Part shown: piece by piece, positions 1 through 64,000 of the stretch
How the letters are laid out: each line of letters begins with the position of its first letter
Position numbering within the stretch: position 1 is the first letter of the stretch
NCBI GenBank assembly: GCA_017642585.1
Contig: JAGCOR010000017.1
Location: 17,937-81,936 of the forward strand
Length of the DNA: 64,000 bases
Reading direction: 5' to 3'
Source of the DNA: Alphaproteobacteria bacterium
GTDB lineage: Bacteria > Pseudomonadota > Alphaproteobacteria > Rs-D84
Translations under genes and position numbers: made by a program
Notes under the pieces: generated by a model
What the model saw: the letters and a program-made list of their open reading frames with translations, nothing else
Told to the model about the DNA's origin: nothing
Databases searched by the model: none

Positions 1-399
1 TTTCGCCAAAGCGCGATATTTTGCGCCAACTTCCTTCCATGAGGCGGTGATTGGTAAATCAAAAACTTGGAATGCAGATGATATGGCCGAAGCGACAGTT
101 TTCTTGGTCGGCATTTTATCAAATGCAGAACGTCCGTTTATAAAATCGTTCAAGAATTTTACATAGTCTGCTTCGTTTTTATTTGCTTTCTCTTTATCTT
201 TGTCGGCAATTCCAAATGTTTCGCGTTCCCATTCTGCGTCTATTTCATCGGGTGTCATATTGGCATAATAATTCCAATTTTTATTGTATTCGGCAGCATG
301 CTCTTTACAGAACCACCAATATTCTTTTAAATCACGTGTTTTAGGGGCACGGCAAATGCCCGCTTTGGTACAACCAATATGATCGCATTTTTTTATCAT
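1..399 (-). CDS. J-domain (DnaJ-like) protein, 3' end cut by the window edge
   Basis: Absent from the ORF track because it has no stop in the window. The reverse frame from ATG (399..397) stays open for all 133 codons: MIKKCDHIGCTKAGICRAPKTRDLKEYWWFCKEHAAEYNKNW...SAFQVFDLPITASWKEVGAKYRALAK. The N-terminus has a Cys cluster and the last part reads like the start of a J domain. It begins 2 nt after the xerD stop. Confidence 0.55.
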   Translation of the reverse strand, partial: MIKKCDHIGCTKAGICRAPKTRDLKEYWWFCKEHAAEYNKNWNYYANMTPDEIDAEWERETFGIADKDKEKANKNEADYVKFLNDFINGRSAFDKMPTKKTVASAISSAFQVFDLPITASWKEVGAKYRALAK

Positions 400-401
400 C
401 T

Positions 402-1265
402 TTATATGTCCTTGATTTTATTATTTGCCAATGGGTGTGCAGATTCAACTGTATCGCGTAATTTTTCAGGCAATACATGAGTGTAAATTTGTGTTGTTGA
501 AATATCTTCGTGGCCCAACATAGTTTGAATGATTCGCAAATTTGCGCCGTTTGCCAACAGATGTGATGCAAAAGAATGACGCAAAACGTGGGGCGATACG
601 CGCTCTGGTTCTATGCCAGCCAATACAGCACATTTCTTTAAGATTTTGAAAAATCCGTCGCGTGTTATATGACCAGTATTAGAATTTGAAGGGAATACAT
701 ATTTTGAATCTGTATCACCACGTGCCTCTAACCATTTATGTAATGCGTGTTGGGCACCTTCGTGCATGGGAACCAATCTTTCTTTGGCACCTTTGCCATG
801 AATCAATAATTTATCGCCCAGATTTGCAGACATTGGCAATTCACATAATTCTGATACGCGTAAACCCGATGCATACAGCAATTCCAGCATGCAACGCAAA
901 CGCACAGATGTTTTTATATCGCCAGATGAAGATATCAATAATTCTATTTCGTGGGGTGATAAATATTTTGGCAAAGTGCGCATTCTTTTTGGTAATTCTA
1001 AATTTGCTGTTGGATTGGTTTTTATTATTTTTTCCAACATTAAAAATTTATAAAATGAACGCAGACAACTGGCCTTGCGGGCAATAGATGCGGGTTTTTC
1101 TTTTAAATTTGATAGATAATTTTGTATTTGTTCTGGTGATACATTTAATAAATCCCCAATCGAATTTTGCGCCGCATTTAAATCAGATTCATACGCAGCC
1201 AATGTTTTTTGACTGCGTCCTTTCTCTGCGGACAGGGCCTCTAAAAAAATGCCTATGTAATTCAT
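402..1265 (-). CDS. xerD: Tyrosine recombinase XerD (chromosome dimer resolution)
   Basis: 287 aa. N-terminal core-binding region (LSAEKGRSQKTLAAYESDL). Catalytic motifs ASGLRVSEL, HVLRHSFASHLL and LGHEDISTTQIYTHV. Confidence 0.9.
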   Translation of the reverse strand: MNYIGIFLEALSAEKGRSQKTLAAYESDLNAAQNSIGDLLNVSPEQIQNYLSNLKEKPASIARKASCLRSFYKFLMLEKIIKTNPTANLELPKRMRTLPKYLSPHEIELLISSSGDIKTSVRLRCMLELLYASGLRVSELCELPMSANLGDKLLIHGKGAKERLVPMHEGAQHALHKWLEARGDTDSKYVFPSNSNTGHITRDGFFKILKKCAVLAGIEPERVSPHVLRHSFASHLLANGANLRIIQTMLGHEDISTTQIYTHVLPEKLRDTVESAHPLANNKIKDI

Positions 1266-1393
1266 GGGTATAAAACAATTTCCATCATTTCTGGGTTTGG
1301 CGAAAAAGAAAATATCATCAAAAATACCAGCAATATTATAATTGCCCAGATTATATATTTTTTACGATTTTTCTGCTTTTTATATAAAGGCAT
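1262..1393 (-). CDS. Small 43-aa membrane protein (not in ORF track)
   Basis: MPLYKKQKNRKKYIIWAIIILLVFLMIFSFSPNPEMMEIVLYP: a basic N-terminus followed by one hydrophobic helix. AAGGA lies 7-8 nt upstream of the ATG (1393..1391). Its TGA overlaps the xerD ATG as ATGA (1265..1262). Confidence 0.5.
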   Translation of the reverse strand: MPLYKKQKNRKKYIIWAIIILLVFLMIFSFSPNPEMMEIVLYP

Positions 1394-1409
1394 ATTTTGT
1401 TCCTTTATT

Positions 1410-2477
1410 TTATATTGTATCATAACTGGTTATGAACATACATGCCCCAGCAATAATAATAATTTGTGGTGCAACAATAGCCAATATTGGTGGCAATGCC
1501 CCAGTTTTTCCCAATGCGTTAAATAAATTAACCGTAAAATACAAGGCAAAACAAGTCAATATTCCCAAACTGAATTTTAAACCAAAACTGTAATTTCTGC
1601 GCTGTTTTGTTTGGGAAAAGGCGATTCCCAACATAACCATAGCCATCAAAGTTAAAGGTAAAAATAATAGTGTCCAAAATTGAACAAGATGTTCACGCGT
1701 TACAACACCAATAGCATTCATTTTGTGTATAAATTTAGGTAATTTCCAGAAAGATATTTGATCGGGTTGTAAATATCTATCCAACACAGTTTGAGGTGTC
1801 AATTTTGTGTCCAGATGTTTTGCCTCTTTGGTTGTTACACCGTCAGAATTTACAGTTGTTGCATCCGTGGTATCTATACCTGAATCTGATAATGTTGCAA
1901 TATTTGCCGAGATGCGTTCCGTTAATTTGAAATTTATATCTTGGACAAATATGGTTGCGTGTTTAAAATCTATGTTTTTATTTTTTTGAACATGTAATCC
2001 GCTTGCACGAATTGTTAAATACCCATTGTCAGATGTTTCACGTATCCAAATGGCTTCATCTATCAATTTTAACTGATGTCCTGTTAAATTGCGGGTTGTT
2101 AAATTTACAGAATAAGGGTTAACAACCAATGCGGTAAATATTCCAACTATGCATGCGCCAAATAAAAATGGTCTGGCAATTTGATAGGGGGATAAACCAC
2201 CACCCGCTATAATTATCAATTCCGATGATTTTGTTAAATTATAGAAAGCGACCAATGTTCCCATAAACACAGCCAAAGGCAAAAACAGGGGGACATATTC
2301 CAATAATCTGACCCAGGTATCAAACAAAGTAGATAATGTATCCGGGTTAGACGACAGGCGTTCCACAAAAGTAACCGCAAATATAACCCCGCATACCGTT
2401 AACATCACCAGAAAAAAGCTGGCAAAGAAACGATAAAGTAAAAATTTCGTCAAAACAGACGGTTTCAATCTATACAT
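1410..2477 (-). CDS. LPS export ABC permease, LptF/LptG (YjgP/YjgQ) family
   Basis: About 355 aa with a 3+3 TM layout around a periplasmic beta-rich insert (IWIRETSDNGYLTIRASGLHV), typical of LptF/G. The start is ambiguous: M at 2507 or 2477. Confidence 0.8.
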   Translation of the reverse strand: MYRLKPSVLTKFLLYRFFASFFLVMLTVCGVIFAVTFVERLSSNPDTLSTLFDTWVRLLEYVPLFLPLAVFMGTLVAFYNLTKSSELIIIAGGGLSPYQIARPFLFGACIVGIFTALVVNPYSVNLTTRNLTGHQLKLIDEAIWIRETSDNGYLTIRASGLHVQKNKNIDFKHATIFVQDINFKLTERISANIATLSDSGIDTTDATTVNSDGVTTKEAKHLDTKLTPQTVLDRYLQPDQISFWKLPKFIHKMNAIGVVTREHLVQFWTLLFLPLTLMAMVMLGIAFSQTKQRRNYSFGLKFSLGILTCFALYFTVNLFNALGKTGALPPILAIVAPQIIIIAGACMFITSYDTI

Positions 2478-2562
2478 AATATATATAGTATAATAGTTTG
2501 AAATCATAATTGCAAAATTAAAATTTATGTTATATCTTTAGTATAAAAATTAAGGATTATTC

Positions 2563-3033
2563 ATGGAAAAGAAACCAATATCACGACAAGGATTTGATAA
2601 TCTGTTGAAAGAATTGAAAGATTTAAAGGAAAATCAAAGACCTGAAATATTAAAAGTTGTCCAATGGGCACGTTCTTTGGGCGATTTGTCTGAAAATGCT
2701 GATTACAGTGCAGCCAAAGAAAAACAAAGACAAATTGATAAACGTATTCAAATGTTGGAAAGCATTGTTGAAAGTGCCCAGATTATAGATGTTGACAGTT
2801 TATCTGGGGACAAGGTTGTTTTTGGGGCCAAAGTTATCACCGAAGATGATGACGGTAATAAAATGGAATGTCGTATTTTATCAGATGTAGAATCTGATGG
2901 GAAAATGATTATATCTTGTACTTCGCCGGTTGGGCGTGCGTTAATTGGCCATTGTGTTGGAGATACTTGTGTGGTTAAATTGCCAAGCGGTGAAAAAGAA
3001 CTTGAAATATTGGATGTAAAATTCAAGGAATAA
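2563..3033 (+). CDS. greA: Transcription elongation factor GreA
   Basis: 156 aa. Contains the motif GDLSENADYSAAKEKQ and a C-terminal FKBP-like domain. Confidence 0.93.
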   Translation: MEKKPISRQGFDNLLKELKDLKENQRPEILKVVQWARSLGDLSENADYSAAKEKQRQIDKRIQMLESIVESAQIIDVDSLSGDKVVFGAKVITEDDDGNKMECRILSDVESDGKMIISCTSPVGRALIGHCVGDTCVVKLPSGEKELEILDVKFKE

Positions 3034-3034
3034 T

Positions 3035-4771
3035 ATGCCTATACGTGTTTTGCCTGATTTTTTAATAAATCAAATTGCTGCGGGTGAAGTGGTTGAAAAC
3101 CCTGCCAGTGTTGTTAAAGAATTGGTAGAAAATGCGTTGGATGCAGGTGCAGATGAAATCGTCATAGATGTTGTTGACGGTGGTCGCACAATGATTTCTG
3201 TTATTGATAATGGTGGTGGTATGGGTAAAGACGATTTGGCAAATTGCATATTGCGACATGCCACATCTAAGTTACCAAATGATGATTTATTGAATATAAA
3301 TTATATGGGTTTCCGCGGGGAAGCATTACCATCAATTGCATCTGTTTCTGATATGTGTATTGATACATGTAATGGTGCGGATTCAAATGGTTGGCACCTT
3401 AATGCCAGGTCAGGCGAAATTCGCCCATCAGATTGGGAAACAGGAACACGAATCAGGGTTGAAAATTTATTTGCAAATACCCCCGCCAGATTGAAATTTT
3501 TACGCAGTGACAAAGCGGAAATGTTGTCTGTACTGGAAACTGTTAAAAGATTGGCAATGGGGCGTTGTGATGTTGGTTTTGTTCTTAATAACAAATGGCG
3601 TTTTCCAAAAAATCAGGATTTAATTGAACGCATAATTGCCGTTATGGGTGAAGATGTTCGTGACCAAATGTTAAAGGTTGATGAAAATTCATCTTCTGCC
3701 CAGATGCATTTGCATGGATATATATCAAATCCAACTTTGCGACGTGCGTCTTCCGTGGATCAATATTTATTTGTAAATGGTCGTCCTGTTAAAGACAAAG
3801 TTTTGGTTTCTGCATTACGCGCAGCATATATGGATGTTATGCATGCACGTGAATTTCCGCTGTGTGCATTGTATTTAGATTTGCCGTCAAAACATGTTGA
3901 TGTAAATGTTTCGCCCGCCAAGACAGAGGTGCATTTCTTGGAACCACAACACGTGCGTGCGTTCATTATTAAAACTTTACGTGAAGTATTGTCTACGACA
4001 TTAAATCAAAGTGTTATTGTAAATGACGGTGAAATGAATTTTAATGTACCGCGCGTTCAAAGTGTTCAAACTTATTTTAACACGCATAGTGTTCACAATG
4101 ATAAACCGGCATTTAATTTTGTGGCGCAACCAAACAGTTCGCATTTACAAAATGTTGATATAAAACCCGCGGAATCAAATATTGTAAATACGGAATCTGA
4201 TTTTGATTTGCCTTTGGGACGCGTGATAGGGCAATTAAATAACAAATATATATTGGCTGAAAACAAAGATGGTTTTGTCATAATTGACCAACATGCCGCG
4301 CATGAACGTATTACATATGAAAAATTAAGAACCCACAGTATTAAAACACAACCACTGTTAACACCAATAGTTGTTAATTTAAAAAGTGAAGATGTGGCAT
4401 CTGTATTGACCATAGCTGACGAATTAAAACAATGTGGGTTGCAAATTGATTCTTTTGGTGATGATGCAGTTGCGATATTTGAAAAACCTGCCGATTGGGA
4501 TTTGAATTGGGCAATTTGTTTGCACGAAATTGCAGATGAAGTCCGTGCATATGGCCATTCATCCCGGTTGCAAGAAAAATTGCATCTTAAATTGGCAAAT
4601 TATGCCTGTCATCATTCTGTCAGGGCGGGGCAAAAGTTGAATTTTGACCAGATGAACGCGTTGTTGCGGGATATAGAAAGGACAGAACATGGGGGAGAAT
4701 GTAACCATGGGCGACCTGTTTATAAAATCATTCCAATATCTGAATTAGATTCAATGTTTGAACGAATATAA
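3035..4771 (+). CDS. mutL: DNA mismatch repair protein MutL
   Basis: 578 aa. GHKL ATPase N-terminus (IAAGEVVENPASVVKELVENALDAG, DNGGGM). C-terminal dimerisation domain with DQHAAHERI. Confidence 0.93.
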   Translation: MPIRVLPDFLINQIAAGEVVENPASVVKELVENALDAGADEIVIDVVDGGRTMISVIDNGGGMGKDDLANCILRHATSKLPNDDLLNINYMGFRGEALPSIASVSDMCIDTCNGADSNGWHLNARSGEIRPSDWETGTRIRVENLFANTPARLKFLRSDKAEMLSVLETVKRLAMGRCDVGFVLNNKWRFPKNQDLIERIIAVMGEDVRDQMLKVDENSSSAQMHLHGYISNPTLRRASSVDQYLFVNGRPVKDKVLVSALRAAYMDVMHAREFPLCALYLDLPSKHVDVNVSPAKTEVHFLEPQHVRAFIIKTLREVLSTTLNQSVIVNDGEMNFNVPRVQSVQTYFNTHSVHNDKPAFNFVAQPNSSHLQNVDIKPAESNIVNTESDFDLPLGRVIGQLNNKYILAENKDGFVIIDQHAAHERITYEKLRTHSIKTQPLLTPIVVNLKSEDVASVLTIADELKQCGLQIDSFGDDAVAIFEKPADWDLNWAICLHEIADEVRAYGHSSRLQEKLHLKLANYACHHSVRAGQKLNFDQMNALLRDIERTEHGGECNHGRPVYKIIPISELDSMFERI

Positions 4772-4841
4772 AAACTGGTTTTTTGCTTTACATAATTGCT
4801 TTTTTTTACTACGGTTGGTGTATAAACAAAGGAGAATATTC

Positions 4842-5156
4842 ATGAATCAGACCGCTGAAGTCGCAAAAGATGTTGTTCAAAATACTGCGATACCTGTTCA
4901 GCAAGATGGCACAACAATTACTTTGATTTATTGTGTGTTGTTGATTGGTATTTTATATTTCTTTATAATGCGTCCAAATAAAAAACGCATGATGGAATAT
5001 CAAAAAATGCTTGATTCTATCAAGGTTGGCAGTCGTGTTATGGCTGCTGGAATTTACGGGACAGTAAAGAAAGTTAATGAAAAAACATTAGATGTTGAAA
5101 TTGCAAAAGGTGTTGTTATCGAAGTTAATAAACACGCCGTTGCAAGTGTTGAATAA
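4842..5156 (+). CDS. yajC: Preprotein translocase subunit YajC
   Basis: One TM followed by MRPNKKRMMEYQKMLDSIKVGSRV..GIYGTV. AAAGGAG lies upstream of the ATG at 4842. The upstream part of the track ORF (from 4758) overlaps mutL and is not used. Confidence 0.85.
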   Translation: MNQTAEVAKDVVQNTAIPVQQDGTTITLIYCVLLIGILYFFIMRPNKKRMMEYQKMLDSIKVGSRVMAAGIYGTVKKVNEKTLDVEIAKGVVIEVNKHAVASVE

Positions 5157-5173
5157 TTACAGGGGTGGTGTAA

Positions 5174-6733
5174 ATGTTAAAGAAAATAGCCATAATTTGT
5201 ATTGCTTTGTTTGGTATGTTATTGGCAGTGCCAACTTTGGTTCCGTCATCTGCTAAATATTTTCCATCTTGGATAAAACCAATTCCATTGGGATTGGATT
5301 TGAAGGGTGGTGCTCAACTGTTATTAGAGGTTGACACATCTGTTATGATGAAGGAAAAAAATGCCCAATTATATGACGAAGTCCGTAGCGCTATGATTGA
5401 CAGGGATAAAGGTGTTATCCGTTTCTCTGATTTGCGTAATACGGGAAATGAAATCAATATCACTATACGTGAAGACAACATGGTTTCCAAAGCCAAGGGT
5501 CGTTTAAGAAGTGTTTTGGGAAATAATGTAGATATTACGTCCAGCGGTAAAACTTTGACTATATCTTATACTGCCAAGGCACGCGATGAAATGATAAGTG
5601 ATGCAATGTCACGCAGTATAGAAATTGTTCGTCGTCGTATTGATGCGTTGGGAACAAAAGAACCATCTATTCAATCCCAGGGTGGTAAATACATTTTGGT
5701 TCAATTACCGGGTGTAGATAATCCTGAACATATTAAAGAATTGATTGGTCAAACTGCAAAAATGACTTTCCATTTGGTAAATGAAAATATTACCAATGAA
5801 CAATTGGCATCTAATCATGCACCTTCTGGAACTCAATTTTTGCCGTATATGGACAACCCATCACAAATTGTGCCTGTGTATTCCCGCGTGGAAGTTTCTG
5901 GGGATAGTTTGAAAAATTCAGAGGCATCTTTTGATCAAAATAATATGCCTGTGGTGACAACTGAATTTGATTCTTCGGGGGCCAGACGTTTTGCTAAATT
6001 AACCACAGAACACGTGAACGAACGTTTCGCAATTGTGTTGGATGGTAAGGTTTTATCTGCCCCAACAATTCGTGAACCAATTCCAGGTGGCCGTGGTCAA
6101 ATTTCCGGTGGATTCACTTTGCAGGGCGCAAAAGATTTAGCTGTGTTGTTGCGTTCTGGTGCTTTGCCGGCGCCATTGACTGTTATCGAAGAAAGAACAG
6201 TTGGTGCGGGGTTGGGGGCCGATACAATCGCGACAGGTAAGGTTGGATCTGTGGTCGGTGTGATATTCATTTTGGTATACATGTTGTTGTTGTATGGATT
6301 GTTTGGTTTAATTGCAGACGTTGTTTTAATCGTCAATTTGATGATGATTGTTGGTGTGTCTGCTTTGTTCGGCGCAACATTAACATTGCCAGGTATTGCC
6401 GGTATCGTGTTGACTTTGGGTATGGCGGTTGACGCGAATATTTTGCCGTTTGAAAGAATCAGGGATGAGGTTAAATCTGGTGCGCCAACTTTGCGTGCTG
6501 TTGATTATGGTTTTAATCGTTCTACGAAAACGGTGTTGGACGGTGAATTAACTAATTTGATTTGCGGTCTTATTTTGTTCCAATTTGGTGCCGGTCCAAT
6601 TCGTGGATTTGCAGTTACTTTATCAATCGGTGTTATGACAACATTGTTTACTTGTTTGTTGTTGTCCAAAGTATTTATCGATTGGTATATGGACGGTAAA
6701 AGCAAAAAAATTGGTTATATAAGAAATAAATAA
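5174..6733 (+). CDS. secD: Protein translocase subunit SecD
   Basis: 519 aa. Large periplasmic domain plus a C-terminal 5-TM block (GIAGIVLTLGMAVDANILPFERIRDE). Confidence 0.93.
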   Translation: MLKKIAIICIALFGMLLAVPTLVPSSAKYFPSWIKPIPLGLDLKGGAQLLLEVDTSVMMKEKNAQLYDEVRSAMIDRDKGVIRFSDLRNTGNEINITIREDNMVSKAKGRLRSVLGNNVDITSSGKTLTISYTAKARDEMISDAMSRSIEIVRRRIDALGTKEPSIQSQGGKYILVQLPGVDNPEHIKELIGQTAKMTFHLVNENITNEQLASNHAPSGTQFLPYMDNPSQIVPVYSRVEVSGDSLKNSEASFDQNNMPVVTTEFDSSGARRFAKLTTEHVNERFAIVLDGKVLSAPTIREPIPGGRGQISGGFTLQGAKDLAVLLRSGALPAPLTVIEERTVGAGLGADTIATGKVGSVVGVIFILVYMLLLYGLFGLIADVVLIVNLMMIVGVSALFGATLTLPGIAGIVLTLGMAVDANILPFERIRDEVKSGAPTLRAVDYGFNRSTKTVLDGELTNLICGLILFQFGAGPIRGFAVTLSIGVMTTLFTCLLLSKVFIDWYMDGKSKKIGYIRNK

Positions 6734-6756
6734 GAAAGTGCAAAAAGGAGTTAGTT

Positions 6757-7620
6757 ATGAAATTGCATTTTATGAAATATCGCAAATTGTCTTACTGGGT
6801 TTCCGGAATTTGCATTTTATTATCTATATTATCTATAATCTTCAAAGGTTTTAATTATGGTATAGATTTCTCTGGTGGTATTTCTATGGAAATTACACCT
6901 GTGGCTGCAGATTATACAATCGATAAGATGCGTCATGATTTGGAAAAATTTAAACCTGAATTACAGGCCGTTGATAACAAAGCTATTTTGTTGCGCGTTG
7001 GTTTGCCAAAAGGTTCAACTGATGACCAATTAAATACTCGTGTTGCAGAAATTAAAAACATCTTGGGTGACCGTGTTGAATATTCCCAGGTTCAAGTAGT
7101 AGGACCAAAAATCGGTGGTGAATTAATACGCGGTGGTGTGTTGGCGATATTGGTATCATTTATATTGATGTCAGTGTATATCTGGATAAGATATCGCGGT
7201 GGGTATGCCGTTGGATCTTTTGTATCTTTGGTATTAGATTTGATATTGATGTTTGGATTCTTTTCTATTATGGGATTGGAATTCAACCAAACCGCAATCG
7301 CAGTTATTTTGATGGGTGTTGGTTATTCTGTTAATGATAAAGTGGTTAATTATGACAGAATTGATGAAAACATTAAAAAGTATCACAAAATGCCAATGAA
7401 TGATTTGATTGATTTGTCTGTGAACGAAATGTTGTACAGAACAATTTCAACCAGTGTTTCTACGATTTTAGCTATGGTTGGTATATATGTATTTGGGGGA
7501 CAAATGTTGCAAGAATTTGCAATCGCAATGACTTTCTCTATCATCTGCGGAACATTGACCAGTATATATGTATCTAACGTTATTTTGTATCACTTTAATT
7601 TAAGAGAAACAGAATATTAA
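6757..7620 (+). CDS. secF: Protein translocase subunit SecF
   Basis: 287 aa. Contains GIDFSGGISMEI and a 6-TM pattern. It directly follows secD. Confidence 0.92.
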   Translation: MKLHFMKYRKLSYWVSGICILLSILSIIFKGFNYGIDFSGGISMEITPVAADYTIDKMRHDLEKFKPELQAVDNKAILLRVGLPKGSTDDQLNTRVAEIKNILGDRVEYSQVQVVGPKIGGELIRGGVLAILVSFILMSVYIWIRYRGGYAVGSFVSLVLDLILMFGFFSIMGLEFNQTAIAVILMGVGYSVNDKVVNYDRIDENIKKYHKMPMNDLIDLSVNEMLYRTISTSVSTILAMVGIYVFGGQMLQEFAIAMTFSIICGTLTSIYVSNVILYHFNLRETEY

Positions 7621-7659
7621 TTCATATAAAACAACGAAAGGAACAAAGGAGAGGACACC

Positions 7660-9168
7660 ATGCAAATAATAAAAATCTTTTTATGTTTAGGGTTGGTGTT
7701 CTTTACTTGTTCTGGACATGCTGACGATTTGTTTGCCGAAGAACCCAAAGTTCAACAAAACATAAATGTCAATGAAGTTTCAGAAGTTTTTGCCGATATT
7801 TATGAAAAATTGGACAGTGTTAATTGGGCTGGTAAAAACATAGAAGTTGCAATTGAAAGTTTGGAAAAATTAAATCCAAAGGCACATATTGCAGCAACTG
7901 GTGAACGTGTTGTGTTGGTCTGGGGTGATAAATTGATTGCTAATTTCCCATATCCTAAACCTAAAGATTGGAAAGAATACGGACAGATAACAACTAAATT
8001 GATATTGAATATGCGTGAACAAGATGAAAATCTGCGCGCGTTGAAAGATGTAAGATTATATCAAGTTGTTGTTAATGCTTTGTTATCTGGAATTGATGAA
8101 AACGGCACCTATGTTCATAATGATTTTATGAAAACAGGCATAGATCCAAAAATGTTAACCAGTTTAGGTTTTGATGGTGGTCGCGATGAACGTGGTAATT
8201 TCAGAATCACAGGCGTATTTAAAAATTCACCTGCGGATATGTCTGGTATGAATGAAGGCGATATTATATCTGAAATAAATGGAAAACGCGTCAGTGAAAT
8301 GAAGGACAGAGATTTATCCGCTGTATTGGCGGGATATAATTCTGGCACTGTGAAGGTTAAATTGTTAACCCCATTTGGAAATAAAAATATTACTTTGCGT
8401 CGTGCAACAATTGTTTCAGCAGATGCAGATATCGTTTATCGTGCTGGCAAAGATGAATCTGAATCTTTGTTGGAAATCATAATTCATGAAATAACTGATG
8501 GCGCTGTAAATATTGTTAATGAAGCATTGGCAAAATATAAAGATATCAATGGTATTATTTTGGATTTACGTGCCGGCGGTGGTAATGATGAAAGGGCGGC
8601 TGCTAAATTGGCGGGATTGTTTTTGGGACAAAATCCTGTGATGATTATTTCTGAAACTGCGGTCGATGAATTGGAAGTTGTCCCGGGTGGTGATGCAGTA
8701 ACAGATGTTCCTGTGGTTGTGTTGATGTCTGATTCTACGCATGGTACAGCGGAAGCAATCGCCAGTGCTTTTTATGAAAACAAACGTGGGTTATTGGTTG
8801 GAACACCAACCGCTGGTAAATCCAGAATCGCCAGTCGCATAGAATTAAAAAATGGTGCGGTGTTGGAATTATTTAATAAATCTATTAAGACAGGTTCCGG
8901 TAATGTATTGGACGGTCGCGGAATGTTTCCTTTGATTTGTTTATCTAATATCCGTAATACATCTGAACGCGAAGCATTTTTCTTGAATGTAATAAATGAT
9001 GATTTTAATGCACATGATTATAACAAGGATAAAAAAGCGAATGTTAAATCTTTGCGCAAGGCATGTCCTGTTATTACATCTGGAACAGATGAAGATGCTG
9101 TGGCCAGTGCGGTCAGTGCAGAGATATTAACTAATAAAAAAATATATTCAAGATTGATGGATTTATAA
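7660..9168 (+). CDS. S41-family C-terminal processing peptidase-like protein with a PDZ domain
   Basis: Signal peptide. PDZ-like segment GVFKNSPADMSGMNEGDIISEINGKRV. S41-like catalytic segments LMSDSTHGTAEAIASAF and GTPTAGKS. Confidence 0.7.
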   Translation: MQIIKIFLCLGLVFFTCSGHADDLFAEEPKVQQNINVNEVSEVFADIYEKLDSVNWAGKNIEVAIESLEKLNPKAHIAATGERVVLVWGDKLIANFPYPKPKDWKEYGQITTKLILNMREQDENLRALKDVRLYQVVVNALLSGIDENGTYVHNDFMKTGIDPKMLTSLGFDGGRDERGNFRITGVFKNSPADMSGMNEGDIISEINGKRVSEMKDRDLSAVLAGYNSGTVKVKLLTPFGNKNITLRRATIVSADADIVYRAGKDESESLLEIIIHEITDGAVNIVNEALAKYKDINGIILDLRAGGGNDERAAAKLAGLFLGQNPVMIISETAVDELEVVPGGDAVTDVPVVVLMSDSTHGTAEAIASAFYENKRGLLVGTPTAGKSRIASRIELKNGAVLELFNKSIKTGSGNVLDGRGMFPLICLSNIRNTSEREAFFLNVINDDFNAHDYNKDKKANVKSLRKACPVITSGTDEDAVASAVSAEILTNKKIYSRLMDL

Positions 9169-9169
9169 A

Positions 9170-9853
9170 ATGTTTATAAGAAAAGATAATTCTTTGAAAT
9201 GGAATTGGATTTTAATTGGTGCGTTAATTACATTGGCATGTGTGATTGCTGGATTGTGTGGGTTGGATAAAATATTGTATACGGCTATACACAGACCAGA
9301 TTGTAATATGTGGACCATCAGTGGCAGTTTTTTATGTTCATTTTTTCTGTTGTTGGGAAAAATATTTTCGGTAAAAATGTGGATGCTGGTATCTGGAATT
9401 GGGGTATTGTTTTTCTTTATATATAAAGCAATCAAAAACGAATATGATTTCAGATATGCTTTTGTAAAAATAAAAAGCAGTTATATTTTTTATGTTTTTT
9501 GTTCTGTGTGGTCTGCATTTTTAATAACAGGTATATTGAAATTATTAATAGGACGTTCCAGACCTGTGTTGTTTGATGCATTGGGTAATACTTATTTTGA
9601 ACCATGGGTGTTAGATCCTGTATTTAATTCTATGCCTTCTGGACATTCAGCGGTCAGTTTTGCAGGTTTGGTTATGTTGGGAATGTTATTTCCACGTGTT
9701 AAATGGGCAACATGGACATTGGCGATACTGATTGGATGTTCACGCATTTATGTTGGTGCGCATTGGCCATCAGATGTAATTTTGGGTGCTTTTATCGGTA
9801 TGGTTTGTGCGGATATAGCAAAATCTGTTTTAAAGAAATTAAATCGCAAATAG
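9170..9853 (+). CDS. PAP2-family membrane phosphatase
   Basis: Polytopic membrane protein carrying the three PAP2 motifs (KLLIGRSRP, PSGHS, SRIYVGAHWPSDV). Confidence 0.85.
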   Translation: MFIRKDNSLKWNWILIGALITLACVIAGLCGLDKILYTAIHRPDCNMWTISGSFLCSFFLLLGKIFSVKMWMLVSGIGVLFFFIYKAIKNEYDFRYAFVKIKSSYIFYVFCSVWSAFLITGILKLLIGRSRPVLFDALGNTYFEPWVLDPVFNSMPSGHSAVSFAGLVMLGMLFPRVKWATWTLAILIGCSRIYVGAHWPSDVILGAFIGMVCADIAKSVLKKLNRK

Positions 9854-9893
9854 GATTTTGCACTTTCGCAGTTTTTATGATAAAATAGCGGAC

Positions 9894-12041
9894 ATGGACA
9901 GTGATTCAAATTTTTTACCAGAAAGTATTTCTGTGATGTTGCGTAAATTGTGTTTACGTGGTATTGGAATTGTTTTGTGTTTTTTGTCCGTGTGGTTGAT
10001 TTTTGCATTGATGTTTAATGATCCTTATTTGTCTGGTTTTGGGGCGCATGGATCTTTTGGTAATCAAAATATAATTGGTAATGTTGTTGGATTTTTAAGA
10101 TATGTAATTGGGTTTGTCCCGTCTTTATTTTTGTTTTTATGTTTGGGCCGTTTTGGAATCAGTTTATTAATTGGTTGGGATGAAGAAAGGGCACCTGAAT
10201 ATAATTTATTACGTGGTTTTGTCGCACTGTGTTTGGGAACCGCAGGTTTTGGATTGGTTTCTGTATCAAAAACATATGGTGGGTTTGCTGGTGCGATAGT
10301 TGCCGCTGATTTGGGTGGGTTGTTGGGTATGGCCAGCATCCCCGTGGGTATTGTTTTGATATCTTTGTTCTTTATATTGGCGGGAATATTATTGCATGTG
10401 AAATGGTATCATGTACGGGGGGCATTGCGAACAAGTTATCGTTTACTTCGCACCGTGTTGTCTGCATTCCATTTAATGGCACCAATGGAAGAAGAAGTTC
10501 AAAAACCAAAGCGTAAACCACGCAAAAGAAAGAAGGTTGCCGAAGAAGACGAACCGATTGAATATGAATTGCCACCACCTGAATTGTTGGAAAAATCTGT
10601 GTTTAATAATACAACTATTACACAAGATATGAAGCAAAAGGCAATATCTCTGCAAGACCATTTTGAAGAATTCAAAATATATGGAAAAATTGTTGGTATT
10701 AAACCGGGACCTGTGATTACACAATATGAATTTGAACCAGAACCAGGAACAAAATTGGCCCAGGTTACAACAACCGCAGAAGATATGACTTTGGCTATGG
10801 CGGCAGATAAAATCCGTATCAGTCCAATTACAGGAACATCATATATTGGTATTGAAATGGAAAATGTTGGACACAAAGCGATAAGATATCAAACATTGAT
10901 GTCCAATCCTGCATTTGTGAATTCTAAATATGCGATACCGCTTGCGCTGGGGGTCAGTATTCGCGGCGAACCTATGTATTATGATTTGGCAAAAATGCCA
11001 CACATGTTGATTGCAGGTCGTACTGGTTCTGGTAAATCTGTGTTTGTGCAATCTTTGATAACTTCATTTGTTTATCATTTCACACCTGACAAGGGTAAGT
11101 TAATGATTATCGACCCCAAGGCCGTAGATTTCGCCGTATGGGAAGGTATCCCACATTTAATCACACCTGTGGTGACAGATGCGGGAGAGGCGGTGAACGC
11201 TTTGAAATGGGCCGTACGCAACATGGAAGAAAGATATCAACAATTAAGAAAAATGCGCGTTCGTAACATCAAAGAATATAACGAAAAGGTTGCGGGTTTG
11301 CGCGAAAGTGGCGAAGTGTTAACCGAACAAGTTGTTGTTGGTACAGATGAAGAAACCGGCGAATTTGAATATGAAACAAAAGAAATAGATTTGTCCGATA
11401 TGCCATATCTGGCAATCATTATTGACGAGGTTGCAGATTTGATGACAGTTGCACGCAAAGATGTTGAAATGTGTGTGCAAAGATTGGCGGCCAAGGCACG
11501 TGCGGCGGGTATCCATTTGATTATGGCGACCCAGCGTCCATCTGCGGATGTTATTACCGGGGTTATTAAATCTAATTTCCCAACGCGTATTTCATTCCAG
11601 GCGCGTTCCCCAATAGATTCCAGAACAACATTGGGCGAAGCGGGCGCGGAACAATTATTGGCATGTGGTGATATGTTGTTCAGTGAAGCGGGACGTCCTG
11701 CGGTTCGTGTACACGGTGCATTTGTTGATGATCCTGAATTAAAACGCATAGCAGATTTCTGGCGGGAACAGGGCGAACCAACCTATGCCGAAGGTGTAAC
11801 AGATGATACTGCTGATGCCGGGGAGGCGATACCTGGTATTCCAATGTCCAAAGAAGCGCAATCAAATGATTTATATTCCCAGGCCATAGACATAGTTAGA
11901 AATGATAAACGACCAACAATTTCTTACCTGCAACGCAGATTGGGTATTGGTTATAACAAAGCGGCCACTTTGATTGAACGTATGGAACAGGACGGTATTT
12001 TAAGTACCCCAGACCCCAGTGGCAAAAGACGTATTTTATAA
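9894..12041 (+). CDS. ftsK: DNA translocase FtsK
   Basis: N-terminal TM block, a K/E/P linker, then the motor domain (LIAGRTGSGKSV, IIIDEVADLM, ATQRPSADVITG) and a C-terminal gamma domain (ISYLQRRLGIGYNKAA). The start is uncertain: ATG 9894 or TTG 9858. Confidence 0.9.
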   Translation: MDSDSNFLPESISVMLRKLCLRGIGIVLCFLSVWLIFALMFNDPYLSGFGAHGSFGNQNIIGNVVGFLRYVIGFVPSLFLFLCLGRFGISLLIGWDEERAPEYNLLRGFVALCLGTAGFGLVSVSKTYGGFAGAIVAADLGGLLGMASIPVGIVLISLFFILAGILLHVKWYHVRGALRTSYRLLRTVLSAFHLMAPMEEEVQKPKRKPRKRKKVAEEDEPIEYELPPPELLEKSVFNNTTITQDMKQKAISLQDHFEEFKIYGKIVGIKPGPVITQYEFEPEPGTKLAQVTTTAEDMTLAMAADKIRISPITGTSYIGIEMENVGHKAIRYQTLMSNPAFVNSKYAIPLALGVSIRGEPMYYDLAKMPHMLIAGRTGSGKSVFVQSLITSFVYHFTPDKGKLMIIDPKAVDFAVWEGIPHLITPVVTDAGEAVNALKWAVRNMEERYQQLRKMRVRNIKEYNEKVAGLRESGEVLTEQVVVGTDEETGEFEYETKEIDLSDMPYLAIIIDEVADLMTVARKDVEMCVQRLAAKARAAGIHLIMATQRPSADVITGVIKSNFPTRISFQARSPIDSRTTLGEAGAEQLLACGDMLFSEAGRPAVRVHGAFVDDPELKRIADFWREQGEPTYAEGVTDDTADAGEAIPGIPMSKEAQSNDLYSQAIDIVRNDKRPTISYLQRRLGIGYNKAATLIERMEQDGILSTPDPSGKRRIL

Positions 12042-12073
12042 ATTCAGGTTTATTTTCACTTTTTTATATGTGT

Positions 12074-12088
12074 TTTTTGTGATATAAT
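12074..12088 (+). promoter_or_regulatory. Extended -10 promoter motif (TTTTTGTGATATAAT)
   Basis: TGnTATAAT with an upstream T-tract, 27 nt before the OMP gene ATG (12116). One mismatch to the recurrent 15-mer. Confidence 0.45.
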
Positions 12089-12115
12089 ATTATTAATAAT
12101 GAAAGGAGTTTTTAT

Positions 12116-13420
12116 ATGAAAAAATGTATGGTTGCATTGGTTAGTTTAATGGTTGCTTTGTCTGGGGCTGCAAATGCAGAAGAAACAGGCACAACAACAA
12201 GTACATACAGACGCGTCAGCACTGTTACAAAAACTGATGGTCGTGGCAACACAATAACCAATAATTTTTATTATAACCAAGGCGCAGGTCGTGCAAGGGA
12301 TGGCAAAACCACCAAGACAACAACCAGAACTGTTAAAAAATCATCTGGTATGAAAGGGGATTCTGGTTATGCTGGTGGCGAAACCAGATCCTATAAAAAA
12401 TCAGAATCTACATATACCAAGAAAAAAACAACATCCCAGATGCGTAAATATTTCTTGGCACATCCATTCTTTCAACCATTAAAGGGTAAATTTGGTTCTG
12501 TGACAGATATTGCATTTGCACAAAACAGTTTCAAATTTAATTTGTTAAATGGTGCAACATGGGATATAGATCCAAACAGTGCAACATATAATTTAACTAC
12601 ACCTTTTAATTCTGGTGTTATTGCTGGTGATGTTGGTGCAAAAATCAAAACAAATCAATTCTTGGTAAAAGAAGATTTCAGTTTTGGTATATCTGATTCT
12701 GTGGCAATTTTGGCAATGGCACAATATGATTCTACCAAGGTTAAATTAACCGATTGGGTTGGTTCAAATGAACCAGATGCCAGTATGTCTGATTCTGGAT
12801 TTAATACATTTGGTTTTGGTCTGCAATATCGTTTTGTTGATACAAATGATTATATCGGTATGTTGGCGGGATATTATCAAAATCAACGTGATACAGCAAA
12901 CACATTTATGGCCGATTTGAAATTTGGATATAAAATTGACAGAACAACATTGTATGGATTGGGACGTATATCATATATTGATTTAACATCTGGTAATGCA
13001 TATGGTGCGTTCATCAAAGATAAAACTGGCGATTGGTTAATGATGTCCTATAACACAGATGTTGATTCCGCCACGTTTATCGAAGGTGGTGTTGGGGTAT
13101 TCGGTGTGTTAAATAAATATTTCACATTGAACGGCGAAGTATTGTTCGGTAATTATGATTGGCACAATCAATTGACATTAAAGGGTGCATTTGGTTACCA
13201 ACCGGGTGATATGTTTGCCCTGAATTTGTATGGATCCGCAGTATTGTATGATTCCGCAGATGGCAAGGTTAGAAAATATATGAATTATGATGCAAATCCA
13301 GATGCAGCCGTACAGAGTGCTTTGGGAATCACATCCAATTTAATATATACTCAGGGTGATTACAAAATCAAAAATTACAATGAATATAAATTGGGTATCC
13401 AAGCGATATTCTATTTCTAA
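12116..13420 (+). CDS. Predicted outer-membrane beta-barrel protein with a T/K/R-rich N-terminal extension
   Basis: Signal peptide MKKCMVALVSLMVALSGAANA. About 90 aa of T/K/R-rich sequence, then alternating beta-strand-like sequence ending IQAIFYF (C-terminal aromatic). AAAGGAG RBS. Confidence 0.6.
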   Translation: MKKCMVALVSLMVALSGAANAEETGTTTSTYRRVSTVTKTDGRGNTITNNFYYNQGAGRARDGKTTKTTTRTVKKSSGMKGDSGYAGGETRSYKKSESTYTKKKTTSQMRKYFLAHPFFQPLKGKFGSVTDIAFAQNSFKFNLLNGATWDIDPNSATYNLTTPFNSGVIAGDVGAKIKTNQFLVKEDFSFGISDSVAILAMAQYDSTKVKLTDWVGSNEPDASMSDSGFNTFGFGLQYRFVDTNDYIGMLAGYYQNQRDTANTFMADLKFGYKIDRTTLYGLGRISYIDLTSGNAYGAFIKDKTGDWLMMSYNTDVDSATFIEGGVGVFGVLNKYFTLNGEVLFGNYDWHNQLTLKGAFGYQPGDMFALNLYGSAVLYDSADGKVRKYMNYDANPDAAVQSALGITSNLIYTQGDYKIKNYNEYKLGIQAIFYF

Positions 13421-13446
13421 TATTTGATTAAACAAGTGTTGATGCA

Positions 13447-14289
13447 ATGAAACGGTTTGTGTTCTTTTTGATTGGTGCGTTGGTGTCTGTTAATGCCATG
13501 GCAGAAGGGGTTGTTTTGTCCGATACATCTGTCGAAGAAGAACCTTTCGTTGCACCGCAAACCCAACAACCACAACAGGTTGCTGTTGTTGACAGCTTTG
13601 ATGCCGATGTTGCACAACCCGTTGCAAAAAACAGTTTATCAAATGATACATCCGATCCTTTGTTCTTGGTCGGGGATAACAGTTTTTTATCTGATACGTA
13701 TGTTTCATTTTTAGATGATAAATTACGCATAGGTGAATATTTGGGTTATGGCATAAATAACAATTTTGTTTTTCATGCCAATATGCATTACCAAATTGAT
13801 TTTTCACACGATCATGAAAATGGTTTTTCTGCAACTGAATTTGGCGGAACATATCGTATGAATCATGGCGGTGGCAAAAATCATATAATTGCTGATGCTT
13901 TGTTCGGGTTGAAACTGTGGGGCGGTTCTCATATCAGAACACCTGAATATGCAGATTCTTCTTATTTTGCCGGTTTGCGTTTTGGTCGTCAATATAACGG
14001 AATAACATTGGCGGGTACTGTTAAATCTACTTGGGTTTTTGATGATAATCGCGGTTTATCCTATATAGATTTTATACCGGAAGCTTATTTACGATTCCAA
14101 TATAATTGGCGTATGGGATTGGGCTTTGATATTCGCAGATCAACAAATCCACATTTATTATCAAATCAAGAATGGGTTAATTTCAAACTGTTGCGTCAAT
14201 TCGGTAACACGCAATATGTTGGAAAATTAGATTATGAATTCGACAGCCATGATTTACAGGCCGGGTTCAATATCAGAATATTATTTTAA
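13447..14289 (+). CDS. Predicted outer-membrane beta-barrel protein
   Basis: Signal peptide MKRFVFFLIGALVSVNAMA. Q/P-rich linker, then beta-strand-like sequence ending GFNIRILF. Confidence 0.55.
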   Translation: MKRFVFFLIGALVSVNAMAEGVVLSDTSVEEEPFVAPQTQQPQQVAVVDSFDADVAQPVAKNSLSNDTSDPLFLVGDNSFLSDTYVSFLDDKLRIGEYLGYGINNNFVFHANMHYQIDFSHDHENGFSATEFGGTYRMNHGGGKNHIIADALFGLKLWGGSHIRTPEYADSSYFAGLRFGRQYNGITLAGTVKSTWVFDDNRGLSYIDFIPEAYLRFQYNWRMGLGFDIRRSTNPHLLSNQEWVNFKLLRQFGNTQYVGKLDYEFDSHDLQAGFNIRILF

Positions 14290-14296
14290 TTGAAAA

Positions 14297-15553
14297 CTAT
14301 TTTTTACGGAAAGAATTCCAATAATCAAAACGTTTTTTGATTTCGCGTTCAAAACCGCGTTCGACTGGTTTATAAAAACTTTTGCGTTCCATATCATCTG
14401 GGAAACAATTTTGACCACTGCATCCTGATTCTGTTTCTGGGTCATAAACATAGCCATCGCCATATCCCAAATTTTTCATCATCTTGGTTGGCGCATTTAA
14501 AATATTTTTTGGTGGCACAGAATTAGATGTTTGTTTTGCAAAAGCATATGATGCTGTTTGTGCCTTGTACGCAGAAATGCTTTTTGGTGCAGTTGCCAAA
14601 TAAATTACCAATTCTGTCAGGGCAATGTCGCCCTCTGGTGAACCCATGCGTTCATAAATTTGCCAAGCGGCCAGGGCAATCTGCATTGCTTGGGGATCCG
14701 CTAAGCCAACATCTTCCATTGCAAAGCGGGTTAATCTGCGCAGTATATATCGCGGATCTTGGCCTGACGTCATCATGCGCGCAACCCAATATAATGCGGC
14801 ATCTGTATCAGATGAACGCAAAGATTTATGAACCGCAGAAATTAAATTATAATGTTCATCCCCAGATTTGTCGGACATAGGTGCGCGTTTTTGAATTGCA
14901 GAATCTAATTCATCAGGTGTCATATTTTTTTTGAATTTTGCACCAGATATATATTCAACCGTGTTTAACAAAAATCTGGCATCGCCATCTGACATTTGTG
15001 CCAAATGAATTTTTGCATCATTATCAAGAGGTAATTTTTTACCCAAAAATTTTTCTGCACGTTCAATCAATGTCAACAAATCTTCCGTAGATAGCGGTTT
15101 CAATACACCAATATGACATCTGGATAACAAAGCGTTATTCAAATTAAAACTGGGGTTTTCAGTTGTCGCACCAATAAATGTTACGGTGCCATCTTCCAAA
15201 TAGGGCAACAGAGTATCCTGTTGTGTTTTATTAAAACGATGAATTTCATCTATGAATAACAAAGTACCACGTCCCAAATCACGATTCATACGCGCCGCAT
15301 CCATAGATTTTTTTATATCGGCAGTTCCTGAAAATACTGCGGACATTGGCACAAAATCCATGTCTACTGATTTTGCCAAAGCACGTGCGATTGTTGTTTT
15401 TCCGCATCCCGGCGGTCCCCACAAAATCAAATTTGATAAATTGCCATTTTCTATCATGCGGTGAATAATGCCGTTTTCCCCCAATAAATTGGTTTGCCCA
15501 ACGATTTCATCGATGGTTTGAGGTCGCATTAAATCTGCCAGTGGACGTGTCAT
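14297..15553 (-). CDS. rarA: Replication-associated recombination protein A (RarA/MgsA AAA+ ATPase)
   Basis: 418 aa. Contains LILWGPPGCGKTT, LFIDEIHRFNK, and the C-terminal MgsA domain (HYNLISAVHKSLRSSD, GYGDGYVYDPE). Confidence 0.93.
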   Translation of the reverse strand: MTRPLADLMRPQTIDEIVGQTNLLGENGIIHRMIENGNLSNLILWGPPGCGKTTIARALAKSVDMDFVPMSAVFSGTADIKKSMDAARMNRDLGRGTLLFIDEIHRFNKTQQDTLLPYLEDGTVTFIGATTENPSFNLNNALLSRCHIGVLKPLSTEDLLTLIERAEKFLGKKLPLDNDAKIHLAQMSDGDARFLLNTVEYISGAKFKKNMTPDELDSAIQKRAPMSDKSGDEHYNLISAVHKSLRSSDTDAALYWVARMMTSGQDPRYILRRLTRFAMEDVGLADPQAMQIALAAWQIYERMGSPEGDIALTELVIYLATAPKSISAYKAQTASYAFAKQTSNSVPPKNILNAPTKMMKNLGYGDGYVYDPETESGCSGQNCFPDDMERKSFYKPVERGFEREIKKRFDYWNSFRKK

Positions 15554-15578
15554 TTTTACTTTTATTTTATTTGATATT

Positions 15579-15593
15579 TATTTGTGATATAAT
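15579..15593 (+). promoter_or_regulatory. Extended -10 promoter motif (TATTTGTGATATAAT)
   Basis: TGnTATAAT 30 nt before the mucR TTG start. Two mismatches to the recurrent 15-mer. Confidence 0.4.
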
Positions 15594-15623
15594 TATTGTA
15601 TTAAATAATCAAAGGATTATCAA

Positions 15624-15980
15624 TTGGTAAATAAAGATTCTGAATTTACGTTGGCGGTGGCAACTTTGGCGGCTGCAGCCATAGGTGCAAACCCAAAATT
15701 ATCTATGAAGGATGCCGTAAAACAGGCAACTGAGATATTGCGTGGCATTTCTTTGACCCCTGAACAAATCGCAGATTCTGTGACTGATGATGCAATTCAA
15801 TGTTTTGAAGACGGCACATGGCACGTCATGTTAAAGCGGTATATCAAAAGAAAGTTTAATTTAACCCCGCAACAATATTGTGAAAAATGGGGTTTGCCTT
15901 TGGATTATCCTTTCGTTGCATCAAAATATGCCAACAAACGTTCCAAGATTGCAAAGAAACATGGGTTCGGTAAAAAATAG
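15624..15980 (+). CDS. mucR: MucR/Ros-family transcriptional regulator with the zinc ligands lost
   Basis: The C-terminus LTPQQYCEKWGLPLDYPFVASKYANKRSKIAKKHGFGKK matches the Ros/MucR signature. The zinc-finger segment reads QCFEDGTWHVMLKRYIKRKF. TTG start with an AAAGGA RBS. Confidence 0.75.
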   Translation: MVNKDSEFTLAVATLAAAAIGANPKLSMKDAVKQATEILRGISLTPEQIADSVTDDAIQCFEDGTWHVMLKRYIKRKFNLTPQQYCEKWGLPLDYPFVASKYANKRSKIAKKHGFGKK

Positions 15981-15990
15981 GGTGCGTATT

Positions 15991-18006
15991 ATGAAAGTAT
16001 ATGTAAATATCGAAAATAAAAATTGGAAAAAATATAAAATAGATTTTGAAAAAATCGCCAATGCGGCGGTTTCTGCCGAACACAAAGATGCAGAGGTTTC
16101 AATTACATTGGTTGATGATAAAACAATTCGTAAATTAAACAGGGAATATCGCGGTTTTGATAAACCTACAAATGTGTTATCTTTTGAATTGGGTGATGAT
16201 GTTTTATTGGGTGATATTTTTATATCATTAGATACTGTGAAAAAAGAAGCGGATGCAGAAAACATATCTGTCGCGGAACATACTGCGCATATGATTGTTC
16301 ATGGAATTTTACATTTGCAAGGTTTTGATCATTTAACAGATCAAGAAGCCAAGGTTATGGAATCTAAAGAAATCAAAATATTAAAAAAATTGGGATATAA
16401 AAATCCTTATGCAGATGAAGATATTGGTTGCAGTGATGAATCTTGTTGTCCTGGCAAATTTATAACAAAATTAAAAAATATAAAAATACGTGAAAATGGA
16501 TTTTGGCAATATGTGTTATATGCTGTATTCGGCGGAATTGCTTCCTTTGGTTTCGCACCATTTTATTTATGGATGTTGTTTACGTTAGGTGTGGGCGGTG
16601 CATATTATTTAACAATTAAACAAACAAAGCATGTCAGTTTTATGAAATCTTGGTTGATAACATTTCCTTTCGGTGCGTTTTATGGGATGTTTATGTTTTG
16701 GTGGGTTTTGAATTCTATTTATGTTGTCCCGGAACTGGCGCGTCAATTTGCAATTTGGACAATACCAGGATTATTGGGAATCGGTTTGATTTGCGGAATT
16801 ATTTTGTCCCTGCCTTTTGCGGTTATTAGATATGTAAAGCGCAAACCGGCACCCAGGGCGATTTTGTTTGCTGCCACTTGGATGTTTGTTTTATGGTTGC
16901 GGGAATGGATTTTTACAGGTTTTCCATGGAATCCAGTATCAAATATAACTATGCATTTTCCAATGGTTGCTAATTCTATGGCGCTGTGGGGTGCATTGGG
17001 ATTGACTTTTGTTATTATTGGTTTGATTACTTCTTTGGTTGAAATTTTGAAAAACAAAAAATGCAAATCTTGTTGGGTTATATTTTTAATGTTTGTTTCT
17101 TTGTTCGTGGTTGGATGTGTTTATGGACATCACAATATGAAAAAAATTGATAATGTAAATATGGATAATTTGCCTTTGATTAGAATTGTGCAACCCGCGG
17201 AATCTGCCGTGTACAAAATGCCAAAGACAAGGGCAGAGGCACAACAACAGGCCGATCAAAAGGTTCGCGATTTATTTGTTTGGGCAACCAAAGACACAAC
17301 AAACAAACCTGATATTATTGTTTATCCAGAAACAACTTATCCATATGTGGTTGTAGATGATAAATTCCCATTGTCACACATATTAAATACAAATGTGGTT
17401 ATGGGTGTGAATCATTATGCAGACGGCAAAATGTATAACTCTATGGTTGTGGCAAACAAATCTGGTGTGATTGATAATTTATACAGCAAATCTCATTTGG
17501 TTCCGTTCGGAGAATATCGCCCATTTGGTGATATAATTCCAACCCCCGGACAATTGGAAGCAGGTAATGGTCCAGAATTGATAGTTATAAATACTCAACA
17601 CGGTGATTTCGTTTTTGCACCAGCGATTTGTTATGAAATTATATTTTCAGATTCTTTGATTCCAAATCGTATTACACCAAATGCAATTATCAATATTACA
17701 AATGATACTTGGTTTGGTTTAACACCGGGGGTATTTCAGCATCTGGATATGGTGAAACGTTATGCGATTGAATCTGGTGTTCCTGTTATCCGTGCGAATT
17801 ATTCGGGAATCAGCGCTTTTGTCGCCAGTGATGGAAATGTTGAATCATGGATGCCGGTTGGGCAAAATGGTTCTTTGGATGGGTTTGTGTGGGGTGCGCA
17901 TGAAACGCTGTACAGAAGATTAGGGCGAAATTTATGGATGATGATTATTTTAGCTTTTTCAATAATTGCTTCAATATCCATATCCGTATTTCAGAAGAAA
18001 GATTAG
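15991..18006 (+). CDS. ybeY-lnt: In-frame fusion of YbeY endoribonuclease and apolipoprotein N-acyltransferase Lnt
   Basis: The N-terminal ~140 aa are YbeY (HMIVHGILHLQGFDH zinc motif). A linker follows at 16411..16500. Then comes a full Lnt: multi-TM N-terminus, IVYPETTYP, SKSHLVPFGEY and APAICYEIIF, which together give the E-K-C triad. No stop and no Met occur at the junction. I chose ATG 15991 because 15880 would overlap mucR. Confidence 0.8.
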   Translation: MKVYVNIENKNWKKYKIDFEKIANAAVSAEHKDAEVSITLVDDKTIRKLNREYRGFDKPTNVLSFELGDDVLLGDIFISLDTVKKEADAENISVAEHTAHMIVHGILHLQGFDHLTDQEAKVMESKEIKILKKLGYKNPYADEDIGCSDESCCPGKFITKLKNIKIRENGFWQYVLYAVFGGIASFGFAPFYLWMLFTLGVGGAYYLTIKQTKHVSFMKSWLITFPFGAFYGMFMFWWVLNSIYVVPELARQFAIWTIPGLLGIGLICGIILSLPFAVIRYVKRKPAPRAILFAATWMFVLWLREWIFTGFPWNPVSNITMHFPMVANSMALWGALGLTFVIIGLITSLVEILKNKKCKSCWVIFLMFVSLFVVGCVYGHHNMKKIDNVNMDNLPLIRIVQPAESAVYKMPKTRAEAQQQADQKVRDLFVWATKDTTNKPDIIVYPETTYPYVVVDDKFPLSHILNTNVVMGVNHYADGKMYNSMVVANKSGVIDNLYSKSHLVPFGEYRPFGDIIPTPGQLEAGNGPELIVINTQHGDFVFAPAICYEIIFSDSLIPNRITPNAIINITNDTWFGLTPGVFQHLDMVKRYAIESGVPVIRANYSGISAFVASDGNVESWMPVGQNGSLDGFVWGAHETLYRRLGRNLWMMIILAFSIIASISISVFQKKD

Positions 18007-18157
18007 TATCTGGGGATCTGTTGTCATCGATTGATTTTATAAGGGACGCAATCGAAACATTTTGTTCCTTTGCAATATTTTGCAGGCAATCAAAAAATTC
18101 CTGTTCCAGTGAAATACTGGTTTGATGTCCCGACAAAGATACAGATATTTTATGCAT
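17945..18157 (-). CDS. Ribbon-helix-helix protein (RHH_4-like)
   Basis: 70 aa. VSLSGHQTSISLEQEFFDCLQNIAKEQNVSIASLIKSIDDNR...NLSSEIRIWIL matches the alphaproteobacterial RHH_4 pattern as I remember it. Its 3' end overlaps the lnt 3' end by 62 bp. Confidence 0.7.
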   Translation of the reverse strand: MHKISVSLSGHQTSISLEQEFFDCLQNIAKEQNVSIASLIKSIDDNRSPDTNLSSEIRIWILKQLLKKLK

Positions 18158-18160
18158 GAA

Positions 18161-18595
18161 TTAAATTTTTCCAACAACCAAACAATCTATCATTGCGCGA
18201 TATGGATCATCATATTTGCGCATCACGGACAAAGTTAAATTATCCAACATAACGCAATTACCCAATGCATCAACTGCAAACCAAAATAAATCATTACGGC
18301 CAAATACGGTTTTGCCGAATAAATTTTTATTTCCAGATACATCTTTGTTTATATCCAATATAGATGGAACTGGATATTTTATATCACGTTCAATTTGTTT
18401 TGGTCCAAAAATATATGCAGATCCCAATATAATTCCAGAACAAGAATTATATAAATCAACCAAAAACGTAGGCAACATTGCAGCGCGTATACCCTGTAAA
18501 TTTGCCGACGCCAAAGTAATTTCGTTCTGCGTTGCAGGTGGTGTAAAGGTTGCACCACGTGATTTCATAAAAGATAAAAATTCTTGTTTCGTCAT
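18161..18595 (-). CDS. Hypothetical protein, possibly SUKH/SMI1-KNR4-like
   Basis: 144 aa from ATG 18595, which lies 1 nt after the upstream stop (TAACATG). LPTFLVDLYNSCSGIILGSAYIFG and FWFAVDALGNCVMLD resemble SUKH-1 immunity-type domains. This is pattern recognition only. Confidence 0.4.
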   Translation of the reverse strand: MTKQEFLSFMKSRGATFTPPATQNEITLASANLQGIRAAMLPTFLVDLYNSCSGIILGSAYIFGPKQIERDIKYPVPSILDINKDVSGNKNLFGKTVFGRNDLFWFAVDALGNCVMLDNLTLSVMRKYDDPYRAMIDCLVVGKI

Positions 18596-18596
18596 G

Positions 18597-19103
18597 TTAT
18601 TCGTTTCCTCTGCCACCAGCAAAATTCATAGCGGCCACACTTAATCTGTCGGATGTAGCGTTACCGCCATCACCGCCACCAGCCAAATGAGTTGTTACAT
18701 AAATCTTTTTTTCTGGGTTTGGTAAAAACAGTTTTGTTGCATCACTTTGTTCTATTATAAATCTGTCCAGATTTTGACTGTGTGGAAAAGTCAAACACAT
18801 AAACATATTATCAACGCTTAATTCGCCACCCAAGGTTAAAGGAATCCTGAATCTGATAGATGTGTTTTCTGGCATTTGTTTGCCCATAATTAAATTCATA
18901 AATTCATCTTGGGATAAATTCATAAAAGCGATTTCTTCAAAAGAATCTGTTAATGATGACATAAATTCATGACGCAACATGGAATAGGTTTTAAACCAAT
19001 CTTTGTCCACACAAGAACGTTTGGGTGTGTATTCCATAACAGGCATATCATCCATACCAAGAGAACTTAATCTCGCCATTGCAGAATCTTGGTTGAATTG
19101 CAT
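18597..19103 (-). CDS. Hypothetical 168-aa protein with a degenerate HNH/colicin-DNase-like segment and a Gly-rich tail
   Basis: RFRIPLTLGGELSVDNMFMCLTFPHSQNLDRF resembles the beta-beta-alpha-Me core (HH..P...GG....DN......H), but RF replaces the leading HH. The C-terminus is HLAGGGDGGNATSDRLSVAAMNFAGGRGNE. Confidence 0.35.
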   Translation of the reverse strand: MQFNQDSAMARLSSLGMDDMPVMEYTPKRSCVDKDWFKTYSMLRHEFMSSLTDSFEEIAFMNLSQDEFMNLIMGKQMPENTSIRFRIPLTLGGELSVDNMFMCLTFPHSQNLDRFIIEQSDATKLFLPNPEKKIYVTTHLAGGGDGGNATSDRLSVAAMNFAGGRGNE

Positions 19104-19129
19104 TTGTGTTATCCCTTTGTTACGTTACA

Positions 19130-20077
19130 TTACTGCATAAGATGCGGTGCCATAGATATTATATTATCAATATAATCTGAATATGCATCAAAATTTTCTT
19201 TTTCGTCTTCGTCTATGCTATCAGCCGGGTTATTAGAGATAAATTCAGATATTTCTTCAATTGAATGGAATACCATTATGTCATCGCCGGGGGTGTAGAC
19301 GTTCTTGGTATCCAATATAAATGCAAATATATTGATTGGAATATCTTCCAGTGTTTCTTCAAACAAAGCCCTTAATTTACCGATTGAGGCTTTCAGTTTA
19401 TTCATATCACAATCAACCGCACCCATCCACAAAACTTCGTGATTACCAATCGCAAATAAATTCGTTTTTAATCCTGCGATTGTTAAATTAGGTTTAACCA
19501 CATAACTGTTTTGTTCAAATATATTGCGTAATTCTTGGTCGTATATAGTTGTATTTTGTTGTGGTCCAGAATTATTTGGTGCAGGGTTTTGTTGTTGCAT
19601 ATAATTATTTTGCGCCAAAGTTTCCATGTTTCTTGGCAGATTCAATTTTGGCGGGCGATTTAATAAAACCGCAGTAGGAATATCAGATACCTGGGGTTCA
19701 GGTTCGGTGTGTGTGTTTTGCACCGGTTGGGTTTGTTGGACCGTTTGTTGTGGCGCAGGCTGTTTTTGTTCCATCACAGGTTGTTGATGAATTTGAGGTG
19801 TTGGTTGTTGTGGAATTACTGGTTTGGGTAATTTTCTGAAACGTGGGCGGAATATTAAATACAAACCAAATATCAATATAAACACACCAACACCCAAAGA
19901 TATATAGAAAGTTTTATCAATTGGGGTATGGGTGGCCTGAAGCGAAGCCAATTCTTGCCAGTGTTTTGCAGACAGCAAATTAAATCCAAATTTTGTGTTC
20001 AACCAGAAGGTCATTCCCAACACAACAGATATGATCAACAATATAGATAATAAAACGTGTTCAAAAAATTTTCTCAT
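19130..20077 (-). CDS. Hypothetical membrane protein (2 TM, P/Q-rich linker, C-terminal globular domain)
   Basis: Two TM helices in the first 80 aa. A linker rich in PQQPTPQIHQQPVMEQKQPAPQQTVQQTQP. An unrecognised ~150-aa acidic C-terminal domain. Confidence 0.6.
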   Translation of the reverse strand: MRKFFEHVLLSILLIISVVLGMTFWLNTKFGFNLLSAKHWQELASLQATHTPIDKTFYISLGVGVFILIFGLYLIFRPRFRKLPKPVIPQQPTPQIHQQPVMEQKQPAPQQTVQQTQPVQNTHTEPEPQVSDIPTAVLLNRPPKLNLPRNMETLAQNNYMQQQNPAPNNSGPQQNTTIYDQELRNIFEQNSYVVKPNLTIAGLKTNLFAIGNHEVLWMGAVDCDMNKLKASIGKLRALFEETLEDIPINIFAFILDTKNVYTPGDDIMVFHSIEEISEFISNNPADSIDEDEKENFDAYSDYIDNIISMAPHLMQ

Positions 20078-20101
20078 TTCGGTTTAATTGTATCATATTT
20101 T

Positions 20102-20794
20102 ATGATAAACTGGAATAAAATGATTGAACCAAATGAGATTTTTTTTGAAAACGACCAAAGAATAGCCCTGTGGTGTAATGATGTCCAGGACACAACTGAT
20201 TTAGCAGGCATCGCAAATTTGATTTTGGAAAAGAAAATACCTTTGGTTTCTGTGCCACCTGAAACGGTTTCTTTTTTGTGGGCGTGCCTTGAAAAGACAG
20301 ATGTAAAAATATTGACGCGGTATAATTTTTCAACATTTGGCCAATCTTTTGAAAATGCTTTTTCCGAAATATCCAAGAATATATCAGATGTTCAAAAGCA
20401 GGGCGCACACGGGGTTCAAATATTTTTGGACATGAATAATTTTGAAAAATTTATAAATACTATGTCTGTGATAAGGGACGGATTGTTCTTTTGGCATGAA
20501 TTAAGCATAATTATGGATATAGATAAAATAGAAATATTTGATTGGGATTTGATATTTAAAAAATTGCGCGAAATCAGGGCCACCGCCTTTGGTATTTATT
20601 CCAGTGAAGATAATTCAGGTAAAAATTCTAAATTCATAGGCCGAATTTTCACTATGTTGAAAAATTGGGATTTTATCGGCGATTTGCATTTAATTTTGAA
20701 AAATGATTTTTATCACATAGACCAGGTTATAAGATTGGTGGATGCAGAAAAGCCAGAATTGGTCGACAAAATACACGTTTTTATAGAATCTTAA
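20102..20794 (+). CDS. Hypothetical cytoplasmic protein
   Basis: Long ORF with no family I can recognise. The start is uncertain (20057, 20102 or 20120); 20057 would overlap the divergent gene. Its stop overlaps the trmB stop. Confidence 0.5.
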   Translation: MINWNKMIEPNEIFFENDQRIALWCNDVQDTTDLAGIANLILEKKIPLVSVPPETVSFLWACLEKTDVKILTRYNFSTFGQSFENAFSEISKNISDVQKQGAHGVQIFLDMNNFEKFINTMSVIRDGLFFWHELSIIMDIDKIEIFDWDLIFKKLREIRATAFGIYSSEDNSGKNSKFIGRIFTMLKNWDFIGDLHLILKNDFYHIDQVIRLVDAEKPELVDKIHVFIES

Positions 20795-21465
20795 ATATTG
20801 CCTAAAATCAAATATTTAGGTTCGGTTGTGCCGGCCTTGTTTTTTATTTGATATCTGGTTTTTATGATATCCAAAGATGTGGATGTTATTTGTAAATTTG
20901 TTTGTTTTAATTGTTCAACAATCCAATCATAATATTCCCAATGATCTGTCCCAATTATTATTTTGCCATCCTTGTCTAATTTAGATGACAGTAAATTCAA
21001 AAAGTCATGATTCAACAAACGTCTTTTTTCATGTTTTGCCTTTGGCCAAGGGTCAGGGTGTAATACCCAGATTTGTGCAAATTTTACATTTTTAAAATCA
21101 TCATTTTTTAATAATAAACGCACATCATCTGGGAAAATACGGATATTTTTATATTCGTCCATCAAGGTATTATCCGATTCGGTTGTAATGGCGGATAATA
21201 ATGCCGCGACCCCGTTTGCAAAGGGTTCAGCCCCGATTGCTATGGAATTTGAATTGTTTATTGCCAATTCCCGCAGGTGTTCGCCGTTACCGAATCCAAT
21301 CTCTAAAATCATTGGATTTTTGCCGTATTCGTCAGCTTTTGGTGCCAATTTTGGTAATAAATTATCTATCAGCCATGTTTTACGCAGGGATAATTTTTTC
21401 CCATGTCTGCGCCCAAAGGTTCGCAATTCATTTTGTTCAAAATGTTTTAATTCTTGTTTTTCCAT
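20791..21465 (-). CDS. trmB: tRNA (guanine-N7)-methyltransferase TrmB
   Basis: 224 aa. SAM motif ILEIGFGNGEHL and HPDPWPKAKHEKRRL. Confidence 0.9.
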   Translation of the reverse strand: MEKQELKHFEQNELRTFGRRHGKKLSLRKTWLIDNLLPKLAPKADEYGKNPMILEIGFGNGEHLRELAINNSNSIAIGAEPFANGVAALLSAITTESDNTLMDEYKNIRIFPDDVRLLLKNDDFKNVKFAQIWVLHPDPWPKAKHEKRRLLNHDFLNLLSSKLDKDGKIIIGTDHWEYYDWIVEQLKQTNLQITSTSLDIIKTRYQIKNKAGTTEPKYLILGNI

Positions 21466-21513
21466 ATAATTAGTATAAAATCAGTTTATTATAAAAACAA
21501 GGGTGAAATAAAA

Positions 21514-23091
21514 ATGCGTAATGGATTATCAAAAGATTTAATAGCACGTGTATTGGGCGGGGCGCCAAAATATACTTTGGATGAATTGGAAAGTAAATTT
21601 CCACCACGCCAATTACCAGAGGGGACATTGGTAACCAGATTTGCCCCCAGTCCAACGGGCTATATGCATTTGGGAAATTTATACAGTGCATTGATTGATT
21701 ATAAATTGGCAAATCAATCAAATGGTGTGTTTTTGTTACGCATAGAAGATACAGATACAAAACGCGAAATTAAAGAAGCGGTCGATATCGTTATAAATTC
21801 TTTGGCAAAGTTTGGGATAAAAAATGATAATGATTTGTCCGATTATGGTCCGTACTATCAATCACAAAGAAAAGATATTTACCATTCTGTTGTTGCGTAT
21901 TTATTGGAACGCGGTTTGGCATATCCTTGCTTTTTAAGTCAAGAAGAAATGGATTCTATTCGTGAAAAGCAAAGTGCTGCGGGTATGGCGACAGGGATTT
22001 ATGGCGAATTTGCACGCGACAGAGATATAAGCGAAGAAGATATTATCAAACATTTGGATAATGGTGAAACCCCAACGATACGTCTGTATTCTATGGGTAA
22101 TCCTGAAAACAGAATTTATTTCAAAGATTTTGTTCGTGGGTCTATATCTGTGCCTGAAAATAATGAAGACATAGTTTTAATTAAATCTACGGACAGATTG
22201 CCGACATACCATTTTGCGCATTTGGTTGATGATCATTTTATGCGCATTACCCACGTAGTTCGTGGTGAAGAATATTTTGGAACCGTTGCATTGCATATTC
22301 AAATGTTTCGTATGATGGGATGGCAATTACCAAATTATATTCATACTGCGACATTGGATAAAATTGATGAAGAAACCGGCAAACAAAGAAAGATGTCAAA
22401 ACGTAAAGACCCTGAAAACAATGTTGCGTTTTTCTTGGAACAGGGGTGGCCAACGGGTGCTGTGATTGAATATTTGGGTAATATTTTGGCACCGGGATAT
22501 GAAGAAGCTAAATTAAAAGGCCAGGTTAAATCTTTCTGGGATTATGAATTACGTCCAAAGAAAATACCTGCATCTGGATCTTTGTTTGATATGAAAAAAT
22601 TGGAATGGTGGTCCAAAGAATATATTGCCACATTGCCTGTGGATGTTTTGGTTAAAAATGTTGTCGATTGGGCAAACGAATATGGCGATGACAATAATAA
22701 AAAGCAAATCAGTGATGTTGATTATTTAACATCTGTGTTGTCTATTGAACGCGACAATCCAAAACGTATTCGTAAAGATTTTATTACATGGCAACAGACC
22801 TTAGCAGAGGTTGCTTATTTCTGGGATTTCTTGTTCGTTCCAAACAAAGAATACGAATATAACAAAGATGTATTGAAAGAATTTGCCGACACATTTAATG
22901 GGGCAGATGACAAGGATACATGGTGGAATAAAATCGTTGAAATTGCGAATAAATTTGGGGTTAAACCTGGGGATGTTGCAATGAATTTGCGTGTCGCGAT
23001 GACAGGCCGCACAAATACACCTGATTTGTATTCACTGATGCACGTGTTGGGTGGAAAACGTGTTCTGGACAGAATCAATATGGTTTTATAA
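21514..23091 (+). CDS. gltX: Glutamate--tRNA ligase
   Basis: Class I motifs FAPSPTGYMHLGN (HIGH-type) and KMSKRK (KMSKS). Also contains THVVRGEE. ATG at 21514. Confidence 0.9.
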   Translation: MRNGLSKDLIARVLGGAPKYTLDELESKFPPRQLPEGTLVTRFAPSPTGYMHLGNLYSALIDYKLANQSNGVFLLRIEDTDTKREIKEAVDIVINSLAKFGIKNDNDLSDYGPYYQSQRKDIYHSVVAYLLERGLAYPCFLSQEEMDSIREKQSAAGMATGIYGEFARDRDISEEDIIKHLDNGETPTIRLYSMGNPENRIYFKDFVRGSISVPENNEDIVLIKSTDRLPTYHFAHLVDDHFMRITHVVRGEEYFGTVALHIQMFRMMGWQLPNYIHTATLDKIDEETGKQRKMSKRKDPENNVAFFLEQGWPTGAVIEYLGNILAPGYEEAKLKGQVKSFWDYELRPKKIPASGSLFDMKKLEWWSKEYIATLPVDVLVKNVVDWANEYGDDNNKKQISDVDYLTSVLSIERDNPKRIRKDFITWQQTLAEVAYFWDFLFVPNKEYEYNKDVLKEFADTFNGADDKDTWWNKIVEIANKFGVKPGDVAMNLRVAMTGRTNTPDLYSLMHVLGGKRVLDRINMVL

Positions 23092-23117
23092 TTTATTATC
23101 AAAAAGGAAGGGGAAAA

Positions 23118-23882
23118 ATGAAAAAAACAAAAACCGCAGTTAAACAACAACTGCGTGAATTGAAACATGATAAACACGCATGGAATTTGTTGCGCGTATT
23201 GCAGGCCACCGGTTTATTCCGTTGGGAACGGCAATCCACCAAATCAGAAGAAGTTTTAAATATTTTAACACATGGAATTGGCATAGGTTTGGCAATTGCG
23301 GCTTTGTGTTTGTTGGTAACCTTTGCGGTGTTATATCATAACCCTTGGGCGATTGTGTCGTGTTCCATATTTGGTTTAACAATGTTCACACTTTATTTCG
23401 GTTCAACTATGTGCCATGCAACCATTGGCGATAAAAGCGAATGCTTTTTTGAAGTGTGGGATTCAATCGCAATTTATGCTTTGATAGCAGGAACCTATAC
23501 GCCGTTTTTATTAGTTAATTTGACCCATGGTGGATATTGCGGATTGGGGTGGACTATGTTTGGTATATTGTGGTCGATAGTTATTTTTGGCGCAATTATG
23601 AAAATACATAACCCACGCAAACAGCCGAAATGGATGGTTGTGTTATATTTAATTATGGGTTGGGCATTGTTATTTATTTTGCCGGCCATGATTAAAACTA
23701 TATCTGCACGCGGAATGTGGTTTGTTTTGGCGGGCGGATTATCTTATTCAATTGGGGTTATATTTTACCTGTGGCGAAGAATGAAGTTTGCACATGCATT
23801 GTGGCATTTGTTTGTTATCGGGGGCAGTGTGTGTTTCTTCTTTGCGGTGCTGTTCGGGTCTATAATAGATTTTGTGAAATAA
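23118..23882 (+). CDS. Hemolysin III / PAQR-family channel protein
   Basis: 254 aa, 7-TM. Shows the N-terminal EEVLNILTHGIG and the C-terminal His-containing FAHALWHLFV pattern. Confidence 0.8.
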   Translation: MKKTKTAVKQQLRELKHDKHAWNLLRVLQATGLFRWERQSTKSEEVLNILTHGIGIGLAIAALCLLVTFAVLYHNPWAIVSCSIFGLTMFTLYFGSTMCHATIGDKSECFFEVWDSIAIYALIAGTYTPFLLVNLTHGGYCGLGWTMFGILWSIVIFGAIMKIHNPRKQPKWMVVLYLIMGWALLFILPAMIKTISARGMWFVLAGGLSYSIGVIFYLWRRMKFAHALWHLFVIGGSVCFFFAVLFGSIIDFVK

Positions 23883-23911
23883 AAATACCGCCGATTTGGC
23901 GGTGTTTTTTT
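23881..23911. terminator. Bidirectional rho-independent terminator, CCGCC/GGCGG family
   Basis: AAAAAT-ACCGCC-gattt-GGCGGT-GTTTTTTT. It sits between the convergent hlyIII-like gene and der. Confidence 0.8.
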
Positions 23912-25238
23912 ATTCTTTATCAAATGGGTTTTCAGATTTGCTGTATTCAATTATAATAGGCAAATGTTCCCAATGCAAAGCGGTTGCAATTCCACGACGT
24001 AAATAGCGTGTATATGATTCAGGAATATCAGATGCACCACCAACATTTATTGAAATTTTCATAGGGCGACGTCCCGTTTGATGTGCAAATTTTATTTTCA
24101 TAGGACGTTTTAAACGCGACATAGGTGGTTGACGATCTGCGACCAATTTTTCAACAATTCTGTTTAATAAACTGGTCGGGGTTTCGGCGTCAGATATATC
24201 CCATTGTTCATAAATTCGTTTGAATAAATTTTGAATTCCTGTGCCTGTTTGGGCCGATATAGCCAATATCAAAGGTTTAATAATTTGGTGGAAAGAATTA
24301 GTAAATTGATGTTTCAATTTTAATAATTTTTCATCCCTTTCAATCGGGTCAACCAAATCCCATTTATTTAACGCGACACATAAAATTTTACCAGCATCAT
24401 AAACGCGGGCAGCGATAGATAATGCCTGGTTTTCTATATTTTTAGTTGCATCGACAATCAAAATTACGATATCCGCTTTATCGATAGCATCCAATGATTT
24501 TAATGCAGACAATGTTTCAACATCATCTGTAACACCGGCTTTACGGCGCAAACCCGCCGTGTCCATGATGACGATATCACGACCATAAAAATGCGTTGGT
24601 ATTTTTACCGTGTCGCGTGTGATGCCCGGTTCGTCCTTTACAATTTGACGGTTTTCGCCCAAAACACGATTTACGAAAGTTGATTTACCAACATTTGGTT
24701 GTCCTAAAACCGCGATTTTAACTTTTTTATCTGGTGAGATTTCAGTTGTTTCAACCGGTGCAATTTTATCTATAAATTCATATATTTCATCAAAACCACG
24801 TTTGTGTTCTGCCGATATCAAAACAGGTTCACCAAAACCCAATTTATAAAAATCATTTATATCCGCCAGACGTTTATTTGATTCAGATTTGTTAATCAAC
24901 AGTAAAGCAGGGGCCTTGGTTTTTTTATGAACCAATTTTGCCCATTCTAAATCCATAGGGTTTAAACCAACACGACCATCAACAACAAACAAAACCGCAT
25001 CCGCGTTTTCAATCGCTTTGATTGCCATATCGGTTGAATCATGTGCAATCCCAGATTTAGCATTTTCCAATCCTGCGGTATCAAATACAGTCCACGGACG
25101 ATTCGGCATAACACCAGATATTGTATCACGTGTAACACCGGGGCGATCATGAACAAGGGCGTCCCTGGAATTTGTAAGTCCATTAAAAAGTGTCGATTTG
25201 CCTGTATTAGGGCGACCAACGATAACTATGTTTTTCAT
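23910..25238 (-). CDS. der: Ribosome-associated GTPase Der (EngA)
   Basis: Two tandem GTPase domains (GRPNTGKST, DTAG; GQPNVGKST, DTAGLRR, NKWD) plus a KH-like C-terminus. The start is M at 25238, or at 25250/25274. Confidence 0.93.
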   Translation of the reverse strand: MKNIVIVGRPNTGKSTLFNGLTNSRDALVHDRPGVTRDTISGVMPNRPWTVFDTAGLENAKSGIAHDSTDMAIKAIENADAVLFVVDGRVGLNPMDLEWAKLVHKKTKAPALLLINKSESNKRLADINDFYKLGFGEPVLISAEHKRGFDEIYEFIDKIAPVETTEISPDKKVKIAVLGQPNVGKSTFVNRVLGENRQIVKDEPGITRDTVKIPTHFYGRDIVIMDTAGLRRKAGVTDDVETLSALKSLDAIDKADIVILIVDATKNIENQALSIAARVYDAGKILCVALNKWDLVDPIERDEKLLKLKHQFTNSFHQIIKPLILAISAQTGTGIQNLFKRIYEQWDISDAETPTSLLNRIVEKLVADRQPPMSRLKRPMKIKFAHQTGRRPMKISINVGGASDIPESYTRYLRRGIATALHWEHLPIIIEYSKSENPFDKE

Positions 25239-25308
25239 GTCTTTTTCCATTGATTTTTTATAATTATAAAGCAAAAATATAAATAATCAAACAGCGGAGG
25301 TATAAAAA

Positions 25309-25905
25309 ATGAGAAATAAAAAAAGAAGTTGGTTGTCCAGATTATTAGATATATTTTTTAGACCGAAGTATTTCTTCAGCAAATTGGTTGTTGATGGAAA
25401 AATGGAAGACGCCATGTTGCGCGCATTTATATGGGGGCTGATTGGTGGTATCGTTGTTTTGATTTTACATTTAATTCGTGGAAATGCTTTTACTGTATTT
25501 TCTTTGTTCAAAACATTTGTTGTTTTTCCGGTGATGGCGGTTGTTATGTTGTTCGTCTGTGCAGGGTTAATGATGTTGGTTTCTGAAATTACTTCTGGGG
25601 ACAGGGATTGGGAAATCGCGGTCAAAGGAATCGCATCTATATTCTTTGTTTATCCATTGGCTTTAGTTTTAAATGCATTGGCTTTTGATTGCAGATCTAT
25701 TTGGTTAATCAGTATGTTGACTGATTTATATATGCTGTTTTTGCTGTATAACATTGCAGTATATTGTTTACATGGTAAAAAAATCAGTGTGATTTTCGTG
25801 CTGATGGTTGGTGCTATGTTGTTGGCTGGAATATATTTGTCTGATTACAGAACGTTGTGGTTCTTGGTCAAAAATATACCGGCAACATTAACTTGTTTCT
25901 TTTAA
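25309..25905 (+). CDS. Polytopic membrane protein, Yip1-domain-like
   Basis: 198 aa with about 5 TM after a short basic N-terminus. The family assignment is tentative. Confidence 0.45.
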   Translation: MRNKKRSWLSRLLDIFFRPKYFFSKLVVDGKMEDAMLRAFIWGLIGGIVVLILHLIRGNAFTVFSLFKTFVVFPVMAVVMLFVCAGLMMLVSEITSGDRDWEIAVKGIASIFFVYPLALVLNALAFDCRSIWLISMLTDLYMLFLLYNIAVYCLHGKKISVIFVLMVGAMLLAGIYLSDYRTLWFLVKNIPATLTCFF

Positions 25906-25932
25906 CAAAAACCGCCATATTGGCGGTTTTTT
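25906..25932. terminator. Bidirectional rho-independent terminator, CCGCC/GGCGG family
   Basis: CAAAAA-CCGCC-atatt-GGCGG-TTTTTT. It sits between the convergent Yip1-like and porin-like genes. Confidence 0.8.
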
Positions 25933-26968
25933 AAAATCCACTTCGCAGTCCCACTGCAAAAAACGGGGTTGTGTCTGCAAGACCCGCAGACATAAATAAA
26001 CTGGTTTCTTCGGTGTATTTATATCTGAATGAACCCAGCACAGTATGTATATTATCGCCATGTTTTAATTTATTTCCAAATTCATCCCTGTGTGTCCAAA
26101 TGTTTGTATTAGAATACAGATATGTCAAAGAAACACTGGATTGTAATAAATCATAACTGACCCCAGAACCCGCGACAATACCGTCTGCGGTTTTATTGAT
26201 TGGGTTACGGTCATAAATCATACGGGCAGATGTGCCAAATACAAAACTGTTATATTGCAGGTTGATTCCCAATGCCACCTGGGTGCGCCAATCTGCCGTT
26301 ACATTTGGGGAATATGAATTTTCAACATAATCTTCTGGTTTGTTCATATATGACAGCGCCAAAGAATAGGCGGCCTTTAATTTCCCAGCCGGTTGTTTAA
26401 ATTTAAATGCGAAATCAATTGCATAATTATAATCGTCATTTAATCCAGATACAGAAAATCCGTATTGGCCATATTCTGTTTGTTTTGTGGCCAAATTTAA
26501 TCTTAACGCTTCATGTCCAGTTGTTGCAGCGGTATCAGATATTAAAACTTTTTTTAACTTTAATTCTTTGTGCAATATAGATTTATCATTGATTCTTAAA
26601 TACCCAACATCAGGCAATCCCAATCCCATTTTACGTGCGATAGAATGGGTTAAGCCAAATTCAGATCGACCAATATTTTTATCTTCAAATAAAATAAATG
26701 CATCATGTATATATTCGTCATCTTCTACGCAATCTGCATCCAATGAATAGACGGCACCAAAACGTTGTGTGTCGTTGAATTTATAGAAAGCCCGCGCCTT
26801 GACATCCCAATCGTCGATTACAATCATTTTATCGTCTTTGGGTTCCAAGAATCCAATCATGCCGTCTGCATCTAAATCAAATTTCCAATTGCCAGCAGAA
26901 TAATCAAGTGCATAGGCATTTGAACAAACAAATAATACAGTAAATAATGATATGATTTTATTTTGCAT
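25931..26968 (-). CDS. Predicted outer-membrane porin-like beta-barrel
   Basis: Signal peptide MQNKIISLFTVLFVCSNAYA. Amphipathic beta pattern throughout, ending AVGLRSGF. Confidence 0.6.
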   Translation of the reverse strand: MQNKIISLFTVLFVCSNAYALDYSAGNWKFDLDADGMIGFLEPKDDKMIVIDDWDVKARAFYKFNDTQRFGAVYSLDADCVEDDEYIHDAFILFEDKNIGRSEFGLTHSIARKMGLGLPDVGYLRINDKSILHKELKLKKVLISDTAATTGHEALRLNLATKQTEYGQYGFSVSGLNDDYNYAIDFAFKFKQPAGKLKAAYSLALSYMNKPEDYVENSYSPNVTADWRTQVALGINLQYNSFVFGTSARMIYDRNPINKTADGIVAGSGVSYDLLQSSVSLTYLYSNTNIWTHRDEFGNKLKHGDNIHTVLGSFRYKYTEETSLFMSAGLADTTPFFAVGLRSGF

Positions 26969-27902
26969 CTTTGGTTCCTGAAATCATTTTTGGTTTGTTT
27001 TCGGCATCTGCCAAAATCGCTTCGCGTAATTTATTGTATGCGCGTTCTTCTATTTGGCGAACGCGTTCACGTGATATACCATATTTTTGAGATAAAGTTT
27101 CCAATGTAGCAGCAGGGTCAGATAAACGGCGTGCCCGCAATATTTCGCGGTCACGTTCTGGTAAATTTTCCAGATGTTTTCTTAATAATTCATACCCGCG
27201 ACGTTTAAATTCCAATTGTTCAACACTTTCTTCGATGCCTGTTCTGGAATCTGCCATATTTGATAAAATATCTTTGGCGTCAGAATCTGTATTTAATGGT
27301 GCATTCAAAGACATATCGCGTGCAGACATGCGTGTCGCGACATGTTCCACATCAGATTCAGGCACAGATAAATATTCGGCAATTTGCTTTGTTTGGTCGG
27401 CAGATAAAGTGTTATCCATTATACCCAAAGCGCGTTTTGCGCGGGTCAGGTTAAAAAATACGCGTTTTTGATTGGCGGACGATCCTAATTTTACAATAGA
27501 CCAATTATTTAGTATAGTTTCGTAAATTTCTGCCTTGATCCAAAACATAGCATATGTGGAAAACCTGAAACCGCGTTCAGGATCGAATTTTTGCAAGGCC
27601 TGCATCAATCCCATATTGCCACTGGCGATTAAATCAGATATAGGCAAACCATAATTTTTGAAATCATATGCCACAGATACCACCAATCTTAAATGTGAAC
27701 CAACCAGCTTTTCTGCGGCTATGTTATCGTGTTCTTTGGCCCATCTGGTCGCATATTCGTATTCCTGTTCTGCGGTCAAAATAGGGAATTGTTGAATTTC
27801 TGCGATGTATTTAGATAAACTGACATCGTCATTGTTCCCCAAAACGACACTGGGGGTCGAATATGTCTTTGATGGTAAAGTTGTCTTGATTTGCTTTTTC
27901 AT
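26958..27902 (-). CDS. rpoH: RNA polymerase sigma-32 factor RpoH
   Basis: Sigma70 regions 2-4 (FRFSTYAMFWIKAEI) with the RpoH-box-like NQKRVFFNLTRAKR. C-terminal HTH ISRERVRQIEERA. Confidence 0.9.
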   Translation of the reverse strand: MKKQIKTTLPSKTYSTPSVVLGNNDDVSLSKYIAEIQQFPILTAEQEYEYATRWAKEHDNIAAEKLVGSHLRLVVSVAYDFKNYGLPISDLIASGNMGLMQALQKFDPERGFRFSTYAMFWIKAEIYETILNNWSIVKLGSSANQKRVFFNLTRAKRALGIMDNTLSADQTKQIAEYLSVPESDVEHVATRMSARDMSLNAPLNTDSDAKDILSNMADSRTGIEESVEQLEFKRRGYELLRKHLENLPERDREILRARRLSDPAATLETLSQKYGISRERVRQIEERAYNKLREAILADAENKPKMISGTKDAK

Positions 27903-27955
27903 AACTTTTATAGTATAGCAATAAAATAGAAATTATCAAGACAAGAGGAATTATT

Positions 27956-28609
27956 ATGACAAGTATCTTACAAAGAAACAAAAATTTGAAACAACCTGTG
28001 AAGAAAACACGTGAAGAATATGCCGAAGATGCCCTGTATCGTGAAGTTTGGGAAGATGTAAATAATGAAAAAACTCAACAATTTTTGAAAAAATATTGGC
28101 GTTATATTGTTGGGGCTGCGTTGGGAATAATGATAGTTGTGTGCGGAATTCAAATTGGGTTGCGTATGCATCATGCCGCCCAGATGGCAACTGCAACCGT
28201 GTATGAAACAGCCGTTGAAGATGTCGATGCCAAAGCTTTAGCGAATTTGGCCAAAGATACGGGCGGGGCTATGTCAGATTTGGCCTTGTTCCAATCTTAT
28301 TTAATCGACAAAGATGTTAAAAAATTGGAAGATTTAGCAGAAAATGGTCATACACGTGATTTCAAAGATTTGGCCAGATTGCATATCGCATCTATGAATG
28401 GTGATAAAATGACTGCTGTTGATTTTGAAAAATATTTATCCAGCATGGATACAAAAAAATCACCTTTCTTTTATACTGCACGTTTGATGGTTGCCCAAAA
28501 ATATTTGGCAAATGGCGAAAAAGACAAAGCAGATAAAATTTTAGATGTCATTATAAATGATAAAAATGCACCTGCATCAATTTCTGCAAATGCTCAATTG
28601 TTGAAATAG
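27956..28609 (+). CDS. YfgM-like membrane-anchored TPR-like protein
   Basis: An N-terminal cytoplasmic stretch, one TM (YIVGAALGIMIVVCGIQIGL), then a helical-repeat periplasmic domain. It sits just upstream of a BamB-like gene, as yfgM does in other proteobacteria. Confidence 0.5.
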   Translation: MTSILQRNKNLKQPVKKTREEYAEDALYREVWEDVNNEKTQQFLKKYWRYIVGAALGIMIVVCGIQIGLRMHHAAQMATATVYETAVEDVDAKALANLAKDTGGAMSDLALFQSYLIDKDVKKLEDLAENGHTRDFKDLARLHIASMNGDKMTAVDFEKYLSSMDTKKSPFFYTARLMVAQKYLANGEKDKADKILDVIINDKNAPASISANAQLLK

Positions 28610-28618
28610 GGGTAAATT

Positions 28619-29341
28619 TTGAAAAAAATATTTTTGATTGTTTTAGCTGGGTTAATTGGGTGGGGCTGTTCAAAGCAGGACCCGATATTGCCTGGTGTTC
28701 GTCAAAATATTTTTGAAGATATCAATGTAAAATCTGAAAACAAGGAAATTCCTGAATTATCCAAAGATATAAAAAATATCTCCGGTGATTCAACATGTGA
28801 TTATCGCCAAGATTCTATGAATAATATTTGGCGTGGGGATAAAAAAGTATTTTCAGGATTTGCAACCGACAGTTTTGTGAAAAACAAACAATCCCCAATT
28901 TGTGAAGGTGGTTTCATTTATACTGGATTAACCACTGGCGAAGTAATCAAATTAAACCCATCAACGCAACAAATAGTTTGGGTGGCAGATGTTTTCCGTG
29001 CTTCAAATTTAATGGGGGGGGCATCTGTGGTTGATATAGTCGCCCATGTTGGTGTTGATAAAAATTTTGTTTATGCTGGTGGGTTGGGTGATTCGTTTTG
29101 TAAATTGAACAAATACAGCGGTGATAAGATTTGGTGTTTGAATATATCTGTGCCTGTTGATTTTATAATGGTTGATGATTACGCGTTTGTTGTTGGAACG
29201 GATAATATGTTGTATGCAATCAATACAAAATCGGGTAATGTGTATTGGAAGACAGAAATCAAGAAACAAATTAAACCTGGGTATGACGGAACAAATATAA
29301 CCGTCGGAAAACAGCGAATAAATTACAAAACAGGAAAATAA
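28619..29341 (+). CDS. Short PQQ-repeat (BamB-like) lipoprotein
   Basis: TTG start with an AGGGG RBS. Signal peptide ending GWGCS. Repeated beta-propeller-like motifs (FVYAGGLGDSFCKLNKYSGDKIW, LYAINTKSGNVYW). At 240 aa it is shorter than a canonical BamB. Confidence 0.55.
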   Translation: MKKIFLIVLAGLIGWGCSKQDPILPGVRQNIFEDINVKSENKEIPELSKDIKNISGDSTCDYRQDSMNNIWRGDKKVFSGFATDSFVKNKQSPICEGGFIYTGLTTGEVIKLNPSTQQIVWVADVFRASNLMGGASVVDIVAHVGVDKNFVYAGGLGDSFCKLNKYSGDKIWCLNISVPVDFIMVDDYAFVVGTDNMLYAINTKSGNVYWKTEIKKQIKPGYDGTNITVGKQRINYKTGK

Positions 29342-29370
29342 AAAAATACCGCCAAATTGGCGGTATTTTT
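29341..29370. terminator. Bidirectional rho-independent terminator, CCGCC/GGCGG family
   Basis: AAAAAAT-ACCGCC-aaatt-GGCGGT-ATTTTT. It sits between the convergent BamB-like gene and lpoB. Confidence 0.8.
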
Positions 29371-29383
29371 ATGATATTTTTGA

Positions 29384-29989
29384 TTACCAAGTTGGTGCGT
29401 GATCGCCTTCTTTGATAATTGGTTGTTCGTCTTCCCAAACTGACAGGCCAGATTTCAAATCTGTTAATGTCATTTGCAGATAATATTCTACACGTGTATC
29501 AACAGATGAAAACCAACCAGATTGCAGTTTCAAATTTCTTTGCAACATTTTACCAGACAAAGACATATTTGGTGCAATCAATGTGCCGGTATTGGCAATT
29601 GTTTTTTGATCATATTCTTTGTCATTACGTAATGTACGAACATTGGAAGAGGTTGTATCTTCGCCACTGTAATTTGTTGCGATTTGAGCAGAGCCTGATT
29701 TCACTAAAGTCGTTCTAATTTTTTTAGTCAAAACATCTGTGTCAAAACGTTGTGCTGTATCGTTTTTAATATTGGCGATTGCAATCACAGGATCTTTTAC
29801 TTTTTTGAAAGCGCCACTTTCAATCATAGATTTTGTCATTTTTTCCGCCGTATTGGTCCAATCGCGGTATTCCAATTCCATGACATTTTGCATGCGGGCA
29901 ACATCGCTGGAATCGTTCAGATCAACCACGCGGGTTTCAGCACATGCGCACAGTGCTAAACATACTGCACAAGGTATCAATTTTTTCAT
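29384..29989 (-). CDS. lpoB: Penicillin-binding protein activator LpoB-like lipoprotein
   Basis: Lipobox LALCAC. IAIANIKNDTAQRFDTDVLTKKIRTTLVKSG and YYLQMTLTDLKSG match the LpoB (COG3417) pattern. Confidence 0.7.
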   Translation of the reverse strand: MKKLIPCAVCLALCACAETRVVDLNDSSDVARMQNVMELEYRDWTNTAEKMTKSMIESGAFKKVKDPVIAIANIKNDTAQRFDTDVLTKKIRTTLVKSGSAQIATNYSGEDTTSSNVRTLRNDKEYDQKTIANTGTLIAPNMSLSGKMLQRNLKLQSGWFSSVDTRVEYYLQMTLTDLKSGLSVWEDEQPIIKEGDHAPTW

Positions 29990-30010
29990 GTTGTTTTTCT
30001 CCTTTTGTTT

Positions 30011-31246
30011 TTATTTCAAATTTATAAATTTTTTATCGGTTATTGTATTATGTTCACGAATATATATTAAATTATTATCTGAATTTTTCAATTTTAATTT
30101 TATATCGTCATCTATGAAATCGTTTTGTGTAATATTTTGTTTTGTTCTGTCAATGCGTTGAACATATATGTTCTTTGGCAAAGTTGCCCAGGTGCGAACA
30201 TCTGTGTTGGAAGATGTCGCAGTATAAACCGTTGATAACAGCCCCAACAAAGAGGCGGAATCACTGTGTGAATTATACATTGTCGCCTGCATTGCGGTTT
30301 TAGATATCGCAGATGTGTATGAACGTAAGATCTCATTTGTTCTGTATTCGTTGTATTCAGTTAAAAACATTTTATCAACATCTGCCAATAATTGTGAATT
30401 GGGTGGGGTGGGGGTTGATTGGTCGAAATAAGGTTCTGAAAAACTGAAATAAACCAGACCAATTTTTGGAACATAAAAACTGAAATCTTTTTCTTGTAGA
30501 CGTGGGGCAAATCCAGATTCATAAAAAACCCAAGTCGTGTTTTTTGGCTTTTTATGTTGTTGTGCCAATTTTAAATCTGTTTGTATAAAAGTATTATTCC
30601 CCATCATACCATTTGCGCGTTTAAGATAAATTTCGGCATTTTCAAAATCGCCATCGTTCAAAAAATAAATTCCAGATAAATACATTAATGCCGGATTCAT
30701 GATATCTGTGAATGCGGCCCAATCATTTTGATTTTTATCTAATATTTCCTGTAATTGAGAGTTTTTAGATAATTTGTCTTTGTTTTCTTCTATTAACTTT
30801 TTATATTCAATCGACATATTTTGTTGGCGATTATAAGATTGATTTATAACGACGCGAACATTCGACCAATCTTGCAGTGCCAACAAATTCCAAATTTGAT
30901 AATAAGATACAAACAAAGAATCCATCATGTATGGTTTATATGAATTGACCCCATTACCAAACAACAAACCAGATGTTTCGCGCAGGATAGACGAAGAGGT
31001 TTCGTGTAAATTTCTTTTGTTAAATTCTTCAAATGCCGCATCACTTTCGCTGAATTTATTTTCATGGAACAGGGCAGTTGCATCAATTAATAAATCAAGA
31101 TTATTTTCATTTTTTATATCTTTATCTTTGGTAACCGTTTCAAAATCGCCGTGTGAAAAACTTTTTTGAACATCATCCAGATGTGATTTTGTAACAGATG
31201 CACATCCTGATAACAGCAAACACAAAGTGATAAATTTGACGAACAT
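30011..31246 (-). CDS. COG3014-like lipoprotein, the usual partner of LpoB
   Basis: Lipobox LLLSGCAS. YKPYMMDSLFVSYYQIWNLLALQDWSNVRVVINQSYNRQQ resembles the conserved COG3014 core. Confidence 0.5.
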   Translation of the reverse strand: MFVKFITLCLLLSGCASVTKSHLDDVQKSFSHGDFETVTKDKDIKNENNLDLLIDATALFHENKFSESDAAFEEFNKRNLHETSSSILRETSGLLFGNGVNSYKPYMMDSLFVSYYQIWNLLALQDWSNVRVVINQSYNRQQNMSIEYKKLIEENKDKLSKNSQLQEILDKNQNDWAAFTDIMNPALMYLSGIYFLNDGDFENAEIYLKRANGMMGNNTFIQTDLKLAQQHKKPKNTTWVFYESGFAPRLQEKDFSFYVPKIGLVYFSFSEPYFDQSTPTPPNSQLLADVDKMFLTEYNEYRTNEILRSYTSAISKTAMQATMYNSHSDSASLLGLLSTVYTATSSNTDVRTWATLPKNIYVQRIDRTKQNITQNDFIDDDIKLKLKNSDNNLIYIREHNTITDKKFINLK

Positions 31247-31254
31247 ATAAAATC

Positions 31255-33516
31255 CTATTTCAAAGGTTCCAAAATTTTAATTTCTTTGGTTTGTGGATTA
31301 TATATTTTTGGAACGCCATCATATCCCATAACTGCATGGTGAGAAGGAATCAAGAATTCAGGCAATGGGGACGCTTCACCCATAAGTGCTTTGGCGTGTA
31401 ATTTTTTCTGAACTTCGTTTGAATTGAGTATATGGAATTCTTGTTCCGCTTCTATTGGGCGGTGATACCAACCTTGATATAAGATCAACTGTTTTCCTTT
31501 TTCGATTTTCATAATGTCGTATGGTGAATATAATGGGGATTCTTTTGTTTCTTCGACTTCTTTGCCGTCTTTGTCTTTCTTCTTTTCTTTCTTCTTTTCC
31601 ATACCAATCATTTCAGAAAACTTTTTCGCGGTTTCAAAATCGTTTTGACGCAAAACAACTTTTGCTGCGGTTGTGGAAATAATTGTAGCGGCCGCATCTG
31701 CACCATATCTTTCTTGAATCTGGTGAATATCCTGGCCAATAATTAAATAGGATACTTTGCATCCACGTCCTAAATCTGGACCTTGGATAACCGCGTCCAA
31801 TTTTTGCATTTTTGGCATTTCATCCAAAGCAAACAACACAGGGTATGGCCCAACTTTTTTGCCATCAACGATTGTGCCCGGGGTGTGTGCCAATAAATAA
31901 TTAGACATCAATTCAATAAATATAGCGGTAATTGGGTTGACCGCTTGGGCATCAACCAGGTTCACAGACAAATAAACACTGACAGGTTTAACCTTGCCGT
32001 CCCTTGGGTCTTTCAATCCGCGTAAATCTTCAAAGTGGAAATCAGAATGGCTGGTTCTGTTGCGAACAGCGGCATTACGGAATATTGCCAAACCTTCGAT
32101 CATTGTTGATAAAATAGATCCACGTTCTTTATCTGGGGTATTTGCTAATTGGGTTAATTCAGATACAGAACGGCTGGCGTATGCGTAACGACGTGCTTCG
32201 TCCACGGCGCCCAATAACAAATCTTTCATTGGATCTGCCATCATAACCATTTGATCGCCTTGCTTTCTGCGTTCGGCCATTTGTTCTGCGATTGCAACCT
32301 GGCTGGTGGTAATCCAATCAAGAATCATAGATAAAGATGCCTCTTTGCCACGCCATGAATCTGGGATGTGTTCCCATGTTCCAACGTGCACATAATTCAT
32401 CGCATTTAATTCGCCGTTCTTTAACAGGGAATAGGCCGCATACGCATTTGGATCATTTATCATAGATAAATAATAATCACCCAACACATTGGCATCATCC
32501 GTATTAAAGGTTCCATTGTTTATACGTGCAAAGAAATAATCATCTGCTTTGGCACGTTCTACTTTGGATACAATAAAGTTAATAAGACCAGACAGCCCCG
32601 CACGTCCTGTGTTTGCCCAGTGGGGATCTTGGACGCTGTCTTTGACTAAAACCTTGCTGATTGCGTCGATATACAAATCACGTTGTTCGGGTGCAAAAGG
32701 AACATGTTCTGGCGATAAAGGATTCCATGATGGGTAATAAATACCTTTTTCTGGTTCATCCTGACCCGCCCAATTCAGAATAAATACATGACTGACCGTC
32801 GCACGATACCCAGAAGTAACCTGTTTCAATTCTGGTTTAGGATCGTTTATAATCATAGAAACACTATCACAATCTAAAATTGTTGGAATAATAACCCCCT
32901 GGGTTTTACCGGTTCCCGGAGGCGCCAAACACAAAGCAGACAAAGGTTCGTCAAACATTAATGGAGTTAATTTTCCTTTGTATTTAAAATACCCCAACAC
33001 CATCATGAAGCCTTTGAACAAACCTTCCTTGTTTTTGAAATCAGAAGCCATTTTTTTAATATCATCTGCGGTTGCTTTACGGGCAGATGTTTTATCAAAA
33101 GTATCTTTACCCGCAGGGTTAAATTCAAGTTTCACAGAATCATCAACCAAGAAGAAATATGCAATAAGTGGTATAATAGGTAATATACATGGATAATCAG
33201 GATGAGATAATATGCGGGTCAGCCAAAATGGTATTTCAGCGATAACCGATAAACCACCCGTCAGGGCAGCATTTCTTAAAAATATCAAAGACCAATGTTC
33301 TGTGGCGGGGCCCCAACCATAGCGCCATATATGTTCCGCAATGAAAGATAAACCAAACATCAACGCGCACAACAACCAAATCAACACAGACCAACGTATA
33401 TTCCAGAAATCACGTGCAACGGGCAGTTGCTCGTGTTCTTTATATGCTGCTGAATCAAAGATTTTTAAACCTTTGCCAGAACCAGATAAAGAGAAAATGT
33501 TGAACTTTGTTGCCAT
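31255..33516 (-). CDS. Type IV secretion coupling protein (VirD4/TraG/TraD family ATPase)
   Basis: N-terminal TM helices. Walker A LAPPGTGKTQGVIIPT and Walker B-like VLFALDEMPKM, plus LIIGQDIHQIQERYG. K/E-rich insert EKKKEKKKDKDGKEVEETKE. The start is either 33516, which lies 7 nt after a TGATATAAT motif, or 33555. Confidence 0.8.
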   Translation of the reverse strand: MATKFNIFSLSGSGKGLKIFDSAAYKEHEQLPVARDFWNIRWSVLIWLLCALMFGLSFIAEHIWRYGWGPATEHWSLIFLRNAALTGGLSVIAEIPFWLTRILSHPDYPCILPIIPLIAYFFLVDDSVKLEFNPAGKDTFDKTSARKATADDIKKMASDFKNKEGLFKGFMMVLGYFKYKGKLTPLMFDEPLSALCLAPPGTGKTQGVIIPTILDCDSVSMIINDPKPELKQVTSGYRATVSHVFILNWAGQDEPEKGIYYPSWNPLSPEHVPFAPEQRDLYIDAISKVLVKDSVQDPHWANTGRAGLSGLINFIVSKVERAKADDYFFARINNGTFNTDDANVLGDYYLSMINDPNAYAAYSLLKNGELNAMNYVHVGTWEHIPDSWRGKEASLSMILDWITTSQVAIAEQMAERRKQGDQMVMMADPMKDLLLGAVDEARRYAYASRSVSELTQLANTPDKERGSILSTMIEGLAIFRNAAVRNRTSHSDFHFEDLRGLKDPRDGKVKPVSVYLSVNLVDAQAVNPITAIFIELMSNYLLAHTPGTIVDGKKVGPYPVLFALDEMPKMQKLDAVIQGPDLGRGCKVSYLIIGQDIHQIQERYGADAAATIISTTAAKVVLRQNDFETAKKFSEMIGMEKKKEKKKDKDGKEVEETKESPLYSPYDIMKIEKGKQLILYQGWYHRPIEAEQEFHILNSNEVQKKLHAKALMGEASPLPEFLIPSHHAVMGYDGVPKIYNPQTKEIKILEPLK

Positions 33517-33523
33517 GCCTGAT

Positions 33524-33538
33524 ATTATATCATAAAAA
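33524..33538 (-). promoter_or_regulatory. Extended -10 promoter motif, exact TTTTTATGATATAAT
   Basis: Minus-strand exact copy. The TATAAT ends 7 nt before the ATG at 33516 of the coupling-protein gene, which suggests a possible leaderless transcript. Confidence 0.45.
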
Positions 33539-33569
33539 GAAACCTTTTTATACATAAAGATTTAAAAAA

Positions 33570-34229
33570 ATGCAAAATATACCAAGAATATTTATAAATG
33601 AAAATTTAGAAACTGGAAAATCTGTATCCATAGATAAAGATATTGTTCATTATTTGCGCCGTGTAATGCGCCGGGATGATTGTTTGGTATTTAATAATGG
33701 TGTTGAATATAATGCTTCGCTGTCAGCTGATAATAAATATATGATAATAGGGGACAAAACAGATCATAATGACCCCAGTAATGATGTTACCCTGTATTTT
33801 GCCCCAATAAAAAAGATGGAAGAATTATTGAATATGGCAACCCAAATGGGGGTGGGGGCTTTGCAGCCTGTGATAACCAAACGCACTGTGGCTGGACATA
33901 TAAATTGGACCAGAATGCAAAAGATTATTATTGAAGCATGCGAACAATCAAACCGAAACAGTGTTCCAAAATTATTGGCACCAATAAAGTTCCAAGATTT
34001 AGATTTTAAAGGTTTAATTGTTGCAGATGAACGTTATGCACATGGCAAAGAATTAAAAACAAATAAATATGTGGCAAATAAAGTCTTCATAGGTCCAGAA
34101 GGTGGTTTTGCCCCAGAAGAATTTGATGTAATGGATAAAAGCGGGGTCGTGGGTATATCTTTGGGTAAAACAGTATTAAGGGCGGAAACCGCGGGGGTTG
34201 TTGCGTTGGCAAAGGTGTTAAATATATGA
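33570..34229 (+). CDS. rsmE: 16S rRNA (uracil1498-N3)-methyltransferase RsmE
   Basis: 219 aa. N-terminal PUA-like region (RIFINENL...HYLRRVMR) and the C-terminal GPEGGFAPEE motif. Confidence 0.85.
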   Translation: MQNIPRIFINENLETGKSVSIDKDIVHYLRRVMRRDDCLVFNNGVEYNASLSADNKYMIIGDKTDHNDPSNDVTLYFAPIKKMEELLNMATQMGVGALQPVITKRTVAGHINWTRMQKIIIEACEQSNRNSVPKLLAPIKFQDLDFKGLIVADERYAHGKELKTNKYVANKVFIGPEGGFAPEEFDVMDKSGVVGISLGKTVLRAETAGVVALAKVLNI

Positions 34230-34924
34230 AAACACGGTTAGCAAAATACATATCGACAAGTGGAATAGCATCCAGAAGACAGGCAGAAGAATTGATAAAT
34301 TCTGGGGCGGTATCTGTTAATGGTATGGTTGTTAATACACCTGTATTTTTTGTAGATGAAAATGACACAGTTTCTGTTTCGGGACATGAAATAACACCAG
34401 AACAAGACATTAAATTATATATGTTTAATAAGCCAATAAATACAATGACGACAACTGTGGACCCCGAACACAGAAAGACAATATATGATGTTTTGGATAA
34501 AAAATATAAAAATTTGAAATATATTGGCAGGTTAGATTTTAAAACTACGGGTTTATTGTTGTTGACTAATAATGGGGATCTGGCCCGCAAAATGTCTTTG
34601 CCACAAAACCATATTCCAAGAACATATATCGCGACCGTCAATAAACATAATGAACAAAATTTAGATGTAGCACGCAAAGGTGTTGTGGTCGATGGAATAA
34701 AATACAGACCTATGGATATCCAGGTTATAGATAAACATAATTTACGCGTTACGGTTACAGAGGGTAAAAAGAACGAAATTAGAATCGTATTAAAACATAT
34801 TGGGTGTCCTGTGGTCGCTTTGCACAGAATAAAATACGGTATTATAGATTTAGGAAAATTGCGTTCAGGTGAAATTTTAGAAATAGATAAGAAAACAATT
34901 GACCTGGTTTTAAAAAATCTTTAA
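34226..34924 (+). CDS. RsuA/RluB-family rRNA pseudouridine synthase
   Basis: S4 domain (RLAKYISTSGIASRRQAEELI) and catalytic GRLDFKTTGLLLLTNNG. Its ATG overlaps the rsmE stop. Confidence 0.88.
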   Translation: MKTRLAKYISTSGIASRRQAEELINSGAVSVNGMVVNTPVFFVDENDTVSVSGHEITPEQDIKLYMFNKPINTMTTTVDPEHRKTIYDVLDKKYKNLKYIGRLDFKTTGLLLLTNNGDLARKMSLPQNHIPRTYIATVNKHNEQNLDVARKGVVVDGIKYRPMDIQVIDKHNLRVTVTEGKKNEIRIVLKHIGCPVVALHRIKYGIIDLGKLRSGEILEIDKKTIDLVLKNL

Positions 34925-34954
34925 AATCACAATAACAGGGAGAGGGAGTTTCAC

Positions 34955-35938
34955 ATGAGAAAAAGTAAAACTTTAAGAAGAAAGGCCGTAAAACCGGTTG
35001 TTGCAGAAGAAAAATGCTGTGGCGCAACCAGTGTTTGGTCATGGACTATATATGTATATTGGTTCATAATTTTGTTCTTTATTGCATCTACATTTTATAT
35101 ATTGGGCCGCAGTCATGAATTTTTACATCCTGCACGTCCACGTGTAGTTATTGCTGAACAGTTTGTCCCTACACACGAAGAACCTTTGATGCAAGCACGT
35201 GATTATGTGGATATGGCTAAAACAAAATTAAAGGAAGGCAATATCGAAGATGCGATTGCTGATTTGAATACAGCCATAGAATCAGATCCTGCTTCTGATA
35301 CTTATACAATGCGCGGGGAAGCATACATGCAATTGGGTAACTATCAACAGGCTTTAAATGATTTTGATATAGCAGTTGAAAAAGATGGTTTAAATGCAAT
35401 GGCATTTTATGACAGATCTTTGTTAAATACACGTTTGGAAAATTACGAAGCCGCATTAAGTGATGTTAATAATGCGTTGGCATCTCAATCTATGAAACCA
35501 CGTGAAGGATTAAATTTGCGTGATTTGTATGCCAAACGTGGCCAGTTGAATTTGTGGTTGAAAAACTGGCAGGGTGCAATTGCAGATTATACAAATTCTT
35601 TGGCAAGAACCGAAGGAAAGATATCTGCAGGGGTGTATGCAGAACGTGCAGAAGCATATACTGCGTTGGGTGAATTGGAAAATGCAATCAGCGATTATAC
35701 ATCTGCTGTACGTATCATTTCCGAACAAATTCAGGCTGCGCCAACCCAGGAAGAACGCGAATCTCAATCCAGCAACGCAATGGCTTATTTCGAAAAATCT
35801 GCCGCGTTGAATTTGAAGTTGGGTAATATCCAAACAGCTAAAAGCGATTTGGAATCTGCGTTCGCTATATCTGTTGCAATAAGTGATGATGAAAGCACAG
35901 AAAGAATCCAAAATCTTATAAATGGTTTGAACGAATAA
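34955..35938 (+). CDS. Membrane-anchored TPR-repeat protein
   Basis: One N-terminal TM, then several 34-aa TPR-like units (AIADLNTAIESDP, ALNDFDIAVEKDG, AIADYTNSLAR, AISDYTSAVRI). Confidence 0.7.
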   Translation: MRKSKTLRRKAVKPVVAEEKCCGATSVWSWTIYVYWFIILFFIASTFYILGRSHEFLHPARPRVVIAEQFVPTHEEPLMQARDYVDMAKTKLKEGNIEDAIADLNTAIESDPASDTYTMRGEAYMQLGNYQQALNDFDIAVEKDGLNAMAFYDRSLLNTRLENYEAALSDVNNALASQSMKPREGLNLRDLYAKRGQLNLWLKNWQGAIADYTNSLARTEGKISAGVYAERAEAYTALGELENAISDYTSAVRIISEQIQAAPTQEERESQSSNAMAYFEKSAALNLKLGNIQTAKSDLESAFAISVAISDDESTERIQNLINGLNE

Positions 35939-35969
35939 AAAAAATCCGCCAAATCGGCGGATTTTTTTT
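35937..35969 (+). terminator. Rho-independent terminator, CCGCC/GGCGG family
   Basis: AAAAAAAAT-CCGCC-aaatc-GGCGG-ATTTTTTTT, after the TPR protein gene. Confidence 0.8.
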
Positions 35970-36071
35970 GACTTTTATTTTTTATAGTATTAAAATACAT
36001 AACATGTTTAAGAAATTATTTATTTTTTCAACCACTTTGACTACAACCCCTTTGGGGGTATAGGTTTTCAT

Positions 36072-36100
36072 TTGCACAAATTTTTCGTGCGTATTATAAT
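36072..36100 (+). promoter_or_regulatory. Sigma70-type promoter upstream of thrS
   Basis: TTGCAC, a 17-nt spacer, then TATAAT. It lies 54 nt upstream of the thrS ATG. Confidence 0.5.
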
Positions 36101-36154
36101 AAACAAACAATTTCAATAAGAACAAAAATAAATAAAACAAAAAAGGTAATTATT

Positions 36155-37888
36155 ATGTCTTATCCAATAGAAATAATACGTCATTCATTGGCTCATGTGA
36201 TGGCGGCTGCAGTTCAAAAATTATATCCAGATGTAAAATTTGCTGGTGGTCCAGCCATTGAAAATGGGTTCTATTATGATTTTGATACTGAACACCGTTT
36301 CAGTGAAGAAGATTTCGCTGCAATTGAAAAAGAAATGAAATCTTTGATTAAATCTGATGGTCGCTTTGATAGACGTGAAATATCATTAGAAGAAGCAAAA
36401 GAAATATTCAAAGACCAACCTTATAAAATGGAATGGTTGAACGAATATGATGCAAATGGCGAAGTGTTGTCTATCTATTCTTTCCGTGATTTCACAGATT
36501 TGTGCCGTGGACCACACGTGGAATCTTCCAAAGATTTGCCAAAAGACGGTTTCAAAATAAGAAACGTTGCAGGTGCATATTGGAAGGGTGATTCTAAAAA
36601 TAAAATGTTACAACGTATTTATGTTGATGCATTTGAAGATGGTGAAAAATTGGCTGAATTTTTGAAAATGCAGGAAGAAGCCGCACAACGCGATAATCGT
36701 AAATTGGGTAAAGATATGGATTTGTTCCATTTCGAACCTGAATTTGCCCCAGGTGCAGTATTTTGGCACGATAAAGGTTATAGAATTTATCGTAAATTGA
36801 TAGATTATATCCGTATGCGTCAAGAACATTCTGGTTATCAGGAAATTTCTACACCATCTGTTATGGACAGATGTTTGTGGGAAAAATCTGGTCACTGGGC
36901 AAAATATGGTGCACACAATTATTCAGGTACAACACAAGATGGCAAGGTTTTCTGTGTTAAACCTATGTCTTGTCCTGGTGGTATGTTAGTATTCGGTCAG
37001 GGATTAAAATCTTACAAAGATTTGCCATTGTATTTGGCTGAATTTGGTAAGGTCAATCGCTATGAAGCAGCGGGTGCATTGGCCGGATTGATGCGTGTAC
37101 GTGAATTTACTCAAGATGATGCACATATTTTCTGCACAGAAGATCAATTAGAAGATGAAGTTGTTAAAGTGTTGCGTTTTATCAAAGATATTTATGCAAA
37201 ATTTGGATTTGAAAAAATCGCAATGAAATTGGCTACACGTCCATTATCTGAATTCCGTATCGGTTCCGATGAAATTTGGGACAAAGCCGAAGGTGCATTA
37301 CAACATGCATTGGATGTTAACAATATTGAATACGAAATTGCAGAAAATGACGCCGCCTTTTATGGACCAAAAATCGATATTTATTTAAGAGATTCTATGG
37401 GCCGTATTTGGCAATGTGGTACAGTTCAATTGGATATGAATTTGCCAGAACGTTTCGATTTGTCTTATATCGGTGAAGATGGCGAAAAGCATCGTCCAAT
37501 TATGTTGCACCGTGCGTTGTTGGGATCTATTGAAAGATTTATGGGTATTTTATTAGAATCTACGGGCGGTATGTTACCTTTGTGGTTATCACCAGAACCT
37601 GTGGTCGTAGTACCTGTATCTGAAAAGTTCAAAGATTACGCAAATGAAGTTGTCGCAAGTTTGCGTCAAGAAAACATTTTCGCACGTGCTGATTTGCGTG
37701 ATGAAAAAGTTAATTACAAGGTTCGTGAATTATCTTTGTGCAAGACACCGATTATTGCGGTTGTCGGTGAAAAAGAAATGAACGACAAATCTGTAACTTT
37801 GCGTTATATCGGCAAAGAAGGTCAAGAAGTCAAATCTTTGGCTGAATTTGTTGAATACATGAAGAACGCGGTTAAATTACCTATGTAA
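36155..37888 (+). CDS. thrS: Threonine--tRNA ligase lacking the N-terminal TGS domain
   Basis: 577 aa. It starts directly at the editing-domain motif RHSLAHVMAAAV..GPAIENGFYYDFD. The class II core (FRDFTDLCRGPH, RVREFTQDDAHIF, GTVQLD) and the anticodon-binding domain are both present. Confidence 0.92.
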   Translation: MSYPIEIIRHSLAHVMAAAVQKLYPDVKFAGGPAIENGFYYDFDTEHRFSEEDFAAIEKEMKSLIKSDGRFDRREISLEEAKEIFKDQPYKMEWLNEYDANGEVLSIYSFRDFTDLCRGPHVESSKDLPKDGFKIRNVAGAYWKGDSKNKMLQRIYVDAFEDGEKLAEFLKMQEEAAQRDNRKLGKDMDLFHFEPEFAPGAVFWHDKGYRIYRKLIDYIRMRQEHSGYQEISTPSVMDRCLWEKSGHWAKYGAHNYSGTTQDGKVFCVKPMSCPGGMLVFGQGLKSYKDLPLYLAEFGKVNRYEAAGALAGLMRVREFTQDDAHIFCTEDQLEDEVVKVLRFIKDIYAKFGFEKIAMKLATRPLSEFRIGSDEIWDKAEGALQHALDVNNIEYEIAENDAAFYGPKIDIYLRDSMGRIWQCGTVQLDMNLPERFDLSYIGEDGEKHRPIMLHRALLGSIERFMGILLESTGGMLPLWLSPEPVVVVPVSEKFKDYANEVVASLRQENIFARADLRDEKVNYKVRELSLCKTPIIAVVGEKEMNDKSVTLRYIGKEGQEVKSLAEFVEYMKNAVKLPM

Positions 37889-37895
37889 TAAATGT

Positions 37896-37924
37896 GGGGT
37901 GCAGTTTTGCACCCCCTTGTTTTT
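37896..37924 (+). terminator. Hairpin plus T-rich tract after thrS (terminator or attenuator)
   Basis: GGGGTGCA-gttt-TGCACCCC followed by CTTGTTTTT. The small lipoprotein gene starts 19 nt later. Confidence 0.5.
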
Positions 37925-37942
37925 AATGAAAGGACGGAAAAT

Positions 37943-38086
37943 ATGAAAAAAATCGCAATATTGTTAGCTCTGTGTTCGTTGGTTGGTTTTATATCAGGTT
38001 GTGCATGTAAATGTGAAAACGAACCAATTGTAGAATCAAATCAAAAATTGATAGTTCCACCCAACTTTGGAAATATGCCAAAATAA
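37943..38086 (+). CDS. Small lipoprotein (47 aa)
   Basis: MKKIAILLALCSLVGFISGCAC has the lipobox ISGC. AAAGGA RBS. I used the internal ATG of the track ORF 37892..38086. Confidence 0.6.
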   Translation: MKKIAILLALCSLVGFISGCACKCENEPIVESNQKLIVPPNFGNMPK

Positions 38087-38114
38087 TTTTAAACGATTTC
38101 TTTGTTATGTCTGT

Positions 38115-38129
38115 TTTTTATGATATAAT
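38115..38129 (+). promoter_or_regulatory. Extended -10 promoter motif, exact TTTTTATGATATAAT
   Basis: Exact copy 35 nt upstream of the SPOR-protein ATG. Confidence 0.5.
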
Positions 38130-38164
38130 AGATCTATAACTATATGTGAAATGGGAGGCTACTT

Positions 38165-38932
38165 ATGAGTAATGACCAAGAACAAGATTTAGATTTATTA
38201 GATTTAAATGACGAAGAAGACGTTGATTCTTTGCCAGAAGCAACACCGTTTTCTGTGCCACGTCCAAAAAGACCATGGTTGTTATTGGGATTGGGTGTCG
38301 CGATAATCGTATTGTCTACATGGATTATAATTGCACGCGTGGTCAGCGGTTCTGGTTCAACTGTCAGTGTTGATTTAGATGCACCAGTAACAGCTGAAGT
38401 TCAAAAACCGGCACCAGTTGAAGATTTAAAAGTTCCACCGAAACCTGTGGTTCCACCGAAACCAATTGAAAAACCAAAGGCTGCGCCAGCGCCAGCTCCG
38501 GCACCTGCGCCAAAACCAGAAGAGGTGAAACCTGTGGAATCAGATGGTAACCCGATTCGTGTGGTCCAGGACAGAAAGGATGTAACATTTAATCCAGATA
38601 AACCTGCACCAAAACCTGCGGCGAAACCACAGGCACAAAAACCAGCGCCAGCTCCGGCACCTGCGAAGAAACCTGCGGCAACCGCAACGAATGGCAGTAT
38701 TTATGTCCAATTTGGTTCTTACAGCACACGTGCGTTGGCACAAGATGCAGAAAAGAAAATCCGTGCGTCACACCAGGGATTATTTGCAGGAAAACAATTT
38801 GTTATTTTGGCTGCCCAGGTTAATGGCAAAACCACATACAGATTGCGTATAGCATTTAATTCTGGGGCTGATGCAAATGGATTCTGCAGAAATGCAAAAT
38901 CTGATGGTTTGGATTGTTATGTAACAAAATAA
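38165..38932 (+). CDS. SPOR-domain cell-division/peptidoglycan-binding protein
   Basis: Acidic N-terminus, one TM, a P/A/K-rich linker (PAPAPAPAPKP), and a C-terminal SPOR-like domain (YVQFGSYSTRALAQDAEKKI...YRLRIAF). GGGAGG RBS. Confidence 0.8.
   Translation: MSNDQEQDLDLLDLNDEEDVDSLPEATPFSVPRPKRPWLLLGLGVAIIVLSTWIIIARVVSGSGSTVSVDLDAPVTAEVQKPAPVEDLKVPPKPVVPPKPIEKPKAAPAPAPAPAPKPEEVKPVESDGNPIRVVQDRKDVTFNPDKPAPKPAAKPQAQKPAPAPAPAKKPAATATNGSIYVQFGSYSTRALAQDAEKKIRASHQGLFAGKQFVILAAQVNGKTTYRLRIAFNSGADANGFCRNAKSDGLDCYVTK
38486..38665 (+). repeat. Exact 24-bp direct repeat in the P/A-rich linker of the SPOR protein
   Basis: CCAGCGCCAGCTCCGGCACCTGCG occurs at 38486..38509 and at 38642..38665. Both copies encode PAPAPAPA. 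Confidence 0.85.
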
Positions 38933-38948
38933 ACAAAAGGATTAAATT

Positions 38949-39146
38949 ATGAGATGGGGTTTTTGGGAAATAATTCTGATTGTTTTTTTGGTTGTGTTGT
39001 TATTCGGCAGTGCCAAGATACCAGGCATGTTAAGAAATCTTGCCGAAGGCGTTAAAGTTTTCAAAAAAGAAATGGAAACTAAAAAAGAAGCACCTAAACA
39101 CGACACAAAGAAAAAGGCTGTAAAAAAGCCTGTTAAGAAAAAATAA
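38949..39146 (+). CDS. tatA: Twin-arginine translocase subunit TatA/E
   Basis: 65 aa. WEIILIVFLVVLLFGSAKIPGMLRNLAEGVKVFKKE is a TM plus amphipathic helix with the FG hinge. Confidence 0.85.
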   Translation: MRWGFWEIILIVFLVVLLFGSAKIPGMLRNLAEGVKVFKKEMETKKEAPKHDTKKKAVKKPVKKK

Positions 39147-39174
39147 AAATAGTGGTTAATAACTTGTTTTTATG

Positions 39175-39206
39175 CGGTTGGGATTTTATATCTCAACCGT
39201 TTTTTT
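39175..39206 (+). terminator. Rho-independent terminator after tatA
   Basis: CGGTTGGG-attttatat-CTCAACCG (one G-U pair) followed by TTTTTTT. Confidence 0.6.
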
Positions 39207-39254
39207 GTCTTTTTTTGATTGGGGTTTTGTGGTAAAATTGAAAGAATGAGAGAG

Positions 39255-42200
39255 ATGATGAAAAAAGTATTGTTTTTTGCTTTTTTATCGGTTTGTTTGT
39301 CGTGCGATTTTGCATTTGCTGCAAGGTGTGTTCCTACAACAACTTCGAATGGGTCTCAAAATGAATATTTATTCCCAAACCAAGACTCTAAAAATAGGAG
39401 AAAGAATGTAATGATTTGTGGTGGCAGATCTGATGAGTCTTGTCCGTCAAATGCCTATGTCGGAATTATACATACTATAGATGAAAGTCATTATCGGGGT
39501 GATGAAAAAATAACAGTAGCTGCTGTGTATAGATGTGATACCGATGGTGGACGCAGTTGGGAATTTGCAGGGTATGATGAATTTAAAAGGGACAACCCGA
39601 ATAGTATAATTACATCATGTGCGGGGTTTGATGGATATAAATGTAATTATGCTTTGAACAATGATGTAAACAAGGTTGTTTGTTGTCTGAACAGTTTGAT
39701 ATGTGCCAACCCAAAAATGGCAGATCGAATGATATGGGTTGGTTGTGGTGTGGAGCAGAATGGATGCATACAATCTAATAAATATTGGTATAATGGAAAA
39801 TGTAATGATAATCCACAATCTGCACAATCGACTTCTCAATCTGCACCGCAACAGCAAGCACCGCAACAAACTTCTTCAAATTCTGGTCAAACCATGAGAA
39901 ATGTTTCTGTTGTTCCAGGAAGCGCATGCGGAATTGCCCAGATATCCAGCAATCCTGTGGAAAACACTAAACACGCCAAAAATCTGCATACACCAGGGCG
40001 TTATTTAATTTGCATGAACCCAAACAATTTATATCGTCCAGCGGCAGGATCCAGCAGTCGCTATGTTTATGATCAATTTAATTGTTCAGATAATACGTTG
40101 TTATATGATGATTCTGAAAACAAAATTATAAAATGTTTATATTCTACTGGTGGATGGGCAGAAGGAAATCATGGTAATTTACCAACATGTGCACAAGATG
40201 GCCAAGGAAAAACCCAAGCTGGAACAATCAGCATATCTGGTGGTGAAATTGTTATATATGGTGACAAGATAACTTTTTCTTCTGGAAATGTTAATTCACA
40301 TACGTGGAAAAATATATGCAAAGTACAACGTTCTGCTGCACCAGAAACAAAAAATTATTCTGGGGTTATAAAAGATAAAGATACAGGCGAACCGTTGCAA
40401 TCCGTTAACATATCGATACCAGGTACAACCAGTGGGTGTACAACAGATGCAGAAGGAAAATTTGGAAATGGTGATAATTATTGCAGATTGACATCAGATA
40501 CTGTGACGATTTCATATGTTGGGTATGAAACAATCACTGGTAAAAAACTGGCATTGACAGGTAATGACATTAAAATGAAACAAGTTGCTACCCAATTAAA
40601 TGCGACTGATGTTGTTGCTGTAGATAATAAGACAATTTGCACTAACAATAATGGAACATGGGATGAACAAAACAATACATGCAGATGTCCAAGTAATAAA
40701 CCCAGATGGGAAGGAACTGGGGCTAACCCTGGCTGTTTATCAACTTGTACATATTTAGGCAGACATCCAAACCAAGCTTCACCAGAACGTTTGGCATGTT
40801 GCAGGGCGGGCAGTGCGACAAAATGGGAAGGCAATGATACCCAGGGTAATTGTATTTGTATTGATGCCAGCAGACATGTTGATGCGTCTAAACAATGGGA
40901 CGGCACGACTTGTGCTGTGGTAAATAATCCACCAACACCAGAAGAACAATGTACTGCGTTGGGAGATTTTGTCAGATGGGATGCCACGACATCACAATGT
41001 GTTTGCACGGATGAAACAAAAAGATTAGATGGTACACAATGTATTCCTGCAAACAGCGGTGGACCTGAATTAACACCAGAACAAGAATGTACCGCATTGG
41101 GAGAAATTGTCAGATGGGATGCCACGACATCACAATGTGTTTGCGTTGATGAAACAAAAGTATTAAATAATGGTCAATGTGTTGACAAAGATGCACCTGC
41201 AACCCCAGTAACCCCAGAAAAAACACCAGAAGAAATTTGTAACGAATTAGGTGCTGATGTCGCGTTGTGGGAAGGTGGCGTATGTAAATGCAAAGATCCA
41301 AAGAAAGAATATCAAAATGGTCAATGTGTTGATAAACCAGAACCTGTCAGAACACCACAAGATGCGTGTAATGATTTGGGTGAAATAGCTGTTTGGCAAA
41401 ATAATCAATGTGTATGCGTAGATGAAGTGAGTGATTTTGTATATGATGAAGCAACCAAAACAGGTAAATGTGTTGAAAACGAAAAAAAGAAAAAAGCCAA
41501 GGCGTTAAAAGATAAAACAGATGCGTATAAAAATGCAAAAGACAAAGAACAATCTTTAGCGAACAGAACTTTGACCGCTGCAACCACTGCCGCAACCGGA
41601 TTGGGAATGATGGAATTAATGATGGGCAAAGCGGAACAGAAAGCGGATGCAGATGCCGAACAAGATATGGCGGCATACATGGCAACAATGCGTTGCACAT
41701 ATGCGGGCGGTAAATCTGTAAAGGCCGGCCCCGAAGAAATAGAATTACCTGGTGGAAACGATGGTAAATTGATGTCATACCGCAGTGAATATATAGCATT
41801 GGCAAAAAGTTTGAAAGAACGCAAAACAGCCATGGATATGTTACCAGGTATAGAAAGTGAAGAGATATTAGATAAAGCAGAAATGGGATTATACGATGAT
41901 GAAAACAAAGGTATAGAAAGTGGTACATATGCATCATTGTATAGAGCGAAACAGGGCAGTGAAGAAGACCAAAAGAAGATAGATGCTGACAAAGAAAAAT
42001 CTGCTAAACGAGTTAAATATGGTGCGACTGCGTTGGCGGCGGGTGCTGCGGTTGGTGTTGTTGGTAACAGTTTAATAAATGGTAAATTGGGTGAAAAACT
42101 GAAAGCAGCGAAAGAAGCCAAAAAAGAAAAGAAAAGCAAAAGCCCGAATGTAAAAGAAGATAATCGTCCTGTTATCAAACACGCACCAAATCCAGAAAAT

Positions 42201-43046
42201 ATGAAATCAGAAGCACCTGTTATAACAGATAGCGGTTCATCAGATTCTGGACAGGATAATGGTGTTGCAAATGTTGTTGGTGTTTTAATTGGAACAACAG
42301 GTAGTGGTGGGGCAAGTGCTACAACTCCGTCTGGTGGCAATGTTGGTGGTACAAGTCCAACAGTAGAAAGTCAAAGAATAAGTTACGATGAACCTGATGT
42401 AGATGGAACAAAATGGAGTGAATCTCAATATTTACAATGTTTTGCACATTTCTTCCCGAATGATAGATATTCTTCTAACTTAAGATCTTATTGGGCTAAA
42501 TCACATAACAATCAATATTGCAGTGGCTATACTGGTGGTAAATATATATATGATTTCAAGAAAAACCCAAATCCATGTCCACAACAAAAATTTAGATCTT
42601 TGAATGCTGGTGAATGGGAAATTCAAATAAGAAACGGTAATAAATCTGTCAAGGGTATAGCTGTTTGCAATAATACTGCTGGTGGTCAGGAGGATGAATT
42701 GCGCGATAATGTTGATGCACACACGGACAGCGGTAAACATTGTTGGTGCAAGATAACCCAGACAGATTTGAATGATTGTTTGGTTACCCAGAAATTCTCA
42801 TGGGAATACAGGGGAGAGTTTGGACTTGTGGATGCAGAAGACGTGGAATGGTTTAATGACAACAAGACAAGTTCATATGTAGATCTATATCCTGCAGGAT
42901 ATTATCAAGAAGGGCAAAATAGTTGTTTGTGGGAATGTGCTGATGCATGTGCATACCATTTGTTAGATTATGGTCGTCATCGTCAAAGACAAATGCATGG
43001 TGTGCCACAGATAGTAGATTTTGTTAAAAAGTATAATAATATGTAA
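39255..43046 (+). CDS. Giant cysteine-rich mosaic exported protein of unknown function
   Basis: Uninterrupted ORF. The signal peptide is MMKKVLFFAFLSVCLSCDFAFA, and the start is uncertain among 39219 TTG, 39246, 39255 and 39258. Segments in order: an N-terminal Cys-rich domain, a Q/S linker, a CarboxypepD_reg-like segment (40355..40585), EGF-like Cys repeats including 138-bp tandem units (40938..41480), K-rich segments, a Gly/Ala hydrophobic module (41560..42130), and a Cys-rich C-terminal domain. Confidence 0.85.
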   Translation: MMKKVLFFAFLSVCLSCDFAFAARCVPTTTSNGSQNEYLFPNQDSKNRRKNVMICGGRSDESCPSNAYVGIIHTIDESHYRGDEKITVAAVYRCDTDGGRSWEFAGYDEFKRDNPNSIITSCAGFDGYKCNYALNNDVNKVVCCLNSLICANPKMADRMIWVGCGVEQNGCIQSNKYWYNGKCNDNPQSAQSTSQSAPQQQAPQQTSSNSGQTMRNVSVVPGSACGIAQISSNPVENTKHAKNLHTPGRYLICMNPNNLYRPAAGSSSRYVYDQFNCSDNTLLYDDSENKIIKCLYSTGGWAEGNHGNLPTCAQDGQGKTQAGTISISGGEIVIYGDKITFSSGNVNSHTWKNICKVQRSAAPETKNYSGVIKDKDTGEPLQSVNISIPGTTSGCTTDAEGKFGNGDNYCRLTSDTVTISYVGYETITGKKLALTGNDIKMKQVATQLNATDVVAVDNKTICTNNNGTWDEQNNTCRCPSNKPRWEGTGANPGCLSTCTYLGRHPNQASPERLACCRAGSATKWEGNDTQGNCICIDASRHVDASKQWDGTTCAVVNNPPTPEEQCTALGDFVRWDATTSQCVCTDETKRLDGTQCIPANSGGPELTPEQECTALGEIVRWDATTSQCVCVDETKVLNNGQCVDKDAPATPVTPEKTPEEICNELGADVALWEGGVCKCKDPKKEYQNGQCVDKPEPVRTPQDACNDLGEIAVWQNNQCVCVDEVSDFVYDEATKTGKCVENEKKKKAKALKDKTDAYKNAKDKEQSLANRTLTAATTAATGLGMMELMMGKAEQKADADAEQDMAAYMATMRCTYAGGKSVKAGPEEIELPGGNDGKLMSYRSEYIALAKSLKERKTAMDMLPGIESEEILDKAEMGLYDDENKGIESGTYASLYRAKQGSEEDQKKIDADKEKSAKRVKYGATALAAGAAVGVVGNSLINGKLGEKLKAAKEAKKEKKSKSPNVKEDNRPVIKHAPNPENMKSEAPVITDSGSSDSGQDNGVANVVGVLIGTTGSGGASATTPSGGNVGGTSPTVESQRISYDEPDVDGTKWSESQYLQCFAHFFPNDRYSSNLRSYWAKSHNNQYCSGYTGGKYIYDFKKNPNPCPQQKFRSLNAGEWEIQIRNGNKSVKGIAVCNNTAGGQEDELRDNVDAHTDSGKHCWCKITQTDLNDCLVTQKFSWEYRGEFGLVDAEDVEWFNDNKTSSYVDLYPAGYYQEGQNSCLWECADACAYHLLDYGRHRQRQMHGVPQIVDFVKKYNNM
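40938..41480 (+). repeat. In-frame tandem repeats (138 bp = 46 aa) inside the giant gene
   Basis: Units 40938..41075 and 41076..41213 are highly similar and share the exact 36-mer GTCAGATGGGATGCCACGACATCACAATGTGTTTGC (40971..41006 and 41109..41144). Two more diverged units follow, up to about 41480. The protein motif is C-x3-G-x4-W-x5/7-C-x-C-x-D-x9/13-C. Confidence 0.9.
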
Positions 43047-43056
43047 ATTTAGATAT

Positions 43057-43090
43057 AAAAAAACACCGCCAGATTTGGCGGTGTTTTTTT
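43057..43090. terminator. Bidirectional rho-independent terminator, CCGCC/GGCGG family
   Basis: AAAAAAAC-ACCGCC-agattt-GGCGGT-GTTTTTTT. It sits between the convergent giant gene and dksA. Confidence 0.8.
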
Positions 43091-43098
43091 ACAAAAAT

Positions 43099-43530
43099 TT
43101 ATTTGCGTTTTTGTTCGTATTCTTCTTGCTCTTCGATAGTCATTGTTGCCAATGGACGTGCCAACATTCTCTGCAAACCGATTTCATCACCGGATAAAAT
43201 GCTGTATCCATATGTGCCATTTTCAATGCGTTCAATCGCAGCGTTTATTTTCTGTAACAATTTAGAATTACGTTCAGATATACGCAGATTTAATGTGATT
43301 TCTTGTTCGGCAGATGCCTGGTCCTGTTCGTCGCCAACGCCGGCGATTTCATTTTTTTCAGCCATTCTTACATCACTTAACACAGAATCATGATCGCTTA
43401 ATAATTCTTCGCGTTGTGTGTTTAATAATTGATAAAAATACGCCAAATGTTCAGGACACATATAAGGTTCTGTCTTTTTTGGTGTGTATTTTGGTGGTAA
43501 TTCTATATTTTTAAAATTCTTTTTTGCCAT
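43099..43530 (-). CDS. dksA: RNA polymerase-binding factor DksA, Cys4-less variant
   Basis: Coiled-coil tip GDEQDQASAEQE and C-terminal GTYGYSILSGDEIGLQRMLARPLATMTIEEQE. This is the DksA pattern with all four zinc cysteines replaced. Confidence 0.8.
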   Translation of the reverse strand: MAKKNFKNIELPPKYTPKKTEPYMCPEHLAYFYQLLNTQREELLSDHDSVLSDVRMAEKNEIAGVGDEQDQASAEQEITLNLRISERNSKLLQKINAAIERIENGTYGYSILSGDEIGLQRMLARPLATMTIEEQEEYEQKRK

Positions 43531-43531
43531 T

Positions 43532-43852
43532 TTACGATGCCTTTAATTCTTTGACCCATTGTGTAAGGGTTTCTTCGTCCATTAAACCTGTGCGAGCTTC
43601 TTTTAATTCGCCATCTTTGAAAGCCAATACGCTTGGAATGCTGCGGATGCCGAATTTCGCCGCTGTTCTTCTGTTTGATTCATCTATTTCAAATTTCACA
43701 AAATTTACATCTGGTTCGTCTTCTGATACTGTTTCAAAAATAGGTCCAAACATTTGACATGGTCCACACCATGCAGCCCAAAAATCTACCAATGTTAATC
43801 CAGAGGATACCAACGATTCAAACGTTTCGTCATTAGCATGTTTTAAAGCCAT
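43532..43852 (-). CDS. trxA: Thioredoxin
   Basis: Active site WAAWCGPCQM. AAGGAG lies 7 nt upstream of the ATG at 43852; the track ORF starts earlier, at 43882. Confidence 0.92.
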   Translation of the reverse strand: MALKHANDETFESLVSSGLTLVDFWAAWCGPCQMFGPIFETVSEDEPDVNFVKFEIDESNRRTAAKFGIRSIPSVLAFKDGELKEARTGLMDEETLTQWVKELKAS

Positions 43853-43870
43853 TTTTTTCTCCTTATGTTG

Positions 43871-43898
43871 TTGATATTTCATTTGAGTTTATTATAAT
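43871..43898 (+). promoter_or_regulatory. Sigma70-type promoter upstream of sufS
   Basis: TTGATA, a 16-nt spacer, then TATAAT. It lies 27 nt upstream of the sufS ATG, in the divergent trxA/sufS intergenic region. Confidence 0.4.
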
Positions 43899-43925
43899 CA
43901 TAGCAAAAAGCAAGAGAAAAACGAT

Positions 43926-45041
43926 ATGAAAAAATTCATTTACATGGATGCTGCGGCCAGTTGGTTGAAGCCACAACCTGTAATAGAAACAGAAGTTGAT
44001 TTTTTAACAAATTTATATGCTAATGCTGGCCGTGGAATCTGTGCCAGGGCATCTAATGTTGATAACATGATTGCCAATGTCAGACAAGATATCGCAAATT
44101 TTATTGGTGCAAAGCCAGAAAATATTGTTTTTACATCTGGGGCGACAGATGGGTTGAATCGTATTGTTAATATATTGGTGAACCAAGATTGGTATTCCAA
44201 TAAATCGACATTTGCTGTGTCTGATCTGGATCATCACAGTGCCAGATTGCCATGGCAAGAATTATTGTGTCGTGGAAAAATCGGCAAAGAAATTGTCTGC
44301 GAATTGGATGAAGATTTAAATATAAAAATTGATTCTGTGCCGAAAACTGATTTTTTGATTATTACGGCTATGTCCAATGTGTTGGGGGTGCCCCAGGATA
44401 TAGAAAAAATAATCAAAGTTGCAAAAAGCAAAAATCCAAATGTTATTACAATTGTTGATGCATCCCAATATGTTGTGCATGAAAAGATAAATGTAAAAAA
44501 ATGGGGTTGCGATTTTATGGTCTTTTCAGGACACAAAATAGGTGCCAACACAGGTGTTGGTGTTATGTATATTCGTGAACCAAATAAATATTATCCTGAT
44601 AAATTTGGCGGTGGTATGGTTTCCAAGGTCAAAGATGATTCAAATTTGATTTTGAATAAAGCACCTGAAAAATTTGAAGCGGGGACTTTGCCTTTGACAC
44701 AAATAATCGGGTTGGGGGTAGCAATTAAATCTGTGGGGAATTGGAATTGCACAGATTTAATACATTATATGTATGATGAATTGGTCAAAATACCAAATAT
44801 CAAAATGTTAACTAAACGTGATGCATGTATGATAAGTTTTGTCCCAGACAATATGCATGTTTTAGATATGGGGGCTTTGTTGGGGGCAAAAAATATTTGT
44901 GTTCGCGTTGGTAACATGTGTGCCAGTTGGATACATAAAAAATTAAAAATTGATGGTTCTGTCAGAATATCTGTGGGGCCATGGAATACAATGGACGAAG
45001 CAAAACATGTGATTGAAACGATTCGCGGGGTGTTAAAATAA
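43926..45041 (+). CDS. sufS: Cysteine desulfurase (SufS/CsdA-like class V aminotransferase)
   Basis: 371 aa. PLP-lysine motif FSGHKIGANTGVGVMY and an N-terminal YMDAAASW. It is shorter than typical SufS. Confidence 0.8.
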   Translation: MKKFIYMDAAASWLKPQPVIETEVDFLTNLYANAGRGICARASNVDNMIANVRQDIANFIGAKPENIVFTSGATDGLNRIVNILVNQDWYSNKSTFAVSDLDHHSARLPWQELLCRGKIGKEIVCELDEDLNIKIDSVPKTDFLIITAMSNVLGVPQDIEKIIKVAKSKNPNVITIVDASQYVVHEKINVKKWGCDFMVFSGHKIGANTGVGVMYIREPNKYYPDKFGGGMVSKVKDDSNLILNKAPEKFEAGTLPLTQIIGLGVAIKSVGNWNCTDLIHYMYDELVKIPNIKMLTKRDACMISFVPDNMHVLDMGALLGAKNICVRVGNMCASWIHKKLKIDGSVRISVGPWNTMDEAKHVIETIRGVLK

Positions 45042-45355
45042 TGGCTGAGATTCGTGATCAGATTATAGAAGAAATCAAAAAAATATATGACCCAGAAATA
45101 CCTGTGAATATTTGGGATTTGGGTTTGATTTATGATATAAATGTGGGTGATAAAAATATAACCATAGAAATGACATTTACCAGTCCCACTTGTCCCATGA
45201 TGGAAGATATTTTGAATCAGGTCAGAGAAAATGTTGAATCTGTTGCATACGGTAGAAATGTTGATGTTAAATTGGTTTGGGATCCTGCGTGGGATGTGTC
45301 AAAAATGTCTGAACAGGCGCGTATAGAATTAGATTTGACCGAACAAGGTTGGTAA
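45041..45355 (+). CDS. DUF59 / SufT-like Fe-S assembly protein
   Basis: 104 aa. IYDPEIPVNIWDLGLIY...TFTSPTCPM is characteristic of the MIP18/DUF59 family. Confidence 0.8.
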   Translation: MAEIRDQIIEEIKKIYDPEIPVNIWDLGLIYDINVGDKNITIEMTFTSPTCPMMEDILNQVRENVESVAYGRNVDVKLVWDPAWDVSKMSEQARIELDLTEQGW

Positions 45356-45358
45356 AAG

Positions 45359-45721
45359 ATGACATATACGGAAATAAAAAATCTTTTGAATTTAATTGAA
45401 GATCCTGTCGAAAAATTGGAAATGGTTATGGATTTGGGTAAAACTTTAAAACCAATTCCTGAAAATGCTGAATGCAGTGAAATTACAGGCTGTGCATCCT
45501 TTGTGCAAATATGTCGGGTTAATAATAATTTTTATGGTATGGCAGATTCTTTGATGGTGCGCGGAATTGTTGCAATTATGTTATCTATGGTTGATGGAAA
45601 AACAGTGAATGAAATAAAAAAATTAGATTTAAGGGGCGAATTTAACAGTTTAAATCTTAATTTTGGCGCATCCAGATTAAATGGTATTCAATCTATGATT
45701 AGTTTTTTTGAAAATTTGTGA
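45359..45721 (+). CDS. sufE: SufE-like sulfur acceptor protein
   Basis: 120 aa. Conserved ITGCASFVQI persulfide cysteine region and a C-terminal SRLNGIQSMI. Confidence 0.75.
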   Translation: MTYTEIKNLLNLIEDPVEKLEMVMDLGKTLKPIPENAECSEITGCASFVQICRVNNNFYGMADSLMVRGIVAIMLSMVDGKTVNEIKKLDLRGEFNSLNLNFGASRLNGIQSMISFFENL

Positions 45722-45753
45722 TAAAATAGTAAGAACAAAGGGAAGGAAAAAAT

Positions 45754-46044
45754 ATGCGTGATGATGAAAAGATGTGTATGATTGGCATCGGAATGCTTGT
45801 TTTTGTCAGCTGTTTAATCATAGGATTGCAAGTTTGTTATCGTGAACAAAAACGGACAAATGACAAAATTGTTACAGAAATGAAAGCTGTAAGGCGCGAA
45901 TATTCCACCCAAGAAAATTTATATTTATCATTGATATCTGCGGATAGTTTGCGCGGTTCTGTGTTTGGAAATAACAGAAAGGCAGAAATGGTATCTTTTA
46001 ACAAGGTTGTAAATATAGATAATATCCCAATGGTAGAAGAATGA
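45754..46044 (+). CDS. FtsL-like small bitopic division protein
   Basis: 96 aa with one TM (MIGIGMLVFVSCLIIGLQV) followed by a helical segment. Its stop overlaps the ftsI start as ATGA. GGAAGGA RBS. Confidence 0.5.
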   Translation: MRDDEKMCMIGIGMLVFVSCLIIGLQVCYREQKRTNDKIVTEMKAVRREYSTQENLYLSLISADSLRGSVFGNNRKAEMVSFNKVVNIDNIPMVEE

Positions 46045-47714
46045 AGTTTGATGCAGGCAAAGACATTTTACCACATGAATTCAAGGGTATCACATATAAC
46101 CGTGACAGTGTACAACGGTTGAAAATTATTAAAGGTTTTTTTCTGGCTTTCTGTGCGATTGCTATATTGCGGACTTTGCAATTTGGTTTTGAAAACAGTG
46201 AATATAAAAAACATACTGTATCCCTGACAGAGATAGATGCCCGTGCGGATATTGTGGACAGAAATGGTGTTATTTTGGCGACAAACACACAAATAGGTCA
46301 TATAAAATTATATCCGCCAAAAGTTAAAGAAGAACACATAGATGATGTTGCCCGCGTCATTCACAAAATATCTCCAGAAGAATTCAGTATAGAAACCGCA
46401 TTGAAATTAATTCGTTCAGGGAAAGAGGGTATATATCTGAAAAAGAATTTGATTGGGGAAAATTTAAAAGAACAATTAAATTTCATCAACGATGTTAACA
46501 GAATATATAATTGTTTTGATTTTGAATTAATCACGAAACGTTATTATCCACAAAGAAATGTTTTTTCTCATGTTGTGGGCTTTGCTGGTAAAGATCGTGG
46601 ATTGGAAGGAATCGAACGGACATATGATAAATATTTACGCGAAAACAAAGATCCACTGAAAATATCTATTGATTCCAGAATACAAAATATTTTCCATGAA
46701 CAATTAACTATCGCTATGAATAAATATCATGCCAAAGGCGCGATGGGAATGTTGATGAATTCAACAACTGGCGAAATGTTGGCTATGGTTCAGTTGCCTG
46801 ATTTTAACCCTAATGAAATTAAGGCGGCACATGATGAAAAACGCAAATTTAAATTATTGCGTGTGCCGTATGAAATGGGGTCTGTTTTCAAAATATTTAA
46901 TACAGCCATAGCCTATGAAAACAATTTGCAGGACAAATGGTATGAAGTTGATAAACCTTTGATGATTTATGATAAATTTAACAGACCTGCAATGAAGAAA
47001 CCTATTGATGACGTCGCTTCTTTTAAACGCAGTGTTATTAAAAAACGCGGAATCAGAAAATTACAGGCACCTGATATAATGTTGTATTCTTGCAATGTTG
47101 GCAGTGCGCGTATGGCATTGGAATTTCCGCCAACTGCGCAACAAGAATTTTTCCAAAGATTGCATTTTGATGGTCCTCTGGATTTAGAATTTGGTAAAAC
47201 AGAAACCGCCCTGACACACAAAACATGGGGTAAAGTAGAACGTGCAACTGCGGCATTTGGACACGGTGTAAATGTTACACCTATGCATTTGTTGTTGGGT
47301 GTTAACGCAATGACGAACGGTGGATTTTATATATACCCAACTTTGTTAAAAAGGGGAATTGGCGCGATTCGTGGCGAACGTGTGTTGGATGGGGAAATAT
47401 CTGCTAAATTACGTCAAATAATGTATCGTATTGCGGAAGAAACAACCGGTAAATTGGCGCGCGTTGAAGGCATGGAAATAGGTGGTAAAACAGGTAGTGC
47501 CGAAAAACGTGCAGCGGACGGAAGTGCGGATAAAAGCCGTAATATGACCATATTTACAGGGGTTTTCCCGATATCTGTGCCACAATATGTCATTTTAATT
47601 ATGTTGGATGAAGCCCAAGCAGAACACAAAGGCAGTGGCAGAACCGCTGCACAAAATGCCGTTCCAACAGCCGGGGCAATCCTTAATGGAATCATGCCAT
47701 TGCTATTTGAATAA
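46041..47714 (+). CDS. ftsI: Peptidoglycan D,D-transpeptidase FtsI (class B PBP)
   Basis: 557 aa. N-terminal TM, the SxxK motif (GSVFK), the SxN motif (YSCN) and KTG (GGKTGSAEK). Confidence 0.88.
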   Translation: MKFDAGKDILPHEFKGITYNRDSVQRLKIIKGFFLAFCAIAILRTLQFGFENSEYKKHTVSLTEIDARADIVDRNGVILATNTQIGHIKLYPPKVKEEHIDDVARVIHKISPEEFSIETALKLIRSGKEGIYLKKNLIGENLKEQLNFINDVNRIYNCFDFELITKRYYPQRNVFSHVVGFAGKDRGLEGIERTYDKYLRENKDPLKISIDSRIQNIFHEQLTIAMNKYHAKGAMGMLMNSTTGEMLAMVQLPDFNPNEIKAAHDEKRKFKLLRVPYEMGSVFKIFNTAIAYENNLQDKWYEVDKPLMIYDKFNRPAMKKPIDDVASFKRSVIKKRGIRKLQAPDIMLYSCNVGSARMALEFPPTAQQEFFQRLHFDGPLDLEFGKTETALTHKTWGKVERATAAFGHGVNVTPMHLLLGVNAMTNGGFYIYPTLLKRGIGAIRGERVLDGEISAKLRQIMYRIAEETTGKLARVEGMEIGGKTGSAEKRAADGSADKSRNMTIFTGVFPISVPQYVILIMLDEAQAEHKGSGRTAAQNAVPTAGAILNGIMPLLFE

Positions 47715-47757
47715 ATTTAGATTATAATATCACTGATAATAAAAAAAAGAGTATAGC

Positions 47758-49518
47758 GTGCGAAAGATAGTAGAGAAGTCCATACTGGGTAAAGTATGGA
47801 CCGTGTCAGATGATTATAATCTGAATAAAAATTTAAATGATGCTGATGCATTTGTAAGAGATATTCTTAAATCACGTGGTATCACTGATGATGTTGAGAT
47901 TGAAAAATTTTTGCATCCGTCCGTCAAAGAATATATGCCAGATCCATTTGTTTTAAAAGATATGGATATTGCTACACGTGTCATAGCGGATGCTGTGTGT
48001 GCTGGCGACAAGATTGCAATTTATGGTGATTATGATGTTGATGGAATTACATCTACTGCTTTGTTTGTAAAATATTTAACAGAAGCGGGGGTGGATGTTT
48101 CTTGGCATTTACCAACCCGTGAAGGCGAAGGATACGGTTTAAATGTTTCTGCGGTGGAACAGATTGCGCAAAGTGGTGTTAAGTTATTGATAACTGTTGA
48201 TTGCGGAATCAGTGGAATTAACGAAGTAAAAAAAGCAAAAGAACTGGGGCTAAAGGTTGTTGTCACAGACCACCATTCGCCTGATAATGTTTTGCCAGAT
48301 GCAGATGCTGTTGTTAATCCAAAACGCAAAGATGATACATCAAATCTGGATTTCTTGGCGGGGTGCGGGGTTGCTTTTTTGACATTGGTTGCATTAAACC
48401 GCGAATTAAGGGACCACAGGGGATTTTTTAAAGAAGAAAAGAATGAAATCAACTTGTTAAATTACATGGATTTGGTCGCGTTAGGAACAATTTGCGATAC
48501 TATGCCTTTGATTGATTTGAACCGTGCGTTTGTTTCTACTGGTTTACAAGTTTTGGGGTTACGACAAAATCTGGGATTAAGAACTTTGATGGATCTGGCG
48601 AAAATTAAAAAGCCATCTGTGTATGCTGTTGGTTTTGCGTTGGGACCAAGATTAAATGCCCCAGGCCGTTTAAATTCTGCGGCACCTGCATTGGAATTGC
48701 TGTTAACAAAAGATCCTTTTGTTGCAACAGATTTGGCAAACCAATTGCACAAAATGAATCAAGAAAGAATTGATAAACAAAATGCGATAATGGTTGATGC
48801 AACCGACATGGCAGAACAATGTTGCAAAAATGGCAAATGCAGTTTATTCATATGTGGTGATAATTGGCATGGTGGTGTTATGGGAATTATCGCTGGCAGG
48901 TTGAAAGATAAATATAATCTTCCAACATGTGTTGCAACAAAAACAGACGGGGTAATAAATGGTTCTGGGCGTTCGATTCCTGATATAGATTTGGGAAAAA
49001 TAATTCATGATGCTATTGCGGCCGGCATTTTATCCGAAGGGGGCGGACATTCAACTGCTGCTGGATTTACTTTGAATGCGGACAACGAACAAGAATTTTG
49101 TGATTTCTTGGAAAAGGCCGTTCGTGAACAATTAAAAGGTGAACGTTTAATACCTGAAATATTTGTAGATGCCCAATTAGATGCGTCTGGGGCGAATATG
49201 AATTTGGTCAAAGAAATGGCTGTGTTGGCACCGTTTGGACAATGCAATCCTGAACCAACATTGGTGTTAACTGGTGGTGTGTTAAAGTTTGCAACCACTA
49301 CAGGTGAAGGTTCACCACATTTACGTGGGGTGATAAAAACCAGCAATGGTGGTCAATTATCTTTTGTTGGGTTTAATTTAGTGGGAACTCCGGTAGGAAA
49401 TTTTTTACTGGACGACATGAATACAAATACTAAAATAATGATGTTAGGTAAATTAAAAGAAAACGAATATAACGGCCGTACAGGCGTTCAATTCATAGTG
49501 GAAGATATTGCAATATGA
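47758..49518 (+). CDS. recJ: Single-stranded-DNA-specific exonuclease RecJ
   Basis: 586 aa with a GTG start. DHH-family motifs (IYGDYDVDGITS, TVDCG, VVVTDHHSP), DHHA1 (GGGHSTAAG) and a C-terminal OB-like region. Confidence 0.9.
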   Translation: MRKIVEKSILGKVWTVSDDYNLNKNLNDADAFVRDILKSRGITDDVEIEKFLHPSVKEYMPDPFVLKDMDIATRVIADAVCAGDKIAIYGDYDVDGITSTALFVKYLTEAGVDVSWHLPTREGEGYGLNVSAVEQIAQSGVKLLITVDCGISGINEVKKAKELGLKVVVTDHHSPDNVLPDADAVVNPKRKDDTSNLDFLAGCGVAFLTLVALNRELRDHRGFFKEEKNEINLLNYMDLVALGTICDTMPLIDLNRAFVSTGLQVLGLRQNLGLRTLMDLAKIKKPSVYAVGFALGPRLNAPGRLNSAAPALELLLTKDPFVATDLANQLHKMNQERIDKQNAIMVDATDMAEQCCKNGKCSLFICGDNWHGGVMGIIAGRLKDKYNLPTCVATKTDGVINGSGRSIPDIDLGKIIHDAIAAGILSEGGGHSTAAGFTLNADNEQEFCDFLEKAVREQLKGERLIPEIFVDAQLDASGANMNLVKEMAVLAPFGQCNPEPTLVLTGGVLKFATTTGEGSPHLRGVIKTSNGGQLSFVGFNLVGTPVGNFLLDDMNTNTKIMMLGKLKENEYNGRTGVQFIVEDIAI

Positions 49519-50465
49519 TCGAAAATGTAGATGTTTTTATAGAAAAAATAAAAAATGCCAAGACCATTGCTATATCTGGACATAAAAATCCAGATGGGGA
49601 TGCAATATGTTCTGCGTTGGCATTGATGAAAATCATAGAATTAAATTTTGGTAAAAAGCCTGTGGTTATTTATGACGGAAATATACCGCGTGATTTTGAT
49701 AATGTGCCTTTGCGTAAACAGGCTATTTATTACGAACAGATTCCCGAAAATTCAAAATATGATTTATATATTTTGGTCGATTATGGAACAAGATCTCATT
49801 TGGGTGGGGCTGAAAAATTTGTTAATAATTCAGATTTTGTTGTCGAAATAGATCACCATATCAATGATGATTTGGTTGGCAATTTATGTTTCGATAATAC
49901 ATCCAAAGCGGCTGCTGCCCAGATTGTTTACGACATAGTGCGTGCTGGTAATTTAGAAATGGACAGCGATATCAAAGATTTGTTGATGATTGCGATTATT
50001 ACCGATACAGGACATTTTAAATTTGTAAAAAACAGTGATGTGTTTATAGATTCTGCCCAGTTGGTCGATGCGGGTGTTAATGTAACCAATTTGATGAATT
50101 TATTGAATAACAAAGATAAAAAAACAGTGTTGGTGGAATCTGCCACTGTGTCCAAGGCCGAATTTTTTATGAAAAATCGTTTAGTGGTTGCCAGTATCAG
50201 AAAGCCAGACTATAAAAGATTGGACGGTCGTGGGGAATTGGTTTTAAGTTTATTGGCACAAATTCACGGGGTCGAATTTGTTGTTTTATTAAAAGAACAC
50301 CAGGACAATCAAATTGGTATTTCTATACGCAGTAAAACAGTACCTATAAACCAGGTTGCGGAATCTTTCGGTGGTGGTGGACATCTGTATGCGGCCGGCG
50401 CCGTCATAGAGGACACTTTTGATAATGTATACGGCAAAGTCGTAGAAGCATTCAAGGATATGTAG
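49515..50465 (+). CDS. nrnA: DHH/DHHA1 phosphoesterase, NrnA-like
   Basis: 316 aa. Contains SGHKNPDGDAICSA, EIDHHIND and GGGGHLYAAG. Its ATG overlaps the recJ stop as ATGA. Confidence 0.8.
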   Translation: MIENVDVFIEKIKNAKTIAISGHKNPDGDAICSALALMKIIELNFGKKPVVIYDGNIPRDFDNVPLRKQAIYYEQIPENSKYDLYILVDYGTRSHLGGAEKFVNNSDFVVEIDHHINDDLVGNLCFDNTSKAAAAQIVYDIVRAGNLEMDSDIKDLLMIAIITDTGHFKFVKNSDVFIDSAQLVDAGVNVTNLMNLLNNKDKKTVLVESATVSKAEFFMKNRLVVASIRKPDYKRLDGRGELVLSLLAQIHGVEFVVLLKEHQDNQIGISIRSKTVPINQVAESFGGGGHLYAAGAVIEDTFDNVYGKVVEAFKDM

Positions 50466-50467
50466 AC

Positions 50468-51082
50468 ATGAAAAAAATATTTGTAATTTTATTTGGATTA
50501 TTTATTTGTTTTTCATCACATGCCAAAGTTGATAAGGGTTTGGTGCAAACCGCGGAACAGTATTTGAATTCTATAACTGGTCTTCAGGGCGGTTTTACAC
50601 AAATTGCAAATGGCAAAAGGGAACATGGAACTTTCTCTATGTTGCGTCCGGGTCGGGTTAGATTGGATTATAAAGATGCACCAATTCAATTAATTGCTGA
50701 CGGCAAAGATTTATATTTCTTTGATAAATCTTTGGATCAAATTACAACTGTGCCTTTGACCAGTACGCCTGCGGGTATTTTGGTTCGTAAAAATATAAAT
50801 TTGCAAACTGCCGATATCAAAGTTTCAGAAACAACCGATAATGGCAAAACTTTTGCTTTGAAAATGCATTTGAAAAACCAGGAAGGCCTGGGGCATATGA
50901 ATGTTGTTTTTGATAAAAGTCCTGTGAAGTTAAATTCTTGGTCTGTGGTTGATGCTACATCTAATAAAACGGATGTGGTGTTTAATAATTTAAAAACAAA
51001 AACAGATTTTGGAAAAAATTATTTTCAATTATCTCGTCATAAAACTGTTTCTGCCAGTGGTGGTGATGATTTTTATGATTAA
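50468..51082 (+). CDS. lolA: Outer-membrane lipoprotein carrier LolA
   Basis: Signal peptide. FTQIANGKREHGTFSMLRPGRVRLDY...DGKDLYFFD fits the LolA pattern. Confidence 0.8.
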   Translation: MKKIFVILFGLFICFSSHAKVDKGLVQTAEQYLNSITGLQGGFTQIANGKREHGTFSMLRPGRVRLDYKDAPIQLIADGKDLYFFDKSLDQITTVPLTSTPAGILVRKNINLQTADIKVSETTDNGKTFALKMHLKNQEGLGHMNVVFDKSPVKLNSWSVVDATSNKTDVVFNNLKTKTDFGKNYFQLSRHKTVSASGGDDFYD

Positions 51083-51090
51083 GGTTAATT

Positions 51091-51372
51091 ATGTTTGGAA
51101 TCAGTTGGACTGAATTTTTAGTAATTTTATTAGTCGCAATTTGTGTTGTGCCTGTGAAAAATTGGCCAGATGTCGTTAAGTTTTTTGCACGTATTGTTAA
51201 ATACATCAGGGAATTGATTTGGAAAATATCTGATTTTTCAGAACAGGTTCAAAAGCGTATAGAATTGGAAAAACCAATTGATGATTTAATAGCAAATGCC
51301 ACAAATGATTTGTTTGAAAAACCAAAAAAAGCAAAGAAAACAGCCGTAAAGAAAAAAAGCAAAAATAAATGA
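51091..51372 (+). CDS. tatB: Twin-arginine translocase subunit TatB
   Basis: 93 aa. MFGISWTEFLVILLVAICVVPVKNWPDVVK plus an amphipathic helix. It lies directly upstream of tatC. Confidence 0.8.
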   Translation: MFGISWTEFLVILLVAICVVPVKNWPDVVKFFARIVKYIRELIWKISDFSEQVQKRIELEKPIDDLIANATNDLFEKPKKAKKTAVKKKSKNK

Positions 51373-52076
51373 AGATGACTTTGATGCAACATTTTGCTGA
51401 ATTAAGACGCAGGATTTTATGGACCCTGTTGGTGTTTGTTTTTGCCTTTGGGTTTGGGTGGTTGGTTGCACCATATGTCGAAGCTTTCTTGGCCAGCCCT
51501 TTGTTAAAAGTTTGGAATGATGCAACACTGTTATATACAGGATTATCCGACGGGTTGATGATACAATTTTCTTTGGCGACATTGGTTGCGATGATTATAA
51601 CAATTCCTGTATTGATGTGGCATATTTGGGCATATGTTGCACCTGGATTACATAAAAACGAAAAGGAATTTTTATTGCCTATATTTTTATTATCGCCAGT
51701 TTTGTTCGTAACTGGGGCGGCTTTTGCGTTTTATATTTTGTTCCCATTTGTGTTTAGATTTTTTATCGAATTAAATGAATCAGGGACTTTGCCAACGGTT
51801 TTAATGCCTGCGATACGCGGATATTTAATATTTGTAATAGGGTTGTTAAAGGTTTTTGGAATCGCATTCCAATTGCCTTTGATTTTGGTTTTATTAAACA
51901 GGGCTGGTGTATTATCAAGAATGACGGCCATTAAATGTCGCAAATATGTAATTGTTTGTATTTTCATAGCTGCGGCGGTTTTAACCCCACCTGATGTTAT
52001 ATCACAAATTTTATTGGCTGTGCCAATGTGGTTGTTGTTTGAAGCCAGCATATTTTTTATGCGAAAAGATTCATAA
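51369..52076 (+). CDS. tatC: Twin-arginine translocase subunit TatC
   Basis: 235 aa, 6-TM. N-terminal HFAELRRRI and C-terminal TPPDVISQ. ATGA overlap with tatB. Confidence 0.92.
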   Translation: MKMTLMQHFAELRRRILWTLLVFVFAFGFGWLVAPYVEAFLASPLLKVWNDATLLYTGLSDGLMIQFSLATLVAMIITIPVLMWHIWAYVAPGLHKNEKEFLLPIFLLSPVLFVTGAAFAFYILFPFVFRFFIELNESGTLPTVLMPAIRGYLIFVIGLLKVFGIAFQLPLILVLLNRAGVLSRMTAIKCRKYVIVCIFIAAAVLTPPDVISQILLAVPMWLLFEASIFFMRKDS

Positions 52077-52094
52077 GTCGTTTTTTTTATTCGC

Positions 52095-52109
52095 TTTTTA
52101 TGATATAAT
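52095..52109 (+). promoter_or_regulatory. Extended -10 promoter motif, exact TTTTTATGATATAAT
   Basis: Exact copy. The TATAAT ends 7 nt before the first ATG of the nlpD-like gene (52117). Confidence 0.5.
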
Positions 52110-52116
52110 TTAGGGG

Positions 52117-53475
52117 ATGAGAATGTACAAAGCCCTTTTTGTATCAACTGTGTTGTGCACACTGTTAAGCGGATGTGATTTACAGCCACGTATTTCTTCT
52201 ATACCTGACAGTATCGGTGCGTTCATTTCTGACCGGTATCCTGCATTGTTAGCCGATCCAGAAACCCAGCCAGAAATATATAATTCTGCGGTGACGGATT
52301 ACGAGGTTTATGCTTCTCCTGAATTGTATGGTGCGTGGAAAAATGATGATTATGTTTTGTATGCCAGTGTTGATGATTATGTTTTGGTTCCCACAAACGA
52401 AGATGATACTGCAAAAGCAGAAGTAAACCAAACCCCAATACATCAACCAGAAGATGATTATTTGGTTGTGCCTATGTATGCCGGTGCAACAGATAATGTT
52501 GGTACAACAGAAAAAGATTCCGCGACAAATGAATTTGTTGTGGTTGCCAAGGGCGATACATTGTTTTCCATTGCAAAAAAGAATAATACAAGTGTTGAAG
52601 ATCTGGCAAAGTTAAATAAATTATCACAACCTTATACTTTATCGATTGGTCAAAAATTACAGGTCAGGGAAACCAAACCAGAACCAAATGTAATATCCCA
52701 GGAAAAATTGCAACAAATCAAAACGGAAAAAGCTCAAGACGTTGCAACAACCGCGACAGATGTAAAGCGTGTAGGGTTACAGGAAATAACAGTTGCCAAG
52801 GGCGATACTCTGTATTCTTTGTCCAGAAAATATCAAATTCCTGTCAATGATTTAGCGGTTATGAATAAATTGAATACCCCATTCAATTTATCAGTTGGAC
52901 AGAAATTAAAAGTTCCAAAATTAGATACTGTTCAAACGCGTTCTGTGGCAGAGATAAAAGAAAGTAAAACTGTTGCAAAGAAAATAACACCACCTGAAAC
53001 AGTGCAAAAACAGACAACTGTGTCCAAGGCAGAACCTGTCAAGACACGTATATCGTCAGATCCCAAGAAACAGTTACCAAAAATATCTGCGCGTTCTTCT
53101 ACTAAATTCTCATGGCCAGTTAAAGGCAAAGTATTATCGCAATATGGCGCCAAAAATAAGGGGCTGTTTAATGATGGTATAAATATTTCTGCGGCCAAGG
53201 GGACACCTGTGAAATCTGCTGAAAATGGTGTGGTTGCGTATGCAGGTAACGAAGTCAAAGGTATGGGTAATTTAATTATCATTCAACACAGCGATGGTTG
53301 GATGACGGTTTATGCACATATGGATTCGTTGATTGTGAAACGTGGTGCAAAAGTTAATGTAGGTCAACAAATCGGCCGTGTAGGACAAACTGGACGTGTT
53401 GATACACCGCAATTACATTTTGAAATTCGCAAGGGGACCAAAGCATATAATCCACAAGAGTTATTAAAAAAATAA
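52117..53475 (+). CDS. nlpD: LysM-M23 murein hydrolase activator/peptidase lipoprotein (NlpD-like)
   Basis: Lipobox LLSGC. Two LysM domains (VVAKGDTLFSIAKKN..., TVAKGDTLYSLSRKY...). C-terminal M23 domain (GINISAAKGTPV, IIIQHSDGWMTVYAHM, QLHFEIRKG). The start is 52117 or 52123. Confidence 0.88.
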   Translation: MRMYKALFVSTVLCTLLSGCDLQPRISSIPDSIGAFISDRYPALLADPETQPEIYNSAVTDYEVYASPELYGAWKNDDYVLYASVDDYVLVPTNEDDTAKAEVNQTPIHQPEDDYLVVPMYAGATDNVGTTEKDSATNEFVVVAKGDTLFSIAKKNNTSVEDLAKLNKLSQPYTLSIGQKLQVRETKPEPNVISQEKLQQIKTEKAQDVATTATDVKRVGLQEITVAKGDTLYSLSRKYQIPVNDLAVMNKLNTPFNLSVGQKLKVPKLDTVQTRSVAEIKESKTVAKKITPPETVQKQTTVSKAEPVKTRISSDPKKQLPKISARSSTKFSWPVKGKVLSQYGAKNKGLFNDGINISAAKGTPVKSAENGVVAYAGNEVKGMGNLIIIQHSDGWMTVYAHMDSLIVKRGAKVNVGQQIGRVGQTGRVDTPQLHFEIRKGTKAYNPQELLKK

Positions 53476-53488
53476 AAGGGAGTAAGTA

Positions 53489-54442
53489 ATGATAAAAAAA
53501 CTGTTCGCTGGGATGTTGTGTTTGATAACATCTGTATCTTTTGCAGAAGAAGATATGACAATACAGGGGGCGGAAGAATTATTTGAAGCAACCAAAATTG
53601 TATGTATGGGAATATCCGATGAAATATCCCACGTTTCAAAAATATCCAAGGTGAACACAGCGGTTACTGCGGCAGGAACGGTCGCTGCTGGTGGCGCATT
53701 ATATGCTGGTATTAAAAAATCCCAGGAAGAAAAAGAAATAGATGCTCTTGTGGACAGAATGTGCAGAGCAGGTGGATGTGATTCGGAAACCGTTAAAAAT
53801 ATGAGCTTGGAAGATTTTTATAATAACGTGATTTCCCCGATGGCGCAAATTGCAGAATTACAGAAAAAATTAGAAAAATCTAAAAAGTTAGGTAATTGGA
53901 GAACAGGTTTAATGGCGGGAACAATTGGAACCAATTTGGCATCTGCGATTATATCTGGGGTAAACGCAAATCAATCTGAATTGATTCAACATATAGAGGC
54001 ATGCAATGACATGGTGAAATCTGTGGAAACTGCATCTATGCAATTAAAAGCGGCGGGATTCAATCCGGCGGAAAATCCAGTTATCAAAAAATTAGATAAT
54101 GTCAAAACATGGTGTTCCCAGATAAATACAAATGATGTAGAAAAAATTGAAAAACGTATGAAAGGCGTTATGGGTACGTCCATTGCAGGTACTGTGGTTG
54201 GTGTTGTTGGAACTGCAACCAGTGCGGCTGCGAATTCTGATAAATATATGGATGCGCAAAACAGAATTGGTTTGACTGATGAAGAAAGACAAAAAGCAAA
54301 AAATTTGAATACCACAGCTAATATCATGGCGGGGGCGAACGTTGCCACAGGATTGGTTGAAACTGGGCTGAATATATCTTTGATTACATTGACCAAAAAT
54401 TTAATGTCCCAAGCAGGTCGTTGTGAAGAGGTGTTACAATGA
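53489..54442 (+). CDS. Exported protein with four Gly/Ala/Thr-rich hydrophobic segments (glycine-zipper-like); paralogue of the central module of the giant protein
   Basis: Signal peptide MIKKLFAGMLCLITSVSFA. Hydrophobic segments: TAVTAAGTVAAGGALYAGI, GLMAGTIGTNLASAIISGV, GTSIAGTVVGVVGTATSAAA and IMAGANVATGLVETGL. AAGGGAG RBS 13 nt after the nlpD stop. Confidence 0.8.
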   Translation: MIKKLFAGMLCLITSVSFAEEDMTIQGAEELFEATKIVCMGISDEISHVSKISKVNTAVTAAGTVAAGGALYAGIKKSQEEKEIDALVDRMCRAGGCDSETVKNMSLEDFYNNVISPMAQIAELQKKLEKSKKLGNWRTGLMAGTIGTNLASAIISGVNANQSELIQHIEACNDMVKSVETASMQLKAAGFNPAENPVIKKLDNVKTWCSQINTNDVEKIEKRMKGVMGTSIAGTVVGVVGTATSAAANSDKYMDAQNRIGLTDEERQKAKNLNTTANIMAGANVATGLVETGLNISLITLTKNLMSQAGRCEEVLQ

Positions 54443-55161
54443 TAAAAAAATTGTTATTATTTTTATTGGTCTTATTAAGTGGTGGATATATTCAATCATC
54501 TGCCTTTGCGGATGAGGTCCCCAGAGATATATTCAAAGATGCTGAAAATATGCACAATGATTATTTGGCACAAAGAATTGATTTGGCTGCGGCCCAGGCC
54601 ATATGTCAATCTATGTTCGCCTATGCACGTGCACGTAATATAAGAATTGTATTGGATGGGTTAGATGGTAATCAATATGTGCCGTATGTACAATGGTGTG
54701 AAGACAGTGATTTTAGAATAGTTGAATTTTTAACACTACAGGTTGCAGATTTTTTAAAATCTTGGTCTAATGAATCGTATTTTGCAAAAATGGTTTCTGA
54801 TGCAAAAAGGAGCTGTAAACGTTCTGCGCAGATAGAACATTTAATATCGCAACAATATGTTGTTAACAATAATGAAGTTACTGTGAAATGTTCTCATTCT
54901 GATAATCGTTGTATGATTTCTATGCCTGTAACAAAATCAGGAACAACGCAACATTATACTGCATGTTGTTTAATGCCTGATTATTCGCGTATGCAACAAA
55001 CAACAGAACAAATTACTGATGAAAATGGAAATACAGGTACCAGAACTTATTACACTGGGATAGCGGGATATGTTGATATACAGTGGAATGGGGTTACATC
55101 ACAAATACCAAATATAACAGATTTTGATTTGAAGTGTAAACCAATACAAAATGTCGAATGA
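54439..55161 (+). CDS. Exported Cys-containing hypothetical protein
   Basis: Signal peptide MIKKLLLFLLVLLSGGYIQSSAFA. No recognisable family. ATGA overlaps at both ends (54439..54442 and 55158..55161). Confidence 0.75.
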   Translation: MIKKLLLFLLVLLSGGYIQSSAFADEVPRDIFKDAENMHNDYLAQRIDLAAAQAICQSMFAYARARNIRIVLDGLDGNQYVPYVQWCEDSDFRIVEFLTLQVADFLKSWSNESYFAKMVSDAKRSCKRSAQIEHLISQQYVVNNNEVTVKCSHSDNRCMISMPVTKSGTTQHYTACCLMPDYSRMQQTTEQITDENGNTGTRTYYTGIAGYVDIQWNGVTSQIPNITDFDLKCKPIQNVE

Positions 55162-62610: not shown

Positions 62611-64000
62611 TTAGCTCAATTTTTGTTTTAATAAATCGCTGACCATTGCAGGATTGGCCTGACCCTTGGTTGCTTTCATAACATTACCAACAAAGAAGCC
62701 CAACAATCCGACCTTGCCAGATTTATATTGTTCAACCTGGGATGGATTATTGGCGATTACTTCATCAACTGCAGATTCAATCGCACCAGTATCAGTAATT
62801 TGTTTCATGCCATATTTATCTGCGATTTCATGAATTGTGCCACGTTCACCATCCAACATTTTGATGAATATTTCTTTGGCCTGTTTACCGTTGATTTCGG
62901 ATGCTCCAATCATATCAACCAATTCAGCCAAGTTTGCGGGTGTAATAATACGTGGTGCATCTGGATCTGCATTTTCAGTTATTTTATTTGTAATATCCAT
63001 ATTTTCAGGATGTGCAAATAATTCTGAAATCAACCAGTTTGCAACCGCTTTGGCGCGTTCTTTTTTACCACCCACAGCGGTATCGAACCATTTAGATATA
63101 TCTGTTGTTTCAGTCAAACGGGCCGCGTCATATTCGGTTAAACCAAATTCATTTATATAACGTGCACGTGTGGCAGCAGGCAATTCAGGCATTGTTTTGC
63201 GTATACGTTCAATTTCTTCGTCACTTATTTCCAATTCCAATAAATCAGGATCTGGGAAATAACGATAATCCAATGCATTTTCTTTGCTGCGTTGTACAGA
63301 TGTTGTGCCGTCGCCCTGGTTATAACGCATAGTATCTTGGGATACAGTGCCACCGTTTTCATAGATTTCAACTTGACGACGTGCTTCGTATTCTATGGCT
63401 GTTTTTATAAATTTGAATGAAACCATATTTTTTGTTTCTGTACGTGTTCTAAATTCCTTTGAACCCACAGGGCGAACAGAAACGTTAACGTCTGCACGCA
63501 TTGAACCTTCTTCCATGTTTGCTTTGGATACACCCAACGCACGTGCGATTTCACGAATTTCACGCAGATATCTTTCTGCTTCATCAGGGGAGGTTATATA
63601 TGAATTATTTTCAGGATTTTTAATATCCAAAAATGTTACGATTTCCAACAACATAACGCCTGTACGGTTGAAATCTACGAAAGATTTTGATGGGTGCATA
63701 TCGTGTTTATTTTTTGCGGCATCTTGTTCCATGTGTGCACGTTCAATAAATATTTTCTTTGGATTGCCGTCATCACCCATAATTTCAACCCAGCCACGAC
63801 CAACCACAGGTGGTTCTTCTGCGGGTTGAGAAATTTGATAACCTTGGGGCAGGTCAGGGTAAAAATACTGTTTACGGGCAAATTTAGAATGATTGGAAAT
63901 TTTTGCATTTATGCCCAAACCAAATTTGATTGCCTGTTCCACACAGTGTTTATTTAACACAGGCAACATACCCGGCATAGCAACATCAACCATACATGCC
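62611..64000 (-). CDS. gatB: Asp/Glu-tRNA amidotransferase subunit B (GatB), 5' end beyond the window
   Basis: PGMLPVLNKHCVEQAIKFGL, QYFYPDLPQGYQISQ, EQDAAK, and the C-terminal YqeY-like domain (GLLGFFVGNVMKATKGQANP). The canonical N-terminal ~25 aa are missing, so the gene continues past position 64000. Confidence 0.9.
   Translation of the reverse strand, partial: ACMVDVAMPGMLPVLNKHCVEQAIKFGLGINAKISNHSKFARKQYFYPDLPQGYQISQPAEEPPVVGRGWVEIMGDDGNPKKIFIERAHMEQDAAKNKHDMHPSKSFVDFNRTGVMLLEIVTFLDIKNPENNSYITSPDEAERYLREIREIARALGVSKANMEEGSMRADVNVSVRPVGSKEFRTRTETKNMVSFKFIKTAIEYEARRQVEIYENGGTVSQDTMRYNQGDGTTSVQRSKENALDYRYFPDPDLLELEISDEEIERIRKTMPELPAATRARYINEFGLTEYDAARLTETTDISKWFDTAVGGKKERAKAVANWLISELFAHPENMDITNKITENADPDAPRIITPANLAELVDMIGASEINGKQAKEIFIKMLDGERGTIHEIADKYGMKQITDTGAIESAVDEVIANNPSQVEQYKSGKVGLLGFFVGNVMKATKGQANPAMVSDLLKQKLS

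Follow-up and report, generated by a model that had tools for sequence, protein, structure and literature searches.

A conserved four-gene operon of small-genome gut alphaproteobacteria: a candidate accessory module of the type IV coupling protein VirD4

The window analysed here, a stretch of 64,000 nucleotides from an alphaproteobacterial contig (JAGCOR010000017.1, assembly GCA_017642585.1), contains at positions 17945-20077 a minus-strand operon of four packed genes, g1-g2-g3-g4. The first, g1 (19130..20077), encodes an inner-membrane protein of 315 aa, g2 (18597..19103) a catalytically degenerate HNH-family protein of 168 aa, g3 (18161..18595) its conserved partner, a YrhA-like protein of the SUKH superfamily, 144 aa long from its ATG, and g4 (17945..18157), the last gene, a ribbon-helix-helix protein of 70 aa and of the RHH_4 type. 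Intergenic gaps are of 26, 1 (TAACATG) and 3 nt, respectively: orientation, coordinates and gaps are all as given in a previous description of this DNA, the sequence-only reading. An upstream TTG would extend g3 to 153 aa; 60 out of 71 orthologues are 144 aa long and share the same M-T start. At its two ends the operon runs into the neighboring genes, as orf245 overlaps g1, and g4 has a 62-nt convergent overlap with ybeY-lnt. At 11 kb from the operon, also on the minus strand, lies virD4 (31255..33555), coding for a type IV coupling protein of 766 aa.

Three regions can be distinguished within the g1 product, all encoded on the minus strand. The N-terminal domain (aa 1-80, 19838..20077) features, according to hydropathy and alignment, two transmembrane helices, approximately at aa 3-27 and 55-78, flanking a conserved loop of about 30 aa (F-N-[IL]-x4-H-W); by the positive-inside rule, its topology is predicted to be N-in. 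A P/Q-rich linker follows (aa 81-175, 19553..19837), variable in length across species, with 41% P+Q over aa 86-175 and a R-P-P-x-L-N-L-P motif, conserved in the cross-species alignment as RPP(K/R)LNLP. The C-terminal domain (aa 176-315, 19133..19552) is acidic, with a pI of 4.2. Its AF2 model (pLDDT 88, pTM 0.81) shows an alpha-beta-beta-beta-alpha-beta core, like that of NERD and PD-(D/E)xK proteins, and PD-(D/E)xK nucleases dominate the top of the Foldseek matches against PDB, none of which is significant (best E 0.038). Similarly, weak matches to Pfam NERD (PF08378), covering nearly the whole model and falling below threshold, were found in 3 out of 6 relatives. The canonical D...(D/E)xK residues are not conserved in the alignment of this domain; the Enterousia proteins differ from NERD and PD-(D/E)xK nucleases in lacking this catalytic signature, and their core is about 25 residues shorter than in the VirD4-linked relatives described below. 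The model points to a degenerate restriction-endonuclease-like (NERD-like) fold, each structural match being individually non-significant. The architecture originally proposed for g1, two TM helices, a P/Q-rich spacer and an acidic C-terminal domain, is borne out by hydropathy, composition and pI.

Homologues of g2 number more than 500, nearly all of about 168 aa and 54-99% identical; the family is rare, with 72 clusters matched among 1.84 billion representatives. Its inclusion in the HNH family follows from a chain of homologies: g2 is connected by profile comparison (E 1e-8 to 1e-14) to relatives encoded next to virD4 in other lineages, these in turn match a plasmid protein annotated as 'HNH endonuclease' (tblastn, 4e-13), and the latter matches Pfam HNH above the gathering score. 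The top PDB match for a profile of g2 relatives is the DNase of pyocin AP41 (4uhp, E 0.016), with the colicin/pyocin motif E-x-F-x-[IV]-H-x-x-x-P-x-x-x-G-G...N-L...H-x-x-I-H-K in register. In the beta-beta-alpha core of g2 (aa 76-120, 18744..18878, minus strand), which contains the motif RFRIPLTLGGELSVDNMFMCLTFPHSQ, R84-F85...G92-G93...N99...S109...D113 replace H-H...GG...N...H...H. An HNH-like core with RF in place of the catalytic HH had already been noticed, and the homology chain confirms it. The AF2 model (pLDDT 68) features two strands (81-85, 100-104) followed by a helix (109-118); when submitted to Foldseek, HNH domains rank first, at non-significant values (E at least 0.3).

A census of the motif found R and D at metal-ligand positions in all of the 72 matched g2 orthologues, and F, L, W or M at the position of the general base, the second H of HH in colicin/pyocin DNases. 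The general-base histidine is absent throughout the VirD4-linked clade, where a hydrophobic residue is found as well. Since this histidine is missing clade-wide, and since in Enterousia the three metal-ligand histidines are changed to Arg84, Ser109 and Asp113, g2 probably does not cleave DNA. An Arg-Asp salt bridge possibly takes the place of the metal. In the VirD4-linked relatives a histidine is kept at P-4, which may act as the base in a shifted register, so that these proteins may still be nucleases.

The g2 protein ends with a Gly-rich linker and an invariant C-terminal peptide (aa 139-168, 18600..18689, minus strand; GGGDGGNATSDRLS...GRGNE), predicted by AF2 with pLDDT below 50. The sequence-only reading had described a Gly-rich disordered tail. 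This is no dispensable stretch: the pattern GG.GGN..DRL...A....R.N is invariant (G143, G144, G146, G147, N148, D152, R153, L154, A158, R165 and N167), and few regions of g2 are as well conserved. Group III of the VirD4-linked relatives has a homologous tail (SGGKxxxDRSVYAGF...GR), which is absent from group IV, so that it cannot be a universal docking element.

The g3-type gene is always found directly downstream of the g2-type gene. The NCBIfam YrhA family (NF038335) is matched by 18 out of 21 g3 orthologues, with a best E of 3.4e-9, below the cut-off, and in 8 of 10 VirD4-linked g3 homologues SUKH-clan families are the only Pfam matches. The SUKH-like appearance reported for g3 is thus that of a remote SUKH/YrhA-family protein. 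As for g4, its assignment to RHH_4 (PF13467) is fully supported (E 2.9e-22; 78.9 bits, the cut-off being 25). It shares 44-46% of its residues with RHH_4 proteins from Sinorhizobium and Shinella, where the gene lies in the context SspB-DUF4169-RHH_4 facing AsmA, and is absent from VirD4-linked loci. These comparisons suggest that g4 is a core alphaproteobacterial gene annexed to the module, which probably regulates transcription without being specific for the module; being orthologous to a core gene, it does not fit the role of toxin-pair regulator formerly assigned to it.

Conservation of the operon was evaluated in 73 related species-level loci (GTDB; Candidatus Enterousia and allied MAGs). 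The four genes occur together and in unchanged order in 70-73 of the 73 loci, absences coinciding with contig ends (g1 orthologues, for example, are found in 72), which answers the question, raised by the sequence-only reading, of their co-occurrence in other genomes; they are real genes, whose order is conserved beyond chance. The arrangement gltX-trmB-orf245 / g1-g2-g3-g4 / ybeY-lnt is found, contig permitting, in 73 out of 73 loci, the operon being single-copy and occupying, in all species, the same place in the chromosome, with lnt on one side and trmB on the other. Median identity to the window over 72 species is 63% for g2, 60% for g3 and 67% for g4, compared to 65% for trmB and 63% for lnt: the operon evolves at housekeeping rates, as slowly as these two genes. 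No polymorphism or orphan immunity arrays were seen among the 73 loci, the locus carries no signature of an oriT, a relaxase or a mobile element, and none of the four proteins has a PADLOC match. Genomes in this lineage are mostly below 1 Mb, as reported for Enterousia (PMC12306168); that no species has lost the operon from so small a genome points to an important role. In these gut bacteria with tiny genomes, the operon is a core module passed on by vertical inheritance.

Homologues of g1, g2 and g3 are found around virD4 in other lineages. The order g1-like, virD4, g2-like, g3-like occurs in 46 metagenome loci and in three contigs of related alphaproteobacteria (L074, L075 and L078), wherever the contig reaches: one to three g1-like paralogues immediately precede virD4, and a g2-like gene directly follows it, with a g3 homologue next to it wherever the contig extends. 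The N-terminal domain of g1 recurs in these paralogues, as well as in one consisting of the TM part only (L078, 3914-4411). The flanks of these loci are entirely different from those of the operon in Enterousia. The four-gene form with RHH_4, without virD4, is also found, g4 again following g3 and with different flanks, in a Rickettsiales MAG and in another assembly contig (L076 and L077). The window VirD4 matches Pfam T4SS-DNA_transf (5.9e-50), TraG-D_C and TrwB_AAD_bind, and is 44-49% identical to the VirD4 proteins whose genes separate g1-like from g2-like ones. In all Enterousia loci the 6 kb around the operon are free of virD4, and no virB genes of the remaining T4SS were seen within the window. 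In the window, where operon and virD4 are not adjacent, the link between them comes from orthology with the other lineages. VirD4 would thus be the functional partner of the operon, relocated to another locus. The link also accounts for g1, earlier considered not to fit any described system.

Pairs made of an HNH and a YrhA gene, as named by PGAP, were found in 459 enterobacterial plasmids of PLSDB, 434 of which predicted to be conjugative; the pair sits inside the IncHI Tra2 region. Such pairs occur on enterobacterial chromosomes as well, and the E. coli yhhZ-yrhA genes are a pair of the same kind. Aligned with g2-like relatives, the plasmid protein shows 31% identity in its C-terminal domain, 85% of which is covered (E 4e-13), and the YrhA-family gene follows the HNH gene as g3 follows g2, in the same order and at a short distance (9 nt in two plasmid records). 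In contrast to g2, the plasmid protein is 345-353 aa long, retains the full HH...N...H and passes Pfam HNH, while g2 is distinguished by its conserved tail, chromosomal location, vertical inheritance and linkage to virD4 and g1. Unlike colicin and pyocin DNases, g2 is paired with a SUKH protein and not with an Im-type four-helix protein. A nuclease-fold protein immediately followed by a SUKH protein is also typical of polymorphic toxin systems (Zhang, Iyer & Aravind 2011, PMC3113570), from which the operon differs by the lack of polymorphism, of an N-terminal trafficking domain on g2 and of tandem immunity arrays, by its core-genome location and by a dead active site. The nuclease-like/immunity-like pairing is real, and it is ancestral. 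Profile searches do find HNH and SUKH relationships, and synteny across lineages argues against g1-g3 being independently scattered genes. It is very probable that g1, g2 and g3 are orthologous to the genes flanking virD4 in other gut alphaproteobacteria, and that g2/g3 derive from a pair of HNH-DNase toxin and SUKH (YrhA) immunity protein.

The operon may well be, although our confidence stops short of even, a vertically inherited accessory module of VirD4, whose gene has moved elsewhere in these lineages. VirD4 appears to have retained as partners what were once a DNase toxin and its immunity protein, together with a membrane-anchored pseudo-nuclease, the best reading being that of a domesticated, non-catalytic accessory, either an adaptor or a conserved cargo, two roles which look alike at the sequence level. 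The following mechanism is, as a whole, put forward somewhat more tentatively. g3 would bind g2 as an immunity protein binds its toxin, forming a stable cytoplasmic heterodimer; g1, with both ends predicted to be cytoplasmic, would sit in the inner membrane and expose its acidic pseudo-nuclease domain on the P/Q-rich tether; the g2/g3 complex would dock at the membrane, where the invariant peptide beyond the Gly-rich linker would contact g1, VirD4 or both, and help to recruit or gate T4SS substrates.

Docking of this type would recall SspB on ClpX, a tail-docking adaptor, or the Dot/Icm coupling complex, where DotM, DotN and IcmS-IcmW are accessories of DotL. The points of likeness are a membrane protein gene just upstream of the coupling protein gene (dotM-dotL and g1-like-virD4), small cytoplasmic partners, and a folded domain followed by a flexible linker and a conserved C-terminal peptide; these likenesses are functional analogies only, Dot/Icm and SspB-ClpX having no sequence or fold relationship with the module. 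Syd, a member of the SUKH superfamily, acts together with the SecY translocon, and it has been proposed that SUKH proteins direct toxins towards export machinery (PMC3113570), a suggestion that fits the VirD4 link. Bacteria-killing T4SS effectors which VirD4 recognises, X-Tfe/XVIPCD proteins and LtdD of Lysobacter, an HNH effector which binds VirD4 through its C-terminal domain (PMC13600162), are like the present case in that, within a VirD4-dependent system, an HNH-superfamily domain is joined to a C-terminal element. However, XVIPCD is an unrelated domain of about 120 aa, compared to the 30 or so of the g2 tail, and LtdD, unlike g2, is an active DNase. X-Tfi immunity proteins are periplasmic lipoproteins, whereas g3-type SUKH proteins are cytoplasmic, and we know of no g1-like partner in those systems.

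Other explanations have to be weighed against a VirD4 accessory. Rather unlikely, in our opinion, is that g2 is a conserved T4SS effector, recognised by VirD4 through its tail and delivered to a partner or host cell, with g3 as cytoplasmic chaperone or former immunity protein and g1 helping to hand g2 over to VirD4. T4SS signals are typically C-terminal, as is the invariant peptide of g2 after its flexible linker, the g2-like gene directly follows virD4 in relatives, there is a documented HNH effector that binds VirD4 by a C-terminal domain (PMC13600162), and homologous HNH-YrhA pairs belong to toxin-immunity biology (PMC3113570). Yet, with the general base lost clade-wide and the metal ligands lost in Enterousia, a non-cleaving action would be needed; housekeeping-like rates, fixed length and absence of diversification are unusual for effector/immunity pairs, and group IV relatives have no tail. 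We consider improbable that the genes form a relaxosome-like set, in which the g1 C-terminal domain, g2 and the RHH protein bind or process DNA and present it to VirD4 for transfer or uptake. In conjugative systems, coupling protein genes are flanked by relaxase and RHH accessory genes; both the PD-(D/E)xK-like and the HNH-like domains are folds of DNA enzymes, g4 is a RHH DNA binder, the window VirD4 carries TraG-D_C / 'TraM recognition' and TrwB DNA-binding domains, and the plasmid pair lies in a Tra2 region. Both nuclease folds, however, miss their catalytic residues, SUKH proteins have no known role in relaxosomes, g4 is missing from VirD4-linked loci and has as its orthologue a core gene that has nothing to do with conjugation, and the locus, fixed in the chromosome, has no oriT, relaxase or mobile-element signature.

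RHH proteins often regulate toxin modules, which would suit an active toxin-immunity or anti-phage defence system, in which g2 would be the toxin and g3 the immunity protein, g4 would have a regulatory role, and g1 would act at the membrane as effector or sensor. HNH plus SUKH is indeed a classic nuclease-toxin/immunity architecture (PMC3113570). This interpretation, suggested by the sequence-only reading, holds for the ancestral pairing; as a description of an active module it is highly improbable, given the constant chromosomal position in 73 species, single-copy and free of polymorphism or orphan immunity arrays, the trmB/lnt-like rates, the replaced catalytic residues of g2, the lack of PADLOC matches, and a conserved linkage which is to virD4 and not to mobile elements, while g4 is a core alphaproteobacterial orthologue placed last, and not an upstream antitoxin. 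Equally slim are the chances that the four genes are functionally unrelated neighbors packed by genome reduction, as might be suggested by the coding density of 81-94% (PMC12306168), by the g4/lnt and orf245/g1 overlaps with unrelated genes and by the independent ancestry of g4. Against this, g1-like, g2-like and g3-like genes remain grouped around virD4 in distant lineages where all the flanking genes differ, L076 and L077 carry all four genes side by side next to other neighbors, and g2 and g3 homologues are paired in gammaproteobacterial plasmids too. For g1-g3, such cross-lineage synteny largely refutes the notion of unrelated neighbors.

The four packed minus-strand genes encode a membrane protein of 315 aa (g1, 19130-20077), an HNH-like protein of 168 aa (g2, 18597-19103), a SUKH-like protein of 144 aa (g3, 18161-18595) and an RHH_4 protein of 70 aa (g4, 17945-18157), separated by gaps of 26, 1 and 3 nt, the same ORFs and spacing that a sequence-only reading of this DNA had described. 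Conservation was evaluated in one genome per GTDB species, which resulted in 73 loci; many carry the title Candidatus Enterousia, the others coming from alphaproteobacterial MAGs, and the closest, from a horse-faeces MAG, matches the window at 99% identity. Enterousia is a member of the order Rs-D84, with genomes of 0.75-1.0 Mb (PMC12306168). Tblastn searches with the window proteins recovered the order gltX, trmB, orf245, g1-g2-g3-g4 and the convergent ybeY-lnt wherever the contig reaches, and the operon is single-copy and found at the same locus in 73 species. Median identities to the window are 38% for g1, 63% for g2, 60% for g3 and 67% for g4, to be compared with 65% for trmB, 63% for ybeY-lnt and 73% for gltX among the neighbouring genes. 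Given the shared order, these identities and the invariant tail of g2, the four genes constitute an operon of the core genome that is inherited vertically and constrained to the level of housekeeping genes, and not a mobile island. The co-occurrence that the sequence-only reading had proposed to look for is present: the genes stay together rather than being scattered, and profile searches point to HNH and SUKH relationships. A scan for promoters and terminators performed no better than on shuffled sequences.

Direct scans of g1 and g2 with Pfam, NCBIfam and PADLOC gave nothing usable: neither g1 nor g2, which by itself matches no HNH model, has a Pfam match, and PDB profile searches with Enterousia-only alignments of g1, g2 and g3 returned noise only. 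Homologues of g2 number more than 500, nearly all about 168 aa long and 54-99% identical, and the few with a source name come from uncultured gut or rumen Alphaproteobacteria; across orthologues the length is fixed at 165-169 aa. In an exhaustive search of 1.84 billion representative proteins only 72 clusters match the g2 profile. The g2-type family is rare and without annotation in Pfam, NCBIfam and PADLOC, its members being labelled "hypothetical" everywhere. Alignment of the 72 clusters separates four groups: the Enterousia type (group I); a similar type with the same tail and variable "catalytic" positions (group II); proteins in which an N-terminal MWDWS motif is followed by a P/Q-rich region, then by the domain and finally by a related tail, SGGKxxxDRSVYAGF...GR (group III); and short proteins without a tail (group IV).

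The g2 profile reaches, at E 1e-8 to 1e-14, relatives in other gut alphaproteobacterial loci, where g1-like, g2-like and g3-like genes surround virD4, the gene of the type IV secretion coupling protein (T4CP). The group III domain, searched by tblastn against PLSDB, matches 459 enterobacterial plasmids, 434 of which are predicted to be conjugative, the product being annotated as "HNH endonuclease" (E 4e-13, 31% identity over 85% of the query); this plasmid protein scores 27.1 bits against the Pfam HNH model PF01844, whose gathering score is 21.4. When groups III and IV are combined in one profile, the top PDB match is the pyocin AP41 DNase (4uhp, E 0.016), with the HNH motif in register. Through this indirect, yet continuous, chain of similarities the homology of g2 to the HNH family is clear. 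The AF2 model of g2 (pLDDT 68.5) contains a beta-beta-alpha core, made of strands 81-85 and 100-104 and helix 109-118, and HNH proteins (Cas8-HNH, ZRANB3, Rhs2-CT) account for 10 of its 14 top PDB matches by Foldseek, all with E of at least 0.3; the predicted HNH fold is therefore suggestive, not significant.

A census of active-site residues reveals a stepwise loss, from HH...N...H...H in the pyocin, to HH...N...H...S in the plasmid protein, to H[L/I]...N...H...H in related loci (43 of 44 motif-matched loci, 50 searched) and finally to R[F/L/W/M]...N...[S/A]...D in all 72 Enterousia-lineage orthologues. The general-base position, three residues before a conserved Pro, is thus taken by L or I in the VirD4-linked relatives, which retain the H...N...H...H metal-site residues, and by F, L, W or M in Enterousia, where Asn99 is kept and the His-ligand positions are R84, S/A109 and D113 in 72/72. 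In colicin E9, H103 is the general base and H102, H127 and H131 are the metal ligands; if these roles are applied to the census, the whole alphaproteobacterial clade lacks the general base, and in Enterousia g2 each of the three histidines that bind the metal is gone as well. R84 and D113, both invariant, may substitute for the metal by forming a salt bridge; their replacement of a metal site lends itself to testing as an instance of structural compensation in a pseudo-enzyme. The earlier perception of a colicin-DNase/HNH core carrying RF where the catalytic HH normally sits was, in this respect, accurate; the glycine-rich tail, described there as disordered, turns out to be invariant in the alignment of orthologues.

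As for g3, it has no Pfam match in a direct scan and only a sub-threshold one to the NCBIfam YrhA family; the latter (NF038335) is matched by 18 of 21 orthologues, with a best E of 3.4e-9, below the curated cut-off. A profile search with g3 reached only close Enterousia orthologues among the matches listed. In distant loci, the genes that follow g2-like genes are g3 homologues (BLASTP 1e-8), and for 8 out of 10 of the VirD4-linked ones SMI1_KNR4, SUKH_5 and SUKH_6 are the sole Pfam matches (E 5e-4 to 0.1, below the cut-offs). Just as g3 starts 1 nt after g2, a g3-type gene lies directly downstream of the nuclease-type gene in all related loci and on the plasmids, where in the records inspected the "HNH endonuclease" gene is followed by one for a "YrhA family protein". 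Because the sub-cut-off matches are consistent and the plasmid HNH+YrhA pairing is homologous, the SUKH assignment, already suspected from the sequence, looks sound. An immunity function against HNH toxins related to pyocin AP41 has been proposed for SUKH proteins, and a further member of the superfamily, Syd, acts together with the SecY translocon (PMC3113570). The plasmid pair lies inside the transfer region of IncHI-type (MOBH, MPF_F) conjugative plasmids, exemplified by locus L126 (NZ_CP031568.1 76212-77789), adjoining trhH and a TraG N-terminal-domain gene; no functional study of it was found in the literature.

The architecture attributed to g1 from sequence holds in full, with two hydrophobic segments at about aa 3-27 and 55-78, a linker in which Pro and Gln make up 41% of the residues, and an acidic C-terminal domain (pI 4.2). 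Common to g1-like proteins are the 2-TM N-terminal domain, with a conserved loop motif, and the C-terminal domain. Both ends should be cytoplasmic, since the N-terminus and the stretch after the second TM segment are positively charged. Weak NERD matches, spanning almost the whole model, were obtained in 3 of 6 g1 relatives, and one database homologue has a precomputed NERD annotation. For the C-terminal domain of the window's g1, AF2 gives a confident model (pLDDT 88, pTM 0.81); none of its Foldseek matches is significant (best E 0.038), and PD-(D/E)xK nucleases dominate the top ones, namely Tk-TIP26 (probability 0.92), Cap4, a Cas4-family protein and NucS/EndoMS, followed by bunyaviral cap-snatching endonucleases, T7 endonuclease I and BamHI. 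A PD-(D/E)xK/NERD-like fold is thus suggested, short of significance. In the Enterousia g1 alignment no conserved acidic/Lys triad corresponding to the catalytic D...(D/E)xK signature is found, and the core strand region is shortened with respect to relatives. The 2-TM and P/Q-linker architecture had also led us to consider a ZipA-like protein or a VirD4 remnant; both were discarded, as g1 has no BLAST similarity to VirD4 and its C-terminal domain is PD-(D/E)xK-like.

The linkage of these genes to virD4 is conserved. Distant g2 homologues are encoded immediately after a VirD4/TraG coupling-protein gene and are followed by a g3 homologue of 144-152 aa; the order g1-like, virD4, g2-like, g3-like is found in loci L074, L075 and L078 and, with one to three g1-like paralogues, in 46 more loci from a metagenome scan, wherever contigs extend. 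In the window, virD4 (31255-33555) is surrounded by housekeeping genes at a distance of 11 kb from the operon, and its product is 44-49% identical to the VirD4 proteins of linked loci; in no Enterousia locus does virD4 occur in the 6 kb around the operon. Two other lineages, represented by a Rickettsiales MAG (L076) and by an assembly contig (L077), share the VirD4-less four-gene form, including RHH_4. Removal of virD4 from between g1 and g2 would be the simplest history. No other genes of a type IV secretion system (T4SS) were found by Pfam in 20 further ORFs of the window, where only housekeeping genes were identified.

In the VirD4-linked loci (L078 1271-4411, and equivalent positions in L103-L123) one of the amplified g1-like paralogues consists of the 2-TM domain only (165 aa), and two more conserved orphan genes, of 359 and 490 aa and with no Pfam match, lie upstream; these could be further components of the same system. 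In the window, the place of the g2/g3 homologues directly downstream of virD4 (29384-31246, minus strand) is occupied by an orphan 411-aa lipoprotein and an LpoB-family lipoprotein (PF13036, E 3.9e-33). The former lacks any counterpart in VirD4-linked loci from other lineages; considered as a g2 replacement, it proved to be unrelated, with an LSGC lipobox.

The identification of g4 as an RHH_4-type DNA-binding protein is confirmed by PF13467 (E 2.9e-22, 78.9 bits, gathering score 25, positions 3-66 of 67). RHH_4 proteins of Sinorhizobium and Shinella are 44-46% identical to g4, and in S. meliloti (L127, CP090106.1 2389497-2394829) the gene belongs to an SspB-DUF4169-RHH_4 array convergent with an AsmA-family gene, which is the ancestral context of RHH_4. 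In L077 (8994-12102) RHH_4 is still convergent with AsmA, and g1-g2-g3 sit where sspB-DUF4169 would be. Since g4 is also missing from all VirD4-linked loci, it is a core alphaproteobacterial gene, beside which g1-g2-g3 came to lie and with which they have travelled since. These data, together with the position of g4 as last gene of the operon, led us to reject a type II toxin-antitoxin module with an RHH antitoxin, whose gene would as a rule precede that of its toxin and co-vary with it, and likewise the role of small regulator of a toxin module that had been ascribed to g4. As SspB is part of this ancestral context and also features a linker and a C-terminal peptide, g2 was evaluated as a divergent SspB and rejected, in view of its alpha/beta beta-beta-alpha core, its HNH-family homology and the lack of any SspB match.

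We favour a reading in which g2 and g3 would form a non-toxic heterodimer and g1 would provide a membrane platform, the complex working with VirD4, most likely as an adaptor, with the g2 tail docking on VirD4 or g1; we give this somewhat less than an even chance. A more far-reaching version, which we put forward tentatively and regard as rather doubtful, is that an HNH+SUKH pair and a membrane-tethered pseudo-PD-(D/E)xK protein have been domesticated as stoichiometric, non-catalytic subunits of the T4CP complex, a new kind of adaptor set, indispensable for the way of life of gut alphaproteobacteria whose genomes are below 1 Mb, the invariant C-terminal peptide of g2 docking on the VirD4 hexamer. 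In type IVA secretion systems substrates are thought to be recruited mainly through VirD4 alone, and elaborate adaptor complexes are, to our knowledge, known only for the Dot/Icm type IVB system. If the proposal is true, this conserved set of VirD4-linked partners, derived from two dead nuclease folds and the fold of an immunity protein, would exemplify the evolutionary conversion of a conflict system into cellular machinery. It would also open a first way into the study of partner or host interactions in Rs-D84/Enterousia, uncultured bacteria with genomes below 1 Mb that are common in the guts of ruminants, horses, chickens and humans.

The same linkage might reflect secretion of g2 itself, as a conserved translocated cargo with g3 as its chaperone: a Lysobacter HNH effector, which binds VirD4 via its C-terminal domain (PMC13600162), provides a precedent, and we consider this explanation unlikely, though by no means negligible. 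A relaxosome-like role in DNA handling is distinctly less probable. The toxin-immunity or defence module suggested by the sequence-only reading, in which g2 and g3 would still be active as such, we deem very improbable: the catalytic residues of g2 are replaced, and none of the hallmarks of polymorphic toxins, such as polymorphism, cassette exchange, patchy or mobile distribution and extra immunity genes, is seen in an operon that is single-copy in 73 species, with fixed g2 length and housekeeping-like divergence. In PADLOC-DB, which covers anti-phage defence, g2, g3 and g4 have no match and g1 only noise (E of at least 0.02). Each component falls within a known superfamily, and both HNH+SUKH pairs and HNH effectors of T4SS are already described; our literature search turned up neither this g2-type family nor its VirD4 linkage, nor the g1 partner, nor an HNH/SUKH pair that is catalytically dead and housekeeping-like, and no report on RF32 with a T4SS or on NERD with a coupling protein.

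Some neighbouring genes deserve mention. Divergent from g1, with start regions overlapping by 21 nt, orf245 (20057-20794, plus strand) is kept in 68 of 73 Enterousia-lineage loci at 31-56% identity and a weak homologue occupies the corresponding place in L076 (E 2.6e-6); searches of Pfam, NCBIfam and PADLOC with orf245 gave no match, and the gene may or may not belong with the module. On the other side, YbeY endoribonuclease and the apolipoprotein N-acyltransferase Lnt are fused in one long ORF (15880-18006, plus strand), whose 3' end overlaps g4 convergently by 62 nt; in L076 the YbeY+LNT_N+CN_hydrolase fusion is called as a 596-aa gene, and the listed GTG start at 15880 probably over-extends the window gene into mucR. 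The latter, a MucR/Ros-family regulator (15624-15980, plus strand; PF05443, E 7e-23) located between rarA and ybeY-lnt, is variably present or relocated, being detectable in only 37 of 73 related loci. Further away on the plus strand, ftsK is followed by two consecutive ORFs of 434 and 280 aa (12116-14289) with no Pfam match, the second of which looks like a signal-peptide-bearing beta-barrel-type protein, and a 1275-aa ORF (39219-43046) features a CarboxypepD_reg-like domain as its only match.

Follow-up and report, generated by a model that had tools for sequence, protein, structure and literature searches.

Which kind of protein is encoded by the giant gene at 39255..43046 (+), located among housekeeping genes in the 64-kb stretch of DNA analysed here (the window), and is its long reading frame genuine? 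Counted from an upstream TTG, the ORF spans 39219..43046 (+); from the ATG at 39255 a protein of 1263 amino acids is encoded, and the NCBI model (MBO7053156.1, 1262 amino acids) starts one codon later. As stated in the initial annotation, this is the largest ORF of the window, the runner-up encoding 766 amino acids, and it possesses terminators of its own on both sides. The upstream neighbor tatA (38950..39147), which is called at the matching position in the orthologous loci, is followed by an intrinsic terminator (39174..39210, +) with an 11-pair stem (39174-39200) and a T-run, detected by scan and read from the sequence, by which the giant gene is set apart as its own transcription unit. 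On the downstream side, a bidirectional intrinsic terminator at about 43056..43090 with the hairpin AAAAAAACACCGCCAGATTTGGCGGTGTTTTTTT is common to the giant gene and the convergent dksA (43099..43530, minus strand); its layout of an A-run, a CACCGCCA/TGGCGGTG stem and a T-run was read from the sequence and is not listed by the consensus terminator scan. Since no relative of the giant protein was found in IMG/VR and the neighbors are housekeeping genes, the gene is not mobile or viral. The possibility that metagenome assembly produced the ORF by chimera formation or repeat collapse is raised by its internal repeats and by related MAG contigs, which often break inside the conserved module described below (a contig end lies there in about 20 of 78 loci). 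This explanation is extremely improbable. An independent 281-kb ENA contig (P0259) encodes the same 1263 residues with two differences, a 143-amino acid insert included; four orthologues from other samples (P0002-P0005) share architecture and synteny; the frame is unbroken over 3.8 kb; and the internal repeats, being diverged to 65-85% identity at the DNA level, are not collapsed. The ORF is genuine, and the assembly chimera that the initial annotation had reckoned with is ruled out by the independent contig together with the four orthologues.

The host is a Candidatus Enterousia-like gut alphaproteobacterium of the order Rs-D84 with a strongly reduced genome; the intracellular lifestyle that had been proposed is not supported. 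At the nucleotide level, loci of Enterousia and related MAGs share 75-81% identity with the backbone genes of the window. Enterousia genomes are smaller than 1 Mb and lack standard transporters, and the organisms are thought to be partner dependent (PMC12306168; PMC13196213). The lineage is possibly host or protist associated.

The order of segments previously read from the translation is correct. The protein starts with a Sec-type signal peptide (aa 1-22; 39255..39320, +; MMKKVLFFAFLSVCLSCDFAFA, followed by Ala), in which n-, h-, and c-regions are recognized by a crude rule, with Kyte-Doolittle (KD) hydropathy above 1.5 over aa 1-20 and cleavage predicted after aa 22 by a likewise crude -3/-1 rule. 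It contains neither a twin-arginine motif nor a canonical lipobox and is kept in 5/5 orthologues in the alignment. The following head domain (aa 23-190; 39321..39824, +; 12 Cys), for which there is no Pfam match, is hypervariable. Synteny is retained at this locus in the four related strains, with flanks that are 93-99% identical at the nucleotide level, whereas the head is essentially unalignable, with nucleotide identities of 43-60% between strains and dS values of 1.3-3.2 versus 0.13-0.32 in the flanking genes. At the protein level, head identity amounts to 88% with P0002, 32% with P0005 and about 23% with P0004, with no significant match in P0003. Such near-total divergence among near-identical strains fits a variable cell-surface or partner-recognition protein. 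Identity recovers in the Q/S-rich linker (aa 191-222; 39825..39920, +; delimited by alignment and identity profile), the DNA of which is kept in most orthologues and bounds the variable head on its 3' side. An insert domain of 143 amino acids with six Cys (aa 223-365; 39921..40349, +) is strain specific: it is missing from P0002-P0005 in the alignment, sits where other strains have about 11 linker residues, is without a Pfam match, and has no relatives among 258 family proteins, 87 loci, and JGI metagenome contigs. The hypervariability of the head, the identity of the fourth segment as a strain-specific insert, and the stand-alone genes for the C-terminal domain treated below had all been overlooked in the initial annotation.

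Next to the insert, a CarboxypepD_reg-like β-sandwich (aa 366-455; 40350..40619, +; 2 Cys) matches CarbopepD_reg_2 (PF13715) over aa 369-449 with E=8e-12 and 45.4 bits, the Pfam threshold being 32.2. As previously noted, it is the only assignable part: no other segment of the giant protein matches Pfam, NCBIfam, or PDB. In PDB, the sandwich weakly matches the N-terminal extension domains of TonB-dependent and SusC-type receptors; the receptor barrel itself is absent from the giant protein (TIGR04056, 33 bits versus a cut-off of 368). The sandwich is followed by a Cys-repeat stalk (aa 456-742; 40620..41480, +; 26 Cys) of six four-Cys units of the type C...W...C-x-C...C. The motif C-x(3-8)-W-x(3-10)-C-x-C-x(8-18)-C yields six regex matches versus 0.03 expected in shuffled sequences, with those at aa 515 and 516 overlapping; the count of six units within aa 462-739 includes a unit at aa 662 that was recognized by eye only. 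The last four units comprise about 46 amino acids each (138-150 nt period), and of 259 family proteins, 46-77 contain such four-Cys units. These repeats had been described as EGF-like and eukaryote-like. The Cys pattern is real, and a C-x-C...C spacing is likewise known from the latter half of EGF domains, but neither with the whole protein nor with the isolated stalk was an EGF or other Pfam family matched at E≤1 in this region, nor was there a PDB match for the stalk, so that "EGF-like" is a mere description of Cys spacing. A eukaryotic origin of the repeats, as EGF-like modules taken over from a host whose surface proteins the giant protein would mimic, is very improbable, even if the four-Cys spacing and the possible host or protist association would suit it: no eukaryotic domain is matched, the gene has a GC content of about 0.39, which is near that of the window (0.33-0.42), and the source-named matches listed from the exhaustive profile search are all alphaproteobacterial MAG proteins. 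Horizontal acquisition and mimicry are, thus, not borne out.

The segment following the stalk, which had been read as Lys-rich charged stretches with two hydrophobic segments, is not a low-complexity charged spacer but a conserved, family-defining module (aa 743-960; 41481..42134, +; conserved core at about aa 755-947). With some 190 residues it is the best-conserved part of the giant protein. From its N-terminal end, it consists of helix 1 EQSLANRTLTAATTAATGLGMMEL, which is polar and A/T/G-rich, an acidic core of some 130 amino acids with one invariant Cys (C814), helix 2 YGATALAAGAAVGVVGNSLINGKLG, which is hydrophobic with a G-heptad pattern, and a basic tail. An exhaustive profile search covering 1.84 billion representative proteins retrieved at least 969 representative clusters at E≤1e-3, including 592 at E≤1e-30, nearly all of which match the module alone; it was found in 253 of 258 fetched proteins. 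The 78 GTDB loci in 53 genomes and the source-named matches derive almost exclusively from rumen and gut MAGs of Alphaproteobacteria and Ca. Enterousia, with three GTDB loci labelled otherwise (one Clostridia, two Muribaculaceae). No Pfam, NCBIfam, PDB, or Foldseek match to the module was obtained, and no close full-length homologue of the giant protein belongs to a characterized adhesin or toxin family. Judged from these profile matches, the module defines a new, previously undescribed, large, lineage-specific multigene family. The giant protein is its positionally conserved, largest member; in the genus-level loci L060, L070, and L082, a module-bearing gene likewise follows SPOR-TatA, and the regions preceding the module are quite different and comprise 211-646 amino acids. 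In paralogues, trypsin, Flg_new (Listeria-Bacteroides repeat), CarboxypepD_reg, and Cys-repeat domains precede the module, and a weak SprT-like zincin is also found. In P0150, Cys repeats and then OmpA_C (Pfam E=8.5e-17) follow it, and four short family members match the OmpA-like model pdsO. Among the giant paralogues, those with a Kdo/WaaP-type kinase domain, which in P0119 is located C-terminal to the module, also carry further hydrophobic segments.

A variable linker (aa 961-1035; 42135..42359, +), K-rich and then G/S-rich, with indels in the alignment, connects the module to a conserved C-terminal domain (CTD; aa 1036-1263 plus the stop codon; 42360..43046, +). The CTD contains 10 Cys that are invariant in the alignments and the motifs CWCK[IL]T.TDL..CL.TQKFSW and C.W.C...C.Y.L.DYG...R..HGVP. 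It has no Pfam or PDB match, and AF2 modelling failed (pLDDT 37.7). The domain also occurs as a 238-amino acid protein (P0138) and in stand-alone genes encoding proteins of about 380 amino acids (P0256-8, P0084), which comprise signal peptide, hydrophobic helix, coil, and CTD. A gradient of variability runs along the giant gene, with ω values of 0.5-0.9 in the variable linker, 0.15-0.49 in the stalk, 0.08-0.15 in the module, and 0.07-0.18 in the CTD; module and CTD are under strong purifying selection. In all reliably sized segments dN/dS is below 1; values above 1 are seen in some pairs, only for the signal-peptide and Q/S-linker segments of 21-26 codons. Because the synonymous sites of the head have reached saturation, its diversity points to ancient alleles or imports and not to positive selection still under way.

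Concerning the location of these parts, Cys parity is instructive. Outside the module all counts are even (head 12, insert 6, sandwich 2, stalk 26, CTD 10), and the module has one. Over 189 complete family members, exactly one Cys is present in the module in 185, and the number of Cys is even in 82 of 86 Cys-containing regions after it and in 71 of 96 before it. From KD hydropathy, Cys parity, and the partner domains of paralogues, both flanks of the module are predicted to be extracytoplasmic. This arrangement could be explained by an inner-membrane hairpin, in which helices 1 and 2 span the cytoplasmic membrane, the acidic core is cytoplasmic and binds a conserved partner, and the Cys-rich flanks are periplasmic, the family then comprising envelope-organizing or sensing proteins instead of surface proteins. 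Single-Cys modules between even-Cys flanks would reflect a reducing compartment between two oxidizing ones. The AF2 model of the module, of moderate confidence (pLDDT 72.8, pTM 0.47) and composed of helices and a β-hairpin, is of low confidence exactly at the two A/G-rich helices bracketing the core; OmpA_C after the module is compatible with such a topology, and envelope and division genes (SPOR, TatA, PBP, LpoB) are nearby. However, helix 1 has a polar character, N, R, T, E, and Q being conserved in it, and the median of its best KD window (19 residues) is 0.98; it reaches the transmembrane threshold of 1.6 in 0/99 members, versus 52/99 for helix 2. In the stand-alone CTD proteins, with one hydrophobic helix after the signal peptide, the 10-Cys CTD would come to lie in the cytoplasm; strain-level hypervariability is hard to explain for a periplasmic tip, and trypsin and Listeria-Bacteroides-repeat partners are usually found in proteins that are secreted or located at the surface. 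The hairpin is, therefore, considered unlikely.

The giant protein is probably, if by a modest measure of confidence, a Sec-exported, disulfide-rich, modular, and strain-variable envelope protein, with a cell-surface fibril as its most likely role. That it is an exported, Cys-rich mosaic protein lacking a recognizable catalytic domain had been proposed before and is supported. The module would serve as a common base, on which differing extracytoplasmic domains are mounted N-terminally and often C-terminally, too. From tip to base, the fibril would consist of head, insert, Ig-like CarboxypepD_reg sandwich, six-unit stalk, module, linker, and CTD. Helix 2 with its G-heptads would most likely hold the protein in or at the membrane, presumably the outer membrane, and the Cys-rich CTD would face the periplasm, a position that is taken in some paralogues by the peptidoglycan-binding OmpA_C. 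Such a surface-exposed fibril may attach the cell to a partner (host, protist, or other microbe) in a strain-specific manner or, alternatively, be an antigenically variable coat component. Of the adhesin and host-interaction role suggested initially, a surface or partner-interaction function is the most plausible part, and host mimicry is not supported. Several points stand against the fibril. A lone α-helix spanning the outer membrane would be uncommon, and a search for a route of export across this membrane yielded none; the lone invariant Cys and the otherwise Cys-free acidic core would also fit a cytoplasmic loop; and a Kdo/WaaP kinase C-terminal to the module, as in P0119, would require ATP.

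Alternatively, the family might comprise secreted, membrane-inserting effectors or toxins, in which the module, likened to colicin pore domains, ClyA-type toxins, and T3SS translocators, would act as a helical-hairpin translocation or pore-forming unit that enters the membrane of a partner cell and delivers or exposes a protease, kinase, or zincin, or extracts nutrients. This would suit a presumably partner-dependent organism without standard nutrient transporters, paralogues with trypsin, Kdo/WaaP-like kinase, and weak SprT-like zincin domains, and weakly hydrophobic A/G-rich helices, which could cross Sec and insert afterwards; furthermore, the window includes a gene for a VirD4-type coupling protein. 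Yet a Sec signal peptide is atypical of T4SS substrates. Foldseek does list ClyA, Cry6Aa, and colicin E9, but without significance (E>5; TM-score <0.2), and neither sequence nor structure revealed significant similarity to a toxin or translocator. The next gene downstream is the convergent dksA and not an immunity-like gene, the variable part is the N-terminal Cys-rich head instead of a C-terminal toxin domain, the CTD being conserved, and OmpA_C in paralogues suggests that the proteins stay at the envelope of the cell producing them. An effector function is, on balance, quite improbable.

For the diversity of the proposed fibril, two sources may be envisaged: one head allele could be replaced by another, and family members could recombine or undergo gene conversion via the conserved module. 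The giant gene is the only family member in the 64-kb window, so that the second source is putative for this particular gene, homogenization being seen between paralogues of family genomes. In these, the module DNA is homogenized within genomes by concerted evolution, with a median identity of 90% between paralogues of one genome versus 71% between genomes.

The giant protein is encoded by positions 39255..43046 of the forward strand, where translation from the ATG at 39255 yields 1263 amino acids; if the upstream TTG were used, the ORF would extend over 39219..43046. It is the longest ORF of the window, as had been stated in the initial annotation, and it does stand between terminators of its own. 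The directly preceding tatA (38950..39147, +, 65 amino acids) has its own intrinsic terminator at 39174-39200 (+), evident from a terminator scan and from the sequence, and a bidirectional hairpin seen in the sequence at ~43056-43090, acting on both strands, lies between the giant gene and the convergent dksA. That the ORF might be an assembly chimera, or a product of collapsed repeats, was one of the rival explanations. A second, independent assembly encodes the same protein on a 281-kb contig, with two substitutions and with the insert included, by which the observation is confirmed, and the internal repeats are not a collapse artefact, since they are only 65-85% identical at the DNA level. 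The N-terminus has, judged by simple rules only, the n-, h-, and c-regions of a Sec-type signal peptide and a likely AFA/A cleavage site. Export via the Tat pathway, which the adjoining tatA had brought to mind, was rejected, as the signal peptide contains KK and no twin-arginine motif; the adjacency of the two genes is probably not functional. Processing as a lipoprotein was judged unlikely, since neither LSVC nor CLSC in the signal peptide makes a good lipobox and cleavage at C14 would leave an odd number of cysteines, as compared with 12 after AFA/A cleavage.

Cysteine makes up 59 residues (4.7%) of the protein, which is built from a variable head (aa 23-190), a Q/S linker (aa 191-222), an optional insert (aa 223-365), an Ig-like sandwich (aa 366-455), a stalk of four-Cys units (aa 456-742), a conserved module (aa 743-960), a further linker (aa 961-1035), and a C-terminal domain (CTD, aa 1036-1263). 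The prediction that only the beta-sandwich would be assignable to a known family was borne out; searches with the whole protein and with each segment against Pfam, NCBIfam, and PDB sequences returned CarboxypepD_reg alone. The match to PF13715 (CarbopepD_reg_2) covers aa 369-449 and profile positions 2-81 of 88, and its score of 45.4 bits (E=8.1e-12) exceeds the Pfam gathering threshold of 32.2, so that the segment belongs to the CarboxypepD_reg-like domains; the NCBI name of the protein is taken from this domain. The same stretch resembles the N-terminal extension domains of SusC/RagA-type TonB-dependent receptors (PF13715, PF13620), and isolated extension domains of TonB-dependent or SusC-type receptors are the only PDB sequences with any similarity to the giant protein, none of them below E=0.09. 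Unlike those receptors, however, the giant protein contains neither a plug nor a 22-strand barrel, and the domain comprises only ~80 of its 1263 residues. With TIGR04056 (SusC/RagA), it scores 33.2 bits against a cut-off of 368.25, aligned over profile positions 3-88 of 981 only, and without a full-length match to plug and beta-barrel it does not count among the SusC/RagA TonB-linked outer membrane proteins. The CarboxypepD_reg domain is a generic Ig-like spacer, which does not define the protein.

The cysteine repeats of the stalk had been described as EGF-like, as part of a eukaryote-like repeat architecture. The repeats themselves are genuine; a regular-expression search for C-x(3-8)-W-x(3-10)-C-x-C-x(8-18)-C gives six matches, two of them overlapping, as against 0.03 expected in shuffled sequences, and the count of six four-Cys units includes one (aa 662) that was added by eye. 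Their identification with EGF did not stand. No EGF family was matched in Pfam at E<=1 by the whole protein or by aa 456-742 alone, and neither query returned an EGF-containing PDB chain at E<=10. The term EGF-like would thus describe the Cys spacing only. Eukaryotic mimicry, as a rival explanation, would draw on that spacing; an EGF or eukaryotic origin was rejected, given that no eukaryotic profile is matched and that all homologues with a named source are proteins from alphaproteobacterial metagenome-assembled genomes (MAGs). No relative of the 143-aa insert was found among the family proteins, in 87 loci, or in the JGI metagenome contigs.

The part of the protein that places it in a family lies C-terminal to the stalk. 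Two hydrophobic segments with Lys-rich flanks had been pointed out there in the initial annotation; the richness in lysine is peculiar to the giant protein, and the stretch is actually its most conserved part. A word-indexed search gave five close full-length relatives (73-100% identity). When 1.84 billion representative proteins were searched exhaustively with a profile, 969 clusters matched at E<=1e-3, of which 592 also matched at E<=1e-30, and nearly all of them align only to profile positions ~602-830, equivalent to aa ~743-960 of the giant protein. Hundreds of proteins match this stretch with E values of 1e-50 to 1e-110, and it is 55-73% identical between proteins that otherwise look unrelated, the flanks not being conserved across the family. 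This module, with its core at aa ~755-947, is present in 253 of 258 fetched proteins. In an alignment of 99 sequences, 19 columns are invariant and 41 nearly so, and the invariant ones are present in the giant protein. The motifs follow each other in the order EQSLANRTLTA..TAATG.GGMEL, RC.Y, ELPGGN, PGIESE..LDK, GLYDDEN, SLYRA, G-heptad helix, and LINGKLG. Helix 1 is polar and very conserved (EQSLANRTLTA.TTAATGIGGMELAQGLAEQKAD in the per-column profile). Next comes an acidic core (~130 residues) that contains one invariant Cys as well as ELPGGN, PGIESEEILDK, GLYDDEN, and SLYRA. After it, the hydrophobic, glycine-heptad helix 2 carries invariant glycines at regular intervals (G189, G196, and G203 in module numbering) and terminates in LINGKLG.

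The module segment of the giant protein matches no Pfam family at E<=0.1, and the module is without an NCBIfam match. The commonest weak Pfam match among the 99 members is UCR_TM, the Rieske transmembrane helix (20 members, best E=9.5e-4). An AF2 model of the module consists of helices and a beta-hairpin and is of moderate confidence (pLDDT 72.8; 83-88 in the core and ~60 in both A/G-rich helices). Foldseek searches with this model against PDB and BFVD returned nothing at E<0.7, generic long-helix proteins being the only hits. No module was found in IMG/VR viral contigs, and the literature search gave only general genomic descriptions of Enterousia/Rs-D84 and no description of the module family.

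The position of the module varies with the size of the protein. It is near the C-terminus in short signal-peptide-bearing proteins of 240-380 aa (no more than 40 aa from the end in 104 of the 253), in the middle of proteins of 600-1260 aa, and N-terminal in giants of 1800-2400 aa. Its partners on the N-terminal side include a trypsin-like protease (in the family proteins P0074, P0082, and P0152), Listeria-Bacteroides repeats (P0024, P0049, and P0056), CarboxypepD_reg, and Cys-rich regions with up to 60 Cys. On the C-terminal side, the giant protein has its conserved CTD, P0150 has Cys repeats and then the peptidoglycan-binding domain OmpA_C (E=8.5e-17), and the 2000-aa giants continue with additional Cys-rich sequence and hydrophobic segments, a kinase of the Kdo/WaaP type, and a weak zincin signature. 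Four short members match the OmpA-like pdsO model. In a Ca. Enterousia sp. MAG, two members stand in tandem on the same contig (L025:2530-4071 and L025:5920-6630), and their modules are 91% identical at the DNA level.

All module proteins with a named source are recorded as "MAG: Alphaproteobacteria bacterium". In the GTDB species representatives, 78 module loci were found in 53 genomes from rumen, reticulum, faeces, and human gut, many of them labelled Candidatus Enterousia, and nearly all GTDB record titles with the module are MAGs of Alphaproteobacteria or Ca. Enterousia. The few distant members (33-43% identity) come from other gut alphaproteobacterial or "Rickettsiales" MAGs. The housekeeping stretches of the window are 75-81% nucleotide-identical to loci of Enterousia and related MAGs. 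Members of Enterousia/Rs-D84 are uncultured and widespread in rumen and gut, with genomes of <1 Mb that lack respiration, most biosynthesis, and the standard sugar, amino-acid, and peptide transporters, and in which glycolysis is incomplete (PMC12306168). The giant protein is a member of the module family; it contains the module with its one Cys, has even Cys numbers on both flanks, and comes from the clade to which the family is restricted. Two module-bearing loci, L073 and L074, are labelled "uncultured Muribaculaceae bacterium" and are probably mis-binned contigs or belong to a mislabelled MAG; the module of L073 is 94.7% nucleotide-identical to that of L072, from an Alphaproteobacteria MAG.

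Within one genome, the modules of different genes are highly similar, with a median DNA identity of 90% and many of the 33 pairs at 92-97%, as compared with a median of 71% between genomes (1574 pairs). The within-genome copies are paralogues and not split copies, because their upstream regions differ. This homogenization bears the apparent signature of gene conversion or recent duplication. In about 20 of the 78 loci, the contig breaks off within the module, far above chance, at the 3' end of the contig in L054, L058, L060, L065-L071, L076, L078-L082, and L084, and at the 5' end in L034, L056, and L061. Near-identical module repeats account for these recurrent breaks in short-read assemblies of Enterousia-type MAGs, and the numbers of module-family genes counted in MAGs are underestimates, because contigs end inside the module. 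It is plausible from these patterns that the module provides a homology block for reshuffling the attached domains. Such reshuffling is plausible from other loci of the family; the window holds the giant gene as sole member, and tblastn found neither a second family member nor silent cassettes within the 64 kb.

At the locus itself, variation could be followed in four other assemblies, which share the gene order ThrRS, SPOR, TatA, giant, convergent DksA and Trx, and SufS. The flanks are 93-99% nucleotide-identical. The head-coding region (39326-39960) drops to 43-60% and is unalignable in three strains, while most 150-nt windows of the rest of the gene are 76-97% identical. In the closest strain (flanks 99%), there is a local rearrangement, and the 429-nt insert is missing. 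Three or four types of head allele can be distinguished, all with 10-12 Cys; the head of the giant protein is 88% identical to that of the orthologue P0002, the head of P0005 is 32% identical to this type, and those of P0003 and P0004 reach at most ~28% identity to anything. The dS of the head is 1.3-3.2, as compared with 0.13-0.32 in four flanking genes. Positive selection on the head could not be demonstrated by dN/dS, omega being 0.26-0.62 at saturated synonymous sites, and the pattern does not indicate a burst of point mutations. It rather indicates old alleles that are retained, or brought into a conserved backbone by recombination. Omega is 0.5-0.9 in the linker, 0.15-0.49 in the Cys stalk, 0.08-0.15 in the module, and 0.07-0.18 in the CTD, where an elevated dS of 0.55-1.15 hints at recombination, too. 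The giant protein, a member of a large, clade-restricted family, has a gradient of variability from tip to base.

At the genus level, a module gene follows directly after SPOR-TatA in L060, L070, and L082, with pre-module regions of 211, 646, and 491 aa containing 7, 57, and 44 Cys, respectively. In L019, from a Ca. Enterousia sp. MAG, a 746-aa member (1462-3699) is located between homologues of window positions 24799-25904 and 25930-28716, which in the window are directly adjacent and have no member between them; in L066 and L067, a member follows the homologue of 27610-29330. Members thus occupy sites that are uninterrupted in the window, and the family is therefore gained and lost dynamically, with presence/absence polymorphism within a conserved backbone.

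The CTD contains 10 invariant Cys and the motifs CWCK.T.TDL and C.W.C...C.Y...DYG. It occurs also in stand-alone genes of ~380 aa, which encode a signal peptide, a hydrophobic helix, a coil, and the CTD. There is no match in Pfam or PDB, and the AF2 model, built on a 10-sequence alignment, has a pLDDT of 37.7. The CTD may be composite, with a smaller mobile core, because P0089 (aa 586-665) and P0054 (aa 17-100) hold only a sub-motif of ~80 aa (C..L..GEW.V.F.YG.I.G...C..T.G ... CWC). With the module and the CTD, the family provides at least two domains new to current databases.

Clues to the topology come from the distribution of the cysteines. The giant protein has 12 in the head, 6 in the insert, 2 in the sandwich, 26 in the repeats, and 10 in the CTD, and the module has one (C814). 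Exactly one module Cys is found in 185 of 189 complete members. The number of Cys after the module is even in 82 of the 86 regions that contain any; before the module, it is even in 71 of 96, with the shortfall probably caused by the crude signal-peptide cut. Because the counts are even on both sides, both flanks of the module look disulfide-bonded and extracytoplasmic, and in at least some members the C-terminal flank would be periplasmic, as judged from OmpA_C. A single-pass span of the inner membrane with the C-terminal side in the cytoplasm is contradicted by the even post-module Cys (82/86) and by OmpA_C after the module. Helix 1 has a median Kyte-Doolittle value of 0.98, and none of the 99 members reaches the transmembrane threshold of 1.6. 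Helix 2 is borderline (median 1.60, with 52 of 99 at or above the threshold), and the equivalent helix of the stand-alone CTD proteins is clearly hydrophobic (1.79). In the arrangement favoured, helix 2 would serve as an anchor within or on the outer membrane; the N-terminal portion would lie outside, and the C-terminal portion would be periplasmic. It is preferred because helix 1 is polar and variability declines from tip to base. A two-helix hairpin of the module in the inner membrane, with the core in the cytoplasm, is a second option, against which the polarity of helix 1 speaks; according to a third, the module helices would mediate oligomerization and not membrane insertion.

Anchors of comparable kind are known from several systems. 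Glycine-zipper 2TM lipoproteins (SlyB/Pcp, the Rickettsia 17-kDa antigen) are well documented as having helical segments inserted in the outer membrane, and helix 2 resembles them in being Gly/Ala-rich and hydrophobic with regular invariant glycines. It differs in its heptad spacing, G-x6-G instead of GxxxG; a canonical lipobox is missing from the giant protein, and the ~130-aa conserved core of the module is missing from the lipoproteins. None of the glycine-zipper families PF13488, PF13441, PF05433, and PF13436 is among the 25 commonest of the 96 Pfam families matched by the 99 members at E<=0.1. OmpA-like two-part proteins (PF00691) share the logic of an anchor followed by a wall-binding part with members of the P0150 type, in which the module precedes OmpA_C, and the CTD of the giant protein stands where OmpA_C stands in these paralogues. 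The giant protein itself, however, has no OmpA_C; its predicted anchor is helical instead of an 8-strand beta-barrel, and it has a large N-terminal ectodomain. The Sca proteins of Rickettsia are type V adhesins of Alphaproteobacteria with reduced genomes. Like such adhesins, the giant protein has a signal peptide and a long, modular, repetitive passenger with a variable tip, followed by a conserved anchor module; unlike in them, the anchor is predicted to be alpha-helical, and 300 residues lie beyond it. No autotransporter or intimin beta-barrel was detected in it with Pfam or NCBIfam.

As for sorting signals (LPXTG, PEP-CTERM, GlyGly-CTERM), no NCBIfam model matches the giant protein at E<=1, and 300 residues follow helix 2; sorting-domain models are absent from the 25 commonest of the 76 NCBIfam families matched by the 99 members. 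A sorting-signal-like use of the module is conceivable in the short paralogues, given the 104 of 253 that end within 40 aa after it. A membrane-inserting effector, as a further rival explanation, would take the hydrophobic segments as its insertion device. Of the features of polymorphic toxins (Rhs, CdiA, MafB), the giant protein lacks the variable C-terminus, its variable part being N-terminal and its C-terminal domain conserved; it has no toxin domain, and the next gene is the convergent dksA and not an immunity gene. By the tests run, the giant protein falls outside the SusC/RagA, EGF, glycine-zipper, autotransporter, sorting-signal, and polymorphic-toxin groups.

A hypervariable region together with a conserved block is found in variable surface-protein multigene families, such as Anaplasma Msp2/P44, Mycoplasma Vlp/Vsa, Neisseria Opa, and Plasmodium RIFIN/STEVOR. 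The module family is like them in having many paralogues per small genome, a conserved block beside extremely variable regions, a homogenization of this block within genomes that suggests gene conversion, and, at the giant locus, allelic replacement of the tip at the strain level. Differences are that there is no relationship in sequence or fold, that no silent-cassette array adjoins the giant gene, that its variation is documented between strains and not within a clone, and that the module block is helical and unclassified. Matches to RIFIN do not reach significance (Pfam, 3 of 99 members, E=0.024; Foldseek, E=5.5). The overall logic is familiar from variable surface families and from adhesins with anchor and passenger; the module and the CTD are new.

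A working scheme would be as follows. The module would tether the giant protein at the envelope, most likely via helix 2 at the outer membrane; the CTD would engage a conserved periplasmic partner or the cell wall, and the exposed head would mediate strain-specific binding or immune evasion. Trypsin-bearing family members would be anchored proteases, useful to a scavenging organism. In its most far-reaching form, to which we assign a rather low probability, the module would be a new alpha-helical outer-membrane anchor, consisting of a single G-heptad helix that is probably oligomerized, with ectodomains outside and CTD or OmpA_C in the periplasm, and would serve at the same time as the homology block by which gene conversion reshuffles the heads. 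If this were true, a self-contained system of antigenic or partner variation would exist in a sub-megabase gut symbiont, and there would be a first clue at the molecular level to how Enterousia/Rs-D84 attach to a partner and live off it. The 3.8-kb giant gene amounts to ~0.4% of a <1-Mb genome, and several paralogues per genome are a large investment for such genomes. The combination of the module with a hypervariable tip, concerted evolution, and protease or wall-binding paralogues is the signature of molecules for partner contact or immune evasion, and the family offers targets for localization, partner pull-downs, and strain typing. Its main worth is as a first testable entry point, in molecular terms, to the way in which this widespread, uncultured, partner-dependent lineage of the gut makes contact with its surroundings.

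Some further genes of the window deserve mention. The thioredoxin encoded at 43532..43882 (-) has the WCGPC motif and lacks a signal peptide; it is therefore a normal TrxA of the cytoplasm rather than a disulfide oxidase of the periplasm. At 15880..18006 (+), a 708-aa ORF contains YbeY (aa 50-171) and then, in frame, LNT_N (aa 218-380) and CN_hydrolase (aa 502-654); this could be a fusion of the genes for YbeY and apolipoprotein N-acyltransferase, or two genes without an intervening stop. The window, from a lineage with genomes of <1 Mb, encodes a VirD4/TraG-type coupling protein of type IV secretion systems (T4SS-DNA_transf, E=6e-50). It belongs to a trio of genes at 31255..33555, 30011..31246, and 29384..29989 (all -), which includes also a 411-aa protein without family match and an LpoB-like lipoprotein, and the trio is found in the related strain L001 as well.

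Follow-up and report, generated by a model that had tools for sequence, protein, structure and literature searches.

The 64,000-nucleotide window (the whole stretch of DNA that was analysed) encodes a giant exported protein with a module of about 205 aa at its centre, and this module is conserved as a discrete domain and forms the constant core of a large set of Sec-exported proteins, mosaic and rich in Cys, found in Candidatus Enterousia (order Rs-D84). A sequence-only reading of the same DNA had taken the module for a paralogue of a 317-aa exported protein encoded further downstream. As judged by sequence comparison, the module and the 317-aa protein belong to two separate families, and that they are copies of one another is not proven. 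The explanation that we prefer, and to which as a whole we give about an even chance, is that the module is a lineage-restricted domain and putative hairpin anchor, that the 317-aa protein belongs to a separate family, that the likeness comes from a shared type of helix, and that domain shuffling (of a CxxGGC element and a trypsin-like domain), not duplication of the module, links the two families.

The module and its family

The features of the giant gene that are needed below are the following.

39255..43046, + strand: gene of the giant exported protein; the open reading frame opens with TTG at 39219 and the likely start, MMKKVLFF, is at 39255
40359..40601, + strand: CarboxypepD_reg-like passenger domain (Pfam PF13715, E=8.3e-12)
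40934..41219, + strand: tandem repeat of 138 nt, 2.1 copies (TRF)
41517..42134, + strand: putative hairpin module, conserved, ~205 aa, residues 767-972 of the giant protein (family HMM, 332 bits)
41571..41627, + strand: module segment 1, LTAATTAATGLGMMELMMG, a hydrophobic segment forming the N-terminal half of a predicted 45-residue helix
41688..41720, + strand: MRCTYAGGKSV, which holds the single Cys of the module and whose AGG part varies across the family
42021..42077, + strand: module segment 2, GATALAAGAAVGVVGNSLI, with an AxxxGxxxG glycine-zipper motif and, inside it at 42050..42064, the 15-mer discussed below
42021..42071, + strand: peptide GATALAAGAAVGVVGNS, which holds the VGVVG core and was quoted in the sequence-only reading, found as stated there
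42369..43043, + strand: C-terminal Cys-rich passenger domain, 225 aa, common to the module proteins P0282 and P0310

By inspection of the sequence, the signal peptide of the giant protein ends in CDFAFA followed by ARC, an AXA-type site with no lipobox Cys. The protein is rich in Cys outside the module, with 48 residues N-terminal of it, one inside and 10 C-terminal. The module itself consists of two Gly/Ala/Thr-rich helices around a conserved region of ~125 aa that carries one near-invariant Cys; the two segments correspond to residues 785-803 and 935-953 of the giant protein, ~125-130 residues apart. In the second segment the invariant Gly residues are spaced by 7 (G185, G192 and G199), with the near-invariant G196 between them.

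A sequence search returned 310 module homologues, and an HMM built from 121 module sequences matched only the giant protein in the window. At 50% identity the family forms at least 867 clusters, all with E below 1e-87 among the matches listed, in proteins of 187-2387 aa. All matches come from Enterousia or Rs-D84 metagenome-assembled genomes, with at least 2-3 copies per genome, and almost every member begins with a signal peptide. Exactly one Cys is found in 240 of 243 complete modules, whereas the two flanks are Cys-rich, with 4.7 and 2.7 Cys per 100 aa. The position of the module within the protein varies (N-terminal, middle or C-terminal): of the 243 complete modules, 55 have a passenger on the N-terminal side alone, 27 on the C-terminal side alone and 30 on either side.

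The passenger domains recur in varied combinations. The CarboxypepD_reg-like domain of the giant protein is also present in 14 of 51 long module-family proteins, and the 138-nt tandem repeat codes for Cys-rich, EGF-like repeats, within a repeat region at residues ~465-760, of a kind common to the module proteins P0312, P0263 and P0343. P0282 and P0310 carry the same C-terminal passenger as the giant protein on different N-termini. This C-terminal domain has no match in PDB or Pfam, and searches of PDB sequences with the N- and C-terminal domains gave nothing meaningful. The module likewise has no family in Pfam (E≤10) or NCBIfam and no PDB match. A Hint-like or autoproteolytic reading of its invariant Cys was dropped, the loop being too short and without an invariant His.

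The orthologue of the giant protein, L006 in Horse_feces296 (1075 aa), lies at the same SPOR/SufS locus. Among the related loci examined there is no general partner gene adjoining the module genes, and no conserved immunity-like gene beside them; only one orthologous module locus has conserved neighbours, beside rplI-rpsR-rpsF.

The 317-aa protein compared with the module

The second locus comprises the following features.

53489..54442, + strand: exported protein of 317 aa, from subfamily A of a conserved family (family HMM, 573 bits)
53657..53713, + strand: hydrophobic segment 1, TAVTAAGTVAAGGALYAGI
53726..53887, + strand: CxxGGC element, residues 80-133, a separable unit that is absent from subfamily B
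53759..53794, + strand: Cys-motif peptide MCRAGGCDSETV, with the MCRAGGC string of the sequence-only reading, located in the sequence
53888..53962, + strand: hydrophobic segment 2, LGNWRTGLMAGTIGTNLASAIISGV, which the sequence-only reading did not list
54164..54238, + strand: hydrophobic segment 3, GVMGTSIAGTVVGVVGTATSAAANS, with the 15-mer inside it at 54196..54210
54173..54217, + strand: quoted peptide GTSIAGTVVGVVGTA, which holds the VGVVG core, found as stated
54305..54391, + strand: hydrophobic segment 4
54439..57137, + strand: three downstream genes, the first two junctions being 4-nt start/stop overlaps

The first of the downstream genes encodes an exported protein of 240 aa, the second a trypsin-like peptidase of 299 aa (55158..56057) and the third an exported protein of 358 aa. 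The signal peptide of the 317-aa protein ends, again by inspection, at an AXA-type site without lipobox Cys (SVSFA followed by EED). Its four hydrophobic Gly-rich segments lie at residues 57-75, 134-158, 226-250 and 273-301, and its six invariant Cys (39, 92, 97, 172, 209 and 312) are spread over every region between segments. The family has two subfamilies, A and B, with more than 1,200 and more than 1,400 matches, and a mean column identity of 68%; the upstream synteny is kept in several genomes, and trypsin-like genes, whose peptidases are lineage-specific, flank the family's genes in 6 of 7 contexts examined. The proposal that the two loci are accessory and form one family thus does not hold, as the 317 gene is conserved, in conserved upstream synteny, and the families are distinct. 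No family in Pfam (E≤10) or NCBIfam includes the 317-aa protein, and the family profile has no meaningful PDB match. Precomputed PF14748 (P5CR_dimer) tags on some homologues could not be reproduced and were judged spurious; so was a Pumilio match in the PDB sequence searches (E=0.003, 19.8 bits). Comparison of halves and segments by HHalign led us to reject an internal duplication (best pair, segments 2 and 3, score 19.7, 17% probability).

All the peptides on which the proposed paralogy was built are present at the places given for them in both proteins, and among the 60 non-nested open reading frames of the window only these two proteins have several uncharged Gly/Ala/Thr-rich segments. The description of "the same ordered elements" is incomplete in that the 317-aa protein has four hydrophobic segments, not two, one of them within what had been described as a long charged helical region. 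The equation of MRCTYAGG with MCRAGGC is false: in the module one Cys is kept, along with a variable YG[DN]GK, and the invariant second Cys of CxxGGC is missing. The CxxGGC element (C92, G96, C97) was not found in the module of the giant protein, where AGG is replaced across the family by YGDGK, YGNGK and others.

The 15-mer GGTTGGTGTTGTTGG is indeed present at 42050 and 54196 and nowhere else, with 0.03 occurrences expected. The identity arises because VGVVG is spelled in the genome's commonest codons (GTT 52%, GGT 46%), and sharing a single 5-mer is unremarkable for two such proteins (p=0.26). At the orthologous positions the giant orthologue has VGVAG and the 317 orthologue IGGVG; in each family just 6 of 121 members have the VGVVG core, and neither the orthologues of the two genes nor any of the 87 related loci contains the 15-mer. 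At the DNA level the similarity of the two genes is confined to a single 26-nt stretch of 88% identity. The VGVVG core and its 15-mer, proposed as a family link, are therefore a coincidence specific to this window, not conserved in orthologues or families.

Searches for homology over the whole five-element module gave no support for paralogy. The best BLASTP match between the two proteins has E=0.039 over 28 aa, and Smith-Waterman alignment against composition-preserving shuffles gives p=0.01-0.04. The module HMM (121 sequences) reaches at best 8.2 bits, with high bias, against proteins of the 317 family, and the 317 HMM reaches 2.1 bits (E=1.9) against the giant protein, over the VGVVG stretch only. 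HHalign with the family profiles gave a probability of 4.8-5.2%; the reversed-profile control scored the same (23.4 vs 23.3) and 6 of 100 local-composition shuffles reached the observed score. The alignment is thus not significant at the pairwise and single-family level once composition is controlled for.

With increasingly diverse profiles the HHalign probability was 4.8%, 5.2% and 17%, far from the ~90% or more that homology over the whole domain should give, and the score rose from 23 to 26 to 31 (reversed-profile controls, 23-25), over aligned stretches of 37 and 22 columns only. This rise, along a best path that keeps the register of the sequence-only reading, speaks for a true remote paralogy, in which both would descend from an exported ancestor that had two Gly-rich helices with a charged helix between them, and later insertions (the CxxGGC element, segments 2 and 4 of the 317-aa protein, and the larger loop of the module) would have erased most of the signal. 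The diverse profile of the 317 superfamily yields two collinear local matches in that register, whose P-values are post hoc, the sub-alignments having been picked after the matches were known: segment 1 with the following helix (score 31.0, P=0.0014, reached by none of 150 local shuffles; reversed control, 25.1), and module segment 2 against 317 segment 3 (score 26.6, P=0.0066). Invariant S..N..T...T..G columns also line up. The pairing of the two first segments is specific among the eight possible pairs (27.9 vs 8-12.5) and none of 300 local shuffles reaches it. This profile similarity is weak yet specific, and it is confined to the first hydrophobic helix. The pairing of module segment 2 with 317 segment 3 is generic, an unrelated Gly-segment family matching 317 segment 3 equally well (24.7). 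The inter-segment regions fail to align, and the two proteins do not have the Cys motif in common. Together with the null HMMER results in both directions and HHalign probabilities of at most 17%, these points make remote paralogy, in our view, an unlikely explanation.

The tie that the sequence data do suggest between the two families is the shuffling of parts. Two rare hybrid proteins carry a CxxGGC element outside the module, N-terminal to it in P0194 (43.5 bits) and C-terminal to it in P0261 (26 bits); the registers implied by the two contradict each other and that of the sequence-only reading, which also speaks against remote paralogy. The 299-aa trypsin-like protein is homologous to passengers of module proteins, and genes of the two families are adjacent in one genome (L091). 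The loci are in this sense connected, through shuffled parts and one case of adjacency, though not as one family. A MarP-like split protease, made of the 317-aa protein and the trypsin-like gene product, was considered and dropped, since its sole support was an 11.6-bit NCBIfam match and there was no Colicin_V/CvpA match.

The glycine-rich helices and the membrane

That the module and the 317-aa protein share a membrane-related role is plausible. The uncharged stretches are 19-25 residues long, a membrane-spanning length, and zipper motifs lie in uncharged helices of both (A-LAA-G-AAV-G in module segment 2; G-TVV-G-VVG-T, that is GxxxGxxxT, in 317 segment 3). On the simple Hessa biological hydrophobicity scale the segments sum to +4.2 to +5.2 and overlap only the weakest of the control transmembrane helices, those of TatC and PBP from the same window (-2.2 to +4.7); mean Kyte-Doolittle values are 0.97-1.5, against 1.7-2.3 for these controls. 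The marginal hydrophobicity makes Sec insertion as classical transmembrane helices doubtful, and the charges around the segments, read from the sequences, follow no clear positive-inside rule. P0194 and P0261 have their CxxGGC element on the exported side; in the 317-aa protein it would be cytoplasmic if all four segments spanned the membrane, so that at least some of these are probably not transmembrane.

In the AlphaFold2 model of the module (pLDDT 63), residues 30-74 and 165-204 of the module are helical, and the hydrophobic part lies N-terminally in the first helix and C-terminally in the second. A Foldseek search of the PDB with it returned only coiled-coil noise (E>2), a weak negative given the moderate confidence of the model. 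The model of the 317-aa protein (pLDDT 49) is too poor for use, with the lowest values (<50) exactly at the four segments.

Our best guess is that the module is a helical-hairpin membrane anchor. The marginally hydrophobic Gly/Ala/Thr-rich helices, each continuing into a charged helix, would pair antiparallel as a membrane-embedded hairpin, which would put both ends of the module on one side of the membrane, the oxidising one. Such a layout would allow the variable passengers (CarboxypepD_reg, trypsin-like, Ig-like or Listeria-Bacteroides repeats, and Cys-rich repeats) to be joined N-terminally, C-terminally or at both ends. The resemblance to the 317-aa protein would arise from the shared helix type, with VGVVG, its 15-mer and the Cys motif being coincidental.

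The same hydrophobicity values would also suit segments that never enter a membrane and form tightly packed core helices (Alacoil-type, with small-residue packing) of soluble helical bundles in the periplasm or at the surface, the module serving as an oligomerisation or stalk domain. The six invariant Cys across all inter-segment regions of the 317-aa protein fit a single oxidising compartment; the exported CxxGGC element of the hybrids, and the invariant Gly residues 7 apart in module segment 2, with G196 between, also speak for this reading. We hold this to be rather unlikely: a well-packed soluble core would not usually give a pLDDT below 50, as the four 317 segments do, the stretches are long enough to span a membrane, and outer-membrane glycine-zipper hairpin lipoproteins such as SlyB and YfgH do embed helices of this kind (bioRxiv 10.64898/2025.12.22.696046).

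Segments too weakly hydrophobic for a confident Sec stop-transfer would probably be exported, and from there the zipper helices could insert into another cell's membrane or into the cell's own outer membrane, making the proteins pore-forming, membrane-active agents. Both proteins have the requisite motifs (AxxxGxxxG and GxxxGxxxT), the glycine zippers of T6SS Tde1 and of T7SS and CDI toxins work like this (e.g. PMC10240207), and an organism without standard transporters may depend on partner cells. The searches of Pfam, NCBIfam and PDB revealed no similarity to any pore-forming family, and the Foldseek matches to ClyA (6mrt_A, E=3.0, probability 0.04) and to colicin chains (E>5), obtained with a moderate-confidence model, are negligible. 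A constant module with variable flanks is the reverse of the usual toxin layout with its variable toxic tip, the module genes have no conserved immunity-like neighbour, and the 68% conservation and upstream synteny of the 317 family better fit a housekeeping envelope role. A pore-forming function is accordingly improbable.

Known systems and the biology of Candidatus Enterousia

The nearest counterparts of a hairpin anchor are the glycine zipper 2TM lipoproteins, which are likewise exported envelope proteins of diderms, with segments of similar composition and marginal hydrophobicity. The Gly/Ala-rich GxxxG helices of SlyB, YfgH and YiaD have been described as glycine-zipper domains that span the outer membrane (bioRxiv 10.64898/2025.12.22.696046). 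Unlike these lipoproteins, the giant and the 317-aa protein have AXA-type sites and no lipobox, the helices of the module are not adjacent but ~125-130 residues apart with a conserved domain between them, and module proteins carry large mosaic Cys-rich passengers. The SlyB domain reportedly forms a helical hairpin. The Gly-zipper models of Pfam (PF13488, PF13441, PF13436 and PF05433; Gly-zipper_Omp, Gly-zipper_YMGG, Rick_17kDa_Anti) match neither the module nor the 317-aa protein at E≤10.

Zipper toxins (the N-terminus of T6SS Tde1, the C-termini of T7SS LXG/EsxX proteins, and CDI ionophoric toxins) also have zippers in weakly hydrophobic helices and belong to polymorphic mosaic families (PMC10240207, PMC12744356, PMC11630599). 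The proteins described here differ from them in having Sec signal peptides and a glycine-rich module that is the conserved core and not the variable toxic tip; neither the window nor the related loci examined showed a T6SS, T7SS or CdiB context. With type V autotransporters the module family has in common a constant conserved module, shuffled passengers (proteases, Ig-like or repeat domains) and several copies per genome, whereas the predicted structure of the module is all-helical, unlike a beta-barrel, and the module may be N-terminal, in the middle or C-terminal. Neither sequence nor fold searches (Pfam, PDB, Foldseek) matched the module to a known anchor.

A further idea, a long shot in our estimation, is that the module is an undescribed all-helical device for surface display or translocation, whose Sec-exported zipper hairpin would oligomerise in the outer membrane or in the membrane of a partner cell. 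It would present or deliver the shuffled Cys-rich passengers, proteases among them, that are joined to one end or the other, and would work with the 317/trypsin-like operon. If true, it could serve attachment to other cells or nutrient capture from them, and would be the helical counterpart, in function, of the autotransporters in a bacterium without standard transporters.

Had the original claim held, the two loci would have become a single family; its failure carries a caution: short Gly/Val-rich identities, with matching codons beneath them, are not evidence of homology. What replaces it is a pair of large families without a Pfam or NCBIfam model or a solved relative, which make up a conspicuous exported, Cys-rich, mosaic repertoire. 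Candidatus Enterousia are gut Alphaproteobacteria with reduced genomes of less than 1 Mb and without standard transporters (PMC12306168), and they appear dependent on other cells. That several copies of a constant module, with shuffled passengers, are kept in such small genomes suggests an important envelope or cell-contact function, and the module, with its link to the trypsin-like peptidases, offers definite starting points for work on the interactions of these uncultured gut symbionts with their environment.

A conserved domain within the giant protein

The giant exported Cys-rich protein (39255..43046, + strand) carries, at window 41517..42134, a discrete conserved domain of about 205 residues, here called the module. 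A word-indexed search retrieved 310 module homologues and an exhaustive search at least 867 clusters at 50% identity, of which 738 reach E<=1e-30; the proteins range from 187 to 2387 aa. No relatives were found in Pfam, NCBIfam or the PDB. The module may be N-terminal, central or C-terminal in its protein, nearly all members start with a signal peptide, genomes hold at least 2-3 copies, and two modules were never found in one protein. In 240 of 243 sequences it has a single Cys, whereas its long flanks have Cys densities of 4.7 per 100 residues on the N side and 2.7 on the C side.

The variable flanking domains, or passengers, when longer than 150 aa, are confined to the N side in 55 proteins and to the C side in 27, and flank the module on both in 30; they include CarboxypepD_reg (14 of 51), trypsin-like domains (8), Listeria-Bacteroides repeats (6) and Big_1. 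Those of the giant reappear in different combinations in other proteins: P0282 and P0310 share its C-terminal 225-aa domain, and P0312, P0263 and P0343 its Cys repeats. The giant's orthologue in the nearest genome (L006 1354..4581) differs markedly in length, 1075 aa versus about 1262 aa here. The following features lie within the giant gene:

40934..41219, + strand: 138-nt tandem repeat, 2.1 copies, 77% matches, encoding the giant's Cys-rich EGF-like repeats
41347..41937, - strand: antisense ORF of 196 aa under the module
41405..42340, - strand: antisense ORF of 311 aa under the module

Nothing was seen to mark the antisense ORFs as real genes, and they are probably artefacts of biased coding sequence. 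A conserved locus adjacent to rplI-rpsR-rpsF (L005 3059..4747; seen also at 33 of the 80 module loci) encodes a small module protein and, about 2 kb upstream of its gene, an exported Cys-rich 562-aa protein. The latter combines a single Gly-rich segment (TAASSAMLGSGVGTAAGLITSGA) with a long Lys/Ala/Glu-rich tail behind it, and represents a third family with the same helix type.

Likeness between the module and the 317-aa protein

Among 60 non-nested ORFs, only the giant and the exported 317-aa protein (53489..54442, + strand), first of a downstream exported cluster, have several uncharged Gly/Ala/Thr-rich segments; the sequence-only reading had therefore seen a genuine common feature. It had also claimed that the two are paralogues sharing five ordered elements. 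The peptides it quoted were all found in place in both proteins; its list of segments was incomplete, as the 317-aa protein has four and not two:

aa 57-75: first Gly-rich segment of the 317-aa protein
aa 134-158: second segment
aa 226-250: third segment
aa 273-301: fourth segment

In pairwise tests, composition-adjusted BLASTP gave a best E of 0.039, over a 28-residue stretch, Smith-Waterman scores were attained by 1-4% of composition-preserving shuffles, and the one common pentapeptide is expected 26% of the time. The module HMM reached at most 8.2 bits on 317-family members, and the 317 HMM gave the giant 2.1 bits (E=1.9). HHalign between single-family profiles gave a probability of 4.8-5.2%, and its score of 23.3 equalled that of the reversed 317 profile (23.4) and was attained by 6 of 100 local-composition-preserving shuffles. 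Beyond low-complexity composition, the pairwise and single-family profile tests are non-significant, an outcome that the sequence-only reading had itself named as refuting paralogy; judged by them, the resemblance appears no more than chance.

The window has two copies of the 15-mer GGTTGGTGTTGTTGG and no more, at 42050 and 54196 (0.03 expected), and the VGVVG core is identical in the window's two proteins, as had been claimed; family-wide, however, this core is rare: in each family just 6 of 121 sequences have it at that position. Members of the 317 family usually read IGVVG or IGVAG there, and those of the module family GGIVG or GGIAG. The 15-mer spells VGVVG in the genome's commonest codons (GTT 52%, GGT 46%), is found at none of 87 related loci, and is replaced by GTTGGTGTTGCTGGC in the giant's orthologue and by ATTGGTGGTGTTGGA in the 317 orthologue; besides one 26-nt stretch, no DNA similarity was found between the two genes. 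Equating MRCTYAGG with MCRAGGC proved wrong: the module keeps one Cys and a variable AGG, whereas the CxxGGC pair is invariant in the 317 family. A genuine CxxGGC element of the 317 type is present in two module-family proteins, outside the module in both, N-terminal to it in P0194 (43.5 bits, E=1.3e-13) and C-terminal in P0261 (26 bits, E=5.6e-8).

When a combined profile of 317 subfamilies A and B was aligned with a 232-sequence module profile (HHalign), two collinear local matches were obtained, in the register originally proposed. The module's first segment and next helix matched aa 55-91 of the 317-aa protein (score 31.0, P=0.0014, probability 17%), and its second segment matched aa 221-242 (26.6, P=0.0066); the score of 31.0 was attained by none of 150 local shuffles (maximum 30.3), and the reversed control gave 25.1. 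In a 2x4 matrix of segment profiles, the module's first segment scored 27.9 against the first 317 segment and 8-12.5 against the other three, and its second scored 24.4 against the third 317 segment and 13.6-15 against the remainder; the empirical nulls for these pairs (0/300 and p=0.0067) are suggestive only, because the sub-alignment windows were picked after the matches were known. The segment of the unrelated 562-aa Enterousia family scores 24.7 against the third 317 segment, as good as the module's second, so the likeness on the VGVVG side is generic to the helix type. The same segment matches neither the module's first (14.3) nor the first 317 segment (12.3). These profile scores are suggestive of a weak but specific likeness between the first helices.

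Shuffled parts and genome setting

Paralogy of the module and the 317-aa protein is not demonstrated and is contradicted for two of the five elements, but a weaker link is supported, of one specifically similar helix and of families tied by shuffling. The 317 family is strongly conserved (mean column identity 68%, six invariant Cys, more than 1280 matches), and no internal repeat was detected in the 317-aa protein. Subfamily B (first seen in L089, 1706..2659; 1451 matches) is recognised by the subfamily A HMM at 150 bits and has no CxxGGC; its gene shares a genome region with a subfamily A gene in L089, and the window has no copy. Several genomes share a syntenic arrangement in which the 317 gene comes after LysM-M23; elsewhere the gene has other contexts. 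Lineage-specific trypsin-like peptidase genes flank it in six of seven contexts (window, L086, L088, L089, L090, L091), in some directly abutting it. In the window, 4-nt start/stop overlaps within 54439..56057 (+ strand), between the 317- and 240-aa genes (54439/54442) and the 240- and 299-aa genes (55158/55161), suggest translational coupling of the three; all four cluster proteins have a signal peptide and several Cys.

From residue 1 onwards, the window's 299-aa peptidase shows homology to passengers that six module proteins carry at their N-termini. In L091, the gene for P0261 (trypsin, module and CxxGGC) precedes a 317-family member (324 bits) by 15 nt, and downstream of the latter lies a homologue of the window's 240-aa protein, as judged by eye from the sequences. 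Such adjacency is rare: at the 80 module loci from reference genomes, no 317-family gene lies within 3 kb, and only one of these loci (L048, P0194) has the CxxGGC element. The shared parts and the L091 adjacency therefore connect the loci by shuffled parts and occasional adjacency, not by module duplication.

The window is chromosomal DNA of about 36% GC dominated by housekeeping genes (MutL, SecDF, FtsK, ThrRS, SufS/SufE, PBP, RecJ, LolA, TatC and others), and the closest genome is 'Horse_feces296'. Homologues of the giant and the 317-aa protein come almost only from gut or rumen MAGs labelled Alphaproteobacteria or Candidatus Enterousia. One module locus (L072) and one subfamily B protein (P0479) carry 'Clostridia bacterium' labels, likely from mis-binned contigs. 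Enterousia, order Rs-D84, has genomes below 1 Mb, without the TCA cycle, respiration or standard transporters and with many genes for hypothetical membrane proteins (PMC12306168). Other ORFs of the window are:

31255..33555, - strand: match to T4SS coupling protein, 766 aa (T4SS-DNA_transf, E=5.9e-50; also TraG-D_C, TrwB)
15880..18006, + strand: YbeY and apolipoprotein N-acyltransferase, 708 aa (YbeY endoribonuclease at aa 50-171; LNT_N and CN_hydrolase domains)
12116..14289: no Pfam match (E<=0.001)
19130..20077, - strand: no Pfam match
25931..26968, - strand: no Pfam match
59536..61101: no Pfam match

The coupling-protein match suggests that the reduced genome retains a type IV secretion system, at least in part. 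The 708-aa ORF may be a fused gene or else a pair of genes read together from an upstream GTG, and the Pfam-less ORFs (280-521 aa) may be further examples of these lineage-specific proteins.

A candidate helical-hairpin anchor

An AF2 model of the module (pLDDT 63) places long helices at residues 30-74 and 165-204; the first has its uncharged Gly-rich part at the N-terminal end, the second at the C-terminal end. The two helices would form an antiparallel hairpin with about 20 apolar distal residues, its other end closed by the conserved region of about 125 aa. Both termini would then lie on one side, which may be why Cys-rich exported passengers occur on either or both ends. From this model and by analogy, we favour a membrane-embedded helical-hairpin anchor, for which the transmembrane glycine-zipper domains of the outer-membrane lipoproteins SlyB and YfgH are a precedent. 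Against it stands the marginal hydrophobicity of the segments (+4.2 to +5.2 on the summed biological scale; control transmembrane helices -2.2 to +4.7), and the charges beside them are not decisive; a soluble, tightly packed bundle is possible. A further point against the anchor comes from the hybrids P0194 and P0261, whose CxxGGC element faces the exported side; in the 317-aa protein this element lies between the first and second segments, and it is therefore unlikely that every 317 segment spans the membrane. Insertion into another membrane after export, the membrane-active role first proposed for both proteins, is likewise possible.

For the favoured hairpin anchor and the 317-aa protein, the closest functional analogues would be glycine-zipper 2TM outer-membrane lipoproteins, glycine-zipper toxins of T6SS, T7SS and CDI, and constant-anchor polymorphic surface proteins. 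Membership in each class fails on the defining features tested, of which the bare GxxxG-type motif alone is shared: there is no HMM match and no lipobox, the module's helices are not adjacent, and its AF2 model matches no pore-toxin fold. The module and 317 families are uncharacterised and large, and represent variants of known glycine-zipper and mosaic exported-protein themes.
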